From the sequence record OL615011: 64,000 bases of DNA; one strand, written 5' to 3'. The notes under the pieces were generated by a model. That model saw nothing but the letters and a program-made list of their open reading frames with translations. It was not told where the DNA came from and did not search any database. The translations under genes and the position numbers were made by a program. Within the stretch, counting starts at the first letter, position 1. Each line of letters starts with the position of its first letter. This document shows positions 1-64,000 of the stretch, one piece after another. The stretch comes from Shigella phage vB_SboS_Gloob.

Positions 1-753
1 ACAGTTTCTCAGACTTGGAGGTATGCACTTCATCCACCACGATGTCACCGAACTGGTGGAACCATTCTTTCGGCTGGTCTTGAATGCCCTGCCATGTACT
101 GATGACGATTGGTTTGCTGATTTCCTTTGTCGCGCCCTCAAAGATCAACTGAGTGTTGACAACGGGCTTCCAATCACTGCCGTGTGCGTACTCTTCAAAG
201 TTGTCGTACAGCTGAGTGACCAGGTGAATCGACGGCACCACGATAAGCGTCTTCAGAGGACTTTCGAGAGCTTCTCTGCGCTGCCTGTAGTACCGCGCCA
301 TGACATACAGAATAAAGGACTTACCAGCACTTGTAGCCAGTTCACAGACGCATCTGGTTTGACGCATAGCCTTGGCGATGGTGTCGTACTGATAGTCACG
401 GGTCTCAGCATCGATGTATTCGTGATTTTCGGTGCGGATCTTTGGATGGAGACTGTCGATGAAGTCATGGATTTCTTGATCTGGGATGTCCTGAATGTAC
501 TTCAGAGCCGGATCCAGTTCAATGGTGTATTTGTTGTTCTTGCAGAACTTGAACACCTCAAACAGTAGGCCGATATCAATCAGGCCGGATGACTTGGTGA
601 ATAAGCGAACAACCCCGTCCCATTTAGAGAAGGGGTTGGGAACGAAGTTCGGGTCTTCGAATTTGAAGTAGTCATTCAGCTCTTCCCTGATAGAAAGATC
701 TGCGATGCAACGCATGCGGACTTCGTTAACCTTAACAATCTGAATGTCTGCCA
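1..753 (-). CDS. uvsW: UvsW-like SF2 helicase, N-terminal ~250 aa; gene runs off the window edge
   Basis: Minus-strand ATG at 753 with GGGAG SD; translation MADIQIVKVNEV...LATSAGKS (Walker A)...TWQGIQDQPKEWFHQFGDIVVDEVH (DEVH box) matches remembered T4 UvsW; not in ORF track because it is open at the edge. Confidence 0.85.
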
Positions 754-775
754 TACAAAATCTCCCAAGATATAT

Positions 776-786
776 GGGGTATTTAG
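776..786 (-). promoter_or_regulatory. late promoter motif CTAAATACCCC (read on minus strand)
   Basis: Exact 11-mer about 25 nt upstream of the uvsW-like ATG; overlaps stop codon of upstream gene. Confidence 0.5.
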
Positions 787-1556
787 CGATCCGGCCAGAC
801 TCCGTTCTGTTCTTTATCCATGCGATGGTACAGACGAACACGCTCAAACATCTTTGTCAGGATGTCATCGCGGTTGAACTCTATGATGGTTGGCGTCAAC
901 GATGACTCGTTGGCAATCACATTGATGAGGCGGGTGATCTTGACACCGAACATCTGCTGGAACATAACAGAGTACAAGCACAGCTGGATACTGTAGTCCT
1001 CGATCATTCCCCGCGTCTTCATGGTGTTCGATGTCTTGAAGTCGATGATAGCAGGCTTACCCTCATAAACCCCGATAAGGTCCACTCGACCTGCGAGACC
1101 AAGCACCTCGCTATATAACGGGATCTCCTGAGCATAGATCTTTGTCATCTTGTTCAGATAGGGGAACAGCTGCTTGAACATGAACATGTATTCGCCAGCC
1201 GCTTCCAACACTTCTTTCATTGGGCGGTTCTTCAAATACAGTTCACATGCAAGGTGCAGCTTCTCCCCTCGGTCAGCGCAACGCATGGTCTCAAGGTCGG
1301 CGGCCTCTGCACCCAGCTTCTCCCTCCAAGCCTCAAGCCATTCATGATCACCAGTACGCCCCAGCATCGTCGTTACAGACGTCAGCTTGACACCAGTTGG
1401 TGACACATAATGACGACCGTTCTCCGTCGTCACACACTCCAGTTCCTTATGAGGAAGTTCGTACTGCTGGAATGTGTAATGACGATTTTCGAAGTCGTTC
1501 AGCTTGCGCAGGGCTTGGAGAGATGCCATCAGGAACCATCCATATATTTTCGCCAA
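783..1556 (-). CDS. PD-(D/E)xK-type nuclease-like protein (257 aa)
   Basis: ORF track; motif VDLIGVYEGKPAIIDFKTS resembles D...ExK nuclease core; no search performed. Confidence 0.4.
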   Translation of the reverse strand: MAKIYGWFLMASLQALRKLNDFENRHYTFQQYELPHKELECVTTENGRHYVSPTGVKLTSVTTMLGRTGDHEWLEAWREKLGAEAADLETMRCADRGEKLHLACELYLKNRPMKEVLEAAGEYMFMFKQLFPYLNKMTKIYAQEIPLYSEVLGLAGRVDLIGVYEGKPAIIDFKTSNTMKTRGMIEDYSIQLCLYSVMFQQMFGVKITRLINVIANESSLTPTIIEFNRDDILTKMFERVRLYHRMDKEQNGVWPDR

Positions 1557-1981
1557 TCAATGGCATTCTTCACTTCGTATCCCAGCTTGTTCAGGCGATC
1601 CAAACAAGTCTCGATGAACTTGACTTTTGCTTTCTGCTCTTGCAACAGAACAGACAGCTCTACATAGTCATCGTCGGCTTTGACCCATGTATCCAGGTCA
1701 GACTTCAGGGGGCGAACCTTCAGGGGGCGCTCTGCGTAGATGTTCGGGGGTAACTCCCCTGCATAGTAGCGGCGCAGATAGAGATCGATCTGGCGGAAGC
1801 GCCCGTTGAGGAATTCAAGATAACGCCCCTCACGCAGATAATGTCGTTGTACGGCCATCCAAGAGCGCCCGATTTTCAGTGAGATCTGGTCAAGGTTCAT
1901 GTCTTCTGGGTCCACTGTAATCAGCGGCTCCAGTTCGTTCATGATGTCCTCGGTTGCCATTGTCTGTAGTTGTTCTTTCAT
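1529..1981 (-). CDS. uvsY: UvsY-like recombination mediator (150 aa)
   Basis: ORF track; pattern YYAGE...VKADDDYVELSVLLQ...LGYEVKNAIDWR parallels remembered T4 UvsY (YYSGR...VLSADKDVLKVDTSLQ...RGFAIKHIQDMR). Confidence 0.55.
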   Translation of the reverse strand: MKEQLQTMATEDIMNELEPLITVDPEDMNLDQISLKIGRSWMAVQRHYLREGRYLEFLNGRFRQIDLYLRRYYAGELPPNIYAERPLKVRPLKSDLDTWVKADDDYVELSVLLQEQKAKVKFIETCLDRLNKLGYEVKNAIDWRKYMDGS

Positions 1982-2023
1982 AAAATATCCCAGCTTGTCA
2001 ATGTCATAGAATTATACCGTATT

Positions 2024-2524
2024 TCATGGATTAGAATCAATCACCTTCCCACCAGATAGTGGGACCAGCTGCTGGAACTTGAACGTCACTGTCGTCACCA
2101 GCTGAGGTACAGCCGCATCCACATCCACCAGTACGTTGTCCAGAGCAGTCGGACGGGCTTCCTCCAGCACGAGAGTGAGGCCAATCGGTCGGTTGAGGTT
2201 ATCCAGTAATTCAATGGTAATGTCCTTGGAGACAGCCAAATCCTTGCCGACGTTGCTGGTGATCCATTGGTGGATCTGTAACCACGATTTCCAGTCCTCG
2301 TCTATAACGAAAGTAAATACGACGGGATCATAGGTTAAACGTTCTGAAGGGATAGAAACCAGTACGTCGCCAGGAGACGGACCATCGATGCCTTCGGAGT
2401 ACACTCCTGGTATACTGAAGTCGTGGATGTTACGGGTTAGGAGTACAAGGTCTCCGATAGTCAGACGCCACTTATCGGACGCCGCGAAATTAGGGTTTTC
2501 GTTCTTGAATTGTACGTCGGACAT
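2024..2524 (-). CDS. hypothetical protein (166 aa)
   Basis: ORF track, ATG start, non-biased composition. Confidence 0.5.
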   Translation of the reverse strand: MSDVQFKNENPNFAASDKWRLTIGDLVLLTRNIHDFSIPGVYSEGIDGPSPGDVLVSIPSERLTYDPVVFTFVIDEDWKSWLQIHQWITSNVGKDLAVSKDITIELLDNLNRPIGLTLVLEEARPTALDNVLVDVDAAVPQLVTTVTFKFQQLVPLSGGKVIDSNP

Positions 2525-2562
2525 AATAGCACCTTTTGCTGTGGAGATATTTTGTGACCCTG

Positions 2563-3207
2563 ATGCGCGGGATCAGTAGATTGTTGTTGTTGGCATGCGC
2601 GATGCTCTTGCTTACGAGCTGTCGCATCTTTGTCACGCCAATAATTTCTGTTTCCGAACTCTGGAACCCAGAAGTACGCACCGTACCTGTGACGTTGTCG
2701 GCCAGTGTTCCTACTTGTAACAAGGGTATGCTGGACATCATCGTGCAAGAGTTCCAGACCTTCCAGAAGCTCGTGCCTTTGGGTTGCTTCGAGGAGAACA
2801 CGAGCACCCTCAAGCCATACTGGAAGACCACGATTCCCCTCCTGCGTCGTGGCGATGAAGGGAAGATTCCATACCTATCAGCAAGTATTTATTACTCTCA
2901 GAACAACAGCATCATCATCACTTTTAATCCATCATTCTACGCCAAGCTGAAGCAACACATGGTTGGGCGACTGAGTGAAACGTCGGATATAATCGTGACG
3001 TTCAAAATCATGAATGACTCAGACAAGCCAGTACGAATCGCAACTCAGGGTGTGTTCGTCAACAACGACGCAGTTGGGAATGAGATGAATATCTTTGAAG
3101 TTAACCCAGGGGGAACCATCTGGATTAGACTGAGTAATGTGGGTGTGAACTCCCTACTGTTGGATGGCATCGAACCAGTGGGAGTTCTTCCGGCGCGGGA
3201 GCGCTGA
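2563..3207 (+). CDS. putative lipoprotein (214 aa from ATG 2563; track ORF begins at TTG 2536)
   Basis: N-terminus MRGISRLLLLACAMLLLTSC has a signal peptide and lipobox-like LTSC; plus-strand ORF exactly fills the gap between two minus-strand genes. Confidence 0.45.
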   Translation: MRGISRLLLLACAMLLLTSCRIFVTPIISVSELWNPEVRTVPVTLSASVPTCNKGMLDIIVQEFQTFQKLVPLGCFEENTSTLKPYWKTTIPLLRRGDEGKIPYLSASIYYSQNNSIIITFNPSFYAKLKQHMVGRLSETSDIIVTFKIMNDSDKPVRIATQGVFVNNDAVGNEMNIFEVNPGGTIWIRLSNVGVNSLLLDGIEPVGVLPARER

Positions 3208-3209
3208 GA

Positions 3210-3938
3210 TTACTTCAGGGCGCTCTTCAGATTATCAGAACCTATGTTGTTGATAACGCCACCAGCGCACAGGTCTTTAGCCCACTCAGACAGTACATTG
3301 GCGAACGAGAAGTTCAGACACTTGCTGACCATGTCTTGGATGTGGGCTAACTCTGAGGCAATACCATTGGCGATATCCTGACCGATTTGCGCCACCTGAG
3401 CAATAGCATCGTTGATATATCCGGTAACTTCGGCGGCCAGCGCCTGGATCTTTGCTAGGCCAGCGCTTACGCCCTGCGCAACTAACTCAGCCAGTTCGGC
3501 CATCTTGGCAGTAACAGTGCTGAGAGCACCCTCCATAGCCCCGATCCACTGGCGCCCAAGAGTCTGTATGACGCCGAAGGCATTGTTGATCAGATCACAG
3601 TTGGTCGGCTCGCGCTCGATTGACTTCAGGCCAGATTTGTACGACACGGAAGTCCCGATGCGGGAATACGCTTCGTTCACAGTCTGATCACCATAGTTGT
3701 TCAGCGTGGTGAGGCTGGTGTCGGCAGAGGTGAACATCGTGTTCGTTTCATTGAGTTTGGCTGTGGTTAGACCGCCTGCCGTCAGAGCGCCCTGGATTTG
3801 CGTATTTCCGGTGTTTGCCAGTGCAGCTGTAGTCGCCTTGCCGCTGGTGATTAAACCCTGAGACGTGCTGCTGAGGGACGGGAGAGGATTGTTAAATGCG
3901 TTACCCTGCTCAAGGGCGTCATAGATCTGTGCGTTCAT
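3210..3938 (-). CDS. hypothetical late protein, Ala/Gly/Thr-rich (243 aa)
   Basis: ORF track; start taken at MNAQIYD because the upstream in-frame ATG lies inside the promoter palindrome. Confidence 0.5.
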   Translation of the reverse strand: MNAQIYDALEQGNAFNNPLPSLSSTSQGLITSGKATTAALANTGNTQIQGALTAGGLTTAKLNETNTMFTSADTSLTTLNNYGDQTVNEAYSRIGTSVSYKSGLKSIEREPTNCDLINNAFGVIQTLGRQWIGAMEGALSTVTAKMAELAELVAQGVSAGLAKIQALAAEVTGYINDAIAQVAQIGQDIANGIASELAHIQDMVSKCLNFSFANVLSEWAKDLCAGGVINNIGSDNLKSALK

Positions 3939-3961
3939 AGAAAATACCCCCATGGATGATG

Positions 3962-3972
3962 GGGGTATTTAG
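3962..3972 (-). promoter_or_regulatory. late promoter motif CTAAATACCCC inside a palindrome (AAATACCCCCAT / ATGGGGGTATTT)
   Basis: Exact motif 25-30 nt upstream of gene start 3938; inverted repeat spans about 3936-3972. Confidence 0.5.
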
Positions 3973-4185
3973 GGGATCATGGCAGTTTGTAAACGAAGTT
4001 GGACCAGAACTTGCGAGCGAACTTCTTGGCATAGACCTTCCAGTCGGCGTATTCGCCCTCCTTCAGGTCATTGTAGGTCTCGAACCCTACTGCTCCCAAG
4101 AAGTACGCCGTGAAGATATAGCAGAACAGATTGACGACAAACATGATGTATCTCCGCTGTGTGAACTCAAATTATTTATGGTATG

Positions 4186-4608
4186 TTATAAAAGGCGCTT
4201 GGTCTTCGGCTTGCCCATTAGAGTGATGTCCACAGGGAGGCCAGTTTTCTTGCAACGGTTGATCATATCCAGAGTGCCAGTAGACGAGCCGTCCCACATC
4301 GCAATCGGATACACTTCCAGCCTGGTCTGCCTGACGAGTTCCAATGCCTTGTCTAACATGTCCTGATTGCGTTTGTTACCCATCCCTTTCCCATACCTTT
4401 CATAATAGCTCGGAGGGATTGGCATAGGAGTGATATGAACATAATTGATTTCAGCCCAATCACGGCAAATCGTGTCGACACCCGTGGCCTCACCCTCGAT
4501 CAACGTATAGACTTCATGAGGATCGAGAAGTTCGTCCAGCTTGGCGAATACCTTATCCCGCTCGGTGATTGAGCGGGAACCTGTAACGAGTACGATATAC
4601 TTCTTCAT
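4186..4608 (-). CDS. SLOG/DprA-like Rossmann-fold protein (141 aa)
   Basis: Start MKKYIVLVTGSRS; glycine-rich loop after a beta-strand resembles DprA/LOG-like families; weak, by eye only. Confidence 0.35.
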   Translation of the reverse strand: MKKYIVLVTGSRSITERDKVFAKLDELLDPHEVYTLIEGEATGVDTICRDWAEINYVHITPMPIPPSYYERYGKGMGNKRNQDMLDKALELVRQTRLEVYPIAMWDGSSTGTLDMINRCKKTGLPVDITLMGKPKTKRLL

Positions 4609-4613
4609 AGAAC

Positions 4614-4958
4614 TCACAGCGCCCCAAGATTGCCGATGACATACAGGGAGCACAGAGGAGTGCCTGACGAACGGGGTTCGATTGTCATCCCGCTCAGGCG
4701 GATCAGTTCCAGTAAGCCGTCAGTGGTTTGATACGCGCGTGTCGAACCGTTCGGACGGTATAGCTCCAGCTCGGTTCGCCCTTCCTTTAATGCGTTACGA
4801 ATGCGAGTGAACACACTGTGGCCGCCGAACTTCTGCTTCAGAAGGTCCAGCTTGGTGACCAGACGGCGCGATTTGCGCGGCTTACGCTTGTTTGGCTTTT
4901 CTAATTTGACGATGTGGGGGATCTCCACACGGTTGGTCATTTTGGTATCGCATGCCAT
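4614..4958 (-). CDS. hypothetical basic protein (114 aa)
   Basis: ORF track; ATG with GAGGA SD. Confidence 0.45.
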   Translation of the reverse strand: MACDTKMTNRVEIPHIVKLEKPNKRKPRKSRRLVTKLDLLKQKFGGHSVFTRIRNALKEGRTELELYRPNGSTRAYQTTDGLLELIRLSGMTIEPRSSGTPLCSLYVIGNLGAL

Positions 4959-5027
4959 GGTAAAGTCCTCTATTTGTAGGGGATAGGGTATGCGCTTAAC
5001 ATACCCCGTTCAAAGGTTTAGAACAAA

Positions 5028-5336
5028 TCAAGAAAAATTGAACTTGTTGTCAACGAAGGTCAGGCGGGAGCATACTTCTTCAACTGCATCAACCATCATA
5101 AAATCTTTGAATGCTTCATGCAAGGCATTCAGGAAGGAAGCTGGGACTAAACCACAAGCCGGGTTGTCAAACAGAGCTGAAGCAACTACTGCGTTGTAAG
5201 TTGAATCAGGAGTAGCAGACTGGCACAACATCATGGCTTCAGCGTTCTTTACCGCATGGTATTTAAAGGTGTTAACCACAGTGGTTTTGTTGGATTTTGC
5301 CAGTTGAGCTTCGAATTGTTCTTTGGTGATTGTCAT
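5028..5336 (-). CDS. hypothetical protein (103 aa from MTITKEQFE)
   Basis: ORF track; internal ATG chosen because it sits downstream of the promoter-like hairpin. Confidence 0.45.
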   Translation of the reverse strand: MTITKEQFEAQLAKSNKTTVVNTFKYHAVKNAEAMMLCQSATPDSTYNAVVASALFDNPACGLVPASFLNALHEAFKDFMMVDAVEEVCSRLTFVDNKFNFS

Positions 5337-5385
5337 GATATAGTTCCTTCGCTTCAAGTTGGTATTGTGTTGCTTGTCCTTGAAG

Positions 5386-5415
5386 TATACGGGGTTTATT
5401 GAAGAAGTAAACCCC
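5386..5415 (-). promoter_or_regulatory. sigma70-like early promoter overlapping a 10-bp-stem hairpin
   Basis: Minus strand reads GTTTAC-N17-TATACT; hairpin ACGGGGTTTA..TAAACCCCGT encloses the spacer; plus-strand flank is T-rich. Confidence 0.4.
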
Positions 5416-5436
5416 GTTTATTGAATAAATTTAAAA

Positions 5437-5673
5437 TTATTTGAAGCGATCCGGAAGGGTGTCGTGAACCTCGGCGCTCAGCACCAGGTACTTGCCGTCT
5501 TTAGTGGGGAAGCAATAGTCTTTCTTGATGTGTCGCATGTGTTCAGCCGTGGCCGCCACGCAGTCTTCGGTCACATCAGTCTTCTCACCGACCCACATGC
5601 TGGTCTTGGTGTTCAGGGTGCCCTGGAAGATTGTCCCAGTGAGTGGGCTTGCGCCGATCTTTTTAATTCTCAT
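5437..5673 (-). CDS. hypothetical protein (about 78 aa)
   Basis: ORF track. Confidence 0.4.
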   Translation of the reverse strand: MRIKKIGASPLTGTIFQGTLNTKTSMWVGEKTDVTEDCVAATAEHMRHIKKDYCFPTKDGKYLVLSAEVHDTLPDRFK

Positions 5674-6047
5674 AATTTCTCCCAAGTCCAGGTTTGAGCT
5701 TTAGCCTTTCCGATGACAGGAATATCCCGGTGCATATTCCGGAATGACCCAGTCTGATAGAAACTGATCTTCACCCGTTCATGGTTGACGCTCTGAGCCC
5801 ACACATGATGGCCGTCTGGGTAAAATTCACGTTCGTTACCGCCGTCTTTGGCCACCCGAGTTACGACATAAGTGTCGATCAGATAATCGAATACCGTGTT
5901 AGAATCCGGGGTGGCTTCGCCCTGGCTTGTGGTCCAATCACCAACGCAATTTGAGTAAAGAAGATGATTCGGAACCTCAGTCAGGACAGTCATTCCTTCT
6001 TTGATTTCGAACACATCACCAACTTGAAGCAGGGGTAAATTGCTCAT
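5670..6047 (-). CDS. hypothetical protein (125 aa)
   Basis: ORF track. Confidence 0.45.
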   Translation of the reverse strand: MSNLPLLQVGDVFEIKEGMTVLTEVPNHLLYSNCVGDWTTSQGEATPDSNTVFDYLIDTYVVTRVAKDGGNEREFYPDGHHVWAQSVNHERVKISFYQTGSFRNMHRDIPVIGKAKAQTWTWEKL

Positions 6048-6055
6048 AACAGACC

Positions 6056-6493
6056 TCAGCTAATGCGGAACAGATGTGGATAACCACCAGGATGGCCCTG
6101 ACCCGTAACGAACACATCGAACTTAGATCCTTTGATCAGGCCGGGGAGATTACCAGAGTCCAGCAGTTCGCGGATCTGATCCATCGCCAGCATCCAGTTC
6201 TTAGCAGGTTCAGCTTCAGCCTCTCCACGATTGAGGACGAGTTCACCTTCAGAATAATACTTCCCGCTGTCTTTCATATAGTACAGCTTGATATGGATGT
6301 ACTGAGGGGACGGGACCAAACGCCAGCCATCGTCAATCAGATCCTGGCGATCATTATCCAGGGACTGGTAATCGATCTCACCAGACGCCAGACCATAGCT
6401 GCGCATGTAGCGGAACTTCTCAACACGGTCTTTTACGTCAGAGATGAAGAACTCCTTCGTGGCAGGACTGATGAAAATGTATTTCTCTTTTGA
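6056..6493 (-). CDS. hypothetical protein (146 aa from MSKEKYIF)
   Basis: ORF track. Confidence 0.45.
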   Translation of the reverse strand, partial: SKEKYIFISPATKEFFISDVKDRVEKFRYMRSYGLASGEIDYQSLDNDRQDLIDDGWRLVPSPQYIHIKLYYMKDSGKYYSEGELVLNRGEAEAEPAKNWMLAMDQIRELLDSGNLPGLIKGSKFDVFVTGQGHPGGYPHLFRIS

Positions 6494-6513
6494 CATGATA
6501 TAGATCCTTCCTT

Positions 6514-6738
6514 TCAAAGAATGATGTGTTCGTCGATATCGGACTGCGTTGCAATCTCCCAGCGGACGACATTTTCGGTTGTGATGAAATCACGGTTCAG
6601 GTGAGAGGCTGGCACATACACCATCGTGTCGACCATGAAGTAACGCTGCTCGTTGTTCCAGGAGTCAACATAAGCCTCAATAAGGCATACTTCGATCACT
6701 TCGCCTTTCGGCTTCTTCACAGTCTTTTTCAGGTACAT
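6514..6738 (-). CDS. hypothetical protein (about 74 aa)
   Basis: ORF track. Confidence 0.4.
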   Translation of the reverse strand: MYLKKTVKKPKGEVIEVCLIEAYVDSWNNEQRYFMVDTMVYVPASHLNRDFITTENVVRWEIATQSDIDEHIIL

Positions 6739-6798
6739 GGCACAGCCCTCGGATAGTAGACGGGGCAATAATACCTCTCGCCCCGTTATTGAAAACTG

Positions 6799-6999
6799 TT
6801 ATCCTTCTTGTTCTTCCCAACCCCATTCATCTTCCCAAGACTGGCGAGGGGTCTTGCCCGCTTCGTAATCATCACGCCAGGCGTCGGCGTCGGCGGCCGA
6901 ACCACCCTGACTTTTCGCGACTTTGCACAATACGTCGTGCCACTCACGGAAAGTGGAGTTGGCGACTGTGGTGTTTACAGAATCTTCTTTCAGGCTCAT
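6799..6999 (-). CDS. small acidic Trp-rich protein (about 67 aa)
   Basis: ORF track; C-terminus WEDEWGWEEQEG. Confidence 0.4.
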   Translation of the reverse strand: MSLKEDSVNTTVANSTFREWHDVLCKVAKSQGGSAADADAWRDDYEAGKTPRQSWEDEWGWEEQEG

Positions 7000-7058
7000 T
7001 GTGATTTCCTCGATTAATAGAGAGGGTATTATTACCCTCATGCAATCTTTGAAACTCT

Positions 7059-7391
7059 TTATCCAGCCAAAGTCATATTCTGGGAACCAACCCCATCTTC
7101 ACATTCTGGATGACATGAAGTGCCCAGTTTTTCATGGATTACATCCAGATGGGTAAAGATAGCGTCGATGATATCGTCTTGGTCAGACTGGACGTCAATC
7201 ACCAAGCCGACCAGACCAGGCGCGGCCATTTCTTTATCTTCACCTTTCTGAGCGGTTGGGTAATCACCGTCGAGTTGGATACGGATGTTTCTGATATTGG
7301 TGAGGAGGTTGCACAAACGCTCTTTATGAGAACGAGCATTGACCAAGATTTGGGACACGGATTGTGTTGGTGATACGAGGTTACTTGACAT
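7059..7391 (-). CDS. hypothetical protein (about 111 aa)
   Basis: ORF track; SD partly inside an 11-bp perfect inverted repeat at about 7397-7437. Confidence 0.4.
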   Translation of the reverse strand: MSSNLVSPTQSVSQILVNARSHKERLCNLLTNIRNIRIQLDGDYPTAQKGEDKEMAAPGLVGLVIDVQSDQDDIIDAIFTHLDVIHEKLGTSCHPECEDGVGSQNMTLAG

Positions 7392-7483
7392 GATTTGTAC
7401 TCCTGTTGTATGGTTGACTGTACAAGCATACAACAGGCAGGTGTATTGAACAACGCGGGTATTAAATCGACACGATAAAGGAA

Positions 7484-7723
7484 TTAACTCGGAATGTGCC
7501 TAGCGATCTTCTTGTTGATGTCGTCTAGCAGAATATTCATCGTATCTTTGTAGACCTCTACAGCCAATATCGATTTGGAATTCATGAATGAGCTGAAGAT
7601 ACCAGATTTCAAACGCCTCAACTCCTTTTCCGCTTCTTCAATCTGTCTCATGATGTATTTCTTCGCGCCCTGTAGCTCTATAGCACGGATGTCTATTTCT
7701 TTATCGTTCATGATGGCCTCCAA
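7484..7723 (-). CDS. hypothetical coiled-coil protein (79 aa)
   Basis: ORF track. Confidence 0.45.
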   Translation of the reverse strand: MEAIMNDKEIDIRAIELQGAKKYIMRQIEEAEKELRRLKSGIFSSFMNSKSILAVEVYKDTMNILLDDINKKIARHIPS

Positions 7724-7760
7724 TTAGTTTGGCACATCATATAGCGAATCCCCATAATGA

Positions 7761-7784
7761 AAAACCCCGCCGAAGCGGGGTTTT
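7761..7784 (-). terminator. rho-independent terminator after capsid gene
   Basis: Minus strand CCCCGC-TTCG-GCGGGG followed by UUUUUC. Confidence 0.7.
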
Positions 7785-7803
7785 GTAGGACCAGCCTGTT
7801 AGA

Positions 7804-9135
7804 TTAGAACAGACCTTTGATCAGACCTTTACGGAAGTAAGGGTTGCTGTCCTGAGCGATACCATCGGCAGTCACGTAAACCTGTGGGTCCTGGTTCGCT
7901 GGGATCTGTACGAATGGGTTCGCGCAGATGCCGTAACGAGTTTTGAACGCCATACGTGGGCTGAAGGTGGTTTCACCCTGGGTGCGGTACATTTCCAGCG
8001 GCACATACGGCGCGAAGAAGATACCAGCATCCAGCGCGGTTGCGCCTTTGTACGCCAGGGTGATGTATTCAGCAACCGCATACGGGTCGATGTATACACG
8101 CATACCGTTGGACAGTACACCAGCGAAGGTCTGGCCAGTTGGGTCGATCGCCAGCTTGGTGTTTTCCTGCAGCGCCGGAGCGTAATCCAGCATGCCGGAC
8201 ATTGCCAGAGCGGATGCTACGTTCGGAGAACACAGAACACGGTTGCCTTTACCACGACGGGTGTCAACACCGATGCCGTTCGCTTCAACTTCCAGCATGA
8301 AAGTCATGTACTTCCATTTTTCCAGCGCCCAACGACCGGAGATGTCGGTGGAGATGTCTACAACGCCGTTTGCGCCGAATTTTTTGAAGCGTACTGCACT
8401 GAAGTTCATGGTACGGATGAACTCACGGTTCATTTCCGCCTGAATTTCAGTTACCATCACGTCGGACAGGATGCTGTCAACGTCTTCGCCGTGGATCGCC
8501 ATCATGTCCTGGCGCAGTTCATGGCTGTAGTCAGCGTACAGGCCACGAGACTTCGCAGTCACGGTTGCTTTCTGAACGGTGATACCAACACGCGCCCATG
8601 GGTTGGTGGTGGTGCCCAGCAGTTCAGCGTCGGTGGTTGGCATGCCTTTACCGATGGTGGTCACGCCAGCGCCGGAACCTTCGATCTCGGCCTGAGTAAA
8701 GCCAGATGGATCGCCAGCCTGTACAGTACCGTCACCAGAGTAGCCGGAATCAGCTTCCTGCATGAACAGTTCTTTACGGGACTGTTGGGTGTTGGATGAG
8801 TCGCCGACGCCCTGGCGAGCACGCAGAGCAAAGATCTGACCGTCAGGACCAGACAGCGGCTGTACGCCGAAGAAGTCCATCGCGATGTTGATCGGAGCCA
8901 GACGTTTTGCCATGTCGATCAGGACTGGCTGCCATTTGCCCACAGAGTTGTTCACAGAACCAGGAGCGTCAGATTCGCCCAGGTTTTTGGCGTTCCACTC
9001 AGCCTGGTTTTGCAGCAGGCGGACAGCAACGTTTTCGGCAGAAAGCGGCTGGATACTTTCAGATTCTTTCTGAAGAACTGGCAGCCACTGCTCGCGCATT
9101 TGTTCGGTAACAAGTTTCTTAGCCATGATGGTCAT
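7804..9135 (-). CDS. major capsid protein, T4 gp23-like (443 aa)
   Basis: GVQPLSGPDGQIFALRA and C-terminus YFRKGLIKGLF parallel remembered T4 gp23; position after scaffold and protease genes. Confidence 0.9.
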   Translation of the reverse strand: MTIMAKKLVTEQMREQWLPVLQKESESIQPLSAENVAVRLLQNQAEWNAKNLGESDAPGSVNNSVGKWQPVLIDMAKRLAPINIAMDFFGVQPLSGPDGQIFALRARQGVGDSSNTQQSRKELFMQEADSGYSGDGTVQAGDPSGFTQAEIEGSGAGVTTIGKGMPTTDAELLGTTTNPWARVGITVQKATVTAKSRGLYADYSHELRQDMMAIHGEDVDSILSDVMVTEIQAEMNREFIRTMNFSAVRFKKFGANGVVDISTDISGRWALEKWKYMTFMLEVEANGIGVDTRRGKGNRVLCSPNVASALAMSGMLDYAPALQENTKLAIDPTGQTFAGVLSNGMRVYIDPYAVAEYITLAYKGATALDAGIFFAPYVPLEMYRTQGETTFSPRMAFKTRYGICANPFVQIPANQDPQVYVTADGIAQDSNPYFRKGLIKGLF

Positions 9136-9186
9136 TCCTTACATTGATATTCAGTTAAGTTGAAATTACTTAGTAGTTCAAAATCA

Positions 9187-9204
9187 AGCCCCCTTTCGAG
9201 GGCT
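9187..9204 (-). terminator. hairpin terminator after scaffold gene
   Basis: AGCCC..GGGCT stem followed by U-rich tract on minus strand. Confidence 0.45.
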
Positions 9205-9217
9205 GTGGCTGCTAAAA

Positions 9218-10090
9218 TTAGCCGTTGATGCCGAAGCGACGATTATAGTCGGCCAACTGACGCTTGATAGATTCTTTCAGCTCTTTGTCTGTTTCATCTT
9301 CATCGTCTTTGCCATCATCGTCGCCATCATCGCCTTCTTTCTTAGACTTTTTGCCTTCGTCGACTTTGTCTTTGTCGCCTTTGTTGTCGTCGTCACCGTC
9401 TTTGCCGCCGACTTTGTCCTGGAAGTCGTCATCGTCATCGCCTTCTTTCTTAGCAGACTTACCTTCTACCAGGTTGCGGAAGGTGTGTACGCGGGAAGCG
9501 AATTCGCTTTCGGTGGTGAACTGCACCGCTTCCAGCAGATTGACAACCGTTGCTTTCTTGGTGTCGACCATGCCTTCACAGATACGGGCGATCACAGAGT
9601 CGCGCAGAGTCGCATTCGCGGCTTCTTTGATTTGACGGTTTTCGCTTTCAGCAGCCGCAGCGCGTTGTTCTGCTTCGGTCAGGCGGGCAGTCAGCGCAGC
9701 GATCTGGCCGTTTTCGTCAGTCGCAAAGTTGATACCAGCTTCTTTCAGAACGCCAGTCAGGCCAGTCAGCAGGTTTTCAGCTGCTTCACGCTTGATCTGA
9801 GCATCGATTGCAGGAGCGTTGGTGTTAGCCCACTCTTCTACAACAGCGTTCAGGAAGCTGTCAACTTTGGTTGCGATCTCCATCAAGTGAGACTCTTTCA
9901 GCTGAGCAATCTCAGACTGATGAGCTTCAACCAGACGCAGGCGCTCGACGTTGGCAGCGTTTTCGGTTTCTTGAATAGCGGTCAGGCGAGCGGCTTCTAC
10001 TTTAGATTCCAGCAGGCCAGACACTTTATCCAGGAAGTCGGGGCTGAGGCCGTTAACGCCCTCAAACAGTTTTTGCAATTCAGGTTTCAT
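9218..10090 (-). CDS. prohead scaffolding protein, gp22-like (290 aa)
   Basis: Coiled-coil plus poly-acidic D/E/K low-complexity tail; located between protease and capsid genes as in T4. Confidence 0.65.
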   Translation of the reverse strand: MKPELQKLFEGVNGLSPDFLDKVSGLLESKVEAARLTAIQETENAANVERLRLVEAHQSEIAQLKESHLMEIATKVDSFLNAVVEEWANTNAPAIDAQIKREAAENLLTGLTGVLKEAGINFATDENGQIAALTARLTEAEQRAAAAESENRQIKEAANATLRDSVIARICEGMVDTKKATVVNLLEAVQFTTESEFASRVHTFRNLVEGKSAKKEGDDDDDFQDKVGGKDGDDDNKGDKDKVDEGKKSKKEGDDGDDDGKDDEDETDKELKESIKRQLADYNRRFGING

Positions 10091-10114
10091 GATTGTTTCC
10101 TTCTGAACGATTTT

Positions 10115-10124
10115 CAGTATTTAG
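10115..10124 (-). promoter_or_regulatory. late promoter motif variant CTAAATACTG
   Basis: About 25 nt upstream of scaffold ATG 10090. Confidence 0.45.
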
Positions 10125-10135
10125 TGAGGCTGAAT

Positions 10136-10804
10136 TCAGCCCAGATGTCTCAATGCGATATCGAGGCGGCGCAGGAAGTCGTCTTCGAACTGAATATTGG
10201 TTTTCACCAATGAATCGACCACTTGCCCTTTGATGTCTTTAGGAACCCAAATCCCCGAAGATTCATCAAGCTGCCATTCAACAGATTCGCTCACAGCCTT
10301 TACATAACAAACTTGTCCAGAAGGACGGTCGACTGCATCAACAGCAGTGAGCATAAAGCCAGGTTGAACGTCGTCATAACCGTTCACCGACTTGGTCTCA
10401 CCAAGGCCACGTGTAGACACGGCCAAGTTGAAGTCTGCTTCAGCCAGAGCACGAATGATCTGGCCTTTTGGTGTATTTAGCACACGCGCTCGACCGATTG
10501 CGTTTGTACCCTCCCAACGGAGGCTCTCGGTCTTCAGCGCAGCTTCAGCAATATCTGGGAAAGGGTAGTCGGGATGTTTGAGTTCACCGATTGCGCGACG
10601 ATCCTGAACATACTCTTTGTCATATGCTTCGACAGCTGGTATGCCCACTTTCTGGAGATCGTAGTTGCGTCCATTACGGTTCACCTGATTACACATCACG
10701 AATGGACCTTCGATGAACATAGCCTTACCCCCGGTGGAGGTCGTGCTTTCACCAATTTGGAGGTCTTTCCCTATCGCCGTGATCTCACGCAACAGTTTCA
10801 TCAT
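10136..10804 (-). CDS. prohead core protease, gp21-like (222 aa)
   Basis: GELKHP, GRARV, STRGLG, AVDAV parallel remembered T4 gp21 motifs; conserved position. Confidence 0.8.
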   Translation of the reverse strand: MMKLLREITAIGKDLQIGESTTSTGGKAMFIEGPFVMCNQVNRNGRNYDLQKVGIPAVEAYDKEYVQDRRAIGELKHPDYPFPDIAEAALKTESLRWEGTNAIGRARVLNTPKGQIIRALAEADFNLAVSTRGLGETKSVNGYDDVQPGFMLTAVDAVDRPSGQVCYVKAVSESVEWQLDESSGIWVPKDIKGQVVDSLVKTNIQFEDDFLRRLDIALRHLG

Positions 10805-10811
10805 TCGCTCC

Positions 10812-11117
10812 TTAACTCAGTCCCATCATTTTGCGGAACTTCATCGCTTTCTTCTTACGACGCTCAATCTTGCGACTGTAGCCCATACCCATGCGTTTCT
10901 TGGCTCGGATTGCCTTGCGGTTGCCCAGCTTGCGGGTACGGCGCTCACTGGCGACCATAACCTCACAACGAGAACCATCCGCAGACAGTTTGAAACCAGG
11001 AGCGCACTGCAGGCGACGGCGGCGTTTACCTTTTGCATTCACCTTGTCAATGACTTTCTGCTCGTCCATGCGGGAAGCCAGGAAATCAGCGAATGTTGCA
11101 ACTTCTTCGATTTCCAT
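10812..11117 (-). CDS. basic prohead core/internal protein candidate (gp68 position, 101 aa)
   Basis: Highly basic K/R-rich ORF between portal and protease. Confidence 0.4.
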   Translation of the reverse strand: MEIEEVATFADFLASRMDEQKVIDKVNAKGKRRRRLQCAPGFKLSADGSRCEVMVASERRTRKLGNRKAIRAKKRMGMGYSRKIERRKKKAMKFRKMMGLS

Positions 11118-11127
11118 GATGCTCTCC

Positions 11128-11301
11128 TTATTCGTCTTGCGCAGGAGACATGTCTTGACTCAGAGAGTTCATGACATATGCGGTGCCCTGTTGAACGAGT
11201 TCCTGGGCGCGAGCGGACAGTTCAGTTTGACATTCAGCAACAGCAGCATCGGTGTCACCAGCGATGATTGCTTTTACCAGATCGATAGCGGCCATGTTCA
11301 T
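11128..11301 (-). CDS. small prohead core protein candidate (gp67 position, about 58 aa)
   Basis: ATG at 11301 (MNMAAIDLVKAIIAG); position matches T4 gp67. Confidence 0.35.
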   Translation of the reverse strand: MNMAAIDLVKAIIAGDTDAAVAECQTELSARAQELVQQGTAYVMNSLSQDMSPAQDE

Positions 11302-11332
11302 ATCCTCTAAATGTTTTCTATACTTAGTCGAA

Positions 11333-13024
11333 TTATTCTTCACCACCAGGAGGGTTAGTCGCTGGGATGACGTTAGGTCTGAATTTCAGTGGGCTGACTT
11401 CACCGCCGCCGAAGCCGCCTGATTCATCTGCCTGCACTTCAGGATATTTGCCTTCTTTCTTCTCTTGCGCGATCTTCTCTTGCTGATCTTTGATGTCTTC
11501 GTCAGACATACGCAGCAGATTGCGCTGAGCAAAATCGATAGAGAACAGGGTGCCAATGTACGGTTCGATCTGACCAAGAGCAGACATGCGTTGTGCCAGG
11601 ATTTCGTTTTCCTGCTGCTCACGAATGAAGCTGTCAGATGTAAATTCGAACTTGACAAACGGCTTGATCTTTTCGTTCCAATCAGTCTGGTCAGTGATGT
11701 TCTTCAGGATCAGCTGGCGACGAAGAAGTTCAAGGAAGAATCCTGAATAACGACGGCGCAGGCCTGCGCAGAATTTGTTGAAGCGCAGTTCTTCCTGGGT
11801 GATTTCGGCAAGATTGGAACCACCGATGTTGATGGAACCTTCCTCTTGGAGGCGGCTCTTAGGGATCATCAGAGCCTCGTAGAGCTTCTCGCGGAAGTAT
11901 ACCACATGATCCATTTGACCCAGTTGATCGCCGCCACCTACGTTGGATATCTCCGTTGCGTTCTGCCCTTCGCGGCGCGGCAACCAGTAGTCTTCAGCGA
12001 TACCCATCAGATGGGTGTTGCCTGCTACTTTACCAGTGGTGCGATCATACGCCAGACGGTTCTTGAATTTACCCATCATCGCCTGCATATACTCTTCCGC
12101 AGACTTCTTACCCAGAGTACCCACGTCGAGATAGAACGCTCGCTTCTCTGGGGCACGCGTGATGGCGTAGATGACCGTCGCATCCTCAGTTGTAACGAGG
12201 TTGTTCAGGGGACGGATAGCAGGGTTCAACAAGCCTGGGATAACCCCATTGGCCAACGGATCTTCACCACTGTCGATGTAGACAACGCTTTCTTCATCAA
12301 ACACCAGTTCCTGCTGTGACGGCTGGAAGTTCTGAGACGTGCCCGATTGCCCAGTAAACTGATTGCGGTTGTAGTTCGGGTTGTAGTAGTATTGAAGTTT
12401 GACTTCTCCAATTACCTCGATACCGTCGCGAACTTCTTTCTTCACGATGTATACAGGGCGGATGCAGCGCGAATCCAGCATCACCAGTTTGGCAATACCA
12501 CCTTTCTTGTTCTTTGGATCTACGACAACATGGTATGCTTGACGACCTTCTACATACCAACGACGGATCTTTTGATATGCGGTGTTATTGAAGTCCATGA
12601 GTTCAAGAACTTCCTTGAAGGCATCATTGATCTTTTCTTTGATGGAGTCGTCGATGCCTTCAACCTTTTCCAGATTGATTGTGACAGGAGTCTCATCCTC
12701 TTCACAGGTGACGACGTCGTTCACGATAATATCGACAGCCTTACGGATCTCAGGTTGCTGAGCCATAGACTGATATTCTTCGACGACTTGTTTGACGCTG
12801 AGTAGTTCACTCTCAACGCCTACGAAATTGAATGTGTTGGCACCGCCCTGCAAGATGATAGAACCATCCTGAGCATCGTCCAGCGCAACAACAGCCGCTT
12901 TTGAAAGCAACTTCTCTTCTTGGTTCGTTACCAGTTTGTCGGTGTCTACCGGGGCTTCAATCTTCCCGCCAGTACCGAACAGACCGAAGAACCCGTTACC
13001 GAATGCACCATTACCGAATGCCAT
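11333..13024 (-). CDS. portal protein, gp20-like (563 aa)
   Basis: RRWYVEGR, VIYAITRAPEKRAFYLD, EDYWLPRREGQ parallel remembered T4 gp20 (RRWYVDSR, VIYRITRAPDRRVWYVD, EDYWLQRRDGK). Confidence 0.9.
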   Translation of the reverse strand: MAFGNGAFGNGFFGLFGTGGKIEAPVDTDKLVTNQEEKLLSKAAVVALDDAQDGSIILQGGANTFNFVGVESELLSVKQVVEEYQSMAQQPEIRKAVDIIVNDVVTCEEDETPVTINLEKVEGIDDSIKEKINDAFKEVLELMDFNNTAYQKIRRWYVEGRQAYHVVVDPKNKKGGIAKLVMLDSRCIRPVYIVKKEVRDGIEVIGEVKLQYYYNPNYNRNQFTGQSGTSQNFQPSQQELVFDEESVVYIDSGEDPLANGVIPGLLNPAIRPLNNLVTTEDATVIYAITRAPEKRAFYLDVGTLGKKSAEEYMQAMMGKFKNRLAYDRTTGKVAGNTHLMGIAEDYWLPRREGQNATEISNVGGGDQLGQMDHVVYFREKLYEALMIPKSRLQEEGSINIGGSNLAEITQEELRFNKFCAGLRRRYSGFFLELLRRQLILKNITDQTDWNEKIKPFVKFEFTSDSFIREQQENEILAQRMSALGQIEPYIGTLFSIDFAQRNLLRMSDEDIKDQQEKIAQEKKEGKYPEVQADESGGFGGGEVSPLKFRPNVIPATNPPGGEE

Positions 13025-13054
13025 GATTAAGTCCTCAACATTTTCTTGTAATTA

Positions 13055-13083
13055 GTGCTGGGGGAATAAGATTCCCCCAGCAC
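13055..13083 (-). terminator. 13-bp-stem hairpin between tail tube and portal genes
   Basis: GTGCTGGGGGAAT-AAG-ATTCCCCCAGCAC; likely partial terminator after tube gene. Confidence 0.5.
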
Positions 13084-13091
13084 TGAGGACA

Positions 13092-13625
13092 TTACAGAGA
13101 CTTATCAGAAATGGCCTGGAAGTAACGCAGATCGACAGTGAACTGAGTATATGAGTCCATTGCAGACATATCCAGTTCCAGCTGGCCGAGGTTCTGAGGC
13201 CAACCCCCCTGCAGAGTCCAGGTCTTAGTGACGTTGTCGTTCGCATCCAGTAACTCCATGATCACGTCACGGAAATAATCATCTGGATTCGCCGCCGCAC
13301 GGTTGCTGTTGCTTCCGTTAATGTACTGCTGCCAAACTTCAAAGGCGTTGTAAGCAGAGTTGTTCACGACGTTGATGAACGTAATAGGAAGCGCTTCGAA
13401 GCGACGATCACCAGGGAATGGAAGTTCACGACCACCCCAAGGCACAAGGATCTCACCCAGCTGGCCAGTAGGAGTGTTGGTTGTTACTGCCAACAGAGAC
13501 ACGTCGCGAATGGTATCCGCGCCAGCTACGAATGCTGGGAAGTTGACGGTCACACGCCAGCGGTGCTGACGTTGTACGCCGCCCCCACGTGACATGGCCG
13601 CGCGAAATTCATTAACTGTAGCCAT
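13092..13625 (-). CDS. tail tube protein, gp19-like (177 aa)
   Basis: Size and position immediately downstream of sheath gene. Confidence 0.75.
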   Translation of the reverse strand: MATVNEFRAAMSRGGGVQRQHRWRVTVNFPAFVAGADTIRDVSLLAVTTNTPTGQLGEILVPWGGRELPFPGDRRFEALPITFINVVNNSAYNAFEVWQQYINGSNSNRAAANPDDYFRDVIMELLDANDNVTKTWTLQGGWPQNLGQLELDMSAMDSYTQFTVDLRYFQAISDKSL

Positions 13626-13678
13626 TATAGATTCTCCAAAAAGAGTTACACAATTCTAATTAGTGCCTTCAATGAAAT

Positions 13679-13696
13679 TGCCCTCCGAAGAGGGCA
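13679..13696 (-). terminator. hairpin with CUUCGG loop (GCCCTCTTCGGAGGGC) between sheath and tube genes
   Basis: Perfect stem with tetraloop; same 16-mer recurs at 26471. Confidence 0.5.
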
Positions 13697-13703
13697 TGTT
13701 CCA

Positions 13704-15599
13704 TCAGGAAGCGGCTACGATGCCACCGCCAGTTTCGATCTCGCTGAACTCCATGTCCGGACGTACTGCAGCAAAGTCCAGATACACCCAGTTGATGGAG
13801 TATTCTGGTTTCAGCCAGATACCCGCAACCATCTGGTTCGCAGCGATGATGTCGGCGGTGTTGTTGTCGGCGTCGCACTTCACCTGACCATCGTAGATCG
13901 CACCCATGTTGGCCAGCTGGCGGATATACGGGCGTACAGCGTTGCTGAACAGGCTACGAGTGAATTCATCGTTGTTCTCACCAAGGTAGTATTTGGCGAT
14001 TGCAGCGATGTTCTGCTCGGCCATGATGAACAGGCCGCGAACGTTGATGCGGTCAAACGCAGACGGGCGAGTCAGACCAGTCTTGTCGCCGTACAACACG
14101 ATGCCTTCGTTGGAGAAGGTGACGATGCTGTTGATCTGGTTGCGATACAGCACAGCACGCTCATCAGAAGACGCAGACCACGCCATGCGGTTATAGTTGT
14201 TGTATTTGCCACGGTTGTGGAACGCAGGGGATTTGTAGATGCCCGCGATCTCAATGCTGCGTGCCCAAACACCCGCCGTACCACCACAAGCAGGGATCCA
14301 GCGCATCTTGTCGTTGTACTTGTCGTACACATACGCCCAGTTGTCGTCCATGAAGAAGTAGGAAGAGTCACGTACCAGGCTTTCACGCCAGGCCACAACA
14401 TCTTCCATCTCACGACCACGGTTGCCGACCACAACGTCACGCAGAGGAGACACGAAGGACACAGTGTCTTTGCGCTCGGTGGAGAGATCAATCAGCGTCT
14501 GTTGCTCAATGAGTTCTTCGCAGAATGCAAACACAGGCTTGGCGTCATACGCTTCGGCATTGTTCAGGGCTTCAATGGCCGCCACACGGTTGCCAGTGTA
14601 ATCGTCTACACCACCTTCGAGTTCAGTGACGCCAGCAGCCAGGGTAGTGGCGAAGGTGTACACCCAATTTGAGGTGTCGTTGATCACGTCTTTGAAGTAC
14701 GCATTGGAGCCATCGGATTTCTTAGAACCCTGAGTGGCCTGCATCAGTTCATATTTTTCGATAATAGAACCGGAAGCACCAACAGTGGTGGTCACTGCAG
14801 TCGCAGTCAGACCGTTCGCATCAGGAACGATAGCAGTCACAGCCTGAGGACCGATTGCTTTGTGAGTGACGGTGACGGTGTTGGACTTCACGACAACAGA
14901 AGAATACACGTCAGTCAGAGCCGTCAACGCAGTGCCGATTTTGGTCGCCAGGGTGGCCGGGGTGTCAGTATCAGTGTACGCCACGTCTTCGCCAGCAACA
15001 GAGATTGAGCCTGCACCAGTAGCCGTACCGGATACAGAGATACGATCAACCTGACCAACAGCGCCAGAAGAATCTGTGATGCGACCGACTTTGTCAACGA
15101 TGACGATGTGGTATTCGCCAGCCTGTGGAGCATAGGCGAAGTTGTTACGGAATTCCCAAGTCGGGAATCCAGCAGCATCACACACGTTGATCGCAACGTC
15201 GTTACCCAGGGAGCCAGCATAGCGGCCTGTCCAGGTAATAGACGCAGATGGGGACGCGGTTTCGAAGTCCAGTTTGTTACGGATAAGGATTGCAGTCTGA
15301 CCTTTGGTTACAGCGTTACGTGCCGCCGGACCGACCACACGGGTCACCCATGCAACAGAGCTGTAAGACAGGAAGTCAGCAATCACCAGGAAGTCGGTGG
15401 CAGTTGCATCGTTTGGCTTGAAGAATTTCTTCACCAGACCAGTTTCACCACCAGTGACCAACACAGGGAGTTCTGCTTCACCCCATTGGAATTTACCGAC
15501 GGTCGCACCCTGAACAACAACGGATGGAGACGTCTGAAGCGTGGCATCACGCTCAGTCCACTGTACGGACGGCGCAACGCTGAAGCTTTGAGTTGCCAT
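13704..15599 (-). CDS. tail sheath protein, gp18-like (631 aa from MATQSFSV)
   Basis: C-terminal FDRINVRGLF and EYSINWVYLDF parallel remembered T4 gp18; AAGGA SD before ATG 15599. Confidence 0.9.
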   Translation of the reverse strand: MATQSFSVAPSVQWTERDATLQTSPSVVVQGATVGKFQWGEAELPVLVTGGETGLVKKFFKPNDATATDFLVIADFLSYSSVAWVTRVVGPAARNAVTKGQTAILIRNKLDFETASPSASITWTGRYAGSLGNDVAINVCDAAGFPTWEFRNNFAYAPQAGEYHIVIVDKVGRITDSSGAVGQVDRISVSGTATGAGSISVAGEDVAYTDTDTPATLATKIGTALTALTDVYSSVVVKSNTVTVTHKAIGPQAVTAIVPDANGLTATAVTTTVGASGSIIEKYELMQATQGSKKSDGSNAYFKDVINDTSNWVYTFATTLAAGVTELEGGVDDYTGNRVAAIEALNNAEAYDAKPVFAFCEELIEQQTLIDLSTERKDTVSFVSPLRDVVVGNRGREMEDVVAWRESLVRDSSYFFMDDNWAYVYDKYNDKMRWIPACGGTAGVWARSIEIAGIYKSPAFHNRGKYNNYNRMAWSASSDERAVLYRNQINSIVTFSNEGIVLYGDKTGLTRPSAFDRINVRGLFIMAEQNIAAIAKYYLGENNDEFTRSLFSNAVRPYIRQLANMGAIYDGQVKCDADNNTADIIAANQMVAGIWLKPEYSINWVYLDFAAVRPDMEFSEIETGGGIVAAS

Positions 15600-15639
15600 A
15601 ATCTTATTCCTTCTCGGTAGAGTTTCGCTCAATTTGAAA

Positions 15640-15648
15640 GTTATTTAG
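15640..15648 (-). promoter_or_regulatory. late promoter motif variant CTAAATAAC
   Basis: About 40 nt upstream of sheath ATG. Confidence 0.4.
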
Positions 15649-15651
15649 TGA

Positions 15652-17862
15652 TCACCGTCTCAGCCATTCTTCCATGGACATGCCAGAGCGTTCGTCATAC
15701 ACCTGAACTCCACCAAACCCTGGGATACTCTCTATAGAGTGAGGATCTGGTGTTGAAAGCACACCCCCGAAAGGTAACATCTGAGATTCTTCCATCGCAG
15801 ATAATCTTCCTCTCATGTCCACAGAGATACTTGAGTTTGTGAGATCACTAAACCATTCTTGTTTCACCGCCCATGCATAGAGCACGAGAGGCATCACACA
15901 GTCATCATGACAACCATCATCGGCTTCATACCTTGTCCCAGTCCATACGAATGTACTGAGTTCATCTATCGTGTCCTGGTCATCAACCACCAGCATCTCA
16001 CGTTCGATAAGCGCCTTGAGGTTAGCACAACCATTCGAACGCACTTTCTTGTTCGTGTTGATGCCAGGCTCAGGGCGGCGACCACCAATTCGTTTGCCAG
16101 TACCCTTCGCATCTGTGGTAGTGAAGATGATCTCTGGGTATTCAATTTCCTGGTATAGAATTGTGATTACCTGGCCGCCCACGTCGTTGTTGGTTTCAAC
16201 CAGCATCGGACACGTGCCATATTTCTCGCCCATGTCGGCGATAGTGTATGCATACATCATTGGAGGTATCGTGTTGTTCCGATACTTGGCCGCAATCTTG
16301 TGAGGATAGTCTGTGATGTCCAAGATGGTAAGGACAGAGTAATCCCCCTCCACGCCTTTGCCTGTATCGGCGATACCCATGTAGATGCGCTTCGGATCGT
16401 AATCGTGATAGATCTTGGTGAACTCGTTCGGCTCCTGATAGAGTTTCGAGGTCATCTTGTCTAAGCACTTGGCCGGAATCAATGAACCGACGGAACCACG
16501 GAACTTGATACCGAATTCCTGATCGAAACGTGCATCGCCCAGCTTCGCCCTCTGTTTGGATTCCCAGTTCGGATCCTTGGTGTATGTTGGAACACGATAC
16601 CAAGGCACCTCTGTGAGTTTGAAGTCGTTGTACTGAGGGTGTTCTGGGTTCGCCTTGGTGACGATGTCGTAGAACAACCCGCGCTGGCCTTTCGGCGTAC
16701 TGGTCAAGATACAACGTGAAGTCTCTGCAGATGCAATCGCAGGGAATGTTGACTCCCAGAATTCAAAGTCATTTTCGATGAACGCCACTTCGTCCACATA
16801 CAGGAGCGATACAGATCGACCACGGATAGAGTCAGAAGATGTCGCATAAGCATAGATCTTCGATCCGTTTTCGAACTCGATGAGCGTGGAGCCGAACTTC
16901 TCACAACCCTGCTGGAGGAAGAATGGCAAATCCTGGTATGCCTTGCGGATACGGTCTAGGATTTCAATCGCCTGCTTCTCTTTGTTCGCCAGTACCGCGA
17001 TCTCTTTGTCAGAGTGGAACATCGCATACCAGAGCAGGAACGCTGCTACGACTGTCGTGTTGTGGCTGAGGAAGCCGTTGGTGTAGTAGCGCTGATCACT
17101 AGATTTCACCTGTAGGTCATACATGTGATGCATCTCACCAGTCTGCCATACCTCAACGACTTCTTCTAGACCTTCTTCGGTCATCAGCCGTGAACCAGCA
17201 ACCAGATCTTTAGCAAACACTTCCTTCATGTTCTGATTGAAGAACATGTGATCATCGGCCACGTTGATACGACGACCACTGGAAGTGATGACAACGTACT
17301 CTTGGTACAGCTTGGTCTTGTGCGCGGCGATGACAGGCACCCAGCCTTTGTCACAGCGAACAAAATAACGCTTGCCGAAGCGGCTGTCTACGAACTTATC
17401 GTGTTTGCCAAAGGCATTCAGTGGCTCGGCGTGATTTGGTCCCTCGAAGCGGCTGTGAAGCTCCTCGATGGTGACTTTAAACTCTTCTTGGCTGAACGTA
17501 TCGTAAACCTCGACGATGCTGTCACCCTTCACACACTTGCCAGACTGACGCGCCTGGACTACGGCGTTGAAGCGGTGATCCTGGAAGTCATGGAACAGCT
17601 GCTTCTGATAATCATGCATATCGAAGAGGATGAAGCCCTTATCGATGGTCGTGATCTTGTAGTAGTTGGCGGCGAAGTAATGAGCGTCCATCGCGCACTC
17701 AACGAACTCCGATTCTTGATCGTCGGTCAACATCAACTCTACACGAGGAGCACGCACAGACGGCTTGCGCATGAACGTCTGGTCCATACGCAATCTGACA
17801 TCATCAATCTTGAATCCCGTCTTTATCGGGGCATATTCAATATCACGCTTCTGATACGCCAT
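15652..17862 (-). CDS. terminase large subunit, gp17-like, interrupted by a mini-intein
   Basis: Walker A QARQSGK|C...HN|TTVVAAF; ATG at 17862 (track start 17871 is GTG). Confidence 0.9.
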   Translation of the reverse strand: MAYQKRDIEYAPIKTGFKIDDVRLRMDQTFMRKPSVRAPRVELMLTDDQESEFVECAMDAHYFAANYYKITTIDKGFILFDMHDYQKQLFHDFQDHRFNAVVQARQSGKCVKGDSIVEVYDTFSQEEFKVTIEELHSRFEGPNHAEPLNAFGKHDKFVDSRFGKRYFVRCDKGWVPVIAAHKTKLYQEYVVITSSGRRINVADDHMFFNQNMKEVFAKDLVAGSRLMTEEGLEEVVEVWQTGEMHHMYDLQVKSSDQRYYTNGFLSHNTTVVAAFLLWYAMFHSDKEIAVLANKEKQAIEILDRIRKAYQDLPFFLQQGCEKFGSTLIEFENGSKIYAYATSSDSIRGRSVSLLYVDEVAFIENDFEFWESTFPAIASAETSRCILTSTPKGQRGLFYDIVTKANPEHPQYNDFKLTEVPWYRVPTYTKDPNWESKQRAKLGDARFDQEFGIKFRGSVGSLIPAKCLDKMTSKLYQEPNEFTKIYHDYDPKRIYMGIADTGKGVEGDYSVLTILDITDYPHKIAAKYRNNTIPPMMYAYTIADMGEKYGTCPMLVETNNDVGGQVITILYQEIEYPEIIFTTTDAKGTGKRIGGRRPEPGINTNKKVRSNGCANLKALIEREMLVVDDQDTIDELSTFVWTGTRYEADDGCHDDCVMPLVLYAWAVKQEWFSDLTNSSISVDMRGRLSAMEESQMLPFGGVLSTPDPHSIESIPGFGGVQVYDERSGMSMEEWLRR
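17059..17535 (-). mobile_element. mini-intein (159 aa, Hint domain only) inside terminase P-loop
   Basis: Begins CVKGDSIVEV, block B TSSGRRINVADDHMFF, ends MYDLQV...GFLSHN followed by T; excision restores QARQSGKTT. Confidence 0.8.
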
Positions 17863-18544
17863 CGTCTTCACCTTCTTCCTTCGGCTCTGCCTGAACTTCG
17901 ATTACATCTTCTTCGGGATCAGGTCCTTTGGACGCAGCTTTCGCTGCAGTACGTTCTTCAGCACGTTTACGGGCGTCTTCGATGGTCTTCAGTAGATCAC
18001 GGGAAGACCTGGCCTGTTTGCCGACGTTGACCGTGGTTGTACCATCAGGGGACGTGGTGACCTCGACAGTTGTTTCGTCCCCAGGAGGTGGCTCTTTGTC
18101 GCCTGTAACGGCCTTGATGGTCTTCTGGTTCTCCATCAGGTCTTTGTTCAGACCGCGCATGAGTTCGCCCAACTCTTTGAAGACTGTGAACGCGCGGGGT
18201 GCTTCAGTCGTCGTCGCGAGTTTGGCCGCCTGTCCCATCATGAACATCGTGGCTTCCTGCATGGCATAAGTCGTGTCACGGATGCGTTTGTAGTCGGTGG
18301 TGGCGTCCGTGTCTTCGAAGTCTGGAACCTTAGACTCCTTGGACTTCAGCTCTTCTGGGTCCAGAGAAGGAGGGAACACCACAGGCTCATACCCTGCAGG
18401 CTTTTCACCCAACCATTCGCCTGTATCCGGATCATAATCTTTTCCAGCCACAGGCGAGGTCTTCTCCATGACTTCTTGAGCGACCTCATCCCGCGCTTGG
18501 ATAGCACCGAGGGTGGACAATAGGCGTTCTGACATAGCACTCAT
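17843..18544 (-). CDS. putative terminase small subunit (gp16 position, about 233 aa)
   Basis: Immediately upstream of and overlapping terminase large gene; acidic C-terminus; by position only. Confidence 0.45.
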   Translation of the reverse strand: MSAMSERLLSTLGAIQARDEVAQEVMEKTSPVAGKDYDPDTGEWLGEKPAGYEPVVFPPSLDPEELKSKESKVPDFEDTDATTDYKRIRDTTYAMQEATMFMMGQAAKLATTTEAPRAFTVFKELGELMRGLNKDLMENQKTIKAVTGDKEPPPGDETTVEVTTSPDGTTTVNVGKQARSSRDLLKTIEDARKRAEERTAAKAASKGPDPEEDVIEVQAEPKEEGEDDGVSEA

Positions 18545-18546
18545 AA

Positions 18547-19242
18547 TCAATCTCCAGGATGATGTACACCGTCTTTGTCAACACGGAACCATTCTGGTAG
18601 TTCCGTCCACGGCGTTTTCAAATCATTAGACATTTCGATAATTATCTCTTTGATCCCGTTAGGATCCCCGCCACCACCATTGTCCACCCAATAGTCGTAC
18701 CCATAGATGAAGCCGCTCAGCTGGAACATGAAGGAGCAGTCGACGTGTGGTGAATCAGAAGCATCCCCTTCCCAGTTATCGGACATCTGGTGGTTAATCA
18801 GTTGGATCTTGATCTTCTGGTCTTGCTGTAGTGTATCGTTGTCCTTGATGCCACAGTCTAGAGAGGGGGTGAATACCGAATAAACCTGCTCTAGCACCTG
18901 TAACATCTCAACCAATTTCTTGGTTCGGATATTGTACTCAAAATCGATAATCAGGGGAATTCGCTGCTTCGCCCCGGCTGTTGGCGTCGATTGTCGATTG
19001 TGGTACGTCTTCGTCACCTGTTTGTTGATCTCAAACTGACCAAAAGAGAAGGTCGCAAATGGGAGCATGTTGGATGGCACGTTCCTGTTGAGGTCATTGC
19101 GTCTCCCGATGGCCATGTGTAATGGGACTTCCATAAGGCCACGCTCTGTGTTCACCTTCAGATCAGACATAATGGTGGCAAACAGATTGATGTATTTCAT
19201 CAATGAATCATGGTAGAAGTAATTTTCAAATGGTCTGGCCAT
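18547..19242 (-). CDS. tail completion / sheath stabiliser candidate (gp15 position, 231 aa)
   Basis: Gene order gp13-gp14-gp15-gp16-gp17 as in T4. Confidence 0.45.
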   Translation of the reverse strand: MARPFENYFYHDSLMKYINLFATIMSDLKVNTERGLMEVPLHMAIGRRNDLNRNVPSNMLPFATFSFGQFEINKQVTKTYHNRQSTPTAGAKQRIPLIIDFEYNIRTKKLVEMLQVLEQVYSVFTPSLDCGIKDNDTLQQDQKIKIQLINHQMSDNWEGDASDSPHVDCSFMFQLSGFIYGYDYWVDNGGGGDPNGIKEIIIEMSNDLKTPWTELPEWFRVDKDGVHHPGD

Positions 19243-19244
19243 GA

Positions 19245-19895
19245 TTATTCTCCAAAGTCGATCTTCATCTTGTCTACTGCAAGCCCCTTCTCAAGCACAT
19301 CCGCCAAAGCATTGTCGGTCTGCAGAGAAGAATCCTTGTACACGTCCGGTTCGTTCTCTTCGTCCAAGATGGACAGACGTTTGTCGATATCGTCGATCTC
19401 CGGAACGCCTGTATCGAAGTTTTCGTTGCCGTACTGGAACAACGTGCACGGCAGAGAGAACGTATACCATTTGCCAAATTGCATGAAGTCTTCATCGTTG
19501 TTTGGGTTGTTGACCTTGAAGATCTTGTTCGCCAGGGGCAGGTAGATCAGGTCACCTTCCTGAGGTTGTTGTTCAATCCCAACACCGTTGCCTATCACCT
19601 CAGCAAAGCGACGGCGCGAGATAGAGAACGTCACCTCATCCTGTAGATTAATACCCCCGAACTTCTCCCACATCTGGGTGTTGAAGCCCTGGTAATCCTG
19701 CATGTAAACTTCGATGTCGAACGCTTGGTCGAATCGATGGTTTGCATCGTTGGTAACTGGGAATTTTTCAACGATGGAACGTGGTATATACTTGACGTCT
19801 ATCCCACGCAACTGAATCATTTCTTGCACCAAATCTTCAATCAGCTTCTGTGTGCCTTGGTGATTGGTGGCGTTGAAATATTTTGAAGTGGCCAT
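19245..19895 (-). CDS. neck protein candidate (gp14 position, 216 aa)
   Basis: Gene order; late promoter motif upstream. Confidence 0.45.
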   Translation of the reverse strand: MATSKYFNATNHQGTQKLIEDLVQEMIQLRGIDVKYIPRSIVEKFPVTNDANHRFDQAFDIEVYMQDYQGFNTQMWEKFGGINLQDEVTFSISRRRFAEVIGNGVGIEQQPQEGDLIYLPLANKIFKVNNPNNDEDFMQFGKWYTFSLPCTLFQYGNENFDTGVPEIDDIDKRLSILDEENEPDVYKDSSLQTDNALADVLEKGLAVDKMKIDFGE

Positions 19896-19914
19896 ATCGA
19901 TACCCTCAATTTTG

Positions 19915-19925
19915 AAGGTATTTAG
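19915..19925 (-). promoter_or_regulatory. late promoter motif CTAAATACCTT
   Basis: About 20 nt upstream of ATG 19895. Confidence 0.45.
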
Positions 19926-19954
19926 TCGAAGTTTATTCTTTTGAGGAATAACTC

Positions 19955-20167
19955 ATGCAAGTGGAAGACATCAAAGAAGTTCGCAGCGGTCGTCGCGTCC
20001 GAATCATCTGTGTGGACGCCAAGATTGGAGGCGGTGATTACGACATCGTCGGTCTGGTGAAGGAAGTGGATGGCACAGACTTCATTGAGTGGTGGAACTC
20101 CAACGACAAGACCGAAGACGGCCTGCTGCGTGGTAGTGGTAACGGAAACCTGGATTTGAAAATCTAA
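19955..20167 (+). CDS. small hypothetical protein on opposite strand within the neck module (70 aa)
   Basis: GAGGAA SD, ATG start, followed by a strong hairpin. Confidence 0.45.
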   Translation: MQVEDIKEVRSGRRVRIICVDAKIGGGDYDIVGLVKEVDGTDFIEWWNSNDKTEDGLLRGSGNGNLDLKI

Positions 20168-20170
20168 AAG

Positions 20171-20192
20171 AAGGGCGGGGGAACCCGCCTTT
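20171..20192. terminator. bidirectional hairpin terminator AAGGGCGGG-GGAA-CCCGCCTTT
   Basis: Perfect GC stem flanked by A-run and T-run between convergent genes. Confidence 0.65.
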
Positions 20193-20194
20193 CC

Positions 20195-20947
20195 TTATCC
20201 CATAAAGAAGTCAATCGGGTACTGCTGACCAGTACGCAGTTCTTCCTCTAAACGCTCGATCTCGCTTTCGGCTTCACTGAACATAGTATCGCCATCCAGC
20301 TCGATACCACCTGGGAGACGGATGCCTCTTGCCTTCTTGAGTACTTCAGCCCAGCGGCGCTTGACCAACGCAGTTGCATACGCCTTCAGCCACATGTCAT
20401 TCCATGCTTCTTCATTACCCTCTACCTCTGGGTCGATGTTCTGGAAACATTTGAACGCCAAAGCCTCGTCCTTTGTCAGGGCGAATTGTGGGTAGAGTTT
20501 ACGCTGGAATTTCTTGTACACGAAGGTGCGCTTCACGTTCAACACACTGGTGATGTCGGATAAACGCTGTTGCATTGAAACATAGTCGATCAAGCGGATG
20601 GAAACGAGGGCGGCCTTTGGCACCAACATGGCTTGGGCCATCTGCCATTGAGGAGTTGCCCAGTTACCGATCGATTCAATCGGAGGACCGACGATGACTT
20701 CAACCACGTCGTCGATGTCTTTGGGGAATTCGATGTAACCGTTGGCGATAGTTTCTTCAGTCACCTGGTGAACAAAGAATGCGTCCTGACTGCCATCACG
20801 ATGATACTCCCAAAACTTCTGTAGAGCGTCATCGACAGCGTCGGATACCTGTGATGGGTCGAGGTTGATCTGAATTACGGGTGCCCCCAATTTCTTGAGG
20901 ATGTAATTCATAAACCCCTTGCGGTCTCTGATAGAATTAACGGCCAT
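20195..20947 (-). CDS. neck protein, gp13-like (about 250 aa)
   Basis: ILKKLGAPVIQINLDPSQV parallels remembered T4 gp13 ILRRLGAPIINVELTPDQI. Confidence 0.6.
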   Translation of the reverse strand: MAVNSIRDRKGFMNYILKKLGAPVIQINLDPSQVSDAVDDALQKFWEYHRDGSQDAFFVHQVTEETIANGYIEFPKDIDDVVEVIVGPPIESIGNWATPQWQMAQAMLVPKAALVSIRLIDYVSMQQRLSDITSVLNVKRTFVYKKFQRKLYPQFALTKDEALAFKCFQNIDPEVEGNEEAWNDMWLKAYATALVKRRWAEVLKKARGIRLPGGIELDGDTMFSEAESEIERLEEELRTGQQYPIDFFMG

Positions 20948-21275
20948 TGACGTTCCCCTTACCACTCTGGAGGTCAGATACCGTAATCCGCAGAGTTCGC
21001 ACGTCGTCGGACAGACTGCTGCTATTGAGTTTTAATTCAGCAACGTTCTGCTTGACGTAGTTGACGTCTGTGTTTAATACAGCGATCTTCTCACTCATAT
21101 CGTTGACTTTGACAAGGATCTGGTCAACCTTGTTGGAATCCCGCTCAACCACATCAAGACGGTTTTCGAACTTACCCATCATCCAAACAACCGAGCCAAC
21201 AGAGACTATCGCCGCCGTCAGCACCCCGGTGAGGATCGCTTTCACATCGATCACAGTGTTAGTTTGAGTTGTCAT
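20937..21275 (-). CDS. membrane-anchored coiled-coil protein (112 aa from MTTQTNTV)
   Basis: N-terminal TM segment AILTGVLTAAIVSVGSVVWMM then heptad-like region; AGGAGG SD. Confidence 0.45.
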   Translation of the reverse strand: MTTQTNTVIDVKAILTGVLTAAIVSVGSVVWMMGKFENRLDVVERDSNKVDQILVKVNDMSEKIAVLNTDVNYVKQNVAELKLNSSSLSDDVRTLRITVSDLQSGKGNVNGR

Positions 21276-21507
21276 CTTGGCCTCCTGACGGGAGTTCAAT
21301 CCCGAGGTGTTCCGCCATGAGTTGTACCGTCGCTGTCAGTTGATCGATTTGCGCTGCCTGCGCTGCAATAGTTCTGTCCTTTTCTTCCTGATTTCGACGG
21401 GCGTTCAGAGCCGCTAAACCAGCAGCACTGTCTGTGCAGATGATAGCCCCAGGGCAAGAGCTACTTCTCATCATCGATGCATGCCCCTGTACTTTTACAC
21501 CACGCAT
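21259..21507 (-). CDS. hypothetical protein (82 aa)
   Basis: ORF track; GAGGAT SD. Confidence 0.4.
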   Translation of the reverse strand: MRGVKVQGHASMMRSSSCPGAIICTDSAAGLAALNARRNQEEKDRTIAAQAAQIDQLTATVQLMAEHLGIELPSGGQDDNSN

Positions 21508-21526
21508 GATAATATCCTCTGTTGAT

Positions 21527-21545
21527 GGGCGGGGTTTCCCCCGCC
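21527..21545 (-). terminator. hairpin GGCGGGG-UUUC-CCCCGCC after the giant gene
   Basis: Perfect stem immediately downstream of stop at 21559. Confidence 0.45.
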
Positions 21546-21558
21546 TTGGTATTACTAC

Positions 21559-24500
21559 TTATGCCAGAGCAATCAAACGGAAATCTTTGAATGATGGCGG
21601 CGCTGTACGGTTGCCTCTCACCAGCAGGCGGATCTTCAGGCCAACAAACGGATTGGTGCTGTCCACAGTCTTGTCATATTCGTATTCAAAGAATGTGGAA
21701 CCATCGTTGACCAGAGGGGATGTTGGAGTCACGGTTTCCCATGCCACGTCATCCATCTCCTGACCAGCGCGGAGCAGTTTCACCTGTACAGTCATTGAAG
21801 ACTGAGAAGGCAGCATCGCACCGAAGTATTGCTTCAGGGTGGTGCAAGGGTTATCGAAGCCGATATCCTTGGTCACATAACTGAACACGTCTTCAAACGG
21901 ATCCACCCCGTAGGTGTTGAAGATGATAGTGAAATCATCTCCATCGATCATCGGAGCCGTGTACACGTTGCTTTCGTTACGCGTCATTGTCGCCCGCACC
22001 TGGAAGTCACCCACTTGACGATAGATCCCTTCCGTCGGCAGCGGTACGTCCGTATCGGATTCGAACTCAGCCCAATCAGAGAATGAGTTGGAGGTCGCAT
22101 CGCGGTAACGGTATTCCAGTTTCAACACAGATCCTTCCAGCGCAGAGTTGGTGACACTTGCATAGAACATGTCCACCAAGTAGTTACCCAGGAACGACGC
22201 CTCTTCCCCGCCGATCTGGCCGTCAGAGTCCGCGTTGGAACTCAGCACGACTTTGAAGCTGGTGAATGAAGCATCAGTTACAGTGTGCTGGGTGTTCAGC
22301 TGCTCCGGTGTGAATCCACAGCCGCCAGTCAGACCAGACAGCGTCACACTCTCACCAGCAGTCAGGCCATGGCCTGGTGCGTACACGGTAACAGTGGAAG
22401 AACCGCTCACGCAGTTGACCATGTTCAAGCCCAGCGGACGGATCTTCGGACCGACCTTGGCATCGAAGGTCACGATGTTATCACCAGCACTGAAGTTGCA
22501 GCGATATACACGGAACTTCATATCGGCAGTCTGGTTTGGAGTCCAGGTCGTACCGTTTGAAGATGTGAAGAACACGCCAGTGTACGGCTGTTTGGCAATG
22601 AACTCGTTGGTCAGCAGGTTTTTCTTGCCCATCTCGGCGATGTACGCGTTGTAATCCTGGGTGTTGGCCAGTAGTACAATCGCGAATTCAGTCTGAGCCT
22701 GCAGATACACAGGGTAATCGAACTTGAACATCGTCGGCACAGAAGAGTCCGTGGAGATGGAGACTTCTGATGGGTTCAACGTCTTACGAGTGACCACAGT
22801 TGTCGCTGGAAGCCCGTTGCTCATTTCACGTATTTCCAGAGTGATCGGGATATCTCGTGACTTGGTGGAGAAGAACACTTCGATCCCTTCGATGTACTCA
22901 CCACCAATATTGGTAGCAACCATGAAGGATTGAGCAATCGGGTCTTTCCACTTCGCAACTTCAACCGTCTCCGTCTTGTTCTCTGTGGACTTGGTCGCAG
23001 TGTAACCCAGGACGCGAGTGTTGACATAGGTCTTTTGAATGCCCTGTTTCTTACCGAAGGATTTGTGAACCGCTTCAGCATTGGTCAGGGTATCATCAGC
23101 AGACTTGCTGTCAACAGGGCTGTCGGTCAGACGGAAGACGTTGTCGCCCGTGTTGAACTTAACAGTCTCGTTCTGAGGAACTGCGAACACGCCTTTGATG
23201 TTGCCGTTGGCGTCAGTATTCAACGCACCACCCAGGGAGCCGCCGTTGGGTGTACAGTACGCGCTAACATCACGTCCAGAGAAGAACGGATACACGCGAG
23301 TAAACGGACGCAGACCTGTGGCTTCGAAGTTGATGTTCGTTTTGCGCATGTATGGGATTACCTGCGTTTCAACGATCTGCTCGCCAGTCAGGGTAGTGGT
23401 CGTCTTGTCGGTGTACGTGTACGTGGTGACGTCACGGGTAGACACAGTCGTGCGGTAGCGGTAGCCCCACCATACGCCGCCTGCGCCATGCGGTTCCCAC
23501 ACACGCTCAGACACAGACACAGTACGCCATGTGCCATACACGGAACCTTCTTTGATCGCGCCGCGTGTGTTGATCGTTTCGTTGATTACACGTGGAGCAA
23601 CATAGTAGTTCTCGAACCAGTAGTCGGTGGTTGGGTTCAGTTTCAGGAAACCTTCCCAGTTGAACACCGCATATGGGTTCACGTTGATGGTCGTGGTCGC
23701 ATAATCCTGGCGCACAGAGATCTCACGGGTGTAGTTGCATACAACCATGCCATCCTGAACGTTGTTCCAGCCCACTGGCGTCAGGTCAACCGCATTCTGC
23801 TGAACGAACGGGCGTAGGCGACCATTGTCAGTGTCGATTGAACCTACCCAGTCAGCGGACAAATCGTCGATCAGACGGAAGTCTTTGAACGGGTCGGCAG
23901 CGATACCGTTTTTGAAGCGCGGGTTGCCAGTGATCGGGTCGAACACCTGCTGAGTCATAGCTGAAGATTCCAGCTGTGACAGTGAGGTGTAGTATTCAAC
24001 ATTGGAGATACGGGTCTCCAGTTTACCGATATCACGCATCGTGTAACGACGGTTGTCGATGGTACGAATCTGAATATCGTCGATGTTGGCCGTGTAAGGC
24101 GGGATCATCAATTCGTACAGACGCATGCCGTTGTCTGGGATCGCAGGCGAAGCCAGGTTGTTGGAACTCACACCACGCGCAACGTTAAACACGCCGTTGT
24201 CGGCCAGATACACGGCATCAATACGAGGCAGATAGTACTCCGCATCGAGGACGATGGCAGTGTTCGGGCGAACCATGTCCGTGTCGGACGCTCCGCTGGT
24301 GATCTTAGGACGGAAGTCCAGGCTGTCTGCCAGACCATACACAGTACCAGAACTGGATGAAACATAGTTCGGGATGTCTTGGTAGTCGATAGACGAATAG
24401 GAGTCCGCCGTAAAGAAGTCACCGGAGCTGTGGGCGAAATACTGATACACCACCGTGAACACGCCTGAGATGGCTCCAGTAGACGATACGAGGTTAGAAC

Positions 24501-26397
24501 GGTAGTACGCCGCATCGCGCTGGCCGCCGTCCAGAGTGAAGTTCGAGGTGACGTCAGCGCCATTTGCGTTCTTCACGCTGACCAGTTTGTAGCCGTCGTG
24601 ATTGTTCAGCTGTACGCTGGCCGCCGAAGTGAACGTTGCGGTCTCGGTGACTTCGGTCACAGTCTTTGTCTTGATCGTTGCTGTGGTACGCACCATCAGA
24701 GCCAACAGGTTGATGGATTGGTTGGCATAGCCAGCACCCAAAGAGATCTGGAGAGCAGAACCCACTGGTGTACCTGTCAGAGACAGTCCTGAAGAAATAT
24801 CGAACTGAGCTGCAGTGCCATCTGCCTTCGCCGCCGAATACAAAGAGAATTCAGGACTGAAGCTGTAGCCCAGAGGAGCAGAGATAGAGCCTGTGCCTGC
24901 CGCACTCAACGTGATCTTGTTTGACCGCAGGACGGTGTAGTTGATATCAATGGTTCCAGTAGGAGCCAAGGTCTTCACGCCGAATACAGGCAGAGGGAAG
25001 ATCAGGTCAATCGCCGAACTCTGGCTGAACTGATTAGACTCCAGTTCGCAAGAGAACATTGTTGTACCGCTTTCTTCATAAGCGACTTTGGTCACCGTGC
25101 CCATGTCCCCAGTCACGACCAGATCACGCATGTACAGACGGAATTCAGTACCGGAGCGCTCTGCTGAAATCAGCAGCGCCGTTGCCTGGGTCACGCTCGA
25201 AGCGTTCAGGAACTTGTAACGGATTGTGCGAGAGACAACCGGAACCCCTTTGGAGTTCTTGGACACCAGATAGTTGCCAGTCGCAACAGCCACAGGGTTG
25301 TTGTTCAGGGTATCAGTGTCACGGGCTTTATCAATGGTGACCAGCTCTTCGCCGAGGTTTTCGATACGACGGCCACGAACGTAGGAGATCCCTGGCTTCA
25401 TGACCGCCACGAATTTGCTTGCGTCACCACCTTCAGCCGGAGTGTACACGCCGCCGTTGTTGTTCTCTTTCAGATGTTCACGCAGGTCGATCTGATGCGT
25501 AGACACGTTGTAGTCACCATTGGTCTCATAGGTACGCTGAGCCATGGTGTCTTCGAGGATGTTGTACGTTGACTGGGTGACCATGGACTGAATGCGACCG
25601 TCTTTCACCTTCGCCAGTTCAACGAAGTCGGCCACTTCTTCATCATAACCGTAGCGAGACAACACGAGGTCGACGCGCAGGCGATGCGCGCCAGGCGCTT
25701 TAGAGTTCGGAGTACCCTGCGCATTGGAATACAGGCTTTCGTCTTCTGCTTCTGTAACAATGGTTTCTGTTACTTTGAATCCAACGCGGTGTGAAGTAGA
25801 GTTGGACGCGTTATCTACGATCAGAGTAGCTGGTTCAACATCTAGGAACATACCACGAACAAAATAAACACCCTTTGTCATGCGAGCAACAATCGAACCG
25901 CCAACAGTAGCAGCCACACCATAGCCGACGCGGATGAAGTTATCGTTCACGTCGTAGGTGTTGAAGTACAGGTTATCCCCAGCTTCGAAACCGTCTGAAC
26001 TACCACTCTCAGTCATCTCTAAGATGGCATACATTGTATCCGGCTCAGCCAGGTAACGTTCCAGAGACAGGACGCGTGCTTTCGCATTGTTGTCCTTGCC
26101 CAGAACATAGAGTTCGGAGATACCTTCCAGATCAGTGAACTCGCTACCACCAGCCAGAGTGAACTTCATGGACACTGCGGTGTTGGTGATTGTCAGACCG
26201 CCGGGAATAACCATAGATCCTTCTTTGAAAAGATGGTTGCCGATCTTTTCAAGCTGGTCTTGGAAGATAGTCTGAAGCTGGTTCAGTTCACGCGTCTGTA
26301 CTTTGATAGGAGCCGGACGGAACAGGATGCGTGAAAAACGCTTCTCTGGATTCCAGTCATCCCAGTACGGGCGGCGGTTGAGGTTCATTTCTTGCAT
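21559..26397 (-). CDS. giant virion structural protein (1612 aa), function unassigned
   Basis: ATG at 26397 (MQEMNLNRRPYWDDW); the 88-codon extension in the track overlaps the upstream tailspike 3' end and is rejected. Confidence 0.6.
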   Translation of the reverse strand: MQEMNLNRRPYWDDWNPEKRFSRILFRPAPIKVQTRELNQLQTIFQDQLEKIGNHLFKEGSMVIPGGLTITNTAVSMKFTLAGGSEFTDLEGISELYVLGKDNNAKARVLSLERYLAEPDTMYAILEMTESGSSDGFEAGDNLYFNTYDVNDNFIRVGYGVAATVGGSIVARMTKGVYFVRGMFLDVEPATLIVDNASNSTSHRVGFKVTETIVTEAEDESLYSNAQGTPNSKAPGAHRLRVDLVLSRYGYDEEVADFVELAKVKDGRIQSMVTQSTYNILEDTMAQRTYETNGDYNVSTHQIDLREHLKENNNGGVYTPAEGGDASKFVAVMKPGISYVRGRRIENLGEELVTIDKARDTDTLNNNPVAVATGNYLVSKNSKGVPVVSRTIRYKFLNASSVTQATALLISAERSGTEFRLYMRDLVVTGDMGTVTKVAYEESGTTMFSCELESNQFSQSSAIDLIFPLPVFGVKTLAPTGTIDINYTVLRSNKITLSAAGTGSISAPLGYSFSPEFSLYSAAKADGTAAQFDISSGLSLTGTPVGSALQISLGAGYANQSINLLALMVRTTATIKTKTVTEVTETATFTSAASVQLNNHDGYKLVSVKNANGADVTSNFTLDGGQRDAAYYRSNLVSSTGAISGVFTVVYQYFAHSSGDFFTADSYSSIDYQDIPNYVSSSSGTVYGLADSLDFRPKITSGASDTDMVRPNTAIVLDAEYYLPRIDAVYLADNGVFNVARGVSSNNLASPAIPDNGMRLYELMIPPYTANIDDIQIRTIDNRRYTMRDIGKLETRISNVEYYTSLSQLESSAMTQQVFDPITGNPRFKNGIAADPFKDFRLIDDLSADWVGSIDTDNGRLRPFVQQNAVDLTPVGWNNVQDGMVVCNYTREISVRQDYATTTINVNPYAVFNWEGFLKLNPTTDYWFENYYVAPRVINETINTRGAIKEGSVYGTWRTVSVSERVWEPHGAGGVWWGYRYRTTVSTRDVTTYTYTDKTTTTLTGEQIVETQVIPYMRKTNINFEATGLRPFTRVYPFFSGRDVSAYCTPNGGSLGGALNTDANGNIKGVFAVPQNETVKFNTGDNVFRLTDSPVDSKSADDTLTNAEAVHKSFGKKQGIQKTYVNTRVLGYTATKSTENKTETVEVAKWKDPIAQSFMVATNIGGEYIEGIEVFFSTKSRDIPITLEIREMSNGLPATTVVTRKTLNPSEVSISTDSSVPTMFKFDYPVYLQAQTEFAIVLLANTQDYNAYIAEMGKKNLLTNEFIAKQPYTGVFFTSSNGTTWTPNQTADMKFRVYRCNFSAGDNIVTFDAKVGPKIRPLGLNMVNCVSGSSTVTVYAPGHGLTAGESVTLSGLTGGCGFTPEQLNTQHTVTDASFTSFKVVLSSNADSDGQIGGEEASFLGNYLVDMFYASVTNSALEGSVLKLEYRYRDATSNSFSDWAEFESDTDVPLPTEGIYRQVGDFQVRATMTRNESNVYTAPMIDGDDFTIIFNTYGVDPFEDVFSYVTKDIGFDNPCTTLKQYFGAMLPSQSSMTVQVKLLRAGQEMDDVAWETVTPTSPLVNDGSTFFEYEYDKTVDSTNPFVGLKIRLLVRGNRTAPPSFKDFRLIALA

Positions 26398-26432
26398 TTT
26401 GATGCTCCATCGATAGGTGCCATTATAGACAT

Positions 26433-26443
26433 ATTTAGTATAC
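26433..26443 (-). promoter_or_regulatory. late promoter motif variant CTAAATATGTC
   Basis: About 35 nt upstream of giant-gene ATG. Confidence 0.4.
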
Positions 26444-26470
26444 AGCCAACCGAGGAATAGAAAGAAATAA

Positions 26471-26486
26471 GCCCTCCGAAGAGGGC
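26471..26486 (-). terminator. terminator GCCCTCTTCGGAGGGC plus U-tract after tailspike array
   Basis: Stem-tetraloop followed by UAUUUCUUUCU on minus strand. Confidence 0.65.
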
Positions 26487-26492
26487 TCTGAT

Positions 26493-28955
26493 TTAGTTGA
26501 CAGAATCCAGCATCGACAAACATTTCAGCTGAACTTGCACAACACTTTCGTTGGTCACGGCTGGAACAGTCAACCCAGATGCAGATATGCCGAAATTCGC
26601 TATGAAGCCTGTGGTCTGACTCCGCACGACATCTGTACCCGTGCCGCTCCCACCGTTGCAAGCAAACTGGGTCTGTTTCGAACCGAAAGCATCACCATTA
26701 CCACTTACACATAACTGCCAAACTCCGCGAGGAAGAGTTCCCGGTATTGTTATGGAAGCCGCCCCCGCAGGCCTGGTGAATTTAATATTTTCAAAGAAAA
26801 TAGTATCTTCAATTGTAGCCGTGTTTCGTGTTCCGAAACTCAGTGCCTGGTTTCCAACAAAACTGATGGATGTGCGACTGTCAAGAACAAAGCTAGACAA
26901 AAGCCCAGTCTGTGCTGTGACGTTACAGTCGACGATGTTGCCGTGTGCAGTGACCGCTTTCGGAATACCCTGAATTTTGTAACCAACAGTCCGGTAATTC
27001 AGAGAAAGGTTATTCAATTGTTTAACAGTATTCCCGATCATCTTGACTTTCTGGCCGCGATAAACCTGACCAGAAGTTGCCCCCGCATTAACGCAAATCC
27101 CCTCCGTTTTGTTATTAGAGGTATTGCATTTCATGACCACGGTATTATGGCTGATGTCTATATCGTTGTAAACAAAGTACGAGCTGTCCCCCGCACCAGT
27201 TGCTATGGAAACACCGTCGACAGAACGGAGTTCGCAATAGTTGTTTAGCACTTTCACGAAAGGTTCAGGATAAGTTGTGCTCGTGGGTTCACCCCCGCCC
27301 CCGACGTCGATAGACCTGGTATACTTCGCCCCAATCAATGGACCCGTGGTCTCACTGTCTGGAATGTCGCGAGAACGGACGTAGTTGTTTGCAATTATCA
27401 GGTTATACGGCTCATAATTTGGACTCCAGCCGACGCCACATTTGGCATAAATACCCACAACGCCGTGTTCTAAACATTGGTTTCCCGTGATGATCGCTTG
27501 TCCACCACCATGGAAATCAATACATTTTCTACGACAATTTTGGATCTGATTGTTGGTGACTGTAACGTTTCTGACTCGGCGGTTTCGGCCGTGTGTAATG
27601 CCATACCCAGGGTCATAACTGGCGTTGACCAAGTCATCACCGGATGGATGCCCGATATCATTAATGACGTTGGCGTCGTAGTTCAGGCGATAACCAGATA
27701 GCACATAAATGCCGCCACTGTAGCATTTACTGATAGTAGAATTGACCACCAAAATACCGTTCGGTACGTCTGAATCCACGGTGTAGTCGGCTGTCCCATA
27801 AGCAACAGCGGCGTTCCTGATACCGATACCAACCCCAGCAAAGTTGAATCCGGTTATATGACAGTTATTAATCAAAATGCCACGACATGCTCTCTGCACT
27901 TTAATCCCACACGCCCAGCTTCCGATGTAACCACCAAGGAAAGTGCCCCAAGTGCTCCTCCAACCCGCAATTTGGGTGCCTGCGGAGTCGTAGGAAGGGA
28001 ACTGCCCAGATACACCAGAATAAGCACCACTAGTGTAAGCAGAACTGTCAACTGAATTGTTGGGTCCTGTGATTTGAGCTGAATCATACCCAAAGCCAGT
28101 TTCACCTTTCTCTGCATACCCGGTGGTTGGGTCTATCGCTGGGAAAATGCTGGGTCCGGTTATCGTCAGTTGCACAGTAACGTTTTCACAATTAACTAAT
28201 GATAAAGCGTCAAGTCCGTGTGTATTGACTTTAATCGAACCATTGAATACCTTTATCCCTTTCTTGTTCACGAGCGCTAAACAAGGGCTGAAGTTTCTTG
28301 TTCCATCAGAAAAGTCAGATTCACCGGGATATTTGTTAGCCAACGCAGGATTTTTGGACACGAGGTAATTTCCTCCACCCAAATTCAAATCCCCAGAAAC
28401 TGATTCAAAGAAAGCTTGGAGGGCTAACGTGTCGTCCGTGCTACCATCACCGATAGCACCGAAGTCTTTTGGAGTCAAAATTCTTTTGGCTGGGTTAGAT
28501 TGTAAAACCCAGGTAGAAGAAGAAATGCCTCCTGTGTTAGAGACTGTGTCGTTCGCCGATACCGTCTTCGGCAGAGAACCCGCCCAACGATACAATTCCT
28601 TCCCGTCACTCACCAATTCGTTCTTGACGCGGATAGTGAATCCAGACGTAAAGTTTTCGACCAGAGTAACGAACTCCCCACGTATTACAGCCAAAGCACC
28701 CAGGTCGACAGTGCCCGTATTGTGTACAAGAATGCCGTCTGTCAGGCTGGTGATGGTAGCGCCAGCAGGCAGGTTAGAAGGTAGTGCATAGGAGCGCTGA
28801 GTGACCTTATCGTAGATTACCTTGTAACCAGTCAGGGTGGAACCTGGTTTAGCATACAGAACTTCGGACTTCTTGCATCCAAACTTGCGAGCAATGGAGT
28901 CCTTGTTTGTCTCTTTGGAGACAGAGCCTTTCGGCTGTGAAAATTGCGGATTCAT
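26493..28955 (-). CDS. tailspike protein (about 820 aa), beta-helix depolymerase-like
   Basis: Start MNPQFSQPKGS with AGGAG SD; N-terminal WAGSLPKTV docking motif; Asn/Gly-rich repeats typical of right-handed beta-helix. Confidence 0.7.
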   Translation of the reverse strand: MNPQFSQPKGSVSKETNKDSIARKFGCKKSEVLYAKPGSTLTGYKVIYDKVTQRSYALPSNLPAGATITSLTDGILVHNTGTVDLGALAVIRGEFVTLVENFTSGFTIRVKNELVSDGKELYRWAGSLPKTVSANDTVSNTGGISSSTWVLQSNPAKRILTPKDFGAIGDGSTDDTLALQAFFESVSGDLNLGGGNYLVSKNPALANKYPGESDFSDGTRNFSPCLALVNKKGIKVFNGSIKVNTHGLDALSLVNCENVTVQLTITGPSIFPAIDPTTGYAEKGETGFGYDSAQITGPNNSVDSSAYTSGAYSGVSGQFPSYDSAGTQIAGWRSTWGTFLGGYIGSWACGIKVQRACRGILINNCHITGFNFAGVGIGIRNAAVAYGTADYTVDSDVPNGILVVNSTISKCYSGGIYVLSGYRLNYDANVINDIGHPSGDDLVNASYDPGYGITHGRNRRVRNVTVTNNQIQNCRRKCIDFHGGGQAIITGNQCLEHGVVGIYAKCGVGWSPNYEPYNLIIANNYVRSRDIPDSETTGPLIGAKYTRSIDVGGGGEPTSTTYPEPFVKVLNNYCELRSVDGVSIATGAGDSSYFVYNDIDISHNTVVMKCNTSNNKTEGICVNAGATSGQVYRGQKVKMIGNTVKQLNNLSLNYRTVGYKIQGIPKAVTAHGNIVDCNVTAQTGLLSSFVLDSRTSISFVGNQALSFGTRNTATIEDTIFFENIKFTRPAGAASITIPGTLPRGVWQLCVSGNGDAFGSKQTQFACNGGSGTGTDVVRSQTTGFIANFGISASGLTVPAVTNESVVQVQLKCLSMLDSVN

Positions 28956-28988
28956 AACGAATCTCCTGTTGTTATTCTCAATGGAAAG

Positions 28989-29011
28989 CCCCACTTAGTT
29001 AATAAGTGGGG
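28989..29011 (-). terminator. hairpin CCCCACTTA-GTTAA-TAAGTGGGG between tailspike genes
   Basis: 9-bp perfect stem downstream of stop at 29034. Confidence 0.45.
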
Positions 29012-29033
29012 AAAGGAAAGGTGTAAAATTAAT

Positions 29034-31241
29034 TTAAGAAGATGCAGACCATTGTGGCATGCTGAGTGTCCACTTACCAATTGACGTCCAATAAGTAGCA
29101 GTAAATGTAGCAGTCTTAGTTGTGGCAGTATTCGCACCCGTAACATCAACAGGAACACCTGCAAAACTCAAAGATGCAATGTTACTACCACGAACCAACA
29201 TATTAATTTTTTGCCCGTTATACGGTGTTCCAGACACTGTGATATTCAAACCGGAAGTCACATTTAGATAATATAATGCGTATCCCTGTCGGACATCTAT
29301 AGGAAGTGTTCCAGCTGTATATTGTGCAAAGGATTGTGTACCACGGTCTACAGCCAAGCCGTCTGTGTTACCTATTGGGATAACGGTTCCGCCAGGGAAT
29401 GCCCTAGCCCTTGGAATATAGGCGTAACATTGGCTTGCCCCAGAGAAATCAAACCAACGGGTTCTCAGTCCATTATTAGGAGCATGGATCACAGCCCCAA
29501 CACAACCACGACCTCGATACATACAGTCACCGATGGAATGACTATGATTTATACCGGCACAATAAAAGTCCCGGCTTCCTCCGCTTAGGTTGATATCAGC
29601 AATATCATTACGCTCAAAGTACATTCCGTAGACGTTTGTTCCGTCTGCGCTGTCGTAAAGTCCAAACTGACTGGTGTTCTGGCTAAATCCACCTGTAATG
29701 CACACGGCAGATGTGGAAAAGGTATTCACGTAATCGACATCAGTGCTTCCGTCAGTGCTGTTAAAAACTACGATGCCATAATCGCACTTGTTAGCAGGGT
29801 CGCCAGAGTATCCTCGATGGTCTTTAATCGTAATAGCATTCGGGCCATTAAGGACAAACAGACGTTTACCACCTATTCCACCGTTCAAAACCTCAGAGTT
29901 AGATATAATAACCCCATAACTCATAAACTCGATTCTAATTCCGGTGTTTCCTGTTCCTAGCCCCATATCAATCCAAGGGTCGAAAACACCAGTGTTGTTT
30001 CTGGCGCTGTATAAATGCAAGCCGATACAGTTGTTAAACCCAGAAAGGTCAATACGTATATCGTGAGTCTTACAGTTTCGAATAAAGGCGCTATTAACGT
30101 CTAATGAAGAAGCTCGTGCTACAGTGACTCCATCCGCCCCAGCTTTAATTTTTGCATTGGGATGGAAAAATACTTGGGTGTTCTGACCGAATTTAATGGT
30201 TTCTGCTGCCGTTGATACGGTGTAGTCTCCTGCATTGAAATAAATCCCACCACCAGCGGCCAAAATTGTGTTGATTTCCGCGTTGGTCATCGTCGGATAG
30301 ATGTTTTTCAACGGGAAAACGCCGGTTTTAACGGCATAATCATCGAAAATAGTACCACCATACCCGCTGCCAATTAATTTAGTTCCTATATCAGAAGCCA
30401 ATTGGTCACGTAAAGAATTTTGGTCTACTCGTACCCAAGCATCAACATCAATACCACCAGTGGTAACTGGAGTAGATCCGGCTACCACAGTTTTAGGCAG
30501 CGTGCCTGCCCAACGATACAATTTACCTTCTGCCTTATATCCGACAGACTGAGAAGCCGTAATAACAGTAGCACCAGCTTCAAACGTGCCTACCATAGGC
30601 AAACCAGATTCGGCAGCTAATCGACTCAGGATAGGATCGAGAGCACCACTGAAATTACCAGAGGCTTGTTTAAGTGTATTAATCTCCTCTTGCACCGTCT
30701 GCCCAGAAGACGTACCAATCAGACTTGCTCCTCCATCGGAAGAGAGCGCCAGGTAATTTTGTTTGATGGACATCTCGGCCACGACCCAAACCCCAGCCGC
30801 TGGTGAACCTGTAAGGAAACTCACAACTCCTGTTGTGCTATTGTAGGTGTAGTCAACCCCAGGAACCTGGAACTTACCATCGATATACAGGGTCTGCACA
30901 CCATATGTGGTGAAGTCGGGTGTGAACGTTGTTTCGTTGCCAACGGCCTGGAACTTGTAGATTCGGATCCCGTTTTCATAATCTTCTGGGGACAGGATCT
31001 TGTCAAACAGACAGTACACAACGTCTTCTGGTTCAAGAGATCGACCGAGGTTGACAGTGTTACCATCGATTTCATAATTGTCGACAGGAACCTGGACGCC
31101 GCCGTTGATGGTGATGAAGCCCGTAACAGGATAGAACGGGAGGGAGATAAACGTCTCTCCGCCCGTTGCGGTATAAGTGTATGGAATCTGGTGCGGGGCT
31201 GTTACAACCGCTCCAAAGATACTCTCGACGTTTCTGGTCAT
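29034..31241 (-). CDS. tailspike protein with extended N-terminal attachment domain (about 735 aa)
   Basis: Start MTRNVESIFG; WAGTLPKTV motif at about residue 250; beta-helix-like repeats. Confidence 0.7.
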   Translation of the reverse strand: MTRNVESIFGAVVTAPHQIPYTYTATGGETFISLPFYPVTGFITINGGVQVPVDNYEIDGNTVNLGRSLEPEDVVYCLFDKILSPEDYENGIRIYKFQAVGNETTFTPDFTTYGVQTLYIDGKFQVPGVDYTYNSTTGVVSFLTGSPAAGVWVVAEMSIKQNYLALSSDGGASLIGTSSGQTVQEEINTLKQASGNFSGALDPILSRLAAESGLPMVGTFEAGATVITASQSVGYKAEGKLYRWAGTLPKTVVAGSTPVTTGGIDVDAWVRVDQNSLRDQLASDIGTKLIGSGYGGTIFDDYAVKTGVFPLKNIYPTMTNAEINTILAAGGGIYFNAGDYTVSTAAETIKFGQNTQVFFHPNAKIKAGADGVTVARASSLDVNSAFIRNCKTHDIRIDLSGFNNCIGLHLYSARNNTGVFDPWIDMGLGTGNTGIRIEFMSYGVIISNSEVLNGGIGGKRLFVLNGPNAITIKDHRGYSGDPANKCDYGIVVFNSTDGSTDVDYVNTFSTSAVCITGGFSQNTSQFGLYDSADGTNVYGMYFERNDIADINLSGGSRDFYCAGINHSHSIGDCMYRGRGCVGAVIHAPNNGLRTRWFDFSGASQCYAYIPRARAFPGGTVIPIGNTDGLAVDRGTQSFAQYTAGTLPIDVRQGYALYYLNVTSGLNITVSGTPYNGQKINMLVRGSNIASLSFAGVPVDVTGANTATTKTATFTATYWTSIGKWTLSMPQWSASS

Positions 31242-31247
31242 TTGAAG

Positions 31248-31288
31248 ATACCCCATAGAGGATTTGCCAATATGGGGTATTTAGTGAA
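31248..31288 (-). repeat. 41-nt module ATACCCCATAGAGGATTTGCCAATATGGGGTATTTAGTGAA, copy 1 (late promoter plus leader palindrome)
   Basis: Identical to 33467-33507; contains CTAAATACCCC on minus strand and inverted repeat ATACCCCATA / TATGGGGTAT. Confidence 0.75.
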
Positions 31289-31440
31289 TGGATAAGGAGT
31301 CGCAGGACTCCCACTTGTTTTATATGATTACGAATTTACCCAGGCTGATATCGTTAATCAGCGTAGCCACTATGTTTGCCAGTTGGGTGGTTGTTAACGT
31401 GTTCACATGACCACGCAATTGCTGGCTACAACAATGATTG

Positions 31441-33462
31441 TTAGCTTAGATTTAGACTAAACCCACCATTTGACTTGCTTATCATACCACGAACAGTTTT
31501 GTTGCCTCCACCGCTGTATTCGTCATATTGCATTTTGACATTTACAGCGATGTTGGCGTCAATTGAATCCCATCCAGCAAAGTTCAGGAACACATTTCCG
31601 CTAGTGTCTACTGATATTGTTGGCGTGGCGGCTGTTCCTTTTGTGAACGTACTTTGCACTGAACCTTCCATTGTGCTTGCTGCTGGAGTTGTGCCCATCA
31701 CCAATGTTCCCTGCAATCGCCCATGCCATGCGCTAGAAACACCTGAAACCGGGGAGTTGGCTACAACATCAACCGTCCACAAACTTACGTTTCGGTACGT
31801 ACTCACAGTGCCAATTTTAAAATTCCTGGAATCTCCAGCGGCTTTAATGAACAGCATTGAACCCGTAGCGCATTTACTTGAATCAGGCGCTGCACCTACA
31901 GATGCAAAATCAGAGAATGTGCAATTATCAAATTTTACTTTGCTATAATCGGTAGCTGTTAACTTAGCTTCTGGCGCATTAACATTTTCGAATTTAACTC
32001 CGCCATAGTTCGCCACTGCGCCTGTAAGCTGATTGGTATTGACATATACATCACCACCATTCAGCTTTCGGACCACCAGGTCACGACAGATAAATCCGTT
32101 AATAGAATCTCCCGACGTCCAGTTGTCGTTGGTGTTGAAGTTAAAGAACCATGCATGGTTACCAGAGTCTCCGCCGCCAAGTTCTATGCGTCCGGTGATC
32201 ACAATATTTGAATAACCATATCCACGCGGGTTATTATCTGCTACAGACTCGTCAATCAGCTTTGTTGCGCCAATAACACTTCCCCAATTCCCCCCGACGA
32301 CATCATAATTGATGGTTATGTTACGCATCAGTCCGGCAATCATCGTCTCTGTTATGGTGCTGTCCCAACCCCAATCCAGCCATATTGGTGCTACGCGGTA
32401 CGGAAGCGTGTAACGCCCTGTGCTACGATATTTGTAATTGACTGTAAGATTAGATATTTGATTATCCATGTTACCGTTATAGAAATACATTTTGATTGGC
32501 GTACCCTGTTGAGTATCAATGGCATCAACAGTTATCTGGCCACCACCACAATTGTTCGTCAGAAAGAAATCACGACGGCAACCATTATTAACTGTATGGA
32601 TGTCAACTACACCAACATTACCAAGGAGATGTGGATAGCGAGTGTCATTGTTCACACTGCGAGCAAAAAGATTTTTTACATTAGTACATTCGTAGCCCTG
32701 ATAGCACTTGTTAGTCTTGCCAATAAATGTGAAATTATTGCATCCATTCAGGCGCAGCGGGGTTAGTCCGCGTTTGTCATCACCGACATACTCAAGGGTG
32801 GAAGAAGCATCCACTTCAAACACCAGATTGGTGATATTCGTCAGGTCGAACACGCGCGTCAGGTCAAATGCACCGGAGTAAAGCAGGGTGTCCCTGATAA
32901 CCAGTCCGCGAATTTCAAGGCAGTCCATATTACTTAAAGTAAAGATGGTACTAAGACCGCCACTACCAGGACCAAAGTTCACAACCTGGTCAAAAATAAT
33001 TTCAACACTTTTTAGGTTGTTAGACGTGATGTAAGACTGTAAAGATTGCAGTGTACCGAATCGGGAGAAGTAAAGGACACGTTTGTTTACAACCGAATCA
33101 AGAGCATCTTTTACTGTAGATGATTCGTATCCGACAAGACTTGCCTTTTCACCCGTCAGCAGTTCAGAACCCAGCGTTTTGCTTTCAACGCTAACCCATG
33201 CTGAAGATGATACACCACCAGTTGATTGTGGTGTTGAGTTTTTGTCTACAGTCTTGGGCAAAGACCCACCCCAGGTATAACACTGGGCACCATTGATGTG
33301 CCACACGGCGTCGGTTGCGGTCGTTACAGTAGCACCGTCTTCAAAACTACCTTCGACCAAATTAAGACCCGATTCCAACAAAGCCCGCCGCCACAATTCG
33401 CGCGGGTTTTTGTTGATTTCTTTGGCTGTTGAACCTTTCGGCTGATTGAATTGCGGATTCAT
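31441..33462 (-). CDS. tailspike protein (about 673 aa)
   Basis: Start MNPQFNQPKGS; WGGSLPKTV motif; beta-helix-like. Confidence 0.7.
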   Translation of the reverse strand: MNPQFNQPKGSTAKEINKNPRELWRRALLESGLNLVEGSFEDGATVTTATDAVWHINGAQCYTWGGSLPKTVDKNSTPQSTGGVSSSAWVSVESKTLGSELLTGEKASLVGYESSTVKDALDSVVNKRVLYFSRFGTLQSLQSYITSNNLKSVEIIFDQVVNFGPGSGGLSTIFTLSNMDCLEIRGLVIRDTLLYSGAFDLTRVFDLTNITNLVFEVDASSTLEYVGDDKRGLTPLRLNGCNNFTFIGKTNKCYQGYECTNVKNLFARSVNNDTRYPHLLGNVGVVDIHTVNNGCRRDFFLTNNCGGGQITVDAIDTQQGTPIKMYFYNGNMDNQISNLTVNYKYRSTGRYTLPYRVAPIWLDWGWDSTITETMIAGLMRNITINYDVVGGNWGSVIGATKLIDESVADNNPRGYGYSNIVITGRIELGGGDSGNHAWFFNFNTNDNWTSGDSINGFICRDLVVRKLNGGDVYVNTNQLTGAVANYGGVKFENVNAPEAKLTATDYSKVKFDNCTFSDFASVGAAPDSSKCATGSMLFIKAAGDSRNFKIGTVSTYRNVSLWTVDVVANSPVSGVSSAWHGRLQGTLVMGTTPAASTMEGSVQSTFTKGTAATPTISVDTSGNVFLNFAGWDSIDANIAVNVKMQYDEYSGGGNKTVRGMISKSNGGFSLNLS

Positions 33463-33466
33463 GATA

Positions 33467-33507
33467 ATACCCCATAGAGGATTTGCCAATATGGGGTATT
33501 TAGTGAA
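33467..33507 (-). repeat. 41-nt promoter/leader module, copy 2
   Basis: Identical to 31248-31288. Confidence 0.75.
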
Positions 33508-33518
33508 ACATTTTACCG

Positions 33519-36500
33519 CTACACGTATACAATGCGCATTATTGCGTTCGTTCCGGCCTCAACAATTGATGTGACAGAACCAATTTTTACGCCAGTCGAA
33601 TCAGTAATTCTTACTACCCCGTCCACATTGTCAATCTTTGAATTAACAGTCTGGTTAATCTGTATGGCATTCACTTTGTTTGAGGATATTTCGCTTGCAA
33701 CCAGAGTACCAGTGGTCATGACTATACCCACAGAAGAACTTCCCTGGTTTAATACAGCGTCACGGATAATGGCTTTGGTGACATTTCCACCAAACTGAAT
33801 ATCTGCAGACGTAGTTGATGCCTGATTAATACGTTTTACACCAGATATTGTGATCAAAGATATTACACCTGAAGTGATGTCCAAGGAAATAGCACCTTTG
33901 TTCGTGGCTGGACTGGACAAGGAAATATCAGACAAGTGAACAACGCCAATGGTATTCCCAGCCCTTTGTTGAAAACGAATACCGCCGCTGTATCCTTGTC
34001 CGTATATCCCATTTATATGGGCATACGGAACGTTACCCAGCGCGTCGCGAATCGCAACTACATATTCAGCACCTTCGGACCATATATTTGTTGCGTTAAC
34101 TTGTCCTGAGTTTATCAACAAACCCGCACCGATCCCCGCCAATGTGTCAGAACCTGTGCGCTCTGTATTCAAGAACAGATTGCTAACATGGTTTAGGCCA
34201 TACGCACAATCAACTCCATTCGATATGCGTCCGCGTCCTGTGATCGATTCCGCCCACCCATTTTCACCATATAAACTAACGATAGAATACATGGCCGTGT
34301 CTGTGGTATCGCAAACTGCGTTAACAATCTTAACTGAAACATCATTGGCTTGAATTTTAACAGCACGTTTACGAACGTTGTAACAATCAATGTCTTCGAC
34401 GCGAATATTCTTTGCGCTCAACATCGTCGAGGTCGAGTCATATATCTGTACAACGACCCCATCACAATCTTCAAATGGAGCCAATTCGCGAACACGTATT
34501 GATTTGATCAAACCACTGGAAACTGTGGATTGCGTCGGCGCAGGATCGAGTGCTGTTCCGACGATAATGCCACGACATGGGCCATCCGCATCCCCTTGTG
34601 AGCCGTTCGCAACTGAAGTCAGGTTACGAATAGTCACATCATAAACCAAAAAATCTGTGATACCATTAGCATCGACAAATATCCCGTTGGCATTGGTTGC
34701 TCCTGTGCTGTCAAATACTTCAACAGAAACAACTCGAGGTCTAGAAGATCCCGTTTTAAGGTGAACGGCGCGGCGAATTGCTTTGTTATTACAATTCACC
34801 TTTACGTCCCGTAGAGTTGTAGAATTTACGGTTACAAACGAACCAGTATCACCCAATGCTACAACTTCACCATTGAATAATTTCTTGACAATATTCAAGC
34901 TAGAAACAGGAACGGCATATCCGTTCAAATCAACATCGAGTCCAAATTCCATGATGGCTTCGATGGATTCTTTTGCATCAGCAAGTCCCGTGGTATACAC
35001 ACCAGGCCAGCGCAGCTTACCACCATTGGGTAATAATTTGTACGAATTGGAATTGTAAGTCAGATACAAATGAGAACTCTGAACTGAAAATCCTTCAGAA
35101 AGACCCGTCACCGAAGTATCCAAGACGTAAACTTCGCCAGAAATGATTATGGTTTCAAACGCTTCGGTATCCATTTCTTGCCCAGCGTGAACCCCGCCAC
35201 CAATATAGTTGATCCCTACACTGGAACCCAAGAGACTAGACAAATGGTCTGCAGAGCCCAAGTATGGTATCAAAGTCACAACGACGTCACCAGGAGCATA
35301 CGTCAGGGTGCTACCGCTGACAGACACGATAGAAGCGCCCGTTGGAATGCCCGCAGGTAAACCCCAAATCTTCTGAGCAACTACATCGTAAATGATCGTC
35401 TTGCCGCCCAATTTGGTCACAGTATCCGAAGTCATGATCACCTGGGAAAGAGGGACATTGGTTGCCCGCGCCACTTCGTTTGGTGTGCGGTCAATCTGAT
35501 TGTACAGTGTTGGATCACCATTAATGACGACAACAACCTCATCACCAGCTTCGAGTTCGTCGGCCAGCGTGATGATCTTCGTAACAGAGTCATAAGTGAA
35601 GCCCAGGCCTTTCTGCTGGCGGGATCCATCGATAAAGATCTCAGAAACATCTTCGGCATCCACGTCCAACTCAATCTCAGTTTCACCACCCACAGCTGAT
35701 CCACTATTGTAGATCCAAGTGATAACCGTACCACCACCCGCACCGCCGGAGCCATTGCCCAACTGGATCGGGACGTATTGGATGACCTGCAGCTCGGAAC
35801 CTGATGGGATTGATGGACTGAAGTCGACATTGAAACCATTGAGGGAATACTTTGACTCTAGCAGGCGCTTCCCGTCAACATACACATCAACAATGGACGG
35901 CTGTGTGGTGAGAGTTACCTGAGCTGTGTCTGATGCAACTGTCTCAGTGAAGATGGTACGACTGTAAACGCGCCCCTGACCAAGACCGACGCCAGCAGTC
36001 ACAATCCAACCACGCGCGTCTCCAGACCAGGTAAAGGTCGCAGACACGCTATCGGTGGAGAGAGTCATAGGCTCTACAGAGCCGTACATTGGGCGACCAT
36101 TTGGGTCAATGGTCAGAGGATACAGGGAGAACTTTCCATACAAGTCACAGACTGTAACAGAATCACCAATGCGCGTAGGGGAAGGAAACACCACCGTAGA
36201 GACGCCCGTGGAGTTGTCTACCAGATAGCCTCGCCCTTCAGTGAGCGTTGCCGTAGAGGCATGCGGAAGGGCTTCCCAGCGAATACCACCGCCACCCAGC
36301 GGCATCCATCCACCATTTTCGTAGAAGCCCTCAAATTCGTCGGAGTCGGCATTGTAGCGAACAGAAGACGGGAGACCTGCGCTGGCATTACCCTCGGGTA
36401 AAGTCAGGACAGCATCTGGTCCATGCTCAATCGTACCCGTGTTGAGGATACCAGCCAAAGTAGACTGCTCTTCAGCCACCAGACCGAGAGGGAAAACAGG

Positions 36501-36521
36501 CTGTGTTGGTTTATTAGCCAT
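33519..36521 (-). CDS. large tailspike / branch-anchor protein (about 1000 aa)
   Basis: Start MANKPTQPVF; long N-terminal region then beta-helix-like C-terminal part; first gene of the array. Confidence 0.65.
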   Translation of the reverse strand: MANKPTQPVFPLGLVAEEQSTLAGILNTGTIEHGPDAVLTLPEGNASAGLPSSVRYNADSDEFEGFYENGGWMPLGGGGIRWEALPHASTATLTEGRGYLVDNSTGVSTVVFPSPTRIGDSVTVCDLYGKFSLYPLTIDPNGRPMYGSVEPMTLSTDSVSATFTWSGDARGWIVTAGVGLGQGRVYSRTIFTETVASDTAQVTLTTQPSIVDVYVDGKRLLESKYSLNGFNVDFSPSIPSGSELQVIQYVPIQLGNGSGGAGGGTVITWIYNSGSAVGGETEIELDVDAEDVSEIFIDGSRQQKGLGFTYDSVTKIITLADELEAGDEVVVVINGDPTLYNQIDRTPNEVARATNVPLSQVIMTSDTVTKLGGKTIIYDVVAQKIWGLPAGIPTGASIVSVSGSTLTYAPGDVVVTLIPYLGSADHLSSLLGSSVGINYIGGGVHAGQEMDTEAFETIIISGEVYVLDTSVTGLSEGFSVQSSHLYLTYNSNSYKLLPNGGKLRWPGVYTTGLADAKESIEAIMEFGLDVDLNGYAVPVSSLNIVKKLFNGEVVALGDTGSFVTVNSTTLRDVKVNCNNKAIRRAVHLKTGSSRPRVVSVEVFDSTGATNANGIFVDANGITDFLVYDVTIRNLTSVANGSQGDADGPCRGIIVGTALDPAPTQSTVSSGLIKSIRVRELAPFEDCDGVVVQIYDSTSTMLSAKNIRVEDIDCYNVRKRAVKIQANDVSVKIVNAVCDTTDTAMYSIVSLYGENGWAESITGRGRISNGVDCAYGLNHVSNLFLNTERTGSDTLAGIGAGLLINSGQVNATNIWSEGAEYVVAIRDALGNVPYAHINGIYGQGYSGGIRFQQRAGNTIGVVHLSDISLSSPATNKGAISLDITSGVISLITISGVKRINQASTTSADIQFGGNVTKAIIRDAVLNQGSSSVGIVMTTGTLVASEISSNKVNAIQINQTVNSKIDNVDGVVRITDSTGVKIGSVTSIVEAGTNAIMRIVYV

Positions 36522-36554
36522 TTCAAATACCCCTAAATGTGTTCGTTTCATCTA

Positions 36555-36565
36555 GGGGTATTTAG
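36555..36565 (-). promoter_or_regulatory. late promoter motif CTAAATACCCC with downstream palindrome
   Basis: Exact motif about 30 nt upstream of ATG 36521. Confidence 0.5.
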
Positions 36566-36573
36566 TTTTCACT

Positions 36574-37785
36574 TTAGAAAGAAGCGACTAGATTGTAGTC
36601 AACGGAGCAAGCAGTCGTCGTGTTCGCATTTGTTATCGTCAAACGAAGTTTTGAAGACACTACAGAACCCGCGAATGTCACCGTACCGGAAGTGGACTTC
36701 TGAATCAACAACTCCGACTTGATAGTCCCGTCACGAGTGATCGTCACTCGATACGTATCCACGACGTTGCCCGTACCCCATTGCGCGCTAATCAACACCT
36801 GGCAAAGGTTCACCAAGTCGAAGTCAGGCAATGCCGAGTTACCAGAAGCAGAGATAGTGATACTGCTTAGGTTGGTCTTCCCGATCTTTACACGGGCGGC
36901 AATGTCGGCGTCCAGGCTCGTCATTTTGGCGTTGTAGGTCGATGTGTTGACCTTTCCAGACAACGTGGTATTGATCGTGCCGATATCACTCTGAATGCCG
37001 CTGATGGAACTGTCCAACGCCGCCATCTTCGTGTTATACGTACTGACGTTCACTTTGTTGTTCGTCAGATCCAGTATACTGGTGTCCAGGCTAGACATCT
37101 TGGAGTTGTAAGTCGACGTGTTGACCTTCGCAGCCAGAGTGGTGTTGACAGTGTTGAACTGAGACTGGATATCCAACATATCGGCATCATATTCAACAAC
37201 CTTCAGATACGCGTTGAAACGCGTATCATTGAAGATAGAAGTCACAAACGCAGATGTGTCGTACTTGACAGTGTCGGTTCCACTCACCAGTAACATGGTA
37301 GTTGGCACACCAGTACCAGAGTAAGTGGTCAGATTTGTGCCATCGAAAGTGAGTTTGTTGTAGCCGCCAGATAACAACTCGATTTTCAGACCAGAGTTAA
37401 CCCCGGCAGTGTCTTCACTCACGCCGTGCTTGCGCAGCATAGACAGATTGACGCCATCAGTGGAATCAACTGGCTCATCTGCGATGGTAAGTTTCTTCCC
37501 CGTAGGGATACTGACACCAGCATTGGCTCGGATTTCTGCGGCAAAAGTCTTCCGCCCGTTGATAGTTTGTTCCCCGCCGTCGGTGCGAATCACCTTATTA
37601 TCCAACGTGTCGTAGATGTTATCCACAGAACGCTTCAGTTCATACGTCAAACGAGCAGACGGTGGAAACAGAGGATCGTTCACCGCAAAGTCGTCGATGA
37701 CATCGTTCTTGCTTACTTTATCGTCAACAGAAGAAAGGATTTCATCAATCTGCTGACCTGTGTATTGACTCAGAAAATCGGCCAT
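36574..37785 (-). CDS. tail fibre-like protein with internal tandem repeats (403 aa)
   Basis: AAGGAG SD; three about 25-aa repeats (KVNTSTYNSKMSSLD, KVNVSTYNTKMAALD, KVNTSTYNAKMTSLD). Confidence 0.55.
   Translation of the reverse strand: MADFLSQYTGQQIDEILSSVDDKVSKNDVIDDFAVNDPLFPPSARLTYELKRSVDNIYDTLDNKVIRTDGGEQTINGRKTFAAEIRANAGVSIPTGKKLTIADEPVDSTDGVNLSMLRKHGVSEDTAGVNSGLKIELLSGGYNKLTFDGTNLTTYSGTGVPTTMLLVSGTDTVKYDTSAFVTSIFNDTRFNAYLKVVEYDADMLDIQSQFNTVNTTLAAKVNTSTYNSKMSSLDTSILDLTNNKVNVSTYNTKMAALDSSISGIQSDIGTINTTLSGKVNTSTYNAKMTSLDADIAARVKIGKTNLSSITISASGNSALPDFDLVNLCQVLISAQWGTGNVVDTYRVTITRDGTIKSELLIQKSTSGTVTFAGSVVSSKLRLTITNANTTTACSVDYNLVASF
36880..37200 (-). repeat. about 75-nt imperfect tandem repeats inside the fibre gene
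   Basis: Repeated GTTGACCTT / GTCGA(C/T)GTG units encoding the repeated peptide. Confidence 0.5.
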
Positions 37786-37787
37786 TT

Positions 37788-38642
37788 TTAACTCCTTGAA
37801 CTTTCCAGGAATACAGTAAACCCAGCAGGATGGAAATGCTGACGGAAGACGCGCTCAAACACACCTTCAAAATCAGATACGTCGCCAGGAACTCTTATCA
37901 CATACGTGAATTCATCATAGTAGTAATCGTCACGCATTCCTGTCGCGCCGTCACATTCAAAGTTATCGTCCAGACCACCAATTTCTTCCTTGGGATAGTA
38001 CACACTCACAGGGCAACCAAAATAAATCCAGAAAAACAATTCAATCGCTTTCTTCGTCCCACGAATGCGATAAATGTGTTTAAGCAACTTCAACCAGCGG
38101 ACATGGTCCAGCGTTCGACGTTTGGTTCCCTCGACATACACAGAGAGCGTGTCTCCGTCTGAAGTCACCAAACTGTCCGAACCAACTGGCACAAACTTCC
38201 CGAACTCCAGGAAGGTCTTATCAACCGTTCTCTGGAATCCAAAATCAGCATACCAATCGTCGATGCGTTCGTTCTTGTCTTCCATTGAGATTAATGGCCG
38301 ACCGTCTACATCCAGCAAATTTTCGAAGTCTAGCGCCATCATGTTCTCAAACGTGCGCGTCAGGAACTTGTCTTCCAAGAAGTCCTTGGCCTCGGTCCCT
38401 GGTGTCTTGCGCTTCTTGATGTCAATCAGCTGCTCAATAGGAGATTGATCCGTATTTGGGTTCACCCAACCATCAGTGTCTGCCAGATACGCCAAGATCT
38501 CCTCTTCGGTGAATCCCTGCTGGCGATACAGCCAGTTGAAGAACGTGTCCATGAACTCGATGAACACTGGGAATTCATTCTGGTAGAACAATGGGGTTTC
38601 ATATTTCACCCCATTGTGTCCGTTATTGAGATCTTTGGACAT
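37788..38642 (-). CDS. baseplate-associated protein candidate (284 aa)
   Basis: Position between gp6-like gene and fibre gene; by position only. Confidence 0.35.
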   Translation of the reverse strand: MSKDLNNGHNGVKYETPLFYQNEFPVFIEFMDTFFNWLYRQQGFTEEEILAYLADTDGWVNPNTDQSPIEQLIDIKKRKTPGTEAKDFLEDKFLTRTFENMMALDFENLLDVDGRPLISMEDKNERIDDWYADFGFQRTVDKTFLEFGKFVPVGSDSLVTSDGDTLSVYVEGTKRRTLDHVRWLKLLKHIYRIRGTKKAIELFFWIYFGCPVSVYYPKEEIGGLDDNFECDGATGMRDDYYYDEFTYVIRVPGDVSDFEGVFERVFRQHFHPAGFTVFLESSRS

Positions 38643-40404
38643 AACGCACCTCCGGCTCCACAGTTACAGCACCGATGCGAAGCACCTGGTTCTGTGTGGC
38701 CTGAATGTTCTGGTCAAGACCGTCTGGAGACACGATGATAGTCACTCCCTCGGTGTTGTAGTTGGATACTGTGATGCGCTGGAGTTCAACAACGCCATTC
38801 ACATAATCAACCGTTCCAACAGCTTGTACCAGATATTCCTTGGTCGTGTCTGCTGTACTCACCTTGTAGATATTCAGGACACCGCTGACATCGCGCATGT
38901 AGTAAGTGAAGTCGACCTCGGCCGGAAGCGGCTTAAACCCACTGATACGCACAGAACCAGATGCAATTGAGCGTCCATAATCGAACGTGAAGCTGTCCAG
39001 TACCCCATAGTCTGGCTTGAAGTGGCGCTTGTACTTCACGGAAGCGATGTTTGACGCTATCGATCTGTCCATGTCGGTGATGGCCGACTGCAACTGCTCT
39101 TTATCGAACAGTTCGTCGAATCCTTCCAGGTTCCCCAAGCCCCAGTTGACAACACCGTTCTTTACGACTGTCTTCAACTGCTCTTCGGTGTAGGCTGTGG
39201 AAGTCGGATCCCAGAACACGCGGGTGGTGACATCAACATAAGTCAGTTCGGCGTCGACAATCTTGGGTGTGATCGTACCCACATTGTACTTGTCCAAAGT
39301 CGCCACGATATCTGCCTTCTCAGCGTCCGACAGCGTCTCACCAACAGAAGGTACTACAGCAATGTAAACGTATCCAGAGTCGGGCGGAGATAGCGTGTCT
39401 CCGCCATATGCTTTGGCGCGGGAGACGTTGGAGAACAGACGCTCGGTCAACACAGCATAATCGACTTCGGCTACCGCCGCACCCTCAGCCTGATAAGCCA
39501 GCGGAGCAAGGCGCTTGATGTCCTCAATGCTCTCTGGGTCTGTACCGCCAGAAGAACGTTCTGACACCAGTTCAACATCTACAAGGTTGAAGCCCCCGAT
39601 GGAAGACGCAGAGGACAAGGCAGTGATGTCATTGCCGTCTGCACCAGAGGTCTCCAGATACTGAAGGTACACGACGTTCCCGTCTTCTACTCGTTTACAG
39701 ATATACCCATCACCGAATTCAAACGTGTACATCCCGTCTAACCCCAGCTCAACGAAGTAGAGTTGTGCATACTGGCTCAAATCGAACGGGCTGACATATC
39801 GTGAGAAGGTAGACCGCACGTCGGAGGTCTCAGATTCCTGTACCTGCACCACCATGTGGTTGATGTCCACGGAAGAAGATGGGATCACATAGGTAGAGAT
39901 CGCGCTGCCTTCCACGTCATAGGACTTGTACAGCCAGTTGCCCTGCACGAGTTTGATGTTCTCGAACTTGTAAGAGCCGTCTACAAGAGAGGCGCTCACA
40001 GGTTGGTCAACCGTGAAGTTGTAGGATTTGCCATCCTTCGCCCCAATGAACATCGCCCGGCGATCCATTACAATCGTGTCTGGAGCCGTGCTGGCGTCAT
40101 ATGGAGTGACTGTGACGTTTGCGTACAGGAACGCCGCCTGGTAGTTGTGAGGGGTGTAAGACAAGAACCCCGCCGCCAGACCGACATTAGAACGCTGTTG
40201 AGCAGAGTGAAGATGGCTTTCGCCATTCAGCATGTTCTGCATGAACCCGATAGAGTTGGCATCCGAGGCCAAGATACGCACGATTGCACTGAGACCAGAA
40301 CCTTCAAAGTCATAATCCTTGAAAGTTGGATCAGCTTTCATGCGCTTCTTGATAAGATACTCGAAAGCCCTGACATCGAGTGAAGGAACTGTTTGTGTGG
40401 CCAT
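38623..40404 (-). CDS. baseplate wedge protein, gp6-like candidate (about 593 aa)
   Basis: Start MATQTVPSL at ATG 40404; size and position; no search. Confidence 0.45.
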   Translation of the reverse strand: MATQTVPSLDVRAFEYLIKKRMKADPTFKDYDFEGSGLSAIVRILASDANSIGFMQNMLNGESHLHSAQQRSNVGLAAGFLSYTPHNYQAAFLYANVTVTPYDASTAPDTIVMDRRAMFIGAKDGKSYNFTVDQPVSASLVDGSYKFENIKLVQGNWLYKSYDVEGSAISTYVIPSSSVDINHMVVQVQESETSDVRSTFSRYVSPFDLSQYAQLYFVELGLDGMYTFEFGDGYICKRVEDGNVVYLQYLETSGADGNDITALSSASSIGGFNLVDVELVSERSSGGTDPESIEDIKRLAPLAYQAEGAAVAEVDYAVLTERLFSNVSRAKAYGGDTLSPPDSGYVYIAVVPSVGETLSDAEKADIVATLDKYNVGTITPKIVDAELTYVDVTTRVFWDPTSTAYTEEQLKTVVKNGVVNWGLGNLEGFDELFDKEQLQSAITDMDRSIASNIASVKYKRHFKPDYGVLDSFTFDYGRSIASGSVRISGFKPLPAEVDFTYYMRDVSGVLNIYKVSTADTTKEYLVQAVGTVDYVNGVVELQRITVSNYNTEGVTIIVSPDGLDQNIQATQNQVLRIGAVTVEPEVRYVQRSQ

Positions 40405-40442
40405 GTTTATCTCCATCACCTGAACTTGAATATGGTGTTGAA

Positions 40443-40451
40443 GATATTTAG
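40443..40451 (-). promoter_or_regulatory. late promoter motif variant CTAAATATC
   Basis: About 40 nt upstream of ATG 40404. Confidence 0.35.
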
Positions 40452-40753
40452 CGGGATGGGATTGAATCTTCCTCGCGCGTTATTTTATTATACTATCACT
40501 CGCTCCACTGCGTTCCGCTCGGATAACACCGCCTTGACAGGCAGTCCCATTCCACAGCCATGGAGGCTGCTTTTCGTTGTTCGTTAACACTCACAACTCA
40601 AAGGGCACCACAGTAAGATACAGTCTCTGAGTGGTGTAGAAAAGTAGTTTTTGCCTATTAATAAACCACGCTCCTATTTGTTGGCCTTTAATTCAATAAC
40701 ACTTCCACCAATATAATAGTCCGGTCAATCAACCGTATATTAAGGAACCTCTC

Positions 40754-41326
40754 ATGCACATCAACACTGCTATCACGAAACACATCATTCCTTTGTTAGA
40801 GAAATATGAAGGGAAGAAATCAAAGGATATTTCGTTTGAAGATATATCCGCCGAAGTGAAGCGCTTGACACGTAAAGAAGTCAATTTCCGCCGTGTCCCC
40901 CCATCTGCAGTAGATCGGGCAAAGTCAGATTTGAACACGGCTTCCACTTTCTCCTTTAATATCGATGCCACGGCGACATTGGTATCCGAATTAACGCAGT
41001 CGTCACAAGCCCGTCGCGATCGCTTCCGCCATTTATGTGTGGCCAACGACTACCCCAGCACCCGTGTCGGCATCAAGCTTGAAGCAATCCGCTCCGAGGT
41101 GTGCTTCACAGTGAACTACATCCTGGAGCCTGAAACCAGCAACATTTATTTCGCAGCCATCATCGGCTTCTATGGTACATCCATTAATGGTTGGGCTGAG
41201 CGCGTTGAATTAAAAGAGACTCTGAACAAACACAGCATCCCGTCCACCCATTATATGTCGCTGGCCGCCGCTCGCGAATATGTGTATCTGCTCGAGCGTG
41301 ATGTGAAGTTAAAAGTGGTAAAATAA
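40754..41326 (+). CDS. hypothetical protein (190 aa)
   Basis: ORF track; AAGGA SD. Confidence 0.5.
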   Translation: MHINTAITKHIIPLLEKYEGKKSKDISFEDISAEVKRLTRKEVNFRRVPPSAVDRAKSDLNTASTFSFNIDATATLVSELTQSSQARRDRFRHLCVANDYPSTRVGIKLEAIRSEVCFTVNYILEPETSNIYFAAIIGFYGTSINGWAERVELKETLNKHSIPSTHYMSLAAAREYVYLLERDVKLKVVK

Positions 41327-41383
41327 CGCTTTATTCAATACAGAATTGCAGTAAAGTTAGTTGCATGGAAGGGAGGGAACACT

Positions 41384-41530
41384 ATGTTTTACATGATGTT
41401 GCTCCTCATCCTCCTGATCGGGATTACCTTTACTCTCCTGGGTCTACCCGATCAGTCCGGTAAACAGTCGCCCACTTCGGTGCATCCGGTTTTGAGTGAA
41501 GGTTCGTCCGCACTGCTGTGGGTAGTGTAA
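41384..41530 (+). CDS. small hydrophobic peptide (48 aa)
   Basis: Strong SD GGAAGGGAGGG; MFYMMLLLILLIGITFTLLGL is a single TM helix; too short for the ORF track. Confidence 0.4.
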   Translation: MFYMMLLLILLIGITFTLLGLPDQSGKQSPTSVHPVLSEGSSALLWVV

Positions 41531-43413
41531 CTCAAAGAGGAGAGGACTTTTCAAATTAGCTGGGCTGCGGTAAAGTATTAAACGTGAGGCGAACAGCGCA
41601 TTGAGTTAGGCATCTAAAGCCGACCTCACTAATCCCAGTCTCAGGGGCATGCGTGAATAGAGGCGTGACATCCACCTTGCATGGTGTTAGTGGACGCACT
41701 GACCGTCGGAGAACGAAACTCCCTGTTGTAGCGTGATTAGCTCAGAAATAGAGAGCACCCCGTTGGCAAGTCGACACCAACACATAGGGGAGGTCGGGGG
41801 CGCTAATCTCCATCACGCCGACAACATTATGAGTCTTCACAGAGGGTTCATAATGTTGCGTCAAAGGGCAACACAAAGGTTCCTGTTGGTTGAATTAACT
41901 TGATTCATAGTTCCTGCTGATCTTCCCGGATTCGAAGGAGCACCAACAGGCGAGGCCGGATGCGTAAGTTCCGGCAAATCGATGGCGAGGTGGTGCATTG
42001 GTGACACGGGGTAGCGCCCAGAAGTGTGGTTCGATTCCACACCCTCGCCAACAAATTAAAGGGTTTTCAATAACGGGTTGTAGAGTATAGTTAACCCACT
42101 GAACGAAAAGCTGTTTGGGCATTAGACAAACACTTCGATGTGAACCCAGGACATGGCGTCTTGTGCTCAAACAGGTTTTCGTTCTCGTTGCTTGCGGCTT
42201 TGCGGGTTTTAAGAAACAGACCACAAAGATAAATGCAAATGATAACGCTTATCTGGCAGTAGCTTAACAGCTAAAACACCAGTGAGGTCTTCCGACTCCT
42301 CATAACGAAATTCGGCGCACTAAAATAGGCGGGAGGGTGTGATTAATAAGCTCCCGCCGACATCTGAGAGGGCACTTGATCGAGGTCGGTATCCGCTATA
42401 CGGGATGCTGTAAAATGAATCCACGGAGTGTCCTCCCAGATGTGACTCACAGCACATCAGTTTGCAGTTATGCAAGCTTCAATAAGTTAAAACACGCCTC
42501 AGGCGTTCTGGGATGAAGCCCTGAAAAGTGGAATCCCCAGGGCTGGCAATCCCTGTTAAAGAAGTAGCCGTGTGGGGGTCAGCCCCCCACAACGCAAAGT
42601 AGAGTCCTCTGGACATTGAACTTAACCCAAGGGTTGATTCACATGGTGAACGTTCCCGGCGGCGATAGTACAAGATGAGGGGTCATTGAAGTTCAGAGAA
42701 CTCTACTTTGCGGCAGGTACTGCAAAACAGTGATCATCCTGACAAGTGTGATCACTCTACGATACAAACTGAGTTCGGGCTATCAACCCATACCGTTCTG
42801 GCGGGTCACAAAATACCAGAGAACAAGTTTGCTATCGGCCAGCCTCGTTTGGTCTGAACGTTAGAGGACAAGTGCTGAAGTGTGACGAAGACACTGAAGT
42901 GCGGGTTGTTTAGTGAATCCTGCTAAGCGCAAGGGTTGAGTGGCAAGAACCACCTGAGGATAAGTCAACGCCATTATTCGCCATGATAATGGCATCGGGA
43001 GGCACCCGACACTAAACCGTTTGGCCTGGCGAAAGCAGGCAAGTATCTGGGGTCGATCACCTTATCCTCACCCAGATGCGGGTTGCAGCCTGGCTGCAAC
43101 TCTGATGGCTCTCAATATTCCATAATGTATATCGGTTGTGGATGACAGGTAAATGAGCGGAAAGGCGAGAGCCATCAGAGTTGTGACCAACCCGATCTTG
43201 CAAGCCCGTATCCCTGTATGGTCAAGACTTGCAAGTGGAAAGCCCTGGAAAAATAAACGCCTGTTGTGAGGCCACGGTGCAAGCCAATGACCAACAGAAG
43301 CGCATGCCGTGAGGCGCACAAAGAGGCCTGCATGAACTGATCATGCACAAACGGGATAAAGGGTTGACAGTCCTTGGTTGGTTGCACAATAATGTGTATT
43401 AGGAGCAACATCA
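41531..43413. other. ORF-free, hairpin-dense region; candidate structured ncRNA(s) or cis-acting DNA element
   Basis: No credible ORF on either strand; long perfect inverted repeats and reiterated GGGTTG motif (see findings). Confidence 0.5.
41949..42050 (+). other. tRNA-like element with canonical T-arm and acceptor 3' half but aberrant 5' half
   Basis: TGTGG-TTCGATT-CCACA then CCTCGCC pairing with upstream GGCGAGG; body does not fit a standard cloverleaf. Confidence 0.25.
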
Positions 43414-43635
43414 ATGAGTTATTTTGTATGTGTCTGTGATGTTGAATATTTTGATAAATTTGCTAGGGAATCTTTCTATTCTTTCTTACCGATCCAATCG
43501 TTTAAAACTGAATCGGAAGCAAATAAATCAATGGAACTAATGAGACCTCTTTACAGGAAGGAACTTGCTATTTTGCAGGATTCTGACCTAATAATCATGG
43601 GTAATAGGATCACAAGATCGGTGCCCAAGATATAA
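43414..43635 (+). CDS. hypothetical protein (73 aa) abutting tRNA-Met
   Basis: AGGAG SD; stop 6 nt before tRNA. Confidence 0.45.
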   Translation: MSYFVCVCDVEYFDKFARESFYSFLPIQSFKTESEANKSMELMRPLYRKELAILQDSDLIIMGNRITRSVPKI

Positions 43636-43641
43636 AATTTC

Positions 43642-43717
<76 letters not shown>

Positions 43718-44126
43718 TATTAAGGGGCGATAGTTTAAGGGATAGCTGTCCGGACAGCGAATCCTCATAGAGAACGGCTGGGCGGCCAAACCCAGCAGGT
43801 GAGGTGAAAAGCCTCAGACCCCGCCAAATTTGTGTTGAAGAGACGTTGGGTCAGAACCAACTCGCCCGAAAGGGGGATCGTATAGCGGTAATTATGCTTC
43901 GACACAACAGCATTATGGGGAGCACCGATGAGATGAGGGTTCGGGCGAGTTAAGCGACGGCCGATTAAGTCCTGTACTCTGTTCAAGGTGGTCTTAACCT
44001 CCCCACCAAATATTGTTGGACTGCCAGCAAGCTCCGGTCTACGGCAGGCGTGATGGGATCGCGGAATTCAAATACCGCCTTGGGAGCACCTAAATAAACC
44101 AGTTGTTCAATAAACAGTTGGTGAGT

Positions 44127-44327
44127 ATGATGAAAACGTTCGGTGATTTTATTGCTGAGTGGGATGGCCTCGCTACCGACAACAAAGAGATTGTCGAGTT
44201 TGTTGAAAAGCGAGGTGACAAGTGGGTTGTCCTTGACCACACCAAGACGAAGGTTCTTGGTACACATGACACCAAAGCTGACGCTGATGCCCAATTAAGG
44301 GCGATTGAAGCGAACAAGCACGGATAA
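44127..44327 (+). CDS. hypothetical protein (about 66 aa) abutting tRNA-Asn
   Basis: ORF track (track start is TTG at 44103; ATG at 44127). Confidence 0.4.
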   Translation: MMKTFGDFIAEWDGLATDNKEIVEFVEKRGDKWVVLDHTKTKVLGTHDTKADADAQLRAIEANKHG

Positions 44328-44328
44328 A

Positions 44329-44404
44329 GACGATGTAGTTCAGTCGGTAGAACGGTGGACTGTTAATCCATATGTCACAGGTTCAAGTCCTGTCATCGTC
44401 GCCA
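44329..44404 (+). tRNA. tRNA-Asn (anticodon GTT)
   Basis: GACGATG acceptor, D-arm GTTC-AGTCGGTA-GAAC, anticodon loop CTGTTAA, T-arm ACAGG-TTCAAGT-CCTGT, CCA encoded. Confidence 0.8.
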
Positions 44405-44661
44405 GACAATGGGTGTGAACGAAAGTGAATAGGCACGAAGTACGCGACCGACAAGCTCCAAGCCTCTGTCCAATAGCCGAACGGAATCTGAAGACGACGA
44501 TAGTAACGCCCACCAAATTCAGAGTGTAGAGGCTACAGTAGTGCGCACCTCACGGGTTGCTACACCGGACACTCTGATACAAATCTGCCGCTGCGTGGAT
44601 TAGCTGAGGAAGGATGGCCGATGTCCTCGAGCGTGGCCCAGCACGCAGCGGTAGACCAAAT

Positions 44662-44745
44662 GTGAGTGTGGCAGAGCGGTCGAATGCAGGAGACTGTAAA
44701 TCTCCCCGTAACAGCGCGGTGGTTCGAATCCATCCACTCACACCA
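44662..44745 (+). tRNA. tRNA-Tyr (anticodon GTA), long variable arm
   Basis: Acceptor GTGAGTG/CACTCAC, anticodon stem GGAGA/TCTCC with loop CTGTAAA, T-loop TTCGAAT, CCA encoded. Confidence 0.7.
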
Positions 44746-44886
44746 AACACAGTAAGCGTTGCAGCCACGCTGTGTATCTGGCCAGAAGGCACTGGTCGCC
44801 AGTTAACCAATCGGCGCTGAGAAGCGCGGGGAGTTGGGCTACGGCAGATCAAATGCTCAATCGGGTGTGAAGCCCGTCTAAATTTC

Positions 44887-44970
44887 GCGGGAGCCATAGG
44901 GGTTGGACAGTAGCCGACTGATCATCGGCGACGATCACTGGACAGGTTCGAATCCTGATCTCCCGCTCCA
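44887..44970 (+). tRNA. probable tRNA-Ile (anticodon GAT) with atypical T-stem and long variable region
   Basis: Acceptor GCGGGAG/CTCCCGC, anticodon stem GCCGA/TCGGC with loop CTGATCA, T-loop TTCGAAT; geometry imperfect by eye. Confidence 0.4.
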
Positions 44971-44974
44971 AATT

Positions 44975-45063
44975 GGAAGGTTGCCCGAGAGGTTTAAGAG
45001 ACTCGACTGCTAATCGAGTGGGGCTTTTAGCCCCCGAAGGTTCGAATCCTTCACCTTCCGCCA
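44975..45063 (+). tRNA. tRNA-Ser (anticodon GCT), long variable arm
   Basis: Acceptor GGAAGGT/ACCTTCC, anticodon stem CTCGA/TCGAG with loop CTGCTAA, variable arm TGGGGCTTTTAGCCCCC, T-arm GAAGG-TTCGAAT-CCTTC, CCA encoded. Confidence 0.75.
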
Positions 45064-45158
45064 AATTTGCGATCATCGCGGAAATCCCAGACGCGAGTGG
45101 AGGCCAGGGTGAAGACTGGCACAGTTCATCGACGGCAAAGATGGCTGTCTCCTGGAAT

Positions 45159-45224
45159 TGGGTGGCCTGAATGGTAGGGAAAGCGAGCCAAGCGTCGTGG
45201 GTTCAATTCCCACTCACCCAGCCC
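45159..45224 (+). other. truncated tRNA-like element (about 62 nt)
   Basis: T-arm GTGGG-TTCAATT-CCCAC and acceptor TGGGTGG/TCACCCA but only about 31 nt where D and anticodon arms should be. Confidence 0.25.
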
Positions 45225-45474
45225 CAGATGGAATGGGTCCATCATCGCAAATCATATTTTGGGCGTGACTTCCTGAAGAGTTAGAAGATGTGCATGTCGA
45301 CTCTCTCGTAATCAGGTGTTTAGGAAGTTAAGAAAATCGGAGCGAGGATGGTGAAATGCAAATAGCTTTCTCTACGCTTACGACTTCGGGTTCGATTCCC
45401 GACGCGCTCTCCCATAGGGCAGTACCAGTGCAAAGTGTGTAGTCTTTTCAACCCATCCCCATCGATGTGGCATA

Positions 45475-45503
45475 GCCAGGTAAGGAAACCTGGCTTTCTT
45501 TTG
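45475..45503 (+). terminator. rho-independent terminator ending the tRNA region
   Basis: GCCAGGT-AAGGAA-ACCTGGC followed by TTTCTTTTG. Confidence 0.7.
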
Positions 45504-45508
45504 TCCGG

Positions 45509-45516
45509 TATAAATA
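45509..45516 (+). promoter_or_regulatory. T4-type late promoter box TATAAATA
   Basis: Exact T4 late consensus about 28 nt upstream of ATG 45544. Confidence 0.4.
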
Positions 45517-45543
45517 GATCTGAACTTGTACAGGAGGTGTATC

Positions 45544-45780
45544 ATGGCAACAGCCAAGTTTACTCTGGATGCAAGTACATGGACGCAAGTCTCAGATGGC
45601 ACATCATTGAAAACAATACAAGTGACTCAAGGTTCTGTGTATTTGTGCGATAACCCAACCACGCCGAGTGCTTCCTCTCCGGCTCATACTCTCTATCAAG
45701 GTAATATCGTTGTGCTCACCCCGCCGACTGTTGGGTGGGTTAAGAGCGCGTCTTCTGCTTCCTCTGTTATCGTGTCCTAG
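45544..45780 (+). CDS. hypothetical protein (78 aa)
   Basis: AGGAGG SD; ATG. Confidence 0.5.
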   Translation: MATAKFTLDASTWTQVSDGTSLKTIQVTQGSVYLCDNPTTPSASSPAHTLYQGNIVVLTPPTVGWVKSASSASSVIVS

Positions 45781-45788
45781 GAGGAGCC

Positions 45789-46307
45789 ATGGCCATTCTA
45801 CCTTCTCCTTACCTGGGCAATATGCTCCAGACGCACCGCATCAAAGTTGAAGTGAGGTTCTCTGGCCTCACAGCGGCTTTGCCTGCTGGAGCGACTGGTG
45901 TTGATCTCTTAACGTTGTTGGACGGCAAAACACCGCATCCTTCGTCTGTGACTGGGTTAGCCCCTTTCTTCAAATTGTCCGACCATAAGTTCCATGCATT
46001 TCCGGTCGATTCTATCTTGCCTGTCAAGGTGAACATCATCGGAACATGGTCCGGGTCGACCTCCAACCGAACAATGTTGCTGGACTTTGTCGGCTCAACA
46101 GGCAACCAGATATCCAAGAGTCGAGATTCCAGCGTACCACCCCCAGACGTTCTCTCCTTCATCACGTTCTTCAGTGTTGACAAGGCGGGGAACCTCGCGA
46201 CCAACGGGGCGCAGATGAAGCTGTATTCTTATGGTGGCGACTTCACCGTTAATGAGATCGTTCTGATCGCAGAGCAGGTGGTTCCTCTCTACATGAATAT
46301 CATCTAA
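45789..46307 (+). CDS. hypothetical protein (172 aa)
   Basis: GGAGGAG SD; ATG. Confidence 0.5.
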   Translation: MAILPSPYLGNMLQTHRIKVEVRFSGLTAALPAGATGVDLLTLLDGKTPHPSSVTGLAPFFKLSDHKFHAFPVDSILPVKVNIIGTWSGSTSNRTMLLDFVGSTGNQISKSRDSSVPPPDVLSFITFFSVDKAGNLATNGAQMKLYSYGGDFTVNEIVLIAEQVVPLYMNII

Positions 46308-46324
46308 TTTGTTCAACAACTAAT

Positions 46325-46354
46325 AGGGGTTTAAAATTTAACCGTTAAACCCCT
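46325..46354 (+). terminator. hairpin GGGGTTTAA...TTAAACCCC
   Basis: Perfect 9-bp stem after stop at 46307. Confidence 0.5.
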
Positions 46355-46377
46355 ATCATTGATTTGAGGATACACCA

Positions 46378-47076
46378 ATGCGTAATGTTTCTATCTGGGA
46401 AAATACTGAAGAATGGGAATTGCAGTCCACCCCAACTATAATCCGTATGTTCCAATACAAAGGCAACAAGCGTACTCTGAACGAGTTCTTGTCGCCGAAT
46501 TATATCCATCGCGGCTCCCAGCTCGCTCCGCGTGATCTCAACCAGCCTGGCGAATGCACGCCCTTTGATCTCGACGTGAAGGGGCAGGTTGTTCTTATGG
46601 GTTACTCTAGTATTACCGCCGCCGAAGAGGGCGACGGTCAGCCGTTCAAAGTATTCTATACGCGTGAACAGGCAATCCATTGGCTGGTCAAAAACTTCTT
46701 CTATTTCTATGGTGATGAAAGCGCAACCCGCCGTTGTCGTAAAGCCGTTTCTATGGACTTCGACGCAGAGAATCGGAAGTACCAGGCCATGGCTCGCGAG
46801 TACGAAAAGAATCTCGTCAAGCCTGTCACTGTGGTTGACAACAAATACGTCGCTGAATCCCCGCGTCATACAGTGAATATCGTTCCGGCTACGAAGGACG
46901 CCTCATTGGGCGAGATTGAAGAAAGCCTGAATCGAAAATATGTAGAGCCACCTGTGGCTCCTACCCCTCCGGCCAGTCGTGTTCTGAATGATCAGGGTGC
47001 TCCGGTAAAACAAAAGGTCAAGAAGCCGACTTTCATGGAAAACATGATGAAGTTCCTTCGTCTGTTCAAGAAGTAA
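46378..47076 (+). CDS. hypothetical protein (232 aa)
   Basis: ORF track. Confidence 0.5.
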   Translation: MRNVSIWENTEEWELQSTPTIIRMFQYKGNKRTLNEFLSPNYIHRGSQLAPRDLNQPGECTPFDLDVKGQVVLMGYSSITAAEEGDGQPFKVFYTREQAIHWLVKNFFYFYGDESATRRCRKAVSMDFDAENRKYQAMAREYEKNLVKPVTVVDNKYVAESPRHTVNIVPATKDASLGEIEESLNRKYVEPPVAPTPPASRVLNDQGAPVKQKVKKPTFMENMMKFLRLFKK

Positions 47077-47145
47077 GCCGAGATTCTCCTTTTCTATACT
47101 CCTGTAGATACGCTATGATAAGCCAATGTCTACAGGAGAAATAGA

Positions 47146-48444
47146 ATGAACGACAAAACTCAGAAACTTATAGATATCACCAAACAGGCGATAGAAGAAA
47201 ACGCCAGCCCTTTTATCTTTGCTCCATATACCCCGGATGCCCTTATGGGCGACCGCAAAACTATCTTCAATGCTCTCTCGCTTGACCGCAATGTCATCCA
47301 CTGGGAAGACTATCTCTACAAGCACACCCCGTGCGAACTCGTTGCCAACCCCGAAACCAATCAGCAGGTCTGGTTCAAGCGTGAAGATTACTTTGCACCG
47401 CTGTCCAATTACGCAAATGGTCAGCAGGGCATCAATGGCAGTAAGTTGCGCCAGGCCATCTGGCTGATGGTTGAGCACCTGAAGGCCGGAGGTTCCCCTG
47501 ACATCATCCACGGCACTGTCGTTGGTAGTCCGCAATCCCCTATGGCGACGGCAGTCTCTCGGCACTTCGGCGGCAAGACAACCACTGTACTCGGCGCGAC
47601 CAAACCAACCACTTGCATGAACCATGGCATGGTTGAGATGAGCGCCTGGTTCGGCAGTGAGTTCAACTTCGTCGGCTCCGGCTACAACAGCACGATCCAG
47701 CCGCGCTGTAAGAAGCTCATCGAGCAGGTGAATCCAAAGGCGTACTACCTGGAATATGGTATTACCCTGGACCACACAGTGCATTCCCCCGAGCGCATCG
47801 CAGGATTCCATATGCTGGGCGGCGAGCAGGTTGCTAACATCCCGGACCATATCACCGACCTGATCATCCCGGCTGGCTCATGCAACTCATGTACGAGTAT
47901 CCTGACCGGACTGGCGATGCATCCGAAGCCTAATCTGAAGCGTGTGTATCTGATCGGCATCGGTCCGAACCGCCTGGACTTCATTGAGAGCCGCCTGCGC
48001 ATCATCGGCAAACAGGCCAATCTACCGCATATCACAGACTTCACCCGCCGTTATCACGACAACCCAGACTATGTCCACGGCAAGAAGGAGCTTCAGCATG
48101 CCTCTAAGAGCGTTTCGCTGGCTGGCCTCCTAAGTGGTATCAGGCAGAAGGGAGAGCCAGAGGTCGTGCTTCCTCGTTTTGAGGTACACCATTGGGATCT
48201 CCACACCACCAATTGGGTTCGTTACAATGACCTGATGGATTATCAGTGGGGTGATATCGAATTGCACCCGCGTTATGAAGGCAAGGTCATGACCTGGGTC
48301 CAGCAACACAAGCCCGAGTTGCTCAATGAGAACACTCTGTTCTGGATTGTGGGCAGCAAGCCGTACATCGAGCCAATGAAGGCCGCATGCCCTGAGCTGG
48401 CTATCCCAGATGAAGTGAACGTCAACACCTTCACTCCTTCCTGA
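47146..48444 (+). CDS. PLP-dependent fold-type-II enzyme candidate (432 aa)
   Basis: GINGSKLRQAIWLM resembles the GGNKxRKLE lysine loop of the ACC deaminase / D-cysteine desulfhydrase family; by eye. Confidence 0.45.
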   Translation: MNDKTQKLIDITKQAIEENASPFIFAPYTPDALMGDRKTIFNALSLDRNVIHWEDYLYKHTPCELVANPETNQQVWFKREDYFAPLSNYANGQQGINGSKLRQAIWLMVEHLKAGGSPDIIHGTVVGSPQSPMATAVSRHFGGKTTTVLGATKPTTCMNHGMVEMSAWFGSEFNFVGSGYNSTIQPRCKKLIEQVNPKAYYLEYGITLDHTVHSPERIAGFHMLGGEQVANIPDHITDLIIPAGSCNSCTSILTGLAMHPKPNLKRVYLIGIGPNRLDFIESRLRIIGKQANLPHITDFTRRYHDNPDYVHGKKELQHASKSVSLAGLLSGIRQKGEPEVVLPRFEVHHWDLHTTNWVRYNDLMDYQWGDIELHPRYEGKVMTWVQQHKPELLNENTLFWIVGSKPYIEPMKAACPELAIPDEVNVNTFTPS

Positions 48445-48450
48445 TCCCTC

Positions 48451-48461
48451 CTAAATACCCC
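48451..48461 (+). promoter_or_regulatory. late promoter CTAAATACCCC with leader palindrome (ATACCCCA / TGGGGTAT)
   Basis: Exact motif about 22 nt upstream of ATG 48484. Confidence 0.5.
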
Positions 48462-48483
48462 ATACAATCCGTGTGGGGTATCT

Positions 48484-48942
48484 ATGAAAACCTTCCTGCA
48501 ATACCTACAAGAATCAGAACATCCTGTTTTCGGCAACCTGTTGTTGTATCATGGGTCTAATTGTGAATTCGATGAGTTCGACTTCAAGCGCTTCGGTCAG
48601 ACAGACTGCGGTACGCTCGGTCCTGGCTTCTATCTGACTGGGTTAGAAGAAGAGGCGCAGCGTTATGCAGACAACGCTGTCCGATATCGACAGGAAGGGG
48701 AACCCCACGTGATGAGTTTCCGTGTTCGCCTCAACAACCCTATTGTGCTGGATTCCAACAATGCCTCAGCCTGGGAAGACCGGATGAGGGAACTTGGCAT
48801 AGAACCAGGAAAGGTTCACGACAATGCAAAAGAGTTGATGGCTCAGGGCTATGACTCCGTCATCATTATTGATCCGGCGGCTCTGCCTATGGTGAGGGAA
48901 GTTGTTGTGTACAAACCAGGCCTGGCAGTGCGGGAAGCCTAA
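48484..48942 (+). CDS. late-expressed hypothetical protein (152 aa)
   Basis: ORF track; contains LLLYHGSN; function unassigned. Confidence 0.5.
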   Translation: MKTFLQYLQESEHPVFGNLLLYHGSNCEFDEFDFKRFGQTDCGTLGPGFYLTGLEEEAQRYADNAVRYRQEGEPHVMSFRVRLNNPIVLDSNNASAWEDRMRELGIEPGKVHDNAKELMAQGYDSVIIIDPAALPMVREVVVYKPGLAVREA

Positions 48943-48949
48943 ATACCCC
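48939..48949 (+). promoter_or_regulatory. late promoter CTAAATACCCC
   Basis: Exact motif about 28 nt upstream of ATG 48978. Confidence 0.5.
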
Positions 48950-48977
48950 ATATGGCTAACCCACTGAGGAACCCAAC

Positions 48978-49436
48978 ATGCCAACCTCCAAATTGTTTGA
49001 ATCAGAATACACCAATGACATCCCCGTATGGACTGGTGTTCAAGACGGTATCACGATTGAGCTGTTTGATCGTGAAGAGACGGGCGCGGAAGAGATCTAT
49101 GCAGGCGTTGAAGGCACTGATGTTGTTCGCGCCGCCGTAGCCCTTGCCACCTTCCTTGAAGATGCACCGATTGATGGTGTGCCGTTCGAGGCGCACGTAG
49201 ATCCCGAGGATCCAACGTCTATCATTATTACAGTGAATGGGGTGCCATACACTTCGTACAGTATCGAGACGGACGAAGAGGGCAGCGGAGCGCTGTATAT
49301 TGCCACTGACCTGCAGCTGGAAGACGATGAGATGGATTATCTGATTCAGAATGGGGTACTGCCGCCGTTCACCGATGAAGACCTGGACACAGAACTGGCC
49401 GCCGTCGGTGATGATGACGACTTCTGGGAAGAATAA
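48978..49436 (+). CDS. late-expressed strongly acidic protein (152 aa)
   Basis: D+E about 25 percent, almost no K/R; GAGGAA SD. Confidence 0.5.
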   Translation: MPTSKLFESEYTNDIPVWTGVQDGITIELFDREETGAEEIYAGVEGTDVVRAAVALATFLEDAPIDGVPFEAHVDPEDPTSIIITVNGVPYTSYSIETDEEGSGALYIATDLQLEDDEMDYLIQNGVLPPFTDEDLDTELAAVGDDDDFWEE

Positions 49437-49437
49437 C

Positions 49438-49464
49438 AAAAGGGGCGTTAAGCCCCTTTCTTTT
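49438..49464. terminator. bidirectional terminator AAAGGGGCG-TTAA-GCCCCTTTCTTTT
   Basis: Between convergent genes. Confidence 0.65.
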
Positions 49465-49837
49465 AAATCTCGCCCGTGTGGGCTGTGAATCTCATGGTAA
49501 CGATTTCGGTTCGCTCATCCTTTCGGAATTCGAATTTCAGACCTTCCCGGAGCATCCTTTCTTCCAGCAACTTCTTGAACTTTTTCATTTCGTGCTCTGA
49601 CGGATAATGAGAACATCTGTAAGCCTGGTGGAATGCCGTGAACATATTGTCAAAGGTGTGCCCACAAACGACGTATGCCATATCGTCAATTTCAACGCCT
49701 CGTGACGCCTCGAGCATAAGGTTTTTCTTCACTTCCTTGACAAAGATGTCGACAGCCTTTTCAACTTTGCTCATAGCATTCCAGGCCTGAGCCTGGGTTA
49801 TGGTTGCTTGCAGTTCCTGCGCGAAATTGTTCATCAT
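49463..49837 (-). CDS. hypothetical protein (124 aa)
   Basis: ORF track. Confidence 0.45.
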   Translation of the reverse strand: MMNNFAQELQATITQAQAWNAMSKVEKAVDIFVKEVKKNLMLEASRGVEIDDMAYVVCGHTFDNMFTAFHQAYRCSHYPSEHEMKKFKKLLEERMLREGLKFEFRKDERTEIVTMRFTAHTGEI

Positions 49838-50400
49838 TTCACCTTCCGAGTTGGATATTGGTTAAAGAGTTTACCCAGCTTCGACACGTTGATGATAGTC
49901 TGGGTCTTCCAGCGCTGGATCCCTTCCGGAGTAGTCACGGTCAGAATTGAATGCCCCCAAATATGGGAACCGTCCAGCACAGCCGCGCTGTGGCCGCCAA
50001 TCTTGTCTTCCAGTTTGCAGATGAAAGACTCATACTGATGTGCAGCGTTGCGACGGGCTTCCTTGATGAACAGACGTTGGCGCTCTGGATCGGCCTTGAC
50101 GATGTTCGGTGCACCTGGCCGATAAGAGCGGGTTGGTGGGTTATTGTCGGCAGTCAGGCTCATATACAAAGACTGCTTTGCCTTCATCCGATGGTAATCG
50201 TGATGCCCCATTCGGATGCCGACAGTTGACGGCCAAGGAGCACACTTCTGAAGATCCCAGCCATTGGCGGCCAGGTCGTCCATCACGTTCTTGATGATTT
50301 TGTTCGCGTACTGCTCGGCAGCTTCTTCGGCCTGCGACAGCAGAGGCTCAACAGCGATACGGACAGGAGTTTTGGGCATAGCCATGATATAGTCCTTCAT
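49834..50400 (-). CDS. hypothetical protein (188 aa)
   Basis: ORF track; start ATG overlaps stop of upstream small ORF (ATGA). Confidence 0.45.
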   Translation of the reverse strand: MKDYIMAMPKTPVRIAVEPLLSQAEEAAEQYANKIIKNVMDDLAANGWDLQKCAPWPSTVGIRMGHHDYHRMKAKQSLYMSLTADNNPPTRSYRPGAPNIVKADPERQRLFIKEARRNAAHQYESFICKLEDKIGGHSAAVLDGSHIWGHSILTVTTPEGIQRWKTQTIINVSKLGKLFNQYPTRKVK

Positions 50401-50561
50401 TCAGATACTTCAAATGCTAACAGGGTCACCATAGACATCATGGCACGAGTGAGTTCTTCTTTGACATCAGCGGAGAATGGGTACTCGCGGAGGAGTTTGG
50501 CCAATTCTTCCAATTTCGCGCCCACCTTCCGGTGCTCTGATTCGGTATATTCGATTGCCAT
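50397..50561 (-). CDS. small hypothetical protein (54 aa, MAIEYTESEH...)
   Basis: AAGGA SD; translationally coupled to downstream gene; too short for the ORF track. Confidence 0.35.
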   Translation of the reverse strand: MAIEYTESEHRKVGAKLEELAKLLREYPFSADVKEELTRAMMSMVTLLAFEVSE

Positions 50562-50583
50562 GATATAGTCCTTCAGTTCAAAG

Positions 50584-50606
50584 TAAGCCCCCGCAGGGGC
50601 TTCATC
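50584..50606 (-). terminator. hairpin GCCCC-UGCG-GGGGC
   Basis: Downstream of stop at 50610. Confidence 0.45.
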
Positions 50607-50609
50607 ATA

Positions 50610-51137
50610 TTAAAGACGGGAATCCAGCCAGGCGTTCTTTTCGTTCTGCCACTCCCAGGCCGCCTGGCCGCCTGCCATGATCACTTCCAAGGAAGGAGTA
50701 TTGTCATCTTCACCGCCATGAAGATCAGGGTCGAAGCCGTCATCTTCAGGATCGTCTTCGCATTCATTCTGATAAGCGGAATATTCGATATAATGGGCTT
50801 CGGCTTCGCAATCCATGTCGCCCAGAGCAGCCTCAAGAGTCATTTTACCTTCTGCGATCAGTTCGGCAGTCGCGTCGTCCAGGCCTGCGTCTTTCGCTTC
50901 AACGAAGAGTTCGTGACGTTTCTGGAAGAGGAAGAAGTTCATGGCATCAACGTATGAGTCAAATTTCTGTTTCAACTCTTGGCGGACGCCTTTCATGATA
51001 AGATGATACACCACCATGTAACGGCCAGCAGAAAGTTTGTCGCCGTCTGCCGCGCCGAAGAAGTTACCGAAGACGTGACCTTCACCTGCGTCAGACAGAA
51101 CTGTGTTTTTGTTTGCGGTTTCTGCTAAAATTTTCAT
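50610..51137 (-). CDS. hypothetical protein with acidic C-terminus (about 176 aa from MKILAET)
   Basis: ORF track; internal ATG chosen because early-promoter-like element lies just upstream. Confidence 0.45.
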   Translation of the reverse strand: MKILAETANKNTVLSDAGEGHVFGNFFGAADGDKLSAGRYMVVYHLIMKGVRQELKQKFDSYVDAMNFFLFQKRHELFVEAKDAGLDDATAELIAEGKMTLEAALGDMDCEAEAHYIEYSAYQNECEDDPEDDGFDPDLHGGEDDNTPSLEVIMAGGQAAWEWQNEKNAWLDSRL

Positions 51138-51232
51138 GATGTATTTCCTTCTCTTCAGATTGTTGTTTGTTCGTACTACAATTAGAAGTATACGCCAGTT
51201 ATTGAAGAAGTAAACTTTATTCAATAAATATT

Positions 51233-51445
51233 TTAATAAATTTTGAACTCTGCTCCCTTGTACGTTGCCGACCCTCGTTCTATGAGACCGTCTGGGACAA
51301 TCACCTTTGTCGGCCAACCACCATCTGGAGCCTTAACAGTCAGGCGTGTCTTGTGATCACCCAGCTGTGTCTGTTCATAGATCCTTCCGCGCACTATCGT
51401 CGCCCCGCCTTGGGTGACGAGCAATCTCTTGTTTACCACTTTCAT
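51233..51445 (-). CDS. hypothetical protein (70 aa)
   Basis: ORF track. Confidence 0.4.
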   Translation of the reverse strand: MKVVNKRLLVTQGGATIVRGRIYEQTQLGDHKTRLTVKAPDGGWPTKVIVPDGLIERGSATYKGAEFKIY

Positions 51446-51463
51446 TCCCTAAACACCAAAAGA

Positions 51464-51483
51464 AAGGGGAGTTTCCTCCCCTT
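51464..51483 (-). terminator. terminator AAGGGGAG-GAAAC-CTCCCCTT plus U-run
   Basis: Immediately after stop at 51488. Confidence 0.6.
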
Positions 51484-51487
51484 GAAC

Positions 51488-52060
51488 TTATTTCTTCAGA
51501 TCAGGCCACGCACCAGAGGTCGCAGTAGACCCAGCTGGGGGAGCAGACTCAAGATCGGGAGCACCCGACTGAGTAACAACAGTGGGATCTTTCTGTACGA
51601 CCCGGACCCCAAACTGCTTGAGAGCATCCACAGCCTGGGCTTTTCGCCCGTTGCTTTTGTAGTGGTTGTAGCCTTTGATACCGAATGATGCACTAATTGC
51701 TGTCAATAATGAATAGGTATACCATTCAGGTGCGGTATCGAGCGCCTGGAGGCCACCGATTACTGCTTTGATGAAATCCCCTTTATGATACTCACCAGGG
51801 AACAAAATCAGTTCCACAACCGGAGCAGTCATGACGAGGATAGCGGGTACGGCTAACACGATAGTCCAGAATTCGTCTTTCCAAGATCCGCCGACTTCGG
51901 TGATCTTAGACAGCTCCCAATCTGAGGAGGACTTGATGGCCTCCAGCTTGACGTCGTGTTTGGCTTGAACAACTTCCCGCTTATATTGAATCAAATCAGT
52001 CCCGAGGTTCCAGAGTTGCTTGAGCGCCCCTGGGATCATACCAACGAGGGGGATTGCCAT
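51488..52060 (-). CDS. membrane protein (about 191 aa)
   Basis: AAGGAG SD; hydrophobic segment FWTIVLAVPAILVMTAPVV. Confidence 0.45.
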   Translation of the reverse strand: MAIPLVGMIPGALKQLWNLGTDLIQYKREVVQAKHDVKLEAIKSSSDWELSKITEVGGSWKDEFWTIVLAVPAILVMTAPVVELILFPGEYHKGDFIKAVIGGLQALDTAPEWYTYSLLTAISASFGIKGYNHYKSNGRKAQAVDALKQFGVRVVQKDPTVVTQSGAPDLESAPPAGSTATSGAWPDLKK

Positions 52061-52139
52061 AATAAACTCCTTGGTCAATGAATGGCTCTATGGTTAAATA
52101 TGCCCACGTGCTAACGGCACGGATAACCTGGAGAATTAC

Positions 52140-55139
52140 ATGACCGTTTTCTATACGAACGTTGCCCGTCGGGGCAATGACCTGTTGATTCGAATCGCAG
52201 ATGACATGGGTAATCGCCGTCTGTTGAAAAAGAAATTCGAACCCACTCTCTATTTACCCACGGCTGATTATTCAAATGTTGAAAAGGTCGGCTTGCTCAA
52301 TGAACCCCTGGTGGCCAAGCAGTTCCCTGACATGCGCACTGCTGACAACTACCTTGAAGAGTACAAGGAAGTCCAGGGCGCGGCCATCTATGGACAGACG
52401 GATTATGCATACCAGTTCATCGCCCACAGTTTCCCCGGGAAGATCGAACCGGATTACTCCAACATCCATATCGCCAACCTCGATATCGAAGTGTTCACCG
52501 CCGGGTGGAAAGACGGGGAGATGACCAAGGGTCCATTTCCTCATCCGACTATTGAGCAGCAGACGTTCAAAGGTAGCGAGGCACGCATCCGCCGCTTCCA
52601 TCAGCAGGTACTGGCCAACCATGACTTCATCCGTGAGCACTTTCCCAGTTCCTTTATCAGCAACAACGTGACCGACCAGTTCCCTATCATTGATAGCAAT
52701 GGCAAGATCACCCAGGACATGAATGCAGCGTTCCCTATCACGCTCATCCAGCTTCAGGACATGGCGACCAATAAGTTCATGGTGTGGGGTATGCCGTGCG
52801 CGAAGGATCGTGCGAAGTTCAGATACGATCCAGAAGACGCGGAGATCGGTGGACTTGAGGTGGAGTACAAGGAGTTTGTCACCGAGCAGGATCTGCTGCG
52901 ATCTTTCCTTGACTTCTGGTCACAGCGTCAGTTTGATGGCTGGACAGGCTGGAACATCGAGACGTTTGATAGCCCGTACCTTGTTGAGCGCATGAACCAG
53001 GTTCTGGGCGAAGCCGAAACATCTCGCCTCAGCCCGTGGGGAATCATCAAGAAGCGCACCATCCGCGATAAGAAGGGTGACATCACGACATATCAGTTCG
53101 TGGGCTGCCCTATGCTTGACTACATGCAGATCTACAAGAAGCACACGTACACCACGCGTGAGCGGTACTCTCTTGATTGGATTGCGTATTGTGAGCTGGG
53201 TGAGAAGAAGATGGACTACAGTGAGAGCAAGTCGCTCTTTGACCTGTACTTCAACGACTATGCCAAACACACCCGATATGGTATCAAGGACGTCAAGCTG
53301 GTATGGCGTCTTGAGCAGAAGCTGCGTTTGCTTCAGCTGATGTTCGTCCTTGCGTACCGCACCAAGTCCAACTATGAAGACGGCCTGGGTACAGTGGCTC
53401 CGTGGCTGGCCATGTGCTACTATCGTCTGTATGAGAAGGGGATAGTGCCTAAGATCCAGCGTGTATACGATGGTCCGACCGATTTTGAGGGCGCATACGT
53501 CATGGAGGTGACACCAGGAATCTACTTCTGGGTCTTCTCTGAGGACTTGAACTCCCTCTACCCTCACATCATCCAGCAATACAACCTCGGTCCTGAGACT
53601 ATCGTTGGCGACAAACACCAGCGCCGTGAGATCATTGAGGCTATGTGTGAAGAGCTGGCTGCTCAGATGAATAACATGGCAACGCCGATGCACAAACGTC
53701 GGTTGATGAAAGCCCTTCACGACAAACTGTTGCGTGCGATTGACGAACGCCTGCAGGTTGTTGATGAACTGGTTGCCCTGGGTGAGTTCCACTTTGAGAC
53801 CCTGCGCCGCTACAACGTGTCCTTCACGCCGAACGTTCAGTTCTTCAGCAACGAGAAGATGTCGTTCCTGTCTGAAATCATGCGTGGTATCTACAGCGAC
53901 CGTAAAGTAGAGAAAGCCAAGGGTCTGAAGTATGAGCAGTGGGCTGGCTGGTGTAAAGAGATGGCGAAGGGTGACTTCCATCTTGAATCTGCGATGAAGT
54001 CGCGCTTCTATGATCCAGAGTGGTATGAAGAGCACAAGAACATTGATCTTGATGCACTGACCGAAGTGATGAAGAAGTGGGAAGATCTGGGGGTTGCCCA
54101 AGATACTCTTCAGCAAGGTCTGAAGATCTTGATGAACGCAGGTTATGGTGCGATCTCAAACGTCTGGTTCAAAGAGTACTTCAACCTCAACATCGCCGAA
54201 GCCATCACAACGTCCGGTCAGCTGATCAACAAGTGGAACAAGCGCTACACCGATGACTATCTGAACAAGCTGTGCGGCACGACAGGCCAGGACTTCGTCA
54301 TCGCGGGTGATACTGACTCCAACTACATCTGCATTGAGCGTCTTGTCAAGCAGTTGTGGCCTGATGTTACTGACCATCATGCTATGGTTGATAATATCGA
54401 CCAATGGATCAAGGACAACTACCAGCCGAAGACCAATGAGTGGGCACAGCTTCTGTGTAACACCATGAACGGATTTGAACAGCGCATGGTGTGGGAGCGT
54501 GAAGTAATTGCATCAGCTGCCGTCTGGCGAGCCAAGAAGATGTATGCCATGGCCGTGTACGACAGTGAGGGTATCAAGTACGAGAAGCCGAAGATCAAGT
54601 TCAAAGGTCTGGAAGCCCGTAAGTCCACCACGCCGGAATGGTGTCGTGAGCGTCTTGTTAAGTGCTATGAGAAGATCCTGCTCGGCACCGAAGAGGAAGT
54701 ACAGACGCTCATCTCCCAGTACAAAGAGGAGTACATGAAGCTCTCTGTAGACGATATCGCCAAGGCATCCGGTGTGTCCGACATAGAGAAGTGTGTGGCC
54801 GCCGACGGCTCGTTCATCTCTGGTGCTCACTATGCTGCCAAGGCATGTGTGGGTTACAACCGCATGGTAGAGAAGAACGAAGACCTCGGCCTGCCGATGA
54901 TTGAGTCGGGTGATAAGGTCAACATGGTACTGCTGAAGAATGGCAACCCGTTTGGCCAGAATTACTTCGCATATCCTGAGTTCTTCCCCGAGGAACTGGG
55001 TATGGGTAAATGGGTGGATTACCATACAGCCTTTGAGAAGTCCTTCATCGACCCTATTCAGTCCATCCTTGACGTGGTCGGCTGGTCACACAAGCGTCGT
55101 GTGAACCTTCTTGCCATGATGCAAAAGAAGAAAGGTTGA
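52140..55139 (+). CDS. DNA polymerase, family B, T4 gp43-like (999 aa)
   Basis: Exo I NLDIEVF, motif A DLNSLYPHII, motif C IAGDTDS. Confidence 0.95.
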   Translation: MTVFYTNVARRGNDLLIRIADDMGNRRLLKKKFEPTLYLPTADYSNVEKVGLLNEPLVAKQFPDMRTADNYLEEYKEVQGAAIYGQTDYAYQFIAHSFPGKIEPDYSNIHIANLDIEVFTAGWKDGEMTKGPFPHPTIEQQTFKGSEARIRRFHQQVLANHDFIREHFPSSFISNNVTDQFPIIDSNGKITQDMNAAFPITLIQLQDMATNKFMVWGMPCAKDRAKFRYDPEDAEIGGLEVEYKEFVTEQDLLRSFLDFWSQRQFDGWTGWNIETFDSPYLVERMNQVLGEAETSRLSPWGIIKKRTIRDKKGDITTYQFVGCPMLDYMQIYKKHTYTTRERYSLDWIAYCELGEKKMDYSESKSLFDLYFNDYAKHTRYGIKDVKLVWRLEQKLRLLQLMFVLAYRTKSNYEDGLGTVAPWLAMCYYRLYEKGIVPKIQRVYDGPTDFEGAYVMEVTPGIYFWVFSEDLNSLYPHIIQQYNLGPETIVGDKHQRREIIEAMCEELAAQMNNMATPMHKRRLMKALHDKLLRAIDERLQVVDELVALGEFHFETLRRYNVSFTPNVQFFSNEKMSFLSEIMRGIYSDRKVEKAKGLKYEQWAGWCKEMAKGDFHLESAMKSRFYDPEWYEEHKNIDLDALTEVMKKWEDLGVAQDTLQQGLKILMNAGYGAISNVWFKEYFNLNIAEAITTSGQLINKWNKRYTDDYLNKLCGTTGQDFVIAGDTDSNYICIERLVKQLWPDVTDHHAMVDNIDQWIKDNYQPKTNEWAQLLCNTMNGFEQRMVWEREVIASAAVWRAKKMYAMAVYDSEGIKYEKPKIKFKGLEARKSTTPEWCRERLVKCYEKILLGTEEEVQTLISQYKEEYMKLSVDDIAKASGVSDIEKCVAADGSFISGAHYAAKACVGYNRMVEKNEDLGLPMIESGDKVNMVLLKNGNPFGQNYFAYPEFFPEELGMGKWVDYHTAFEKSFIDPIQSILDVVGWSHKRRVNLLAMMQKKKG

Positions 55140-55173
55140 TTCAATAAACCAAAGGGGGATATAATTCCCCCTG
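55136..55173 (+). promoter_or_regulatory. sigma70-like promoter TTGATT-N18-TATAAT with the -10 hexamer in the loop of hairpin AAGGGGGA..TCCCCCT
   Basis: Overlaps polymerase stop codon; also plausible as polymerase terminator. Confidence 0.4.
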
Positions 55174-55201
55174 TTAACCCTTTGACAAACAGGTGATTGA
55201 A

Positions 55202-55543
55202 ATGAAACTCAATAAGATTCTTCTGGTGTGTGCTCTGGCTTTCTCTACCACCGCATGCTCTACCCTTGTGGACGTTGCGTCTACTGTAGACCTTGACGCG
55301 CCGACGTTCACCAATGAGCAGGCCGTGTCTAAGATGGAAGATACCATCAAGGCTCATGCCGCTCTTGACAACACCACTCCTGGTCCATTACAGACCGTCT
55401 GCAACTATGACGATTCCATCCAGGAAGACGAAACCTACCACTGCACCACCCACGTGAAGCAGGCTTCCGTCGTTCTGTATGCGGATTGTACCGAAGAACA
55501 GTGCGTTGCTACGGGCTACGACAAAGTTGAGGAAGACAAATGA
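55202..55543 (+). CDS. putative lipoprotein (about 113 aa)
   Basis: MKLNKILLVCALAFSTTACS has a signal peptide and lipobox-like motif. Confidence 0.5.
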   Translation: MKLNKILLVCALAFSTTACSTLVDVASTVDLDAPTFTNEQAVSKMEDTIKAHAALDNTTPGPLQTVCNYDDSIQEDETYHCTTHVKQASVVLYADCTEEQCVATGYDKVEEDK

Positions 55544-56319
55544 ACAACCTGGTCTGTCTCTATGATATGAAATCAAAGGTCGGTGGTCTGTATCGCGTCC
55601 TCGTGGATGTTGACCTGACGCTGGTCGACAGCCTCTCCCCTTGGGTGCAGTGGTTCAACGAAGAGAACATCGCTGCCGCTGCTATTGCTACGGGGGAACA
55701 TAAGTCATATCAGTTCCAGCCGATCACCAAAGAGTGCTATATGGCTCATGCTGGCGACCTGGCTATTCTGATGCGAGAACGTGCACATCCGGCGTGGTTG
55801 ATACGCCGCGTGTACCTCGCTGGGCAATGGATGTATGCTCCTACAGGGCGTGATCCTATGGATTGGTGGCGTCGCCCTGACCTGTACGCCAAGATGAACC
55901 CGCTTCCAGGTGCTTACGAGTTCCTGGTGAATCTGAAGAAGATTCTGCTCGAAGACTTTGACAATGTTGAATTCATCGCAGTGTCCAAGTGTGAGCCGGA
56001 ACACGAGCGCAGCAAGCGCCAGTTTGTCTATGACAAGTTCCCTGGTATCTTCAACGGATTTGTCAGTACTGACGAAAAGCATCTGCTGGCAGGCGATGTC
56101 CTGATTGATGACAATCCGAAGTATGTTGAGCCGTGCGGCCTGAACAACATCTTCGTCATCTTTGTTCCTCAGGGCAATTATGAAAAACTGGATCTTTCGA
56201 ATTCGGAAGATATGCTTTATATTAAACCAGTAGAAGGCCAGAACCACTTCGACTTCCTGAATCACAATATTGTTGAAGTGGTGAACCGCTTGATTGGTCA
56301 TTATCAATACGTCCGATAG
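55540..56319 (+). CDS. HAD-superfamily hydrolase, 5'(3')-deoxyribonucleotidase-like (259 aa)
   Basis: Motif I VLVDVDLTLVD (DxDxT). Confidence 0.55.
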   Translation: MNNLVCLYDMKSKVGGLYRVLVDVDLTLVDSLSPWVQWFNEENIAAAAIATGEHKSYQFQPITKECYMAHAGDLAILMRERAHPAWLIRRVYLAGQWMYAPTGRDPMDWWRRPDLYAKMNPLPGAYEFLVNLKKILLEDFDNVEFIAVSKCEPEHERSKRQFVYDKFPGIFNGFVSTDEKHLLAGDVLIDDNPKYVEPCGLNNIFVIFVPQGNYEKLDLSNSEDMLYIKPVEGQNHFDFLNHNIVEVVNRLIGHYQYVR

Positions 56320-56328
56320 GAGGACATC

Positions 56329-56634
56329 GTGCAAGAACAATCCAAGTTTGGGGAAACCCCAGACAAGCGTTCCGGTGATAGCGATATGGATGGCGTGATT
56401 ATCCATGTCAACAACTTTATTCGCCAGCAGGAGACTCCGACTCCTATCGGCGCAGCCAAGGCTCTTCATGACGTACTGGTGGAGATCGGTCAGCGCTCTG
56501 AAGCGGATGAAATCTTCTATAACTTCGACGACCAGTATAAAGTGAAGTTTGAAGAGAATGGCCGCCCACAGGTTGCTGTATTCTGGGCACCATGGATGGG
56601 CGGCGTGAGCTGGCGTATTGAGGATATTGCATAA
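56329..56634 (+). CDS. hypothetical protein (101 aa, GTG start)
   Basis: AGGAGG SD 7 nt upstream of GTG. Confidence 0.4.
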   Translation: MQEQSKFGETPDKRSGDSDMDGVIIHVNNFIRQQETPTPIGAAKALHDVLVEIGQRSEADEIFYNFDDQYKVKFEENGRPQVAVFWAPWMGGVSWRIEDIA

Positions 56635-57551
56635 TGGCTAAAATAATTGTAGTGAAAGGAACCAGTGCTACGGGCAAGGGTACGAGAGTGGTTCAGTTCA
56701 TCGAATGGCTCCGTACGAAGCTGGAGCCTACCGAACTAACCTACACTATCGGCGACAAGACGCGTCCGTTTGGGCTGAAGTTTGAAGAGATGAAGTTAAT
56801 CTTCGTCGGCCAGTACACTGTGTCCAACAAATCTGGCCTGGCCTCCTGGACTTCCATGGATGCTATCCACGCGGCCACAGGCTCCGGCGATATCGCTCGT
56901 GACCTGGTCAAAGGCTGGCTGGCCCAGGGTTACACCCTGGTGTGTGAGGGCGAACCTCTGATGCTGTCGGATAAATGGCGTCCTGAATGGATGTTCAAGA
57001 ACTATCCGATTGAATCACTGTCACTGCTGTACTTTGCATACCCTGACCGCTATCAGTACGATGCCCGCATCCGTGGTCGCTCTGGTAAAGAAGCAGGGGA
57101 CTCCGGCTGGTCGCGCAACGAATCTTACTCCAAGGAGTTTGAGAAGTCGAAGGCCGAAATGCTGGCGCTGGGCTTTACTGTGGCTGTTGATGATTTCAGC
57201 GGACAGGATATCCTGTATAAAGCACCAGAGGCCAACACCCAGGAGTTCACGACCAAACAGCAGTCCGAGTTGGCGGTGCTCCCATACGACGCCCCGCTGT
57301 GGGTTGTGGGTATTGCGATTTGTCATCAGATACGCTCTGAACTGCGCGATGTTGACATGCATACCAAAGACTTCTACGCCTACTGCGAAACCAATCCGAT
57401 GACCCGTGAGGTCGGTGGCCGGGATCCTTTGGCGCACAGAGTCCCTGAGAAGCCGCAGAAGGCATCCAAAACTAAAACCAAGGCGAGCGCCCAGCCAGAA
57501 GCACCGAAGGCAGCGTCGCGCTCTCTCCTTGACCTGATGAAGAAGGGGTGA
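56634..57551 (+). CDS. P-loop kinase, candidate 5-hydroxymethyluracil DNA kinase (305 aa)
   Basis: Walker A VVKGTSATGKGT; association with polymerase and PLP-enzyme genes. Confidence 0.45.
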   Translation: MAKIIVVKGTSATGKGTRVVQFIEWLRTKLEPTELTYTIGDKTRPFGLKFEEMKLIFVGQYTVSNKSGLASWTSMDAIHAATGSGDIARDLVKGWLAQGYTLVCEGEPLMLSDKWRPEWMFKNYPIESLSLLYFAYPDRYQYDARIRGRSGKEAGDSGWSRNESYSKEFEKSKAEMLALGFTVAVDDFSGQDILYKAPEANTQEFTTKQQSELAVLPYDAPLWVVGIAICHQIRSELRDVDMHTKDFYAYCETNPMTREVGGRDPLAHRVPEKPQKASKTKTKASAQPEAPKAASRSLLDLMKKG

Positions 57552-57553
57552 TC

Positions 57554-57751
57554 ATGAAACGGTTGTCTAATTATCTGTTATTCGTCGGTCTGGTTATGGC
57601 AGCCGTTTCAATGTGCGCTGCCCTAGCCTATCATTTCACCCCTCTGGACTTAACAACCTCAGAGAAGTTGAACGTGACTGTGATGTACTGTATTGGCGCG
57701 GTGATGTCTATCGGCGCTGCTGGTTACAAAATATTCAAGGAACCAAAATGA
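57554..57751 (+). CDS. small membrane protein (about 65 aa, two predicted TM segments)
   Basis: ORF track; ATG at 57554. Confidence 0.4.
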   Translation: MKRLSNYLLFVGLVMAAVSMCAALAYHFTPLDLTTSEKLNVTVMYCIGAVMSIGAAGYKIFKEPK

Positions 57752-58104
57752 AAATTCAAATCCCTCGCGATGCTGTGGCTGTCGCAATTGACTACACCGG
57801 AAACGCCAAGCACATTACTGCTGTGCGCCTGATTCCTGAAAAGAACTGCGTGATCCCTCAGTTCCAGCTGAATGCCAACCCGTCGTCTAAAGACTTCGGT
57901 CAGTGGCTGCAAGCGGCTCCGTTCCGTACCCAGACGAATGCCCAGATGTTCATCTCGGGTAAGACTCACACTGCAGCCCGTCTGTGGTTCGTGACCGCTG
58001 ACCGTCGCTTTATCGATATGTGGGAACGCCCGATGGGGTTCGTGAAACCAGAAGACATTCAGCTGGCTCCTGAAGAGGAAGCGAAAGATGACGCATCTAT
58101 CTAA
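57748..58104 (+). CDS. hypothetical protein (118 aa)
   Basis: AAGGAA SD; ATG 57748 inside longer track ORF. Confidence 0.45.
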   Translation: MKIQIPRDAVAVAIDYTGNAKHITAVRLIPEKNCVIPQFQLNANPSSKDFGQWLQAAPFRTQTNAQMFISGKTHTAARLWFVTADRRFIDMWERPMGFVKPEDIQLAPEEEAKDDASI

Positions 58105-59314
58105 AATGCCGACGGGATATACACCCCCGGCTGAATGGAAGTACCCGATTGACCTGGCTGTTGACTATCGCAAGCCGGAGAATCGCATGTACCTGCTCAA
58201 GGCTTGGGTGGAGGCGCTGTCCTACACCGAAGAGCACAACCAGCAGATGCGTCTGATGGATTATGCGATCGAAGTCACAGAAGGCATCACGCAGATTGAG
58301 AAGATCGAGCGCAAAATCTGGATGTCGTTCCTTTGGGGCTGCTGTTACAACGCCATCGGACCGTGGACAATCTACAGTGAGTTCCCTGTACCTCCTCAGT
58401 CCAAAGAAGAGATGCAGCGCTTCTCTGATTGGTACAACCTGAACTTTGAACGCATGCGCTTCGATACCGATTGCCGTTACCGCAAGTCCAAGATGATCCC
58501 GTGTGTTCAGTCCTACATTGATTGGCTGGCTGGGCGCTCCCAGATGGATGCTTTCCGCCCGATGTTAGAATTGGATATTCCTGTACACCAATTCACGAAT
58601 TTGTGGGATACGGCGATGTCCTGGAAATACTTCGGCCGCCTGAGCGCCTGGAACTTCCTGGAAGCCCTGAACATGGTGTTTGGCAACATGTGGGAGATTG
58701 ACGTCCCTGGCTTCATGCTGCGTGACCGTGATGGTAGTGAATCCAACCGCAACGGTGCGGCGTTCTTGTCCAACCGTGACGACTGGGTGACTAAGCACGG
58801 GAAGAAAAAGATCAACGGCTGTCCTATCACGGATGAAGAGTGTGACATCCTTGAGGCCGACCTTGAGCAGGCGTTCCAGGATTGTGTGGCCGAGTTCGGG
58901 CATCTGACGTTCATCAATCGCCTGAACTTTGAGACCTCCGGTGCATGCTGGCTGAAGAAGTTCTTCCGTGAAAAGAACACCCGTTACATTGGTTGGGATG
59001 CCGAGCGTACCTGGGATGAGATCGACTACATGGAACGCATCTGGCCGGAGTACTCCTGCGCAGCGCTCTGGGAAGCCCGTTCACTCTGGCTACCAGATAC
59101 CCTGTTGTGCGAAAAGGCTCCTCCAGGGCACGTTCCAGGCGTCCAGAAGTGGAAGATGCCTGTGTTCTTTGAGACTGGCGTTCCTCTACATATCTGGCAT
59201 CTGCAAAAGGGTACGCGCTGGGAGCCTGGCCAGGTGTATCGAGAATTGGGTAAACCGAAGATTGATAAACCGAAGTCCAACAGCGTCAACCTCATGGCAC
59301 TCTTGAAACGCTGA
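58088..59314 (+). CDS. hypothetical enzyme-sized protein (408 aa), candidate DNA base-modification transferase
   Basis: Size and neighbourhood only; no motif recognised. Confidence 0.3.
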   Translation: MTHLSKMPTGYTPPAEWKYPIDLAVDYRKPENRMYLLKAWVEALSYTEEHNQQMRLMDYAIEVTEGITQIEKIERKIWMSFLWGCCYNAIGPWTIYSEFPVPPQSKEEMQRFSDWYNLNFERMRFDTDCRYRKSKMIPCVQSYIDWLAGRSQMDAFRPMLELDIPVHQFTNLWDTAMSWKYFGRLSAWNFLEALNMVFGNMWEIDVPGFMLRDRDGSESNRNGAAFLSNRDDWVTKHGKKKINGCPITDEECDILEADLEQAFQDCVAEFGHLTFINRLNFETSGACWLKKFFREKNTRYIGWDAERTWDEIDYMERIWPEYSCAALWEARSLWLPDTLLCEKAPPGHVPGVQKWKMPVFFETGVPLHIWHLQKGTRWEPGQVYRELGKPKIDKPKSNSVNLMALLKR

Positions 59315-59350
59315 TATAAATATCCTCGCCTATAAAGTGAGGATATTATC

Positions 59351-59518
59351 ATGTTACAAGATCTGTTGGTCTACGCACTTCCGGGTGTGGTTGTTGGATT
59401 CATCGCAGGTGCTCTGGTCTTCCGTAAACACGCGCAAGACGGTGAAGTGATTGTTCAAAAGGGTAAAGACATCCTGGAACAAATCGAAGCCAAACTGGAA
59501 GAGCTGAAGAAAAAGTAA
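59351..59518 (+). CDS. small membrane protein (55 aa)
   Basis: GTGAGGA SD; TM segment LVYALPGVVVGFIAGALVF; too short for the ORF track. Confidence 0.4.
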   Translation: MLQDLLVYALPGVVVGFIAGALVFRKHAQDGEVIVQKGKDILEQIEAKLEELKKK

Positions 59519-59545
59519 TCTGACTGCGATTGCGTTCTTCAATAA

Positions 59546-59585
59546 AGGGGAATGGGTTATTATTAGCCCGTTCCCCTTTCTTTTT
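59546..59585 (+). terminator. terminator GGGGAATGGG-TTATTATTA-GCCCGTTCCCC plus T-run; -10-like TATTAT in loop
   Basis: Preceded by GTTCTTCAATAAA; same architecture at 62342. Confidence 0.6.
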
Positions 59586-59600
59586 GCAAGGAAATACATC

Positions 59601-59813
59601 ATGGCAATGCAACGAATTGAAGATATGTCCCTACTGGATATGGAAGCGACTTTTGGTGATTACTTTGAGTCCACTCCGAAACAAAAAGACCCTCTGGTTG
59701 GCCGTCTGGTGGTTTCTGAAGCGTTCGCACAGAAAGTTCGCGAAGGTCTTCCACCTGAATATGGGTGCTTCCGTAATGGCGCTTCCGTTATCGTCATGGG
59801 TGAATCTAAATGA
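59601..59813 (+). CDS. hypothetical protein (70 aa)
   Basis: ORF track. Confidence 0.45.
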   Translation: MAMQRIEDMSLLDMEATFGDYFESTPKQKDPLVGRLVVSEAFAQKVREGLPPEYGCFRNGASVIVMGESK

Positions 59814-60196
59814 CACAGTCCGAATACAAACAGTACCTGTACGATCTGTTCATGAAAGAAACGGATGGTACACTCCACCCTAAGAAAGCCACTATCGTCG
59901 TGCTGTATTCACAAGGTGCCCTGTCATTCTCCTATCTTTTCAAAGAATTGGATCTGATGGGCATTGAATATAAAAAGCACATTACGCCAGAACGCACTCT
60001 GAAGCGCGCAACCGCTCACTGCGTCCACTCGGTGGCGACTATCATGTTCCGCCATCATATTACATTCGATGAAGCGCTGGACCCACAGTATCACGAAGAA
60101 CGCTGGGGACTGCTGTTGCATAACGGTGCCAAGCCTGAGCACAAAGATCAACTCCTTGGGATGACCAAGGCGCAACTCGTGGATGGTGTGTTATGA
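59810..60196 (+). CDS. hypothetical protein (128 aa)
   Basis: ORF track. Confidence 0.45.
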   Translation: MTQSEYKQYLYDLFMKETDGTLHPKKATIVVLYSQGALSFSYLFKELDLMGIEYKKHITPERTLKRATAHCVHSVATIMFRHHITFDEALDPQYHEERWGLLLHNGAKPEHKDQLLGMTKAQLVDGVL

Positions 60197-61308
60197 TCTA
60201 TCTCCTGTTTGGTGTGCCATTGATATTGGCCATCCTGTTTGTGGTCTACCACCGCAAGACCCATGAGCCGAAAGAGACTCTGATTGCGACGGCGATTGTG
60301 GTGGTGCTGTCCTGTCTGATTCAGGTCGGGGCTTATGCTGCGTTCTCCCTCGGCAGTTCAGGGGACGTTGAGATCCTGAACGGTTACGTCACTGGCAAAG
60401 AGCGCAATAAGGTGAGCTGCGAGCACTCGTATCAGTGCAACTGCTATTACACCACATCATGCTCCGGCTCCGGTAGCAGCAAGTCCTGCACCCGTACCCG
60501 TCATTGTAGTACCTGCTATGAGCATTCGTATGACGTGGACTGGGATGTGTTGACGACTGTTGGTAATCTGACGATTGACCGCATTGACCGCCGTGGTCTT
60601 GGCCAGCCGCCGCGCTGGGCGCAGGTTCAGATTGGTGAGCCAGCCGCCCGTGAGCACTCCTACATGAACTATGTGCTGGGCAACAAGGACTCTCTGTTCT
60701 CCCGCTCAGACCAGCAGTTTGCTGAGCGCTTCAAAGACAAGATTCCCAAGTACCCTGAGGTCTATGACTACTATCGTGTCACTCGTGTCCTGAACGTGTC
60801 CGGCCTGACTTTGCCAACCACATACTGGAACGACTACCTGAATGATGTTCTGAAGAAGCTGGGCGCAGCCAAGCAGGTGAACATCGTCTGGGTTGTCACA
60901 TCCGGCCAGCCAGTTGAATATTTCCAGGGCTTGGTCTATGCATGGGATGGCGGTAAAAAGAACGACGTTATCGTCGTGACCGACATCAGCAAAGATCTGA
61001 AGATCAATTGGGGTAAGAGCACTTCGTTCGCTGATGGTATGCACAACCGTGAACTTCACTCCCGCAACGGTATGGACCTGACTGGGCATGATATGGGTAT
61101 CGGCGTCATGACAGACGTTGTTGCCAACATCACCAAAGGCTACAACCGCGTTGAGATGAAGGAAATGGAGTACCTGAAGTGGCGGGAACTCAAGACCTGG
61201 GAAGTTGTGGTTGTTGTTCTGCTGGGCTGCTTGCCGTTCACCGCAATTTTCATATTGCAGCGAATGGAGTACAATGGTGGCCGTCGTCGTTATCCGTTTA
61301 AATTTTAA
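60193..61308 (+). CDS. Cys-rich integral membrane protein (371 aa)
   Basis: N- and C-terminal TM segments; 12 Cys within about 40 residues (CEHSYQCNCYYTTSCSGSGSSKSCTRTRHCSTCYEH). Confidence 0.5.
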   Translation: MIYLLFGVPLILAILFVVYHRKTHEPKETLIATAIVVVLSCLIQVGAYAAFSLGSSGDVEILNGYVTGKERNKVSCEHSYQCNCYYTTSCSGSGSSKSCTRTRHCSTCYEHSYDVDWDVLTTVGNLTIDRIDRRGLGQPPRWAQVQIGEPAAREHSYMNYVLGNKDSLFSRSDQQFAERFKDKIPKYPEVYDYYRVTRVLNVSGLTLPTTYWNDYLNDVLKKLGAAKQVNIVWVVTSGQPVEYFQGLVYAWDGGKKNDVIVVTDISKDLKINWGKSTSFADGMHNRELHSRNGMDLTGHDMGIGVMTDVVANITKGYNRVEMKEMEYLKWRELKTWEVVVVVLLGCLPFTAIFILQRMEYNGGRRRYPFKF

Positions 61309-61326
61309 TCAAAAGAGGAAGTAAGA

Positions 61327-61896
61327 ATGTCTCAATCTAAGGGTATTTCAACAGGATGGATCGTTGGTTTGGTTGTTCTGGCACTGGTGGTGGTCGGCTT
61401 CGGCACCGTGATCAGCTACTTCAACGACTTCAACCGCACTGAGCAGCAGGTCAAGAAGTTCAACAAAGACTCTGAGAACTATCTGAGCAACTACACGCTC
61501 AAGGTTCAGGAGACGGCGCAGATTCCTGACATGTACAAAGACGGCCTGAAGGAAGTGATCAAAGGCACGTTCGAAGGTCGTTATGGTGCCGATGGTTCCA
61601 AGGCGGTGATGCAGTGGATCCAGGAACAGAACATCCAGTTTGATTCAAGCCTGTACAAAGAGATTCAGGTGGTGATCAGTTCTGGCCGTGACGAGTTCCG
61701 TATCAGCCAGACCAAGAAGCTGGATATTTGCGCAATGTACGAAACCAAGCTGGCTCAGTTCCCTGGTTCGTTGATTGCTGGCATGTTCGGCTACCCGCGC
61801 ATCGATCTTGACAAGACCTGTCAGGTGGTGAGCGATACCCGTACCCAGGCTGCGTTTGACGCTGGGGTTCAGAAACCGATCAACTTCAAAGGCTGA
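61327..61896 (+). CDS. LemA-family protein (189 aa)
   Basis: N-terminal TM; FPGSLIAGMFGYPRID matches the LemA C-terminal signature as I remember it. Confidence 0.55.
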   Translation: MSQSKGISTGWIVGLVVLALVVVGFGTVISYFNDFNRTEQQVKKFNKDSENYLSNYTLKVQETAQIPDMYKDGLKEVIKGTFEGRYGADGSKAVMQWIQEQNIQFDSSLYKEIQVVISSGRDEFRISQTKKLDICAMYETKLAQFPGSLIAGMFGYPRIDLDKTCQVVSDTRTQAAFDAGVQKPINFKG

Positions 61897-61900
61897 TATC

Positions 61901-62326
61901 ATGAGCGTGAAACTCACTGAATCACTGACGCTGGACCAGCAGCAGGCGCTGTTAGACGAAGTGGTGATCTCTGCTGTCAAACAGGGGATCATCCGTGACG
62001 ACACACTGATCAACCGCCCGGAGATGATTCATCATCTGGCGGTGTGCCTGGGTGAGGCCAGCAACCCTCGCAAGAAGATCCGTATGTTCAAGGGCGGCGT
62101 GATCTATCCAAACGGGCGTTTCGGTTTCATTGAACCAGTGCTGAAGACCGACGGCACCCCAAACAATAATGGTGGTCATATCAAGACCTCTGTTCCAGTA
62201 ACGCCGTATACTGAAGGGGTCGATCAGCTGTCTTGGTTCGAGACAATCAACACCATCTATATCATGGCACCTGACGGAGAGCCTGTTCAGGATTTGCGAG
62301 GCGTCAAAGTAGAATCTGAAGACTAA
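61901..62326 (+). CDS. hypothetical protein (142 aa)
   Basis: ATG 61901 inside longer track ORF. Confidence 0.4.
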   Translation: MSVKLTESLTLDQQQALLDEVVISAVKQGIIRDDTLINRPEMIHHLAVCLGEASNPRKKIRMFKGGVIYPNGRFGFIEPVLKTDGTPNNNGGHIKTSVPVTPYTEGVDQLSWFETINTIYIMAPDGEPVQDLRGVKVESED

Positions 62327-62341
62327 TCGTTCTTCAATAAA

Positions 62342-62375
62342 AGGGGATAGGGTATTATTGCTCTATCCCCTTTTT
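62342..62375 (+). terminator. terminator GGGGATAGGG-TATTATTG-CTCTATCCCC plus TTTTT
   Basis: Preceded by GTTCTTCAATAAAA. Confidence 0.6.
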
Positions 62376-62388
62376 CGTGGACAGGAAC

Positions 62389-62754
62389 ATGACAGACAAG
62401 CCAAGAAAGATCGCGATTATTGGAGCCGGACTGGGATCTCGGTTGATCAAAGTTCTACTGGAAGAGAAGCTGCCAGGAGTTGAGGTTGTGCACATCACTC
62501 CCGATGATATCCCGAAGCGTCGAAGTGAATCGGGTGAACGCATGATCATCTGTGACGATCTACAGCAGATGCCAGACACCAAGGAATTGATCGCCAAGCT
62601 GAAACGACTGGATGAAAGAGAATTACCAGCCGAGGCCAGCATGCGTGAATTTTACGCCGACCGCCGCTATCAAGAACCCACACGCCTGCGTGGAGCCGCT
62701 GCTCACAAACGTCAGGCCACTAAAATGAAGAACAAACGCCGGAGCAAACGCTGA
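62389..62754 (+). CDS. hypothetical basic protein (about 121 aa)
   Basis: ATG at 62389 (track start is GTG 62377). Confidence 0.4.
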   Translation: MTDKPRKIAIIGAGLGSRLIKVLLEEKLPGVEVVHITPDDIPKRRSESGERMIICDDLQQMPDTKELIAKLKRLDERELPAEASMREFYADRRYQEPTRLRGAAAHKRQATKMKNKRRSKR

Positions 62755-63191
62755 TGACTACCAAACCAACTTATGAAGAACTGGCGCAGACCGTTCTGAC
62801 CTTCGACAGCACCCTGAAGAATCTGTACAAGGTGCTGGGAAATAACCCGACTTCGGAGTCAGGCAACACAGTCAATCTTCTGTTACTGCTGAACCCTCTG
62901 TGGGATATTGATGCCACTGTTGCTGCCCTGAAGGAACCCACACCAGAGCCAGCCCCTGTATCCACGGGCATTCAGAATTATCTGGAGAACTTTGATGAGT
63001 ACTCCTTCACCGACCTGCTCCTGCGTGATATGATCAACGCAGAACGCCGTCGCCAGGAAAAGAACTGTCCTGTGGTCCAGTCTGATGAAGAAATCGAGCA
63101 GAGCGTTCGCGAAGGGCTGGAGGCTTCTATTGGCCTGGCTGTGATGATTGTTCAGGCGCTGTCCTATGCTGCCAAGGGGGAAACGAAATGA
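62754..63191 (+). CDS. hypothetical protein (145 aa)
   Basis: ORF track; TGATG stop-start overlap. Confidence 0.45.
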   Translation: MTTKPTYEELAQTVLTFDSTLKNLYKVLGNNPTSESGNTVNLLLLLNPLWDIDATVAALKEPTPEPAPVSTGIQNYLENFDEYSFTDLLLRDMINAERRRQEKNCPVVQSDEEIEQSVREGLEASIGLAVMIVQALSYAAKGETK

Positions 63192-63391
63192 AGCCGAAGA
63201 TGTCTTCAGTTGTTGTGGCTGCGGCTCTGGCGTTGTCGGAGAGCGTTCAGGTTGCCAAATACCGTGGTGATTTCTGGGATGAAAGTCGCTACGTCAACAG
63301 TGGTCCTGGCACCGCCGGACATGGTCGCCCGTCTGTAACCCGCAAGAAGAAGGCGAAGACCAATGGAAAGAACAAGCGCAAACGTAAGTGA
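63188..63391 (+). CDS. small basic protein (67 aa)
   Basis: ORF track. Confidence 0.4.
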   Translation: MKPKMSSVVVAAALALSESVQVAKYRGDFWDESRYVNSGPGTAGHGRPSVTRKKKAKTNGKNKRKRK

Positions 63392-63546
63392 GGAGCGCCT
63401 GAAGGATTTGTCCGTTGGCAATCCCAAGTTAGCCAGATCATGGGTGATGTTTGAAGAAGGTAAGATGATGGCCGACGAGATCATCTTCCTTCGAGCAGAG
63501 GTCGCTCGATTAAGTAAAACCGAACCCAAAAAGTAGAGGATATGTT

Positions 63547-63894
63547 ATGAGTTCTATTGAACAGCTGATCACCCCACAGTATGTGTACTCCAACATCGTT
63601 GAGCACCTGCGCTCACAGTTGAACGTGGGAACCCTGAGCAGCACTGACCTGAAAGATCTACAGATCACTGAAGTTGAAGTGGCCGCGTTCGGTAGCCGTT
63701 ATCACTTCAATGTGGACTACACGCGTGTAGAAGAGCAGCAGTCCTCTATCATCGCACTGGCCACTCCGGTCAACCCTCGCAAAGAGCCTGTGTCAGTCAC
63801 CCGCACGGTCGTGGGTTATCTTGAGGAAACTCTTGAGCCTGGGGCAACCCGACCGACATTCAACTTCCAGGCACGATTTGCCACCGAAGATTGA
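63547..63894 (+). CDS. hypothetical protein (115 aa)
   Basis: ORF track. Confidence 0.45.
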   Translation: MSSIEQLITPQYVYSNIVEHLRSQLNVGTLSSTDLKDLQITEVEVAAFGSRYHFNVDYTRVEEQQSSIIALATPVNPRKEPVSVTRTVVGYLEETLEPGATRPTFNFQARFATED

Positions 63895-63901
63895 TCTGAA
63901 C

Positions 63902-63925
63902 AAAGCCCTCAGCCGAGGGCTTTTT
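63902..63925 (+). terminator. terminator AAAGCCCTC-AGCC-GAGGGCTTTTT
   Basis: Perfect stem plus T-run after stop. Confidence 0.7.
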
Positions 63926-64000
63926 CAATTGAAGCCCACCACAGTATCATACCCACTCAAACAATATGTTTCCCTTTGACATTGATAGGATTTCTATACT

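Follow-up and report, generated by a model that had tools for sequence, protein, structure and literature searches.

The tailspike gene cluster of an Agtrevirus, protein-identical to that of Shigella phage vB_SboS_Gloob, with four different predicted beta-helix bodies

The tailspike (tsp) cluster described here is located on the minus strand at positions 26493-36565 of the window, i.e., the whole stretch of 64,000 nucleotides that was analyzed. The region is the tsp cluster of an Agtrevirus (Ackermannviridae), is protein-identical to that of Shigella phage vB_SboS_Gloob and very probably encodes a branched organelle of four trimers, which carry four different beta-helix bodies. By homology with the complex of phage CBA120, the four trimeric proteins would assemble into one branched receptor-binding organelle.

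Gene content, synteny and identity of the cluster

Four minus-strand ORFs were found in succession (33519-36551, 31441-33489, 29034-31256, and 26493-28994), all of them intact. Read from the ATGs conserved in homologues, the encoded proteins comprise 1000, 673, 735, and 820 aa, which are the same sizes as those of the four tandem minus-strand genes proposed in a first-pass annotation. According to the CBA120 scheme, the first gene of the cluster is tsp4 (33519-36521), followed by tsp3 (31441-33462), tsp2 (29034-31241), and tsp1 (26493-28955) as second, third and fourth gene, and the cluster is transcribed in this order. The PHROG and Pfam matches of the four genes correspond to tailspikes, and the Gloob proteins carry the annotation tail spike or beta-helix, in agreement with the tailspike function assigned in the first pass. 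The Asn + Gly content of the four proteins ranges from 16.9 to 19.6%, and all are within the top five of the 32 ORFs with a length of 200 aa or more; they are therefore Asn/Gly-rich compared with the rest of the window, as had been stated. The GC content across 28-34 kb is 44-46% vs. about 50% in the flanks.

Downstream, the cluster is flanked by a vriC-like structural gene (21559-26400, minus strand, 1613 aa; Pfam DUF4815, E 8e-60) at the position of Ag3 orf00206 and of the VriC gene of P46FS4. The upstream flank (36574-40419, minus strand) encodes a conserved 403-aa "tail fiber" and two wedge proteins (a 284-aa baseplate wedge and a gp6-like one), assigned by synteny with Ag3 and MK-13. The Pfam labels of these proteins were taken from another Agtrevirus contig (L005), the TSP4 of which differs from that of the window. 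The placement of the tsp cluster between the vriC-like and the baseplate-wedge genes is syntenic with Ag3, MK-13, and P46FS4, to which the flanks are 96% identical at the nucleotide level over 85-92% of 19 kb. Together with ChubbyThor and AV101, these phages belong to the same genus and carry the tsp locus at the same place, with vriC on one side and the baseplate wedge genes on the other. The N-termini of the spikes of the Agtrevirus relatives are 83-94% identical to those of the window, and none of the cultured Agtrevirus in the phage collection has a counterpart of its TSP4 body. The ViI-like arrangement suggested earlier was recovered as the canonical TSP4-TSP3-TSP2-TSP1 order in a member of the Ackermannviridae.

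Identity to Gloob proteins (UHS65012, UHS65013, UHS65015, UHS65016, P0101) was found for the products of all four ORFs and for the neighbouring 403-aa protein. Exact correspondence was found for the 820-aa TSP1 (UHS65012.1), the 740-aa form of TSP2 (UHS65013.1), and the 403-aa protein (UHS65016.1), and the 682-aa ORF form of TSP3 is 100% identical to a Gloob tail spike protein. The true start codons probably lie 5-13 codons downstream of the deposited ones.

A new Agtrevirus with a spike combination not seen before, rather than the deposited genome, was considered as well. In a collection of 50,697 phage genomes that does not contain Gloob, the best record, Ag3, covers just 44% of the region by megablast, and the matches of the TSP4 body are no better than 27% identity and belong to Vibrio phages. 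The new combination suggested by the 44% coverage was ruled out by the exact protein matches to Gloob: in an exact-sequence look-up, all four proteins were present in the 158,676-bp Gloob NCBI record with the same starts. A new phage is thus extremely improbable. The genome and its tsp cluster are already available as an annotated public record and have been compared in a publication (Sørensen et al. 2023), so that no new biology arises from the cluster. In that comparison of 14 genomes, the tsp cluster of Gloob is figured (Sørensen et al. 2023, PMC10791037), and the receptor-binding domain of Gloob tsp1 is said to resemble that of ChubbyThor tsp2 (PMC10791037). This resemblance could be reproduced, with an amino acid identity of 68.8% between the bodies.

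Each of the first three genes is preceded by the regulatory motif CTAAATACCCC, which is followed by a hairpin. Exact copies are located upstream of tsp4 (36555-36565), tsp3 (33493-33503), and tsp2 (31274-31284), all on the minus strand, and the leaders of tsp2 and tsp3 are almost identical. The end coordinate of the cluster, 36565, is the first base of the motif upstream of tsp4. In total, seven exact copies were found in the window vs. 0.6 expected, all of them 25-45 nt upstream of an ATG. The motif has been described as specific for ViI-like phages (PMC7283392). A terminator-like hairpin, detected by consensus scan only, is located directly after the tsp1 stop codon (26469-26488, minus strand); when the region was scanned for sigma-70 promoters and terminators, the counts did not exceed those of shuffled sequence.

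N-terminal modules and the shared head domain

Long N-terminal extensions with branch-forming domains had been proposed for the first and the third gene. Both expectations agree with the data: the conserved N-terminus of the 1000-aa protein extends to aa 432, the shared motif of the 735-aa protein is found at aa 244, and the T4-gp10-like XD domains of CBA120 TSP4 and TSP2 were detected in the two proteins. TSP4 consists of an anchor (aa 1-75), a Gly76-79 linker, XD1-XD2-XD3 up to about aa 338, a D1-like head (about aa 348-413), and the beta-helix body (aa 433-1000). Its residues 1-338 were aligned end to end with PDB 7REJ (1-336; E 1.9e-151), including the GGGG linker at 76-79, and its XD3 is very acidic (net charge -13, pI 4.05). 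TSP2 is composed of XD2-XD3 (aa 1-179), a PF18668 head with the motif (aa 219-273), a neck and a body (about aa 295-735). Residues 1-179 matched CBA120 TSP2 (6W4Q residues 1-179) with an E-value of 4.5e-74 (phmmer), and the XD3 segments of TSP2 (aa 99-142) and TSP4 (aa 276-319) share 36% identity.

For TSP1, a D1 head (about aa 14-95), a D2/PF18668 domain with the motif (aa 96-151), a neck and a beta-helix body (aa 160-820) were assigned. Residues 1-158 matched G7C gp63.1 (4QNL), CBA120 TSP3 (6NW9), and CBA120 TSP1 (4OJ5) with E-values of 1e-41 to 1e-45 (phmmer), the alignment of D1 + D2 with 4OJ5 residues 1-161 having an E-value of 5e-41. The D1 domain carries a net charge of +5 (pI 9.5) and complements the acidic XD3 of TSP4, a charge pattern as in CBA120 (PMC8825819; PMC11721090). 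TSP3 starts with the peptide MNPQFNQPKGS..., followed by a single PF18668 head with the motif (aa 37-92), a neck and the body (aa 95-673); the one PF18668 domain comes after a 20-residue peptide shared with TSP1. The charge of the TSP3 head is neutral.

In a six-frame translation of the 64-kb window, there are exactly three occurrences of W[AG]G[ST]LPK, each followed by TV...TGG. The copies detected by this regex search are WGGSLPK in TSP3 (33253-33273), WAGTLPK in TSP2 (30492-30512), and WAGSLPK in TSP1 (28566-28586), all on the minus strand, so that the motif is common to three of the four proteins as noted in the first pass, with one copy each in the 673-, 735-, and 820-aa proteins and none in the 1000-aa protein. 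Its position is aa 244 in the 735-aa protein vs. aa 64 and 124 in the 673- and 820-aa carriers. All copies lie within the Pfam domain PF18668 (Tail_spike_N, TSP1/Gp66 N-terminal domain), for which TSP1 (E 1.7e-14, 54.0 bits), TSP2 (E 2e-12, 47.4 bits), and TSP3 (E 9e-16, 58.2 bits) are above the gathering threshold of 25 bits; TSP4 lacks the domain in the Pfam search as well as the motif. As judged by sequence, W-x-G-x-LPKTV...TGG is the signature of a small PF18668 head ("TD" or D2) domain located after the attachment modules and before the neck and body.

In the first pass, the shared motif had been regarded as a docking motif; in this reading, it would attach every spike to the XD domains that form the branches. 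Binding to the complex requires, in CBA120, the head regions (D1-D2 or TD) of TSP1 and TSP3 (PMC8825819; PMC11414711), and the TSP3 of the window has the motif-bearing domain as its sole head, which both speak for this assignment. However, the docking of CBA120 TSP1 takes place via the D1 N-terminal surface and that of TSP2 via XD2 (PMC8825819), whereas the motif of the window's TSP2 lies downstream of its own XD2-XD3, and that of TSP1 is located in D2 and not on the positively charged N-terminal face of D1, to which docking maps. The motif is absent from the D1-like head of TSP4, for which docking on another spike is unnecessary. Furthermore, PF18668 is found in spikes with a T7-fibre N-terminal domain and, as the only recognized N-terminal domain, in 585-aa prophage spikes. 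Because relatives with T7-fibre-like or PF18668-only N-termini carry the domain, the motif is not branch-specific for docking. A dedicated docking motif is therefore unlikely, and the preferred explanation is a signature of the fold that the PF18668 head adjoining the neck adopts. A role of the PF18668 domain in docking is likely for the 673-aa TSP3 alone, where it is the sole head domain. As substrates for intragenomic recombination, the head-domain coding segments (n = 3) are too diverged in their DNA, in which the longest stretch in common is about 16 nt, so the motif is conserved at the protein level.

CBA120 TSP3 contains D1 + D2, whereas TSP3 of the window has one head domain. Due to this single head and the lack of a D1, the docking geometry of TSP3 may differ from that in CBA120. 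The Agtrevirus TSP3 may dock unlike CBA120 TSP3, using the single head and the short basic N-terminal peptide MNPQF(N/S)QPKGS that it has in common with TSP1. For Klebsiella podophages, a "conserved docking peptide" mode is described, which such peptide docking of TSP3 would resemble.

Fold, function and exchange of the bodies

Pairwise comparison of the four bodies revealed no significant similarity, in line with the distinct bodies claimed at the outset and consistent with different specificities. All four are right-handed beta-helices, as had also been proposed, with support of uneven strength: a Pfam match for TSP1, a profile link to Sf6 for TSP2, an AF2 model for TSP3, and capsule lyases as structural neighbours for TSP4. 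In TSP1, the Pfam family Beta_helix (PF13229) was detected with an E-value of 1.3e-6. The protein is 78.8% identical to P46FS4 ORF5 over its full length, and its body is about 70% identical to spikes of T7-like E. coli and Enterobacter phages.

The TSP2 body is 95% identical to protein P0027, with near-identity beginning at about aa 298; with the TSP1 bodies of Ag3 and MK-13, it shares 38-40% identity. A Pfam scan of close members of the TSP2 and TSP3 body families gave no convincing beta-helix match, and the alignment profiles of both bodies against PDB sequences gave matches confined to the N-terminal modules of homologues. Likewise, hhalign of the TSP2 and TSP4 body alignments aligned the shared head domain and nothing else. 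A deep profile of the TSP2 body led to the tailspike of Sf6 (2VBE, E 4.5e-11) and to further glycanases with a beta-helix, a link that came only with the addition of distant relatives from a search of 1.84 billion proteins; these relatives are above the threshold of Pfam PF12708. The beta-helix fold of TSP2 is supported by transitive profile homology and not by a model. The residues D243, E256, and D262 of the body are invariant even in relatives at 21-25% identity.

TSP3 is 99.1% identical to Ag3 orf00212 over its full length. The AF2 model of its body is all-beta with moderate confidence (pLDDT 73.4, pTM 0.64), and the top Foldseek matches are all phage tailspike depolymerases (E 5e-5 to 1e-3), at low TM values of 0.16-0.25. 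A partial match to this body (about 50% coverage, 79-84% nucleotide identity) is present in 8 of the 5426 complete E. coli genomes. For the TSP4 body, the best relative among 5.8 billion protein clusters reached 66% identity, in a search in which its own 90%-identity cluster, comprising 4 members, was not returned. The body belongs to a beta-helix family without a characterized member. In structure, the K1 and K5 capsule lyases are closest to it, which suggests that its target may be a capsular or other acidic polysaccharide and not an O-antigen; the body may be a hydrolase or a lyase. Neither a capsule-type target of TSP4 nor the alternative docking of TSP3 was found described for this phage, and it is doubtful that both proposals hold together.

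Relative to the solved structures of Sf6-, P22-, and HK620-type tailspikes and of the K1/K5 capsule lyases, the identity is about 10%, at which catalytic type and substrate are not transferable. One or more of the four proteins could be a beta-helix adhesin without depolymerase activity, or be absent from virions. This is improbable, as none of the four ORFs is disrupted, three of them are preceded by the family-specific motif, acidic residues are invariant within each body family (e.g., E252, D253, and D255 in the numbering of the TSP4 body alignment, besides those of TSP2), and the characterized CBA120 and AV101 systems have four active spikes.

The similarity to relatives stops at aa 432 of TSP4, at aa 89-101 of TSP3, at aa 212 or about 298 of TSP2, and at aa 158 of TSP1. 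Homologues of the bodies are located in E. coli and Enterobacter prophages and also in podophages, and their N-termini are of the P22 type (PF09008), of the T7 type (PF03906) or consist of PF18668 alone. Together with the lower GC content across 28-34 kb, this shows the bodies to be mosaic and horizontally exchanged, with swaps with other phages and prophages at the PF18668 domain boundaries.

Predicted complex and its implications

The branched complex for receptor binding that is formed by CBA120 TSP1-4 was reportedly described by Plattner et al. in 2019 and Chao et al. in 2022 (PDB 7REJ, 6W4Q, 4OJ5, 6NW9, 5W6H). Following this scheme, the N-terminal anchor domain of TSP4 would attach to the baseplate, and XD2 of TSP4 and XD2 of TSP2 would bind each other. 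The basic D1 head of TSP1 would dock on the very acidic XD3 of TSP4, and the head of TSP3 on XD3 of TSP2, assisted by XD3 of TSP4. Each body is predicted to bind, and probably to cleave, a different surface polysaccharide (O-antigen or capsule).

With the Kuttervirus CBA120, the cluster shares the gene order, the AD-XD1-XD2-XD3 architecture of TSP4 with its Gly76-79 linker, XD2-XD3 of TSP2, D1-D2 of TSP1, the combination of an acidic XD3 and a basic D1 in TSP1, and beta-helix bodies. In contrast, no sequence relationship exists between the four bodies and those of CBA120, PDB sequence matches stop at the N-terminal modules, TSP4 has a D1-like head without PF18668 (D2), and the phage belongs to the genus Agtrevirus. 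In podophage G7C, the N-terminus of gp63.1 is homologous to the TSP1 head (4QNL, E 4.9e-45), and the XD domains are gp10-like adaptors of the kind present in G7C gp66 and T4 gp10 (PMC8825819). However, G7C has two branches vs. four and another anchor, and the gp63.1 body is homologous to none of the bodies of the window.

For CBA120 and AV101, complex formation and O-antigen-specific depolymerizing spikes have been shown by experiments, and in the Agtrevirus AV101 the four TSPs were shown to recognize four different O-antigens. With four different bodies, the virion would therefore have up to four receptor specificities. For polysaccharides of Shigella, E. coli or Enterobacter, the predicted Gloob bodies are possible depolymerases or reagents for typing, and the mapped junctions at aa 432 of TSP4, about 95 of TSP3, about 295 of TSP2, and about 158 of TSP1 indicate the sites for engineered body swaps. 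With a conserved branched scaffold and four exchangeable, polysaccharide-specific spikes, as predicted here, the locus represents a textbook case of the multi-host range of the Ackermannviridae.

Genomic context of the tail spike cluster

Four consecutive genes on the minus strand, transcribed in the order tsp4, tsp3, tsp2 and tsp1 (CBA120 nomenclature), correspond to the ORFs 33519-36551, 31441-33489, 29034-31256 and 26493-28994 and encode 1000, 673, 735 and 820 aa, respectively, when counted from the ATG aligned with homologues, which are the sizes claimed in the first-pass annotation. The reported Asn/Gly-rich composition was found as well, with Asn + Gly accounting for 16.9-19.6% in all four proteins and placing them within the top five of the 32 ORFs that are 200 aa or longer. 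Across the six reading frames of the window, a regex search for W[AG]G[ST]LPK resulted in exactly three copies, one per protein in the 673-, 735- and 820-aa spikes, all continued by TV...TGG, so that the motif described for three of the four spikes could be verified. Because of this exact count and the Asn + Gly ranking, the observation of the cluster is genuine rather than a product of chance.

The locus is syntenic with those of the Agtrevirus phages MK-13, P46FS4, Ag3 and SKML-39, and its flanks are ~96% nucleotide-identical to them over 85-92% of 19 kb. In the collection of 50,697 phage genomes, which does not contain Gloob itself, no full match to the region was found, the best being Ag3 with 44% coverage. 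The 682-aa ORF form of tsp3 is 100% identical to a "putative tail spike protein" deposited for vB_SboS_Gloob, and the ORFs of 1010 aa (UHS65015.1), 740 aa (UHS65013.1), 833 aa (UHS65012.1) and 403 aa (UHS65016.1) likewise match Gloob proteins exactly, from a record of 158,676 bp; the Gloob tsp cluster is included in a comparison of 14 Agtrevirus genomes (Sørensen et al. 2023, PMC10791037). The locus is therefore already deposited, annotated and published, and the tsp cluster is a known system in a known genome. Its earlier interpretation was essentially right, except for the label "docking" given to the shared motif.

The cluster is flanked upstream by genes for a conserved 403-aa protein, a baseplate wedge protein and a gp6-like protein, and downstream by a vriC-like gene. 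The 403-aa protein (36574-37785, minus strand) adjoins tsp4, is annotated as "tail fiber", belongs to PHROG 3838 (unknown function) and contains several VNTSTYN-x-KM-x-x-LD-like repeats; the members of its 90%-identity cluster include Ag3, MK-13, AV101, SKML-39, P46FS4, ChubbyThor, ZQ1 and SW16-7. On the other side, a mechanically called ORF of 1700 aa (21559-26661, minus strand) extends into the 3′ end of tsp1. The true start of the vriC-like gene is probably the ATG at 26400, giving 1613 aa as for Ag3 orf00206; the protein carries DUF4815 and a weak Phage_spike_2 match. A cluster of four tRNA genes (Met-CAT, Asn-GTT, Tyr-GTA and Ser-GCT) lies downstream of the baseplate genes (43642-45063, plus strand), an arrangement also present in related Agtrevirus genomes.

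Putative leader elements and translation starts

The sequence CTAAATACCCC, a motif attributed specifically to ViI-like phages (PMC7283392), has seven exact copies in the window versus 0.6 expected, five on the minus strand (36555-36565, 33493-33503, 31274-31284, 3962-3972 and 776-786) and two on the plus strand (48451-48461 and 48939-48949). Each of the seven is separated by 25-45 nt from a downstream ATG on the coding strand; three precede tsp4, tsp3 and tsp2, and a CCCC...GGGG(TAT) hairpin, ending just before the start codon, follows most copies. The element is a putative late promoter or leader element. tsp1 is not preceded by a copy and has another hairpin at 29011-28989.

In the deposited annotation, the tsp genes start 5-13 codons ahead of the conserved ATGs, resulting in 682 (tsp3), 740 (tsp2), 1010 (tsp4) and 833 aa (tsp1). 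The additional codons occupy 33463-33489, 31242-31256, 36522-36551 and 28956-28994 (minus strand), respectively, and those of tsp3 and tsp2 fall within a non-coding-looking leader and hairpin. The downstream ATGs are the likelier true starts, because the 682- and 740-aa starts lie in different frames within a near-identical leader common to tsp3 and tsp2. The shorter forms (673, 735, 1000 and 820 aa) match the annotation of Ag3, including the start of orf00212, and the Logan gene calls are 1000 and 820 aa. Furthermore, residue 1 of TSP4 counted from the downstream ATG aligns with residue 1 of CBA120 TSP4 (7REJ).

N-terminal modules and the PF18668 domain

Residues 1-338 of TSP4 match the crystal structure of CBA120 TSP4-N (7REJ) end to end (E 1.9e-151), and a linker at Gly76-79 has the same position as in CBA120 TSP4 (PMC8825819); TSP4 therefore consists of an anchor domain and the T4 gp10-like domains XD1-XD2-XD3, followed by a region similar to the TSP1 D1 head (348-413). 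TSP2 1-179 aligns with CBA120 TSP2 (6W4Q, E 4.5e-74), corresponding to XD2-XD3. The branch-forming N-terminal extensions suggested for the first and third genes were thereby identified as XD domains. TSP1 1-158 aligns with G7C gp63.1 and the heads of CBA120 TSP1 and TSP3. In Gloob TSP3, an N-terminal peptide of ~20 residues leads straight into a single head domain, PF18668, and D1 is missing, unlike in CBA120 TSP3. The first ~19 residues, MNPQF[N/S]QPKGS..KE.NK, are common to TSP3 and TSP1 (33406-33462 and 28899-28955, minus strand), and this basic peptide might be a candidate docking peptide. Together with the CBA120-type gene order and the Agtrevirus synteny, these modules bear out the proposed likeness to the four-spike arrangement of ViI-like phages.

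PF18668 (Tail_spike_N) was detected in TSP3, TSP2 and TSP1 with 47-58 bits. The shared motif is located inside all three matches, and is thus the sequence signature of this domain, the head or "tandem" domain adjoining the neck. Its designation as a docking motif did not hold: in CBA120, TSP2 docks via XD2 and TSP1 via the N-terminal D1 face onto XD3 of TSP4 (PMC8825819, PMC11414711, PMC11721090), whereas the Gloob motif belongs to D2 in TSP1 and comes after XD3 in TSP2. The domain also occurs in body relatives with a T7-fibre N-terminal domain or with PF18668 alone. PF18668 is a structural adaptor, not a docking motif specific to the branch, and TSP3, where it forms the sole head domain, is the only spike in which it may have a part in docking. 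The longest run shared by the DNA of the three copies is ~16 nt; they are too diverged for mutual recombination.

Beta-helix bodies and the predicted spike complex

The beta-helix character proposed for the bodies is supported by evidence of differing strength. The TSP1 body has a Pfam Beta_helix match and resembles "pectate lyase superfamily" spikes. For the TSP3 body, an all-beta AF2 model of moderate confidence (pLDDT 73.4) was obtained, whose best Foldseek matches consist entirely of phage tailspike depolymerases and have low TM scores. Close homologues of the TSP2 body gave no link to PDB or Pfam. After distant relatives had been recruited by profile search from 1.84 billion representatives, three of them passed the threshold of PF12708 (pectate-lyase-like), and the profile including them matched the Sf6 tailspike (E 4.5e-11) and other beta-helix glycanases. 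Invariant acidic residues in alignments of the body families are consistent with, and do not prove, the predicted enzymatic activity.

The origin of the spikes is mosaic. TSP3 is 99.1% identical to Ag3 orf00212 and TSP1 78.8% to P46FS4 ORF5; the TSP1 body shares 68.8% amino acid identity over its whole length with ChubbyThor tsp2, in agreement with the likeness of the receptor-binding domains described previously (PMC10791037). The N-termini of TSP4 (1-432) in Gloob and Ag3 share 94% identity; for the Gloob TSP4 body no Agtrevirus counterpart was found in the phage collection, only 27%-identical Vibrio phage matches. In TSP2, the N-terminus (1-212) matches that of MK-13 with 83% identity. The identity of the TSP2 body is 38-40% with the TSP1 bodies of Ag3 and MK-13 and 95% with the 589-aa protein P0027, which has a different N-terminus, the near-identity to P0027 beginning at ~aa 298. 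Body homologues occur in podophages and in prophages of E. coli and Enterobacter hormaechei, with P22-type head-binding, T7-type or PF18668-only N-termini. The G + C content is 44-46% across 28001-34000 (tsp1-tsp3 bodies) versus ~50% in the flanks and the rest of the window, in line with horizontal acquisition of the receptor-binding modules. For AV101, the same kind of exchange, with both prophages and virulent phages, has been reported. On an uncultured Agtrevirus-like contig (L005, 7087-9951; Logan ERR11525716, 158,326 bp), TSP3 is 99% identical to that of Gloob and the neighboring TSP4 of 954 aa differs, having a Pect-lyase_RHGA_epim body; this is a further case of body swapping on the same scaffold.

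As shown by the homology of the modules, TSP4 is predicted to anchor to the baseplate and to offer two docking stations, with TSP2 providing one more. TSP4 XD3 has a net charge of -13 (pI 4.05), TSP1 D1 of +5 (pI 9.5) and the TSP3 head is neutral, the same pattern as in CBA120. Agtrevirus receptor data were found in the literature for AV101 only. In the predicted complex, the four trimers would be joined into a single branched structure with up to four polysaccharide specificities; binding and cleavage of its receptor by each body would allow the baseplate to reach the outer membrane.

Follow-up and report, generated by a model that had tools for sequence, protein, structure and literature searches.

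A repeated tailspike leader of Shigella phage vB_SboS_Gloob may place a late promoter inside a hairpin that hides the Shine-Dalgarno sequence

Three tailspike genes of Shigella phage vB_SboS_Gloob are each preceded by a short cassette in which the end of a predicted T4-like late promoter box, together with the C-rich bases that follow it, is complementary to the gene's own Shine-Dalgarno (SD) sequence. We propose that this cassette is a self-contained late-expression unit, with a late promoter inside an SD-hiding hairpin, such that tailspikes are translated from their own promoter; we put the probability of this reading at roughly 0.6. The analysis covers 64,000 nucleotides of sequence record OL615011, hereafter the window.

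Results

The cassette and its copies

The exact 41-nt repeat ATACCCCATAGAGGATTTGCCAATATGGGGTATTTAGTGAA is found at 31248-31288 and 33467-33507 (plus-strand coordinates), as the initial annotation had it, and dinucleotide shuffles yield no match to the 41-mer. Beyond the exact repeat, 46 nt can be aligned between the two copies at 96%. Both copies do lie just 5' of tailspike starts, with the genes on the minus strand. ATG 31241-31239 opens the tsp2-type gene (MTRNVESI, 735 aa; 29034..31241), conserved over its N-terminal ~550 nt and variable thereafter; ATG 33462-33460 opens the tsp3-type gene (MNPQFNQP, 673 aa; 31441..33462), 96% identical to Ag3 orf212. Read in the sense direction, the repeat runs TTCA-CTAAATA-CCCCATA, a 13-nt loop and TATGGGGTAT, with the ATG 4-6 nt further on.

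A near copy had also been described before the fourth spike. A related unit is indeed present there (36524-36565, minus strand), ahead of the 1000-aa TSP4 (MANKPTQP; 33519..36521, minus strand, ATG 36521-36519), but the likeness is looser, with no match to the 41-mer at up to 3 mismatches. This third unit has ACTAAATACCCC (36555-36566) and GGGGTAT in common with the 41-mer and differs in inner stem and loop. Every unit is an inverted repeat. The core CTAAATACCCC recurs at four non-tailspike sites of the window. The term promoter-plus-leader, used for the repeat by the initial annotation, is apt for its content, a predicted late box and the whole 5' leader with the SD inside, but the design is not restricted to tailspikes. 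The TTCA 5' of the box is identical in both window copies, yet is not conserved among orthologues, and in ViI and CBA120 the loop differs between their two paralogous copies. The identity of the window copies probably reflects recent copying or conversion of one by the other.

The remaining tailspike gene, of tsp1 type (820 aa; 26493..28955, minus strand), has no cassette. It is preceded by an alternative junction, type B (28956..29011, minus strand), which consists of a terminator-like hairpin CCCCACTTATTAACTAAGTGGGG (29011-28989) and a conventional leader AACAACAGGAGATTCGTT, followed by the ATG; the CTAAATA box is absent from this junction. Just 5' of the tsp2-type cassette copy, a GC-rich hairpin GGGAGTCCTGCGACTCC followed by TTATCCATT (31296..31312, minus strand) is probably a terminator or attenuator of tsp3. 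In relatives, conservation of TSP4 extends over the N-terminal ~1250 nt; its receptor-binding C-terminal part (about 35270-33522) is unique, and a search for its donor returned only Vibrio phage proteins of 29-32% identity.

CTAAATA as a predicted late promoter box

The window has 14 copies of CTAAATA, against 3.4 +/- 1.9 expected, a count reached in none of 100 shuffles. All but one of the copies (13/14) lie 23-42 nt 5' of same-strand start codons. The genes that follow are for the most part virion genes, namely scaffold, tail sheath, neck, gp6, a VriC-like giant protein and tailspikes; a helicase and three ORFs without an assigned function make up the non-virion or unassigned remainder. The box is invariant, its leading C included, across about 50 unique orthologous leaders taken from 12 or more phages. 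Similarity among these leaders begins exactly at that C, with unrelated flanks upstream; they therefore have no conserved -35 element, as is the case for T4 late promoters (PMC2988020).

CTAAATA shares 6 of the last 7 positions of the T4 late box (TATAAATA) and is the same sequence as the predicted late consensus of Aeh1, which starts at -12 (-12..-6), the T4 box lying at -13 to -6 (PMC1524935). Homologues of gp55, gp33 and gp45 are encoded by Ag3 (PMC3121705) and have likewise been reported for CBA120 (PMC3184105). The GenBank record of LIMEstone1 labels TAAATA boxes, including those 5' of tailspike genes, as 'putative late promoter'. Such Limestonevirus and Agtrevirus annotations (HE600015; Anany 2011; Adriaenssens 2012) mark a -10 hexamer by T4 similarity only, without the hairpin, SD pairing, repeat or recombination. 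One T4 feature differs: T4 late promoters have an AT-rich segment 3' of the box (PMC2988020), whereas gated sites (see below) have CCCC after the box, the ungated sites being AT-richer. Sigma-70-like matches stay at shuffle level (26 versus 22.3). The one such match in a cassette copy, TTGGCA-17-TATCAT, overlaps the ATG and would initiate after it, and we ascribe it to chance. Taken together, the sequence comparisons lead us to predict that, in this Agtrevirus (Ackermannviridae) phage, CTAAATA serves as the gp55-type late-promoter box. The late-promoter sequence was called unidentified by Kutter et al. 2011, and in the searchable literature we found no transcriptome, start-site, promoter-activity or translation papers on Ackermannviridae.

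A hairpin that buries the Shine-Dalgarno sequence

Seven of the 13 box sites, including those of three tailspike genes and gp6, are gated, in that the last box bases and the next 7-12 nt pair with the SD in a hairpin of -10 to -21 kcal/mol (z -3 to -8). For the tailspike hairpins (z -5.2 to -8.1) no shuffle folds equally well. Five of the 13 sites are without a hairpin, and the distance from upstream stop to box fails to separate gated from ungated sites.

The tsp3 cassette (33467..33507, minus strand, as are the next five) starts with TTCA and has its box at 33503-33497; the 5' arm AATACCCCATA (33500-33490), a loop (33489-33477) and the 3' arm TATGGGGTATT (33476-33466), which contains the SD GGGGT (33473-33469), form a hairpin of -17.5 kcal/mol (z -5.5), with a predicted +1 at about 33491. 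In the identical tsp2 cassette (31248..31288; box 31284-31278) the arms are 31280-31271 and 31257-31248, the loop 31270-31258, the SD GGGGT 31254-31250 and the predicted +1 about 31272 (-16.3 kcal/mol, z -5.2). The hairpin before TSP4 (36524..36565; box 36565-36559) is the strongest, at -21.0 kcal/mol (z -8.1), with 5' arm TAAATACCCCTAGATG (36564-36549), loop 36548-36540, 3' arm CATTTAGGGGTATTTG (36539-36524) and SD GGGGT (36533-36529). A variant cassette precedes the baseplate wedge gene gp6 (40405..40451; box 40451-40445; ATG 40404-40402), in which TCTTCAACACC pairs with GGTGATGGAGA, containing the SD GGAGA (-13.2 kcal/mol, z -3.0). The same design is seen at a 242-aa phrog_2114 gene (3939..3972; CTAAATA-CCCCCAT opposite ATGGGGGTAT; ATG 3938-3936; -17.2 kcal/mol, z -5.1), at a neck/head-closure gene (19896..19925; CTAAATA-CCTTCAA opposite TTGAGGGTAT; ATG 19895-19893; -10.2 kcal/mol, z -4.5), where the TAA of the box doubles as the stop codon of the upstream ORF, and, on the plus strand, at a 152-aa gene (48451..48483; CTAAATA-CCCCATACA opposite TGTGGGGTAT; ATG 48484; -17.2 kcal/mol, z -5.2). 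Curated start codons were used for the gated sites. An ATG inside the hairpin, considered as an alternative start, is in frame at tsp2 and at site 3972 but out of frame at tsp3, and hence is not the start. The pairing of promoter-proximal bases with the SD, the most distinctive trait of the unit, had no place in the initial annotation.

Is this complementarity specific? The 5' arms pair with their own SD region far better than with those of other sites (sum -157.7 versus -95 +/- 12), and none of 20,000 permutations was as good. The 3' arm coincides with the SD at 7/7 gated sites and the arm sequence changes in step with it (GGAGA at gp6, GAGGG at site 19925). Among 75 crudely called leaders, the box is present at 7 of the 12 with strong SD-burying hairpins (Fisher p = 1.3e-5). 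Scanning IMG/VR with the N-termini of TSP4 and tsp2 for the most part found isolates already sequenced and brought in few new variants. Orthologous covariation is weak for that reason, and the analysis compared paralogous sites instead. In 33 unique gated leaders, chosen for folding so that the paired fraction is inflated, stem offsets +1 to +7 are paired in 27-33/33, with 2-5 canonical pair types each; when the register is slid, pairing falls from 0.89 to 0.35-0.51. Compensatory changes are seen between sites. A search of 26000-41000 with the Rfam 15 covariance models gave no match at E <= 1.

A proposed translational gate

How might such a leader act? In our model, the last 3-4 bases of the late-promoter box plus CCCCATA would form the 5' arm, and the 3' arm TATGGGGTAT, 4-8 nt ahead of the ATG, would double as the SD of the gene. 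RNA that reads through from upstream genes would hold both arms and fold, burying the SD, and its hairpin may additionally pause or partly terminate transcription. RNA from the cassette's own promoter would begin ~6 nt past the box, within the 5' arm; such RNA would not contain the C-tract, so that the SD would be exposed. Each tailspike gene would hence be translated essentially only from its own late promoter. At the TSP4 and tsp3 boxes, which lie 8-15 nt past the end of a co-directional upstream gene, no canonical terminator intervenes.

Folding predictions agree with the model at several sites. Between read-through RNA and RNA starting at the 6th nt, the predicted probability that the SD is unpaired rises from 0.00 to 0.45 at tsp3, from 0.00 to 0.52 at TSP4, from 0.01 to 0.38 at site 3972 and from 0.00 to 0.29 at site 48451. 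In read-through RNA it is 0.00-0.03 at five sites, 0.12 at gp6 and 0.19 at tsp2. The tsp2 copy shows no predicted opening (0.19 to 0.17; fixed -13..-5 window). Predicted exposure reaches just 0.3-0.5 because the late RNA can still form a small CCUC/GGGG helix.

Discussion

Relation to known phage devices

Hairpins that sequester a ribosome-binding site and contain an internal late promoter are known from T4 e, soc, 49, I-TevI/II/III and segB and from Aeh1 mobE (PMC3014915, PMC2988022). Experiments have demonstrated the logic for T4 e, soc, 49 and I-TevI and for Aeh1 mobE. The late box of these T4-type gates lies in the DNA for the 5' helix strand and the SD in the 3' strand, as in Gloob (PMC3014915, PMC2988022). 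Their long transcripts fold and are translated poorly, and their late transcripts initiate within the helix (PMC3014915, PMC2988022); for the Gloob cassette both behaviors are predicted. A late transcript without the 5' helix strand would follow here from geometry, with the box at -12..-6 and the predicted +1 after the C-tract. There are also differences. The proposed Ackermannviridae device stands before tailspike, baseplate and neck genes rather than lysis or homing-endonuclease genes, and the segment past its box is C-rich. Moreover, the T4 gate splits early from late transcripts, whereas the upstream genes and their transcripts would here themselves be late, so that the role of the gate would probably be insulation, dosage or stoichiometry. 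The cassette is a predictable relative of the known T4 devices, and the principle itself is not new.

The promoter-early stem-loops (PeSLs) of the T4-like phages phi1, RB49, PST and nt-1 (PMC2839356, PMC4122927) are likewise short repeated intergenic cassettes that join a promoter, a stem-loop and an SD/start, and an overlap of stem-loop and predicted promoter, with SD and start at the 3' end, is found in Gloob too. PeSLs border indels and replacements between close relatives and have been proposed to drive modular shuffling (PMC2839356, PMC4122927); a similar border position is seen in the Ag3 junction swap and the RC-2014/fGh-Ecl02 chimera described below. PeSLs differ in that their promoters are early and of strong sigma-70 type (-35/-10 with an AT-rich upstream region) and stand mostly upstream of ORFans in hyperplastic regions. 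The Gloob cassette contains a late-type box, its sigma-70 signal does not exceed chance, and the genes that it precedes are essential virion and host-range genes.

Other readings of the hairpin

Could the hairpin be mainly a terminator, attenuator or 3'-end stabilizer of the upstream gene, placed over an independent promoter, with the SD overlap a by-product of packing? The cassettes lie 8-15 nt past upstream stop codons, their GC-cored stems are followed by U-containing tails (UAUUUGAAAU, UAUUAUCAU), the antisense complement of the box supplies a U-rich tail (TATTTAGTTTTCAC, TSP4 copy), and PeSL stem-loops of T4-type phages terminate effectively while overlapping promoter elements (PMC2839356). 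None of the cassettes, however, has the GC-rich stem plus U-tract of at least 5 in 8 of an intrinsic terminator, and a generic scan, which did call the type B hairpins, called none of those in the cassettes, whose loops are long and whose tails have fewer than 5 T in 8. Nor does a terminator need a 3' arm that coincides with the SD at 7/7 gated sites and tracks its changes. We consider this reading unlikely as the main explanation, though it is compatible with the gate.

A second reading makes the cassette chiefly a portable homology patch, kept for swapping receptor-binding modules or whole tailspike genes. The initial annotation had argued in this direction, regarding identical flanks as ideal substrates for homologous recombination, and this claim stands in part. 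Ag3, the closest relative, MK-13 and EspM4VN have a wholly different junction at the 33.5-kb site; Ag3 is without the second cassette copy, so that presence and absence are seen between 97%-identical phages. Compared with fGh-Ecl02, RC-2014 is a chimera that changes over within the 40-nt cassette: its tsp2 junction joins ~210 nt homologous to the 3' end of fGh-Ecl02 TSP4 (5' of the tsp3 cassette) to an fGh-type tsp2. Homology with relatives restarts exactly at the cassette's 5' edge (edges 33506/7 and 31284-31301), and the stretch 33519-33465 resembles the LIMEstone1 junction between the TSP4 end and the tsp2 cassette. The window copies are identical even in TTCA, unlike the diverged loops of ViI and CBA120, and PeSLs provide a precedent (PMC2839356, PMC4122927).

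The comparison of breakpoints in related tailspike loci that the annotation had suggested nevertheless gives a divided answer. On one side breakpoints coincide with the cassette, but each variable receptor-binding segment has its other breakpoint in coding sequence, past a conserved N-terminal domain of 250-1250 nt, a far longer homology arm than 41 nt. Both findings that were to speak against the claim, a divergent site in relatives and breakpoints elsewhere, are thus partly borne out. Recombination has been placed within coding sequence after conserved N-terminal domains (PMC8432352 as cited in PMC10892097), and likewise in coding sequence by PMC11414711, where the sole experimentally observed tsp rearrangements used coding XD2 repeats. 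The tsp3 deletion of S117 (Sorensen et al. 2024), considered as a possible cassette event, instead involved duplicated XD2 coding sequence. The design is also used at syntenic, non-plastic genes, gp6 and the neck gene among them, and the conservation of orthologous sequence and structure across genera, with compensatory changes, points to selection on expression. Past the end of a variable gene, moreover, the cassette edge is simply where conserved functional sequence first reappears. Maintenance chiefly for homology is in our opinion quite improbable. A narrower statement is partly supported: because near-identical cassettes precede several tsp genes, they have probably been the occasional site of crossovers by which whole tsp genes were gained or lost, a secondary consequence.

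Finally, we give very little credence to the palindrome as a protein site, whether for a dimeric regulator that binds the promoter DNA or for a translational repressor that binds RNA, such as the RegA-like protein of Ackermannviridae (table in PMC10892097): the dyad AAATACCCC...GGGGTATTT does overlap promoter and RBS, the family does encode this RegA-like repressor and I-TevI autorepresses through an operator overlapping its own late promoter (PMC2988022), but half-site spacing from 5 to 17 nt and compensatory inner-stem changes fit a nucleic-acid helix, not an operator of fixed geometry.

Implications for Ackermannviridae

A late promoter within an SD-hiding hairpin, the reading that we favor, would carry the T4 device, together with the PeSL idea, over to the late host-range genes of a further family. 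This reading offers a concrete late-promoter consensus (CTAAATA, with +1 about 6 nt 3') for Ackermannviridae, a signal described as unidentified in 2011 and missing from the 2024 family review, in which the words promoter, transcription and hairpin are nowhere used. The prediction is that tailspike genes are translated from their own promoters only, which is relevant to host-range engineering by tsp swaps or a fifth spike. Expression should change according to whether the cassette is kept, duplicated or broken, and duplicated cassettes should favor deletions. More tentatively, and with less confidence than in the gate itself, we envisage a family-wide 'promoter-late stem-loop' system in Ackermannviridae, in which tailspike genes are autonomous, insulated and portable modules and a ~41-nt cassette serves as promoter, gate or attenuator, RBS and recombination joint. 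If so, whole tsp genes could be inserted, deleted and reassorted between phages with late expression and stoichiometry kept, and the system would be the late-gene, host-range counterpart of PeSLs.

Identical leaders before two tailspike genes

The window belongs to an Agtrevirus-like Ackermannviridae phage with ~97% identity to Shigella phage Ag3 across much of the tailspike region, where the large ORFs around the repeats are all on the minus strand. Four tailspike genes with verified coordinates lie there: TSP4 (33519-36521, minus; 1000 aa, N-terminus MANKPTQP), tsp3-type (31441-33462, minus; 673 aa, MNPQFNQP), tsp2-type (29034-31241, minus; 735 aa, MTRNVESI) and tsp1-type (26493-28955, minus; 820 aa, MNPQFSQP). 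The identical 41-nt repeat that the initial annotation placed before two of them is borne out. Exact copies lie at 31248-31288 and 33467-33507; the 41-mer occurs exactly twice in the window against zero expected from shuffles, and the match can be extended to 46 nt at 96% identity. In the sense direction both read TTCA-CTAAATA-CCCCATA-TTGGCAAATCCTC-TATGGGGTAT, followed by TATC-ATG at the tsp3 copy and CTTCAA-ATG at the tsp2 copy. The near copy reported before the fourth spike holds in part: the copy at 36524-36565 has ACTAAATACCCC and GGGGTAT in common with the other two but a different inner stem and loop. The repeat is real and functional-looking.

A predicted late-promoter box beyond the tailspikes

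Is this signal peculiar to tailspikes? The 7-mer CTAAATA, a predicted gp55-type late promoter, occurs 14 times in the window against 3.4 +/- 1.9 expected, and CTAAATACCCC, allowing at most one mismatch, 7 times against 0.13. Every copy of the box lies on the local coding strand, and 13 of the 14 sit 23-42 nt upstream of a start codon; the sole exception (10474-10480, minus) has no start codon within 60 nt. The distribution is phage-wide: the genes that follow encode head scaffold, tail sheath, neck protein, a VriC-like 1612-aa protein, baseplate wedge gp6, three tailspikes, a helicase and several unknowns. The helicase gene (2-754, minus), which runs past the window end and whose box lacks a hairpin, is apparently a non-structural gene under the late signal. 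At 780-786, 19919-19925 and 48939-48945 the TAA of the box is the preceding gene's stop codon, so that promoter box and stop codon overlap; at the other sites, often only 3-15 nt separate the end of the preceding gene from the box.

We compared tailspike loci from 12 phages (Ag3, MK-13, EspM4VN, pSal-SNUABM-02, LIMEstone1, RC-2014, ViI, CBA120, fGh-Ecl02, Magnus, IME250 and CAU_YEP3) and from IMG/VR matches. In all phages compared, the leaders of gp6, TSP4, tsp2 and the VriC-like gene contain CTAAATA unchanged. Similarity among orthologous leaders begins exactly at the first C of the box, the upstream flanks being unrelated, and no conserved -35 element precedes it in these leaders. T4 late promoters likewise have none (PMC2988020). 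A C-rich stretch following the box, as seen here, is unusual for T4 late promoters. Nolan et al. placed the T4 late box TATAAATA at -13 to -6 and derived for Aeromonas phage Aeh1 the late consensus CTAAATA, 'beginning at -12' (PMC1524935). Ag3 and CBA120 encode gp55, gp33 and gp45 homologues (PMC3121705, PMC3184105), and in the LIMEstone1 record the depositors labeled these boxes 'putative late promoter'. Kutter et al. 2011 described the late signal of the ViI family as unidentified, a 2024 family review nowhere mentions promoters, and our literature search found no start-site or transcriptome study for Ackermannviridae. The cassette turns up in about 250 phage records, typically in two places apiece.

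A hairpin that begins in the box and pairs the SD

The tailspike leaders form a hairpin whose 5' arm begins within the box (ATA) and whose 3' arm is GGGGTAT. Its predicted stability is -17.5 kcal/mol (z -5.5) for tsp3, -16.3 (z -5.2) for tsp2 and -21.0 (z -8.1) for TSP4, with no shuffle folding as well in any of the three. The same fold recurs at gp6 (-13.2 kcal/mol, z -3.0) and at sites 3972, before a 242-aa gene (-17.2, z -5.1), 19925, before the neck gene (-10.2, z -4.5), and 48451, before a 152-aa gene (-17.2, z -5.2); folding gave no significant structure at five box sites. Among 75 crudely called window leaders, 12 form strong hairpins that bury the SD, and 7 of these contain the box (Fisher p = 1.3e-5).

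Downstream of the box, the sequence covaries with the SD: TCTTCAACACC/GGTGATGGAGA at gp6, CCTTCAA/TTGAGGG at site 19925 and CCCCCAT/ATGGGGG at site 3972. Each 5' arm is a much better pairing partner for the SD region of its own site than for those of other sites (0 of 20,000 permutations). In 33 unique gated leaders (box with SD-burying hairpin), offsets +1 to +7 from the box are paired via 2-5 canonical pair types per position, and sliding the register lowers pairing from 0.89 to 0.35-0.51; since this set was chosen for folding, it is the diversity of pair types that carries information, rather than the fraction of paired positions.

The hairpin may also contribute as a terminator or attenuator. 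A terminator scan did not call the cassette hairpins as canonical intrinsic terminators, and no Rfam family was found for them. Read antisense (36519-36570, plus strand), the hairpin is followed by a U-rich tail (…TAGGGGTATTTAGTTTTCAC) that derives from the reverse complement of the box; this makes the cassettes, and above all the TSP4 copy, look like terminators for antisense transcription. A sigma-70-like match in the tsp3 copy (TTGGCA, 17 nt, TATCAT; 33461-33489, minus), its -10 overlapping the ATG, is probably chance because such matches do not exceed shuffles overall.

Junction types and recombination

Two kinds of junction precede the tailspike genes. Type A, the cassette, lies upstream of TSP4 and tsp2 in every phage compared; type B, a terminator-like GC hairpin with AACAGGAGATTCnn-ATG and usually no box, lies upstream of tsp1-type genes. 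In EspM4VN a TAAATA box (at -52) stands upstream of the type B hairpin before its MNPQFNQP gene. Upstream of the tsp3-type gene, the window, fGh-Ecl02, ViI and CBA120 have type A, whereas Ag3, MK-13 and EspM4VN have type B; the closest relative of the window therefore lacks the second cassette copy. The loops of the tsp3 and tsp2 copies are not the same in ViI and CBA120 (TTGGACATCC or TTGGTCATCC versus TTGGCAAATCC). For the window and fGh-Ecl02, the two copies match fully, including the non-conserved (T)TCAC before TAAATA (TTCAC in the window, TCAC in fGh-Ecl02), which indicates recent copying or conversion. These alignments are best explained by a recent duplication of the cassette in the window's lineage.

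Could identical flanks serve as recombination substrates, as first proposed, with breakpoints of relatives at the cassette? The proposal survives in part. Homology between window and relatives restarts exactly at the cassette 5' edge (33506/7 and 31284-31301), but the opposite edge of every variable segment lies in coding sequence, past 250-1250 nt of conserved N-terminal domain. In RC-2014, a stretch of ~210 nt before the tsp2 cassette is homologous (79%) to the fGh-Ecl02 TSP4 3' end, which in that phage precedes the tsp3 cassette; all of the downstream sequence matches fGh-Ecl02 tsp2 (85%), and the switch falls inside the shared 40 nt. By alignment this reads as the one clear crossover at the cassette, the expected outcome of cassette-to-cassette recombination deleting or adding tsp3. 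Between its TSP4 gene and the cassette, RC-2014 also retains a remnant of ~600 nt, part of which is the 3' end of another TSP4-type gene. Published work assigns recombination in Ackermannviridae to conserved 5' coding domains (PMC11414711), where the sole laboratory rearrangements were observed. On the reading we favor, the cassette has also served occasionally as a recombination joint.

In-register direct repeats (28561-28597, 30453-30591 and 33214-33352; spacings 1926 and 2761 nt; 68-81% identity) are the common N-terminal domain modules of the tsp1-, tsp2- and tsp3-type genes, and such shared modules are proposed recombination sites in the literature. The C-terminal, receptor-binding part of TSP4 (33522-35270, minus) lacks a close relative among 50,697 phage records: tblastn returned only Vibrio phage proteins (29-32% identity), and no megablast match covers it. 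A 152-nt non-coding spacer (31289-31440, minus) separates the tsp3 stop from cassette copy 1. Kept whole in Ag3, and in MK-13 and fGh-Ecl02 from about 31408-31414, it holds two hairpins, GCTGATTAACGATATCAGC and GGGAGTCCTGCGACTCC, the latter probably a terminator. Upstream of TSP4, a 403-aa structural gene (phrog_3838) contains a 90-nt internal repeat (36907-36996 and 37081-37170; 74% identity, 174 nt apart).

Discussion

While we hold the anatomy of the cassette with high confidence, we put at roughly 60% the mechanism that folding models and analogy suggest, a late-promoter-in-hairpin expression gate general to the phage and its family. With the box at -12 to -6, +1 would be the sixth nucleotide after it, beyond the C-tract and within the 5' arm. 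Predicted SD accessibility rises from read-through to own-promoter RNA at tsp3 (0.00 to 0.45), TSP4 (0.00 to 0.52), site 3972 (0.01 to 0.38) and site 48451 (0.00 to 0.29). With a fixed SD window no opening is predicted for the tsp2 copy; in own-promoter RNA, a modeled mini-helix (CCUC/GGGG) could leave the SD partly closed. The same architecture has been demonstrated experimentally for T4 e, soc, 49 and I-TevI and Aeh1 mobE (PMC3014915 section 29; PMC2988022 section 12). Because the upstream genes here are themselves late, the gate would probably serve not early/late timing but the insulation of each gene from polycistronic read-through, to set the dosage of low-copy virion parts. The cassette also parallels the PeSLs of T4-like phages, promoter/stem-loop/SD cassettes proposed to mediate modular shuffling (PMC2839356, PMC4122927), although PeSLs carry sigma-70 early promoters, for which the scan here gave no signal above shuffles. 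Rather than a new principle, the cassette joins known kinds, the T4 e-type gate and the PeSL-like cassette.

Follow-up and report, generated by a model that had tools for sequence, protein, structure and literature searches.

The locus considered here raises the question of what Shigella phage vB_SboS_Gloob (OL615011) carries in the roughly 1.9 kb of DNA at positions 41531–43413 of the 64,000-nt stretch analysed (the window), which adjoin its tRNA genes. The original prediction described this block as free of credible ORFs, hairpin-dense and packed with complementarities, and took it for one large unclassified structured RNA or, alternatively, an origin, packaging or recombination site.

Coding content and structure of the block

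The block is non-coding, and it has significantly more structure than the flanking DNA. The longest ORF within it, according to the ORF listing, has 109 aa and lies on the minus strand, and none of the four longest matches a PHROG or Pfam family (0/4). PHROG matches were obtained for all four flanking ORFs (40754–41326, 41384–41530, 43414–43635 and 44103–44327). The homologous gap is left without annotation in the phages Ag3, MK-13 and ECML-4. A coding reading was dropped on these grounds, and the predicted absence of a credible ORF was borne out.

The hairpin density is equally real. In 120-nt windows, the mean folding z-score is -1.45 inside the block, on either strand, versus -0.23 in the flanks. 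Individual cassettes mostly reach z = -2.3 to -6.4, with 0–3 of 200 shuffles folding equally well. Long inverted repeats are present with arms of 27 nt (I1, 42101–42127/42158–42184), 22 nt (I2, 42593–42614/42691–42712) and 17 perfectly matching nt (I3, 43097–43113/43167–43183). The sole long-range complementarity, I5, joins 41532–41548 with 42603–42619 at 76% and is weak.

An Rfam scan, as the original prediction had proposed, was run on the 64-kb window and 21 related loci at gathering and permissive E-values, and only tRNAs scored above threshold. GOLLD, ROOL, HEARO, OLE, introns, RNase P and 6S gave no match even at E ≤ 5, which agrees with the earlier remark that no intron core or RNase P hallmark is visible.

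Cassettes, promoters and mosaic exchange

The block is a mosaic of about 14 stem-closed plus-strand RNA cassettes, not one giant RNA. From left to right, the following features were distinguished; z-scores refer to the phage sequence.

41545–41720, plus strand: M0, conserved structured segment (RNAalifold on 12 distinct Ackermannviridae homologues: 29 pairs, 4 compensatory vs 0–1 in slid controls)
41731–41819, plus strand: degenerate tRNA-like element, a pseudo-tRNA (Rfam tRNA 24.2 bits, gathering score 29)
41819–41860, plus strand: M1, near-perfect 19-bp hairpin (z = -6.4, 0/200 shuffles as good)
41882–41950, plus strand: M2, 9-bp closing stem with two inner hairpins (z = -3.0)
41955–42053, plus strand: hairpin 41955–41975 and anticodon-arm-less tRNA-like cassette 41984–42053 (z = -3.1)
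42064–42091, plus strand: promoter-like site, TTTTCA, 16 nt, TATAGT (9/12 consensus positions), just 5' of the tmRNA-like element
42101–42184, plus strand: long hairpin with the 27-nt arms of I1 (z = -3.9; 3 compensatory pairs in 13 distinct homologues)
42166–42376, plus strand: tmRNA-like tag-template element (covariance model, compensatory pairs, tag statistics)
42360–42443, plus strand: M7, 17-bp closing stem with inner hairpin (z = -4.7), directly 3' of the tmRNA-like element
42452–42592, plus strand: M8, multi-hairpin segment (z = -3.3, 0/200 shuffles as good)
42593–42712, plus strand: M9, 22-bp closing stem (I2) around small hairpins (z = -4.6)
42729–42870, plus strand: M10, three hairpins (6 compensatory pairs in 10 distinct homologues vs 0–2 in slid controls)
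42908–43017, plus strand: STnc100/PasD-like multi-branch cassette closed by GTTTAGTG/CACTAAAC (z = -2.7; 3 compensatory pairs)
43023–43095, plus strand: M12, hairpin (z = -2.3)
43091–43187, plus strand: M13, 19-bp closing stem built on I3 (z = -5.75; 3 compensatory pairs)
43195–43360, plus strand: M14, highly conserved promoter-proximal segment (5 compensatory pairs in 19 distinct homologues)
43364–43393, plus strand: sigma-70-type promoter of the tRNA operon, TTGACA, 18 nt, AATAAT (11/12 consensus positions)

Not every cassette is unusually stable by itself: folded alone, the phage sequence of M0 has z = +0.96 and that of M10 z = -1.5. M1 is 100% paired in eight distinct homologues and shows no informative variation. 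Among Ackermannviridae, six cassettes have compensatory pairs above slid controls, and for several cassettes the compared homologues are too similar for a structure test.

Two cassettes resemble tRNAs. Read directly, 41731–41819 shows a D arm and an acceptor stem of 7 bp (GCGTGAT/ATCACGC), but its anticodon region is too large and its T arm departs from the canonical form. The cassette at 41984–42053 has the acceptor GGCGAGG/CCTCGCC, the T arm GTGTGGTTCGATTCCACAC and C3:G70, and its part 41984–42049 scores only 19.4 bits against the Rfam tRNA-Sec model. M2 belongs to a part of the block that is conserved across Agtrevirus, Kuttervirus and Taipeivirus. It contains GCTGAT...GGATTCGA (41918–41947), which by eye resembles the 5' end of tmRNA.

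The tRNA-operon promoter lies at the right-hand edge of the block, and the first tRNA follows directly 3' in Ag3, MK-13 and Mansal. Its region 43357–43380 has a 71%-identical paralogue at 42057–42080, next to the internal promoter-like site. Felix-like and T1-like copies of the tmRNA-like element have TTGACA-17-TATAGT or TAGATT at the equivalent relative position. A plus-strand intrinsic terminator was not found in 41531–43413. The 3' strand of the long hairpin at 42101–42184 enters GUUUUCG, a conserved motif that marks the 5' edge of the element, and this hairpin is the counterpart of the variable-capped long stems 5' of the element in lambdoid and T1-like phages (the lambdoid ones were read directly). 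M7 takes the place of "module B" of these phages.

Related Ackermannviridae gain, lose or exchange sub-blocks, which begin and end at or close to the limits of stem-closed cassettes. Unit indels comprise 41980–42055, about 42362–42721, and 42910–43076. The first is missing as one unit from MK-13 and EspM4VN, and EspM4VN also lacks the STnc100/PasD-like cassette at 42908–43017 as a unit. In MK-13, EspM4VN and ECML-4, the M7 stretch varies or has been replaced, and M9 finds no alignment in Mansal or ECML-4. The segment 43179–43391, which includes M14, is 95% identical to Dickeya phage LIMEstone1, where the neighbouring DNA is not conserved. Dickeya Ackermannviridae have no tmRNA-like element, which is therefore dispensable for Ackermannviridae.

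These exchanges bear on the idea of a single unclassified structured RNA of about 1.9 kb. GOLLD and ROOL, with which such an RNA would be comparable, lie near tRNAs in phages, and the Gloob block shares with this picture its dense structure over the full length, the adjoining tRNA genes and one long-range complementarity (I5). Yet it yields no Rfam match to a large RNA, its strong helices are all local, each closing its own cassette, and its only long-range repeat is weak. Moreover, close relatives delete or replace cassettes individually, one cassette stands alone in unrelated phages with its own promoter or terminator, and a promoter-like site lies inside the block. A single RNA is hence very improbable. 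There is support for a non-coding block with dense structure that shares its strand with the tRNA cluster and is for the most part without an Rfam class; the single RNA of the original proposal is not supported.

The alternative of a cis-acting DNA element, be it a replication origin, a packaging or terminal-repeat site or a recombination hotspot, is scarcely credible. The many inverted repeats and the mosaic between relatives would suit it, and the record of the relative heyday begins inside the region; however, the "repeat_region" of heyday is a 21-nt repeat in a short 144-kb record. The block contains no iteron-like or direct-repeat array, only two-copy matches of 11–24 nt with 71–92% identity, and it shows neither an AT-rich unwinding stretch nor a change in GC skew. 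G-U-tolerant compensatory changes, the strand-specific tag frame, the tRNA-like and STnc100-like features and the promoters all point to RNA.

The tmRNA-like element

The cassette at 42166–42376 is a copy of the template half of bacterial tmRNA without the tRNA-like half. The original prediction saw no tmRNA tag ORF in the block, which was wrong because a tag frame is present at 42235–42267: GCA AAT GAT AAC GCT TAT CTG GCA GTA GCT TAA, or ANDNAYLAVA*. The element is arranged as follows.

42175–42228, plus strand: candidate PK1
42229–42234, plus strand: AUAAAU
42235–42264, plus strand: resume codon and 10-codon tag
42265–42267, plus strand: stop, in the loop of hairpin 42260–42273
42253–42256 with 42279–42282, plus strand: outer helix, CTGG with CCAG
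42283–42315, plus strand: PK2
42318–42358, plus strand: PK3 with conserved loop GTGTGATTAATAA

A covariance model of the element finds one copy only in the 64-kb window (190 bits, E ~1e-53). All 123 copies compared have a 10-codon frame with a stop; the first codon is GCA or GCT, the last four residues are LAVA or LMAA, and the consensus is A-N-[DE]-x-x-[FYV]-L-[AM]-[VA]-A. Variation follows the codons: nine of the ten vary at position 3, versus four at position 1 and six at position 2, although part of the position-3 variation in codons 8–10 can be explained by hairpin covariation. The other two frames meet stops at varying places across the copies, and alternative frames, including one with an ATG in frame +1, were dropped as their length is not conserved.

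The fold is under selection as well. Across 87 distinct sequences, pairing holds in 91.9% of cells, and compensatory changes occur in 17 pairs, a number reached by none of 500 shuffles and compared with at most 5 in slid controls. P5-outer, PK2-S1, PK2-S2 and PK3-S1 are 99.7–100% paired with compensatory changes; the outer helix is 100% paired and switches from GC to AU in 27 sequences. PK3-S2 has double changes in seven of eight pairs, and PK2 and PK3 overall are 97.5–100% paired. The pseudoknot strands were absent from the model that built the alignment, and these figures therefore support the two pseudoknots independently. The model gives 200 bits for an E. coli prophage copy outside the model set, in which PK2-S1 (CAAGG/CCTTG) is doubly compensated. 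In the PK3 loop UGAUUAAUAA, eight of ten positions are invariant. For candidate PK1, conservation is the stronger support and covariation the weaker: its S2 (CUUUG/CAAAG) is 83.9% paired with few informative changes, and its S1 columns are not consistently alignable between lineages. Selection acts on the tag template at the level of the peptide and at that of the structure.

In most copies, the resume codon comes directly after AUAAAU; A stands at -4 in all copies compared by eye, and -5 is usually U. The AUA at -6 to -4 corresponds to the frame-setting context A84-U85-A86 of E. coli tmRNA. N, D and the aromatic residue are spaced in the phage tag as in the SspB-binding part of the E. coli tag (Flynn et al. 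2001, cited in PMC5587285).

Distribution of the tmRNA-like element

The covariance model matches 682 of 50,697 phage records (~1.3%) from at least six unrelated groups, and the carriers include Felix O1-like, T1-like, N4-like and ViI-like phages, Suspvirus, phages of ~111 kb and lambdoid prophages. The element also occurs in 137 complete E. coli genomes, in lambdoid prophages, among them some O26 strains. It is always without annotation in the phage and E. coli records. In the eight loci checked, it lies on the tRNA strand wherever tRNAs are called or annotated nearby. It sits in late leaders or tRNA clusters and not beside integrases, and the one prophage copy examined is downstream of Q and tR'. 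A fragment of host ssrA or a copied att site was considered as its source and dropped, as 100,044 species genomes gave, apart from chance matches, only one Pseudocitrobacter and one Pantoea genome, whose copies are possibly prophage-borne.

This distribution weighs against a graveyard of functionless, decaying tRNA genes, tmRNA fragments and scars of homing endonucleases or illegitimate recombination. Sub-threshold tRNA-like elements, the mosaic presence and absence of blocks, the HNH (homing) endonuclease genes that relatives carry inserted within the block, and the failure of annotators to find anything there would all be expected from decay. It would not leave the element intact in frame, with compensatory changes, in at least six unrelated phage groups and in prophages. 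Nor would it account for the compensatory pairs in several other cassettes, for the 95% identity of 43179–43391 to a Dickeya phage, or for relatives retaining ~1.9 kb of the block despite packaging limits. Mere decay is accordingly an improbable explanation.

Search for a tRNA-like acceptor domain

By definition, a tmRNA unites a tRNA-like domain with an mRNA-like one, and the former was sought in several ways. ARAGORN at default settings called no tmRNA in the window and left 41731–41819 and 41984–42049 uncalled, also with -ps. At thresholds of 80–95% on 20 loci, it returned mutually inconsistent, unconvincing domains at 14, made of borrowed tRNA halves and terminators, and none at the other six. 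A custom scan of the 64-kb window for a T arm with a 7-bp acceptor found no convincing Ala-type (G3:U70) domain; G:T at 3:70 occurs only in distant weak matches with non-canonical T loops and no CCA end. The tmRNA gathering score of 47 bits was never reached, the best values being 23.4 in the window and 30.8 among homologues, and at the gathering threshold neither the window nor 16 loci gave a tmRNA match. The modules upstream and downstream of the element in lambdoid, T1-like, Felix-like and N4-like loci were read and contain no consistent tRNA-like domain; the N4-like copy has a terminator at its end and no tRNA-like part. A Felix-like "tRNA-OTHER" does carry G3:U70.

A 150-nt tRNA-like element at 45261–45410 was considered as a partner and dropped, since it is confined to Ackermannviridae and does not co-occur with the tmRNA-like element in other groups. 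No SmpB or SspB homologue was found in the window by tblastn with approximate query sequences. Without an acceptor domain, canonical trans-translation cannot take place.

Function of the element and comparison with known systems

On balance, the block is probably a non-coding RNA island of about 14 swappable cassettes with a tmRNA-like tag template that most likely engages ribosomes or SmpB. The island would be attached to the tRNA operon, its cassettes behaving as independent plus-strand units that may be gained, lost or swapped. Transcription would come from presumed read-through out of the upstream plus-strand genes and from the weak internal promoter at 42064–42091, and the long closing stems look fit for endonucleolytic processing. 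As the peptide encoded by the tag frame is conserved, ribosomes most likely read the RNA of the element late in infection, or the SmpB/trans-translation machinery engages it at that stage, and the product would be a phage-specified tag ending in LAVA or LMAA. Among the remaining cassettes may be a divergent sRNA of the STnc100/PasD type, tRNA-like elements that have decayed or lack the anticodon, and other structured RNAs.

A stronger form of this reading, which can be held only tentatively, makes the family of 42166–42376 a working "orphan" tag template, decoded by ribosomes despite lacking its own acceptor domain. It could be the coding half of a split tmRNA whose acceptor acts in trans and comes from a tRNA-like cassette of the phage or from an RNA of the host. 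Another possibility is that ribosomes begin at the Ala codon beside the pseudoknot without initiator tRNA and release free ssrA-like peptides. If an orphan template is at work, enterobacterial phages would rewrite or jam host ssrA/SspB/ClpXP tagging late in infection by means of LAVA or LMAA tags.

The element might instead be a decoy that titrates SmpB, S1, RNase R or another tmRNA partner, so that fewer phage proteins from truncated late mRNAs are tagged and degraded. The missing acceptor domain, which canonical function requires, would fit this role, as would the strongly conserved PK3 loop, which resembles a binding surface. However, SmpB binds mainly the tRNA-like domain of tmRNA, and this main target is missing in the element. 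A decoy also leaves the codon-periodic variation, the fixed length of 10 codons, the conserved stop and the LAVA and LMAA types without explanation, and it is considered rather unlikely. The precedent that speaks for it is a converse one: mycobacteriophage DS6A encodes little more than the tRNA-like domain of tmRNA, and a molecule similar to the DS6A form inhibits E. coli tmRNA, perhaps via SmpB titration (PMC4131195, PMC11915505). Like the full tmRNAs of cluster C mycobacteriophages and Bacillus phage G, the DS6A form is a phage-encoded tmRNA derivative, and it shows that a phage can keep a half-tmRNA, but DS6A keeps the opposite half. The conserved, horizontally mobile mRNA-like half described here would be the mirror image of DS6A, the only known half-tmRNA. 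The enterobacterial phage element is absent from the phage lists and discussion of the two tmRNA database papers (PMC4131195, PMC11915505). In the literature on phage tmRNA-like RNAs and in databases, as far as they could be searched, no description of the element was found, and a search on Ackermannviridae transcriptomes gave nothing relevant.

Returning to the tag-template reading, the closest known system is bacterial tmRNA (SsrA; RF00023, clan CL00001). Shared traits are a 10-codon frame that begins at GCA (Ala) without a start codon, AUA at -6 to -4, a candidate upstream pseudoknot, a stop in a hairpin loop followed by pseudoknots, and a tag resembling ANDENYALAA in its N-terminal AND, its aromatic or hydrophobic position 6 and its hydrophobic C-terminus. 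Unlike tmRNA, the element has no G3:U70 acceptor stem, no rightly placed T arm and no CCA end; it has two, much smaller downstream pseudoknots instead of three; its tags end in LAVA or LMAA and not in ALAA; and it is phage-encoded, in tRNA clusters or late leaders. Rfam tmRNA-family models match the template region in six independent phage lineages with sub-threshold scores of 11–31 bits, against gathering thresholds of 47–84.

The best Rfam and ARAGORN matches are to the permuted forms, the two-piece tmRNAs (RF04321, RF01849, RF01850). Several lambdoid copies have a T-loop-bearing, tRNA-elbow-like cap upstream, in the manner of an acceptor piece; however, this cap is closed, variable and missing in many lineages, its hairpin order differs from that of the acceptor piece, and it has no G3:U70 and no processing loop. 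The T4 tRNA cluster contains the stable non-tRNA small RNAs species 1 and 2 (rnaC, rnaD), presumably released by tRNA-processing enzymes. These, too, are structured RNAs that lie among phage tRNA genes and in the same orientation, whereas the Gloob island is far larger and modular; the comparison concerns location and orientation.

A template without an acceptor poses a mechanistic puzzle and offers a way to study how phages cope with ribosome rescue and ssrA-directed proteolysis. The carrier groups include Felix O1-like, T1-like, N4-like and ViI-like phages that are of use in therapy and biocontrol.

The STnc100/PasD-like cassette

Judged from its sub-threshold match to RF02076, the cassette at 42908–43017 is a putative divergent relative of STnc100/PasD, an sRNA of prophages. 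It reaches 38.6 bits (gathering 47; E = 2e-6) over model positions 30–148 of 206, which include the multi-branch core and the closing stem. PasD lies near the Q antiterminator gene, PasD-type sRNAs are found upstream of holin-lysozyme genes in prophages, and the family is marked by a 3' intrinsic terminator or Hfq-binding tail and a location between Q and the lysis genes (bioRxiv 10.64898/2026.05.13.724894). The Gloob cassette departs from this in its sub-gathering score, its partial cover of the model, the lack of an intrinsic terminator after it and its place in the tRNA region of a virulent Ackermannviridae phage, not a lambdoid prophage. In lambdoid and T1-like phages, an STnc100-like fold recognisable by eye, sub-threshold in Rfam, lies just 3' of the tmRNA-like element, and the same order of element and fold is found in Gloob. 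The "empty" DNA by phage tRNA genes and the lambdoid gap from Q to holin, with STnc100 and the Pas sRNAs, may form a shared pool of exchangeable RNA cassettes. Annotation pipelines leave such DNA blank or fill it with spurious ORFs. Past the end of the block, ORF-poor DNA rich in tRNA-like sequences extends over 43718–44100 and 45064–45540.

Setting and coding status of the block

The block at 41531-43413 is bordered on one side by a conserved 190-aa gene and a 48-aa membrane-peptide gene, each of which matches a PHROG family, and on the other by the tRNA cluster; all of these, the block included, lie on the + strand. Shigella phage Ag3 and related genomes of Agtrevirus, Kuttervirus and Taipeivirus share 94% identity with the region; these are Ackermannviridae (ViI-like myoviruses). 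The block is non-coding and built of cassettes. As the original prediction held, it contains no credible ORF: the longest has 109 aa, and the four longest match neither PHROG nor Pfam, in contrast to the four flanking ORFs, each of which has a PHROG match. The homologous block is blank in the careful annotations of Ag3, MK-13 and ECML-4; automated annotations put short minus-strand "hypothetical proteins" into it.

The density of hairpins was likewise borne out, with a mean folding z (120-nt windows) of -1.45 in the block versus -0.23 in the flanks, and the long inverted repeats are real. Folded as natural units, the cassettes, each closed by a stem and arranged in a chain, reach z values of -2.3 to -6.4. 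The predicted span holds for this structured part only; the final 50 nt lie outside it and are the tRNA-operon promoter, a near-consensus site at 43364-43393 (11 of 12 positions); in Ag3, MK-13 and Mansal it directly precedes the first tRNA. Rfam searches of the block, even at E <= 5, returned no large RNA, intron, RNase P or riboswitch, in line with the predicted lack of introns and RNase P; the sub-threshold matches were to tmRNA, STnc100 and tRNA. The suggested origin or packaging site finds neither iteron-like repeats nor a skew change.

A mosaic of cassettes

A single large structured RNA had been proposed as a candidate, but the block is a mosaic: units are gained and lost among relatives, and every strong helix is local. 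In pairwise comparisons of the window with seven Ackermannviridae, sub-blocks are present, absent or replaced, with borders at or near those of the cassettes.

41980-42055: tRNA-like cassette, absent from MK-13 and EspM4VN
~42362-42721: segment replaced in ECML-4
42910-43076: segment absent from EspM4VN
42041-42135 and 43179-43391: the only parts of the block kept in Dickeya phage LIMEstone1, the latter at 95% identity

Covariation among homologues supports six cassettes (M0, M5, M10, M11, M13 and M14, numbered along the block), which carry 3-6 compensatory pairs versus 0-2 in slid controls in a limited homologue set. In the remaining cassettes pairing is kept, with too little variation for this test. 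HNH homing-endonuclease genes are inserted in the homologous block of several Kuttervirus-like genomes (pSal-SNUABM-02, SS3, vB_SentM_Phi_10 and SeF3a), so mobile genes use the island as a landing site. Overall, the block adds a new case to a loosely known class, the non-tRNA RNAs that lie within phage tRNA regions.

The segment 43179-43391 matches LIMEstone1 while the adjacent DNA is unrelated. It shows five compensatory pairs among 19 homologues, its 3' end is the tRNA-operon promoter, and its promoter-proximal motif, TAAAGGGTT..., has a diverged copy at 42057-42080.

A tmRNA-like element with a conserved tag frame

In distant BLAST comparisons, many unrelated phages matched the block through one sub-segment of about 150-250 nt. 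It holds a tmRNA-like element.

42166-42376 (+): tmRNA-like element
42175-42228: candidate pseudoknot PK1
42235-42267: tag frame
42253-42256/42279-42282: outer tag helix (CTGG/CCAG)
42283-42315: pseudoknot PK2
42318-42358: pseudoknot PK3

The tag frame, GCA AAT GAT AAC GCT TAT CTG GCA GTA GCT TAA, encodes ANDNAYLAVA*, is directly preceded by AUAAAU and lacks a start codon. Judged from its sequence, this is the pattern of a tmRNA tag; that of E. coli is ANDENYALAA. With ARAGORN, the resume consensus and the tag are recognised only once thresholds are relaxed, to 85% for a longer extract and 80% for the extracts tried first, and the call is a flagged "permuted" tmRNA. The original prediction, which saw no tmRNA tag ORF, was right that the block is real and unusual, but it mistook what the block is and overlooked its central feature.

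All 123 copies have exactly 10 codons followed by TAA or TGA, and the first codon is GCA or GCT; in the two alternative frames, stops fall at inconsistent positions. Among 30 distinct tag DNAs, the third position varies in nine of ten codons, against four for the first and six for the second. Third positions vary in codons 1-3, except for an N-to-K change (AAC to AAA, once) and a D-to-E change (GAT to GAA, three times); codon 6 encodes F, Y or V throughout and codon 7 is always CTG. The C-termini are LAVA or LMAA, each found in several unrelated phage groups. The tag and hairpin segment 42235-42282 differs block-wise between the window (ANDNAYLAVA) and Ag3 (ANDDVVLMAA) despite flanks that are ~94% identical, which suggests that this sub-module has been exchanged between phages as a cassette.

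Structure was assessed with a covariance model of 49 sequences containing nested helices only, to which 97 loci (87 distinct) were realigned. In the 87 distinct sequences the hand-drawn structure is 91.9% paired and has 17 doubly compensated pairs, a number reached by 0 of 500 shuffles and compared with at most 5 in slid controls. The outer tag helix and PK2 stem 1 are both 100% paired; the helix shows a GC/AU switch in 27 sequences, and in PK2 stem 1 the E. coli prophage copy carries two compensations (CAAGG/CCTTG). PK2 stem 2 is 99.7% paired in three types (CCGA/TCGG, CCAA/TTGG and CCAG/CTGG). Pairing is 100% in PK3 stem 1, where one position has three pair types, and 97.5% in PK3 stem 2, with double changes in seven of eight pairs. 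Because PK2 stem 2 and PK3 stem 1 lie outside the model, the alignment was not fitted to them. PK1, at 83.9% paired, is a plausible candidate.

In the 49-sequence alignment, 8 of the 10 positions of the PK3 loop UGAUUAAUAA (42337-42350) never vary. The loop includes the self-complementary AUUAAU, so a kissing loop-loop dimer or a conserved protein/RNA contact is possible.

Distribution and neighbourhood

A search with the core alone matched 682 of 50,697 phage records; the window's core is 100% identical to that of Salmonella phage SKML-39, and a 24-nt pattern from the second pseudoknot retrieved 112 IMG/VR loci. The carriers are Ackermannviridae, Felix O1-like, Suspvirus, T1-like (~47 kb), N4-like (~72 kb) and ~111-kb phages and lambdoid prophages, with Salmonella, Escherichia, Klebsiella, Erwinia, Shigella, Citrobacter, Cronobacter and Serratia as hosts; Vibrio and Aeromonas phages carry the element too. 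It occurs in 137 of 5,426 complete E. coli genomes, and among 100,044 species genomes true copies were found only in Pseudocitrobacter and Pantoea. Among the matches listed, it is unannotated or covered only by "hypothetical protein" calls.

Wherever tRNAs are called or annotated nearby (four of eight loci checked), the element lies on their strand; no tRNA is near the N4-like or E. coli prophage copy. Felix-like and T1-like copies have their own promoter directly upstream (TTGACA-17-TATAGT or TAGATT), an intrinsic terminator closes the N4-like copy ~260 nt later, and the O26 prophage copy sits inside the 1.07-kb gap between antiterminator Q and holin, downstream of pR' and tR'. In the window, a weaker promoter-like site lies at 42064-42091, in surroundings paralogous to the tRNA-operon promoter region.

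In lambdoid and T1-like loci (e.g., L121, L112, L074, L056, L063, and L124 at 3423-3775), long stems GGTAAGRGCATT / AGTGCTCTTTCC flank the element and repeat two to four times per locus. Their caps are closed, variable inserts, often absent, some of which resemble anticodon-less tRNA elbows (a D-arm-like hairpin plus a GGGTTCGAATCCC T-loop hairpin). The stems could alternatively pair across the element. Their window counterparts are the hairpins 42101-42184 and 42360-42443.

Relation to tmRNA

Four Rfam families (RF04321, RF01849, RF01850 and RF00023) score the element at 11-31 bits, all far under gathering, in the window and in five independent lineages; these tmRNA matches cover the template region. 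ARAGORN at relaxed thresholds gave no consistent tRNA-like domain: its calls draw on terminators or on halves of nearby tRNAs and change from lineage to lineage, and six lineages have no call. A window-wide scan found no convincing Ala-type acceptor. Since the defining tRNA-like domain is missing, classification as a tmRNA was rejected. The element functions like the template half of a tmRNA, or else mimics it.

The element retains the AUA context and, in its tag, an N, a D and an aromatic residue at the SspB-relevant spacing. Together with the peptide-level conservation, this argues for decoding of the frame, or at any rate for its presentation to the trans-translation machinery. Covariation, mosaicism, the conserved tag frame and the promoter sequence matches are observed. 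The proposed mechanism would add + strand transcription of the block by read-through and from 42064-42091, cleavage at the long stems by enzymes of the RNase III, RNase P or RNase E type, and ribosomes that read the tag frame. As the acceptor domain is missing, the mechanism would not be canonical. Tentatively ranked first, though less likely than not, is a template that works with an acceptor provided in trans or through a non-canonical entry. A decoy for tmRNA partners comes second and is rather unlikely; non-functional debris, third, is improbable for an element with such covariation and tag conservation.

In the tmRNA database papers, phage tmRNAs are listed only for mycobacteriophages and Bacillus phage G, and besides these full forms DS6A has a tRNA-like domain only (PMC4131195, PMC11915505). 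No description of a template-only form was found in the literature searched. To our knowledge, an acceptor-less tmRNA-like tag-template family is undescribed, and it poses a clear, testable puzzle.

In Escherichia phage REP10, a "tRNA-OTHER" (1664-1746 of the locus) lies directly 3' of the element, where other Felix-like phages have a normal tRNA-Arg. By eye, it has C1:G72, G2:C71, G3:U70, discriminator A73, an encoded CCA and an Arg(UCU)-type anticodon loop, and it scores 25 bits with Rfam tRNA-Sec. It reads as an alanine-identity acceptor on an odd body.

Other cassettes and the tRNA region

The segment 42908-43017 matches the STnc100 core (38.6 bits versus a gathering threshold of 47, E = 2e-6). 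STnc100 and the related PasD are Hfq-associated sRNAs found in lambdoid prophages, where PasD lies near the Q gene and upstream of holin-lysozyme genes (bioRxiv 10.64898/2026.05.13.724894). In T1-like and lambdoid loci, an STnc100-like fold (by eye, under Rfam thresholds) also lies 3' of the tmRNA-like element; given this shared order, the two may travel as neighbours.

Further tRNA-like elements are present.

41731-41819 and 41984-42053: sub-threshold tRNA-like elements
45159-45221: tRNA-like element of 63 nt, T arm GTGGG-TTCAATT-CCCAC, without an anticodon arm
45261-45410: tRNA-like element of 150 nt, 7-bp acceptor GGGCGTG/CGCGCTC, canonical T arm, two oversized arms

The last two lie in another ORF-poor stretch of ~480 nt (45064-45540) after tRNA-Ser and are kept only in Ackermannviridae; Klebsiella relatives annotate tRNA-Gln there. 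At 44887-44970, ARAGORN calls a tRNA-Ile(gat) at lowered thresholds only, and tRNA-Ile is annotated in the tRNA clusters of MK-13 and ECML-4. At the head of the tRNA operon, 43414-43717 holds a 73-aa ORF (PHROG 27256, unknown function) and tRNA-Met; the corresponding place in Ag3, MK-13 and EspM4VN is taken by an odd 80-nt "tRNA-Ser(tga)", a cassette swap. Between tRNA-Met and the next ORF lies a non-coding spacer of ~385 nt (43718-44102), which has no Rfam match, is conserved in Ag3 and opens with GGGGCGATAGTTTAAGGGATAGC, similar to the 5' half of a tRNA.
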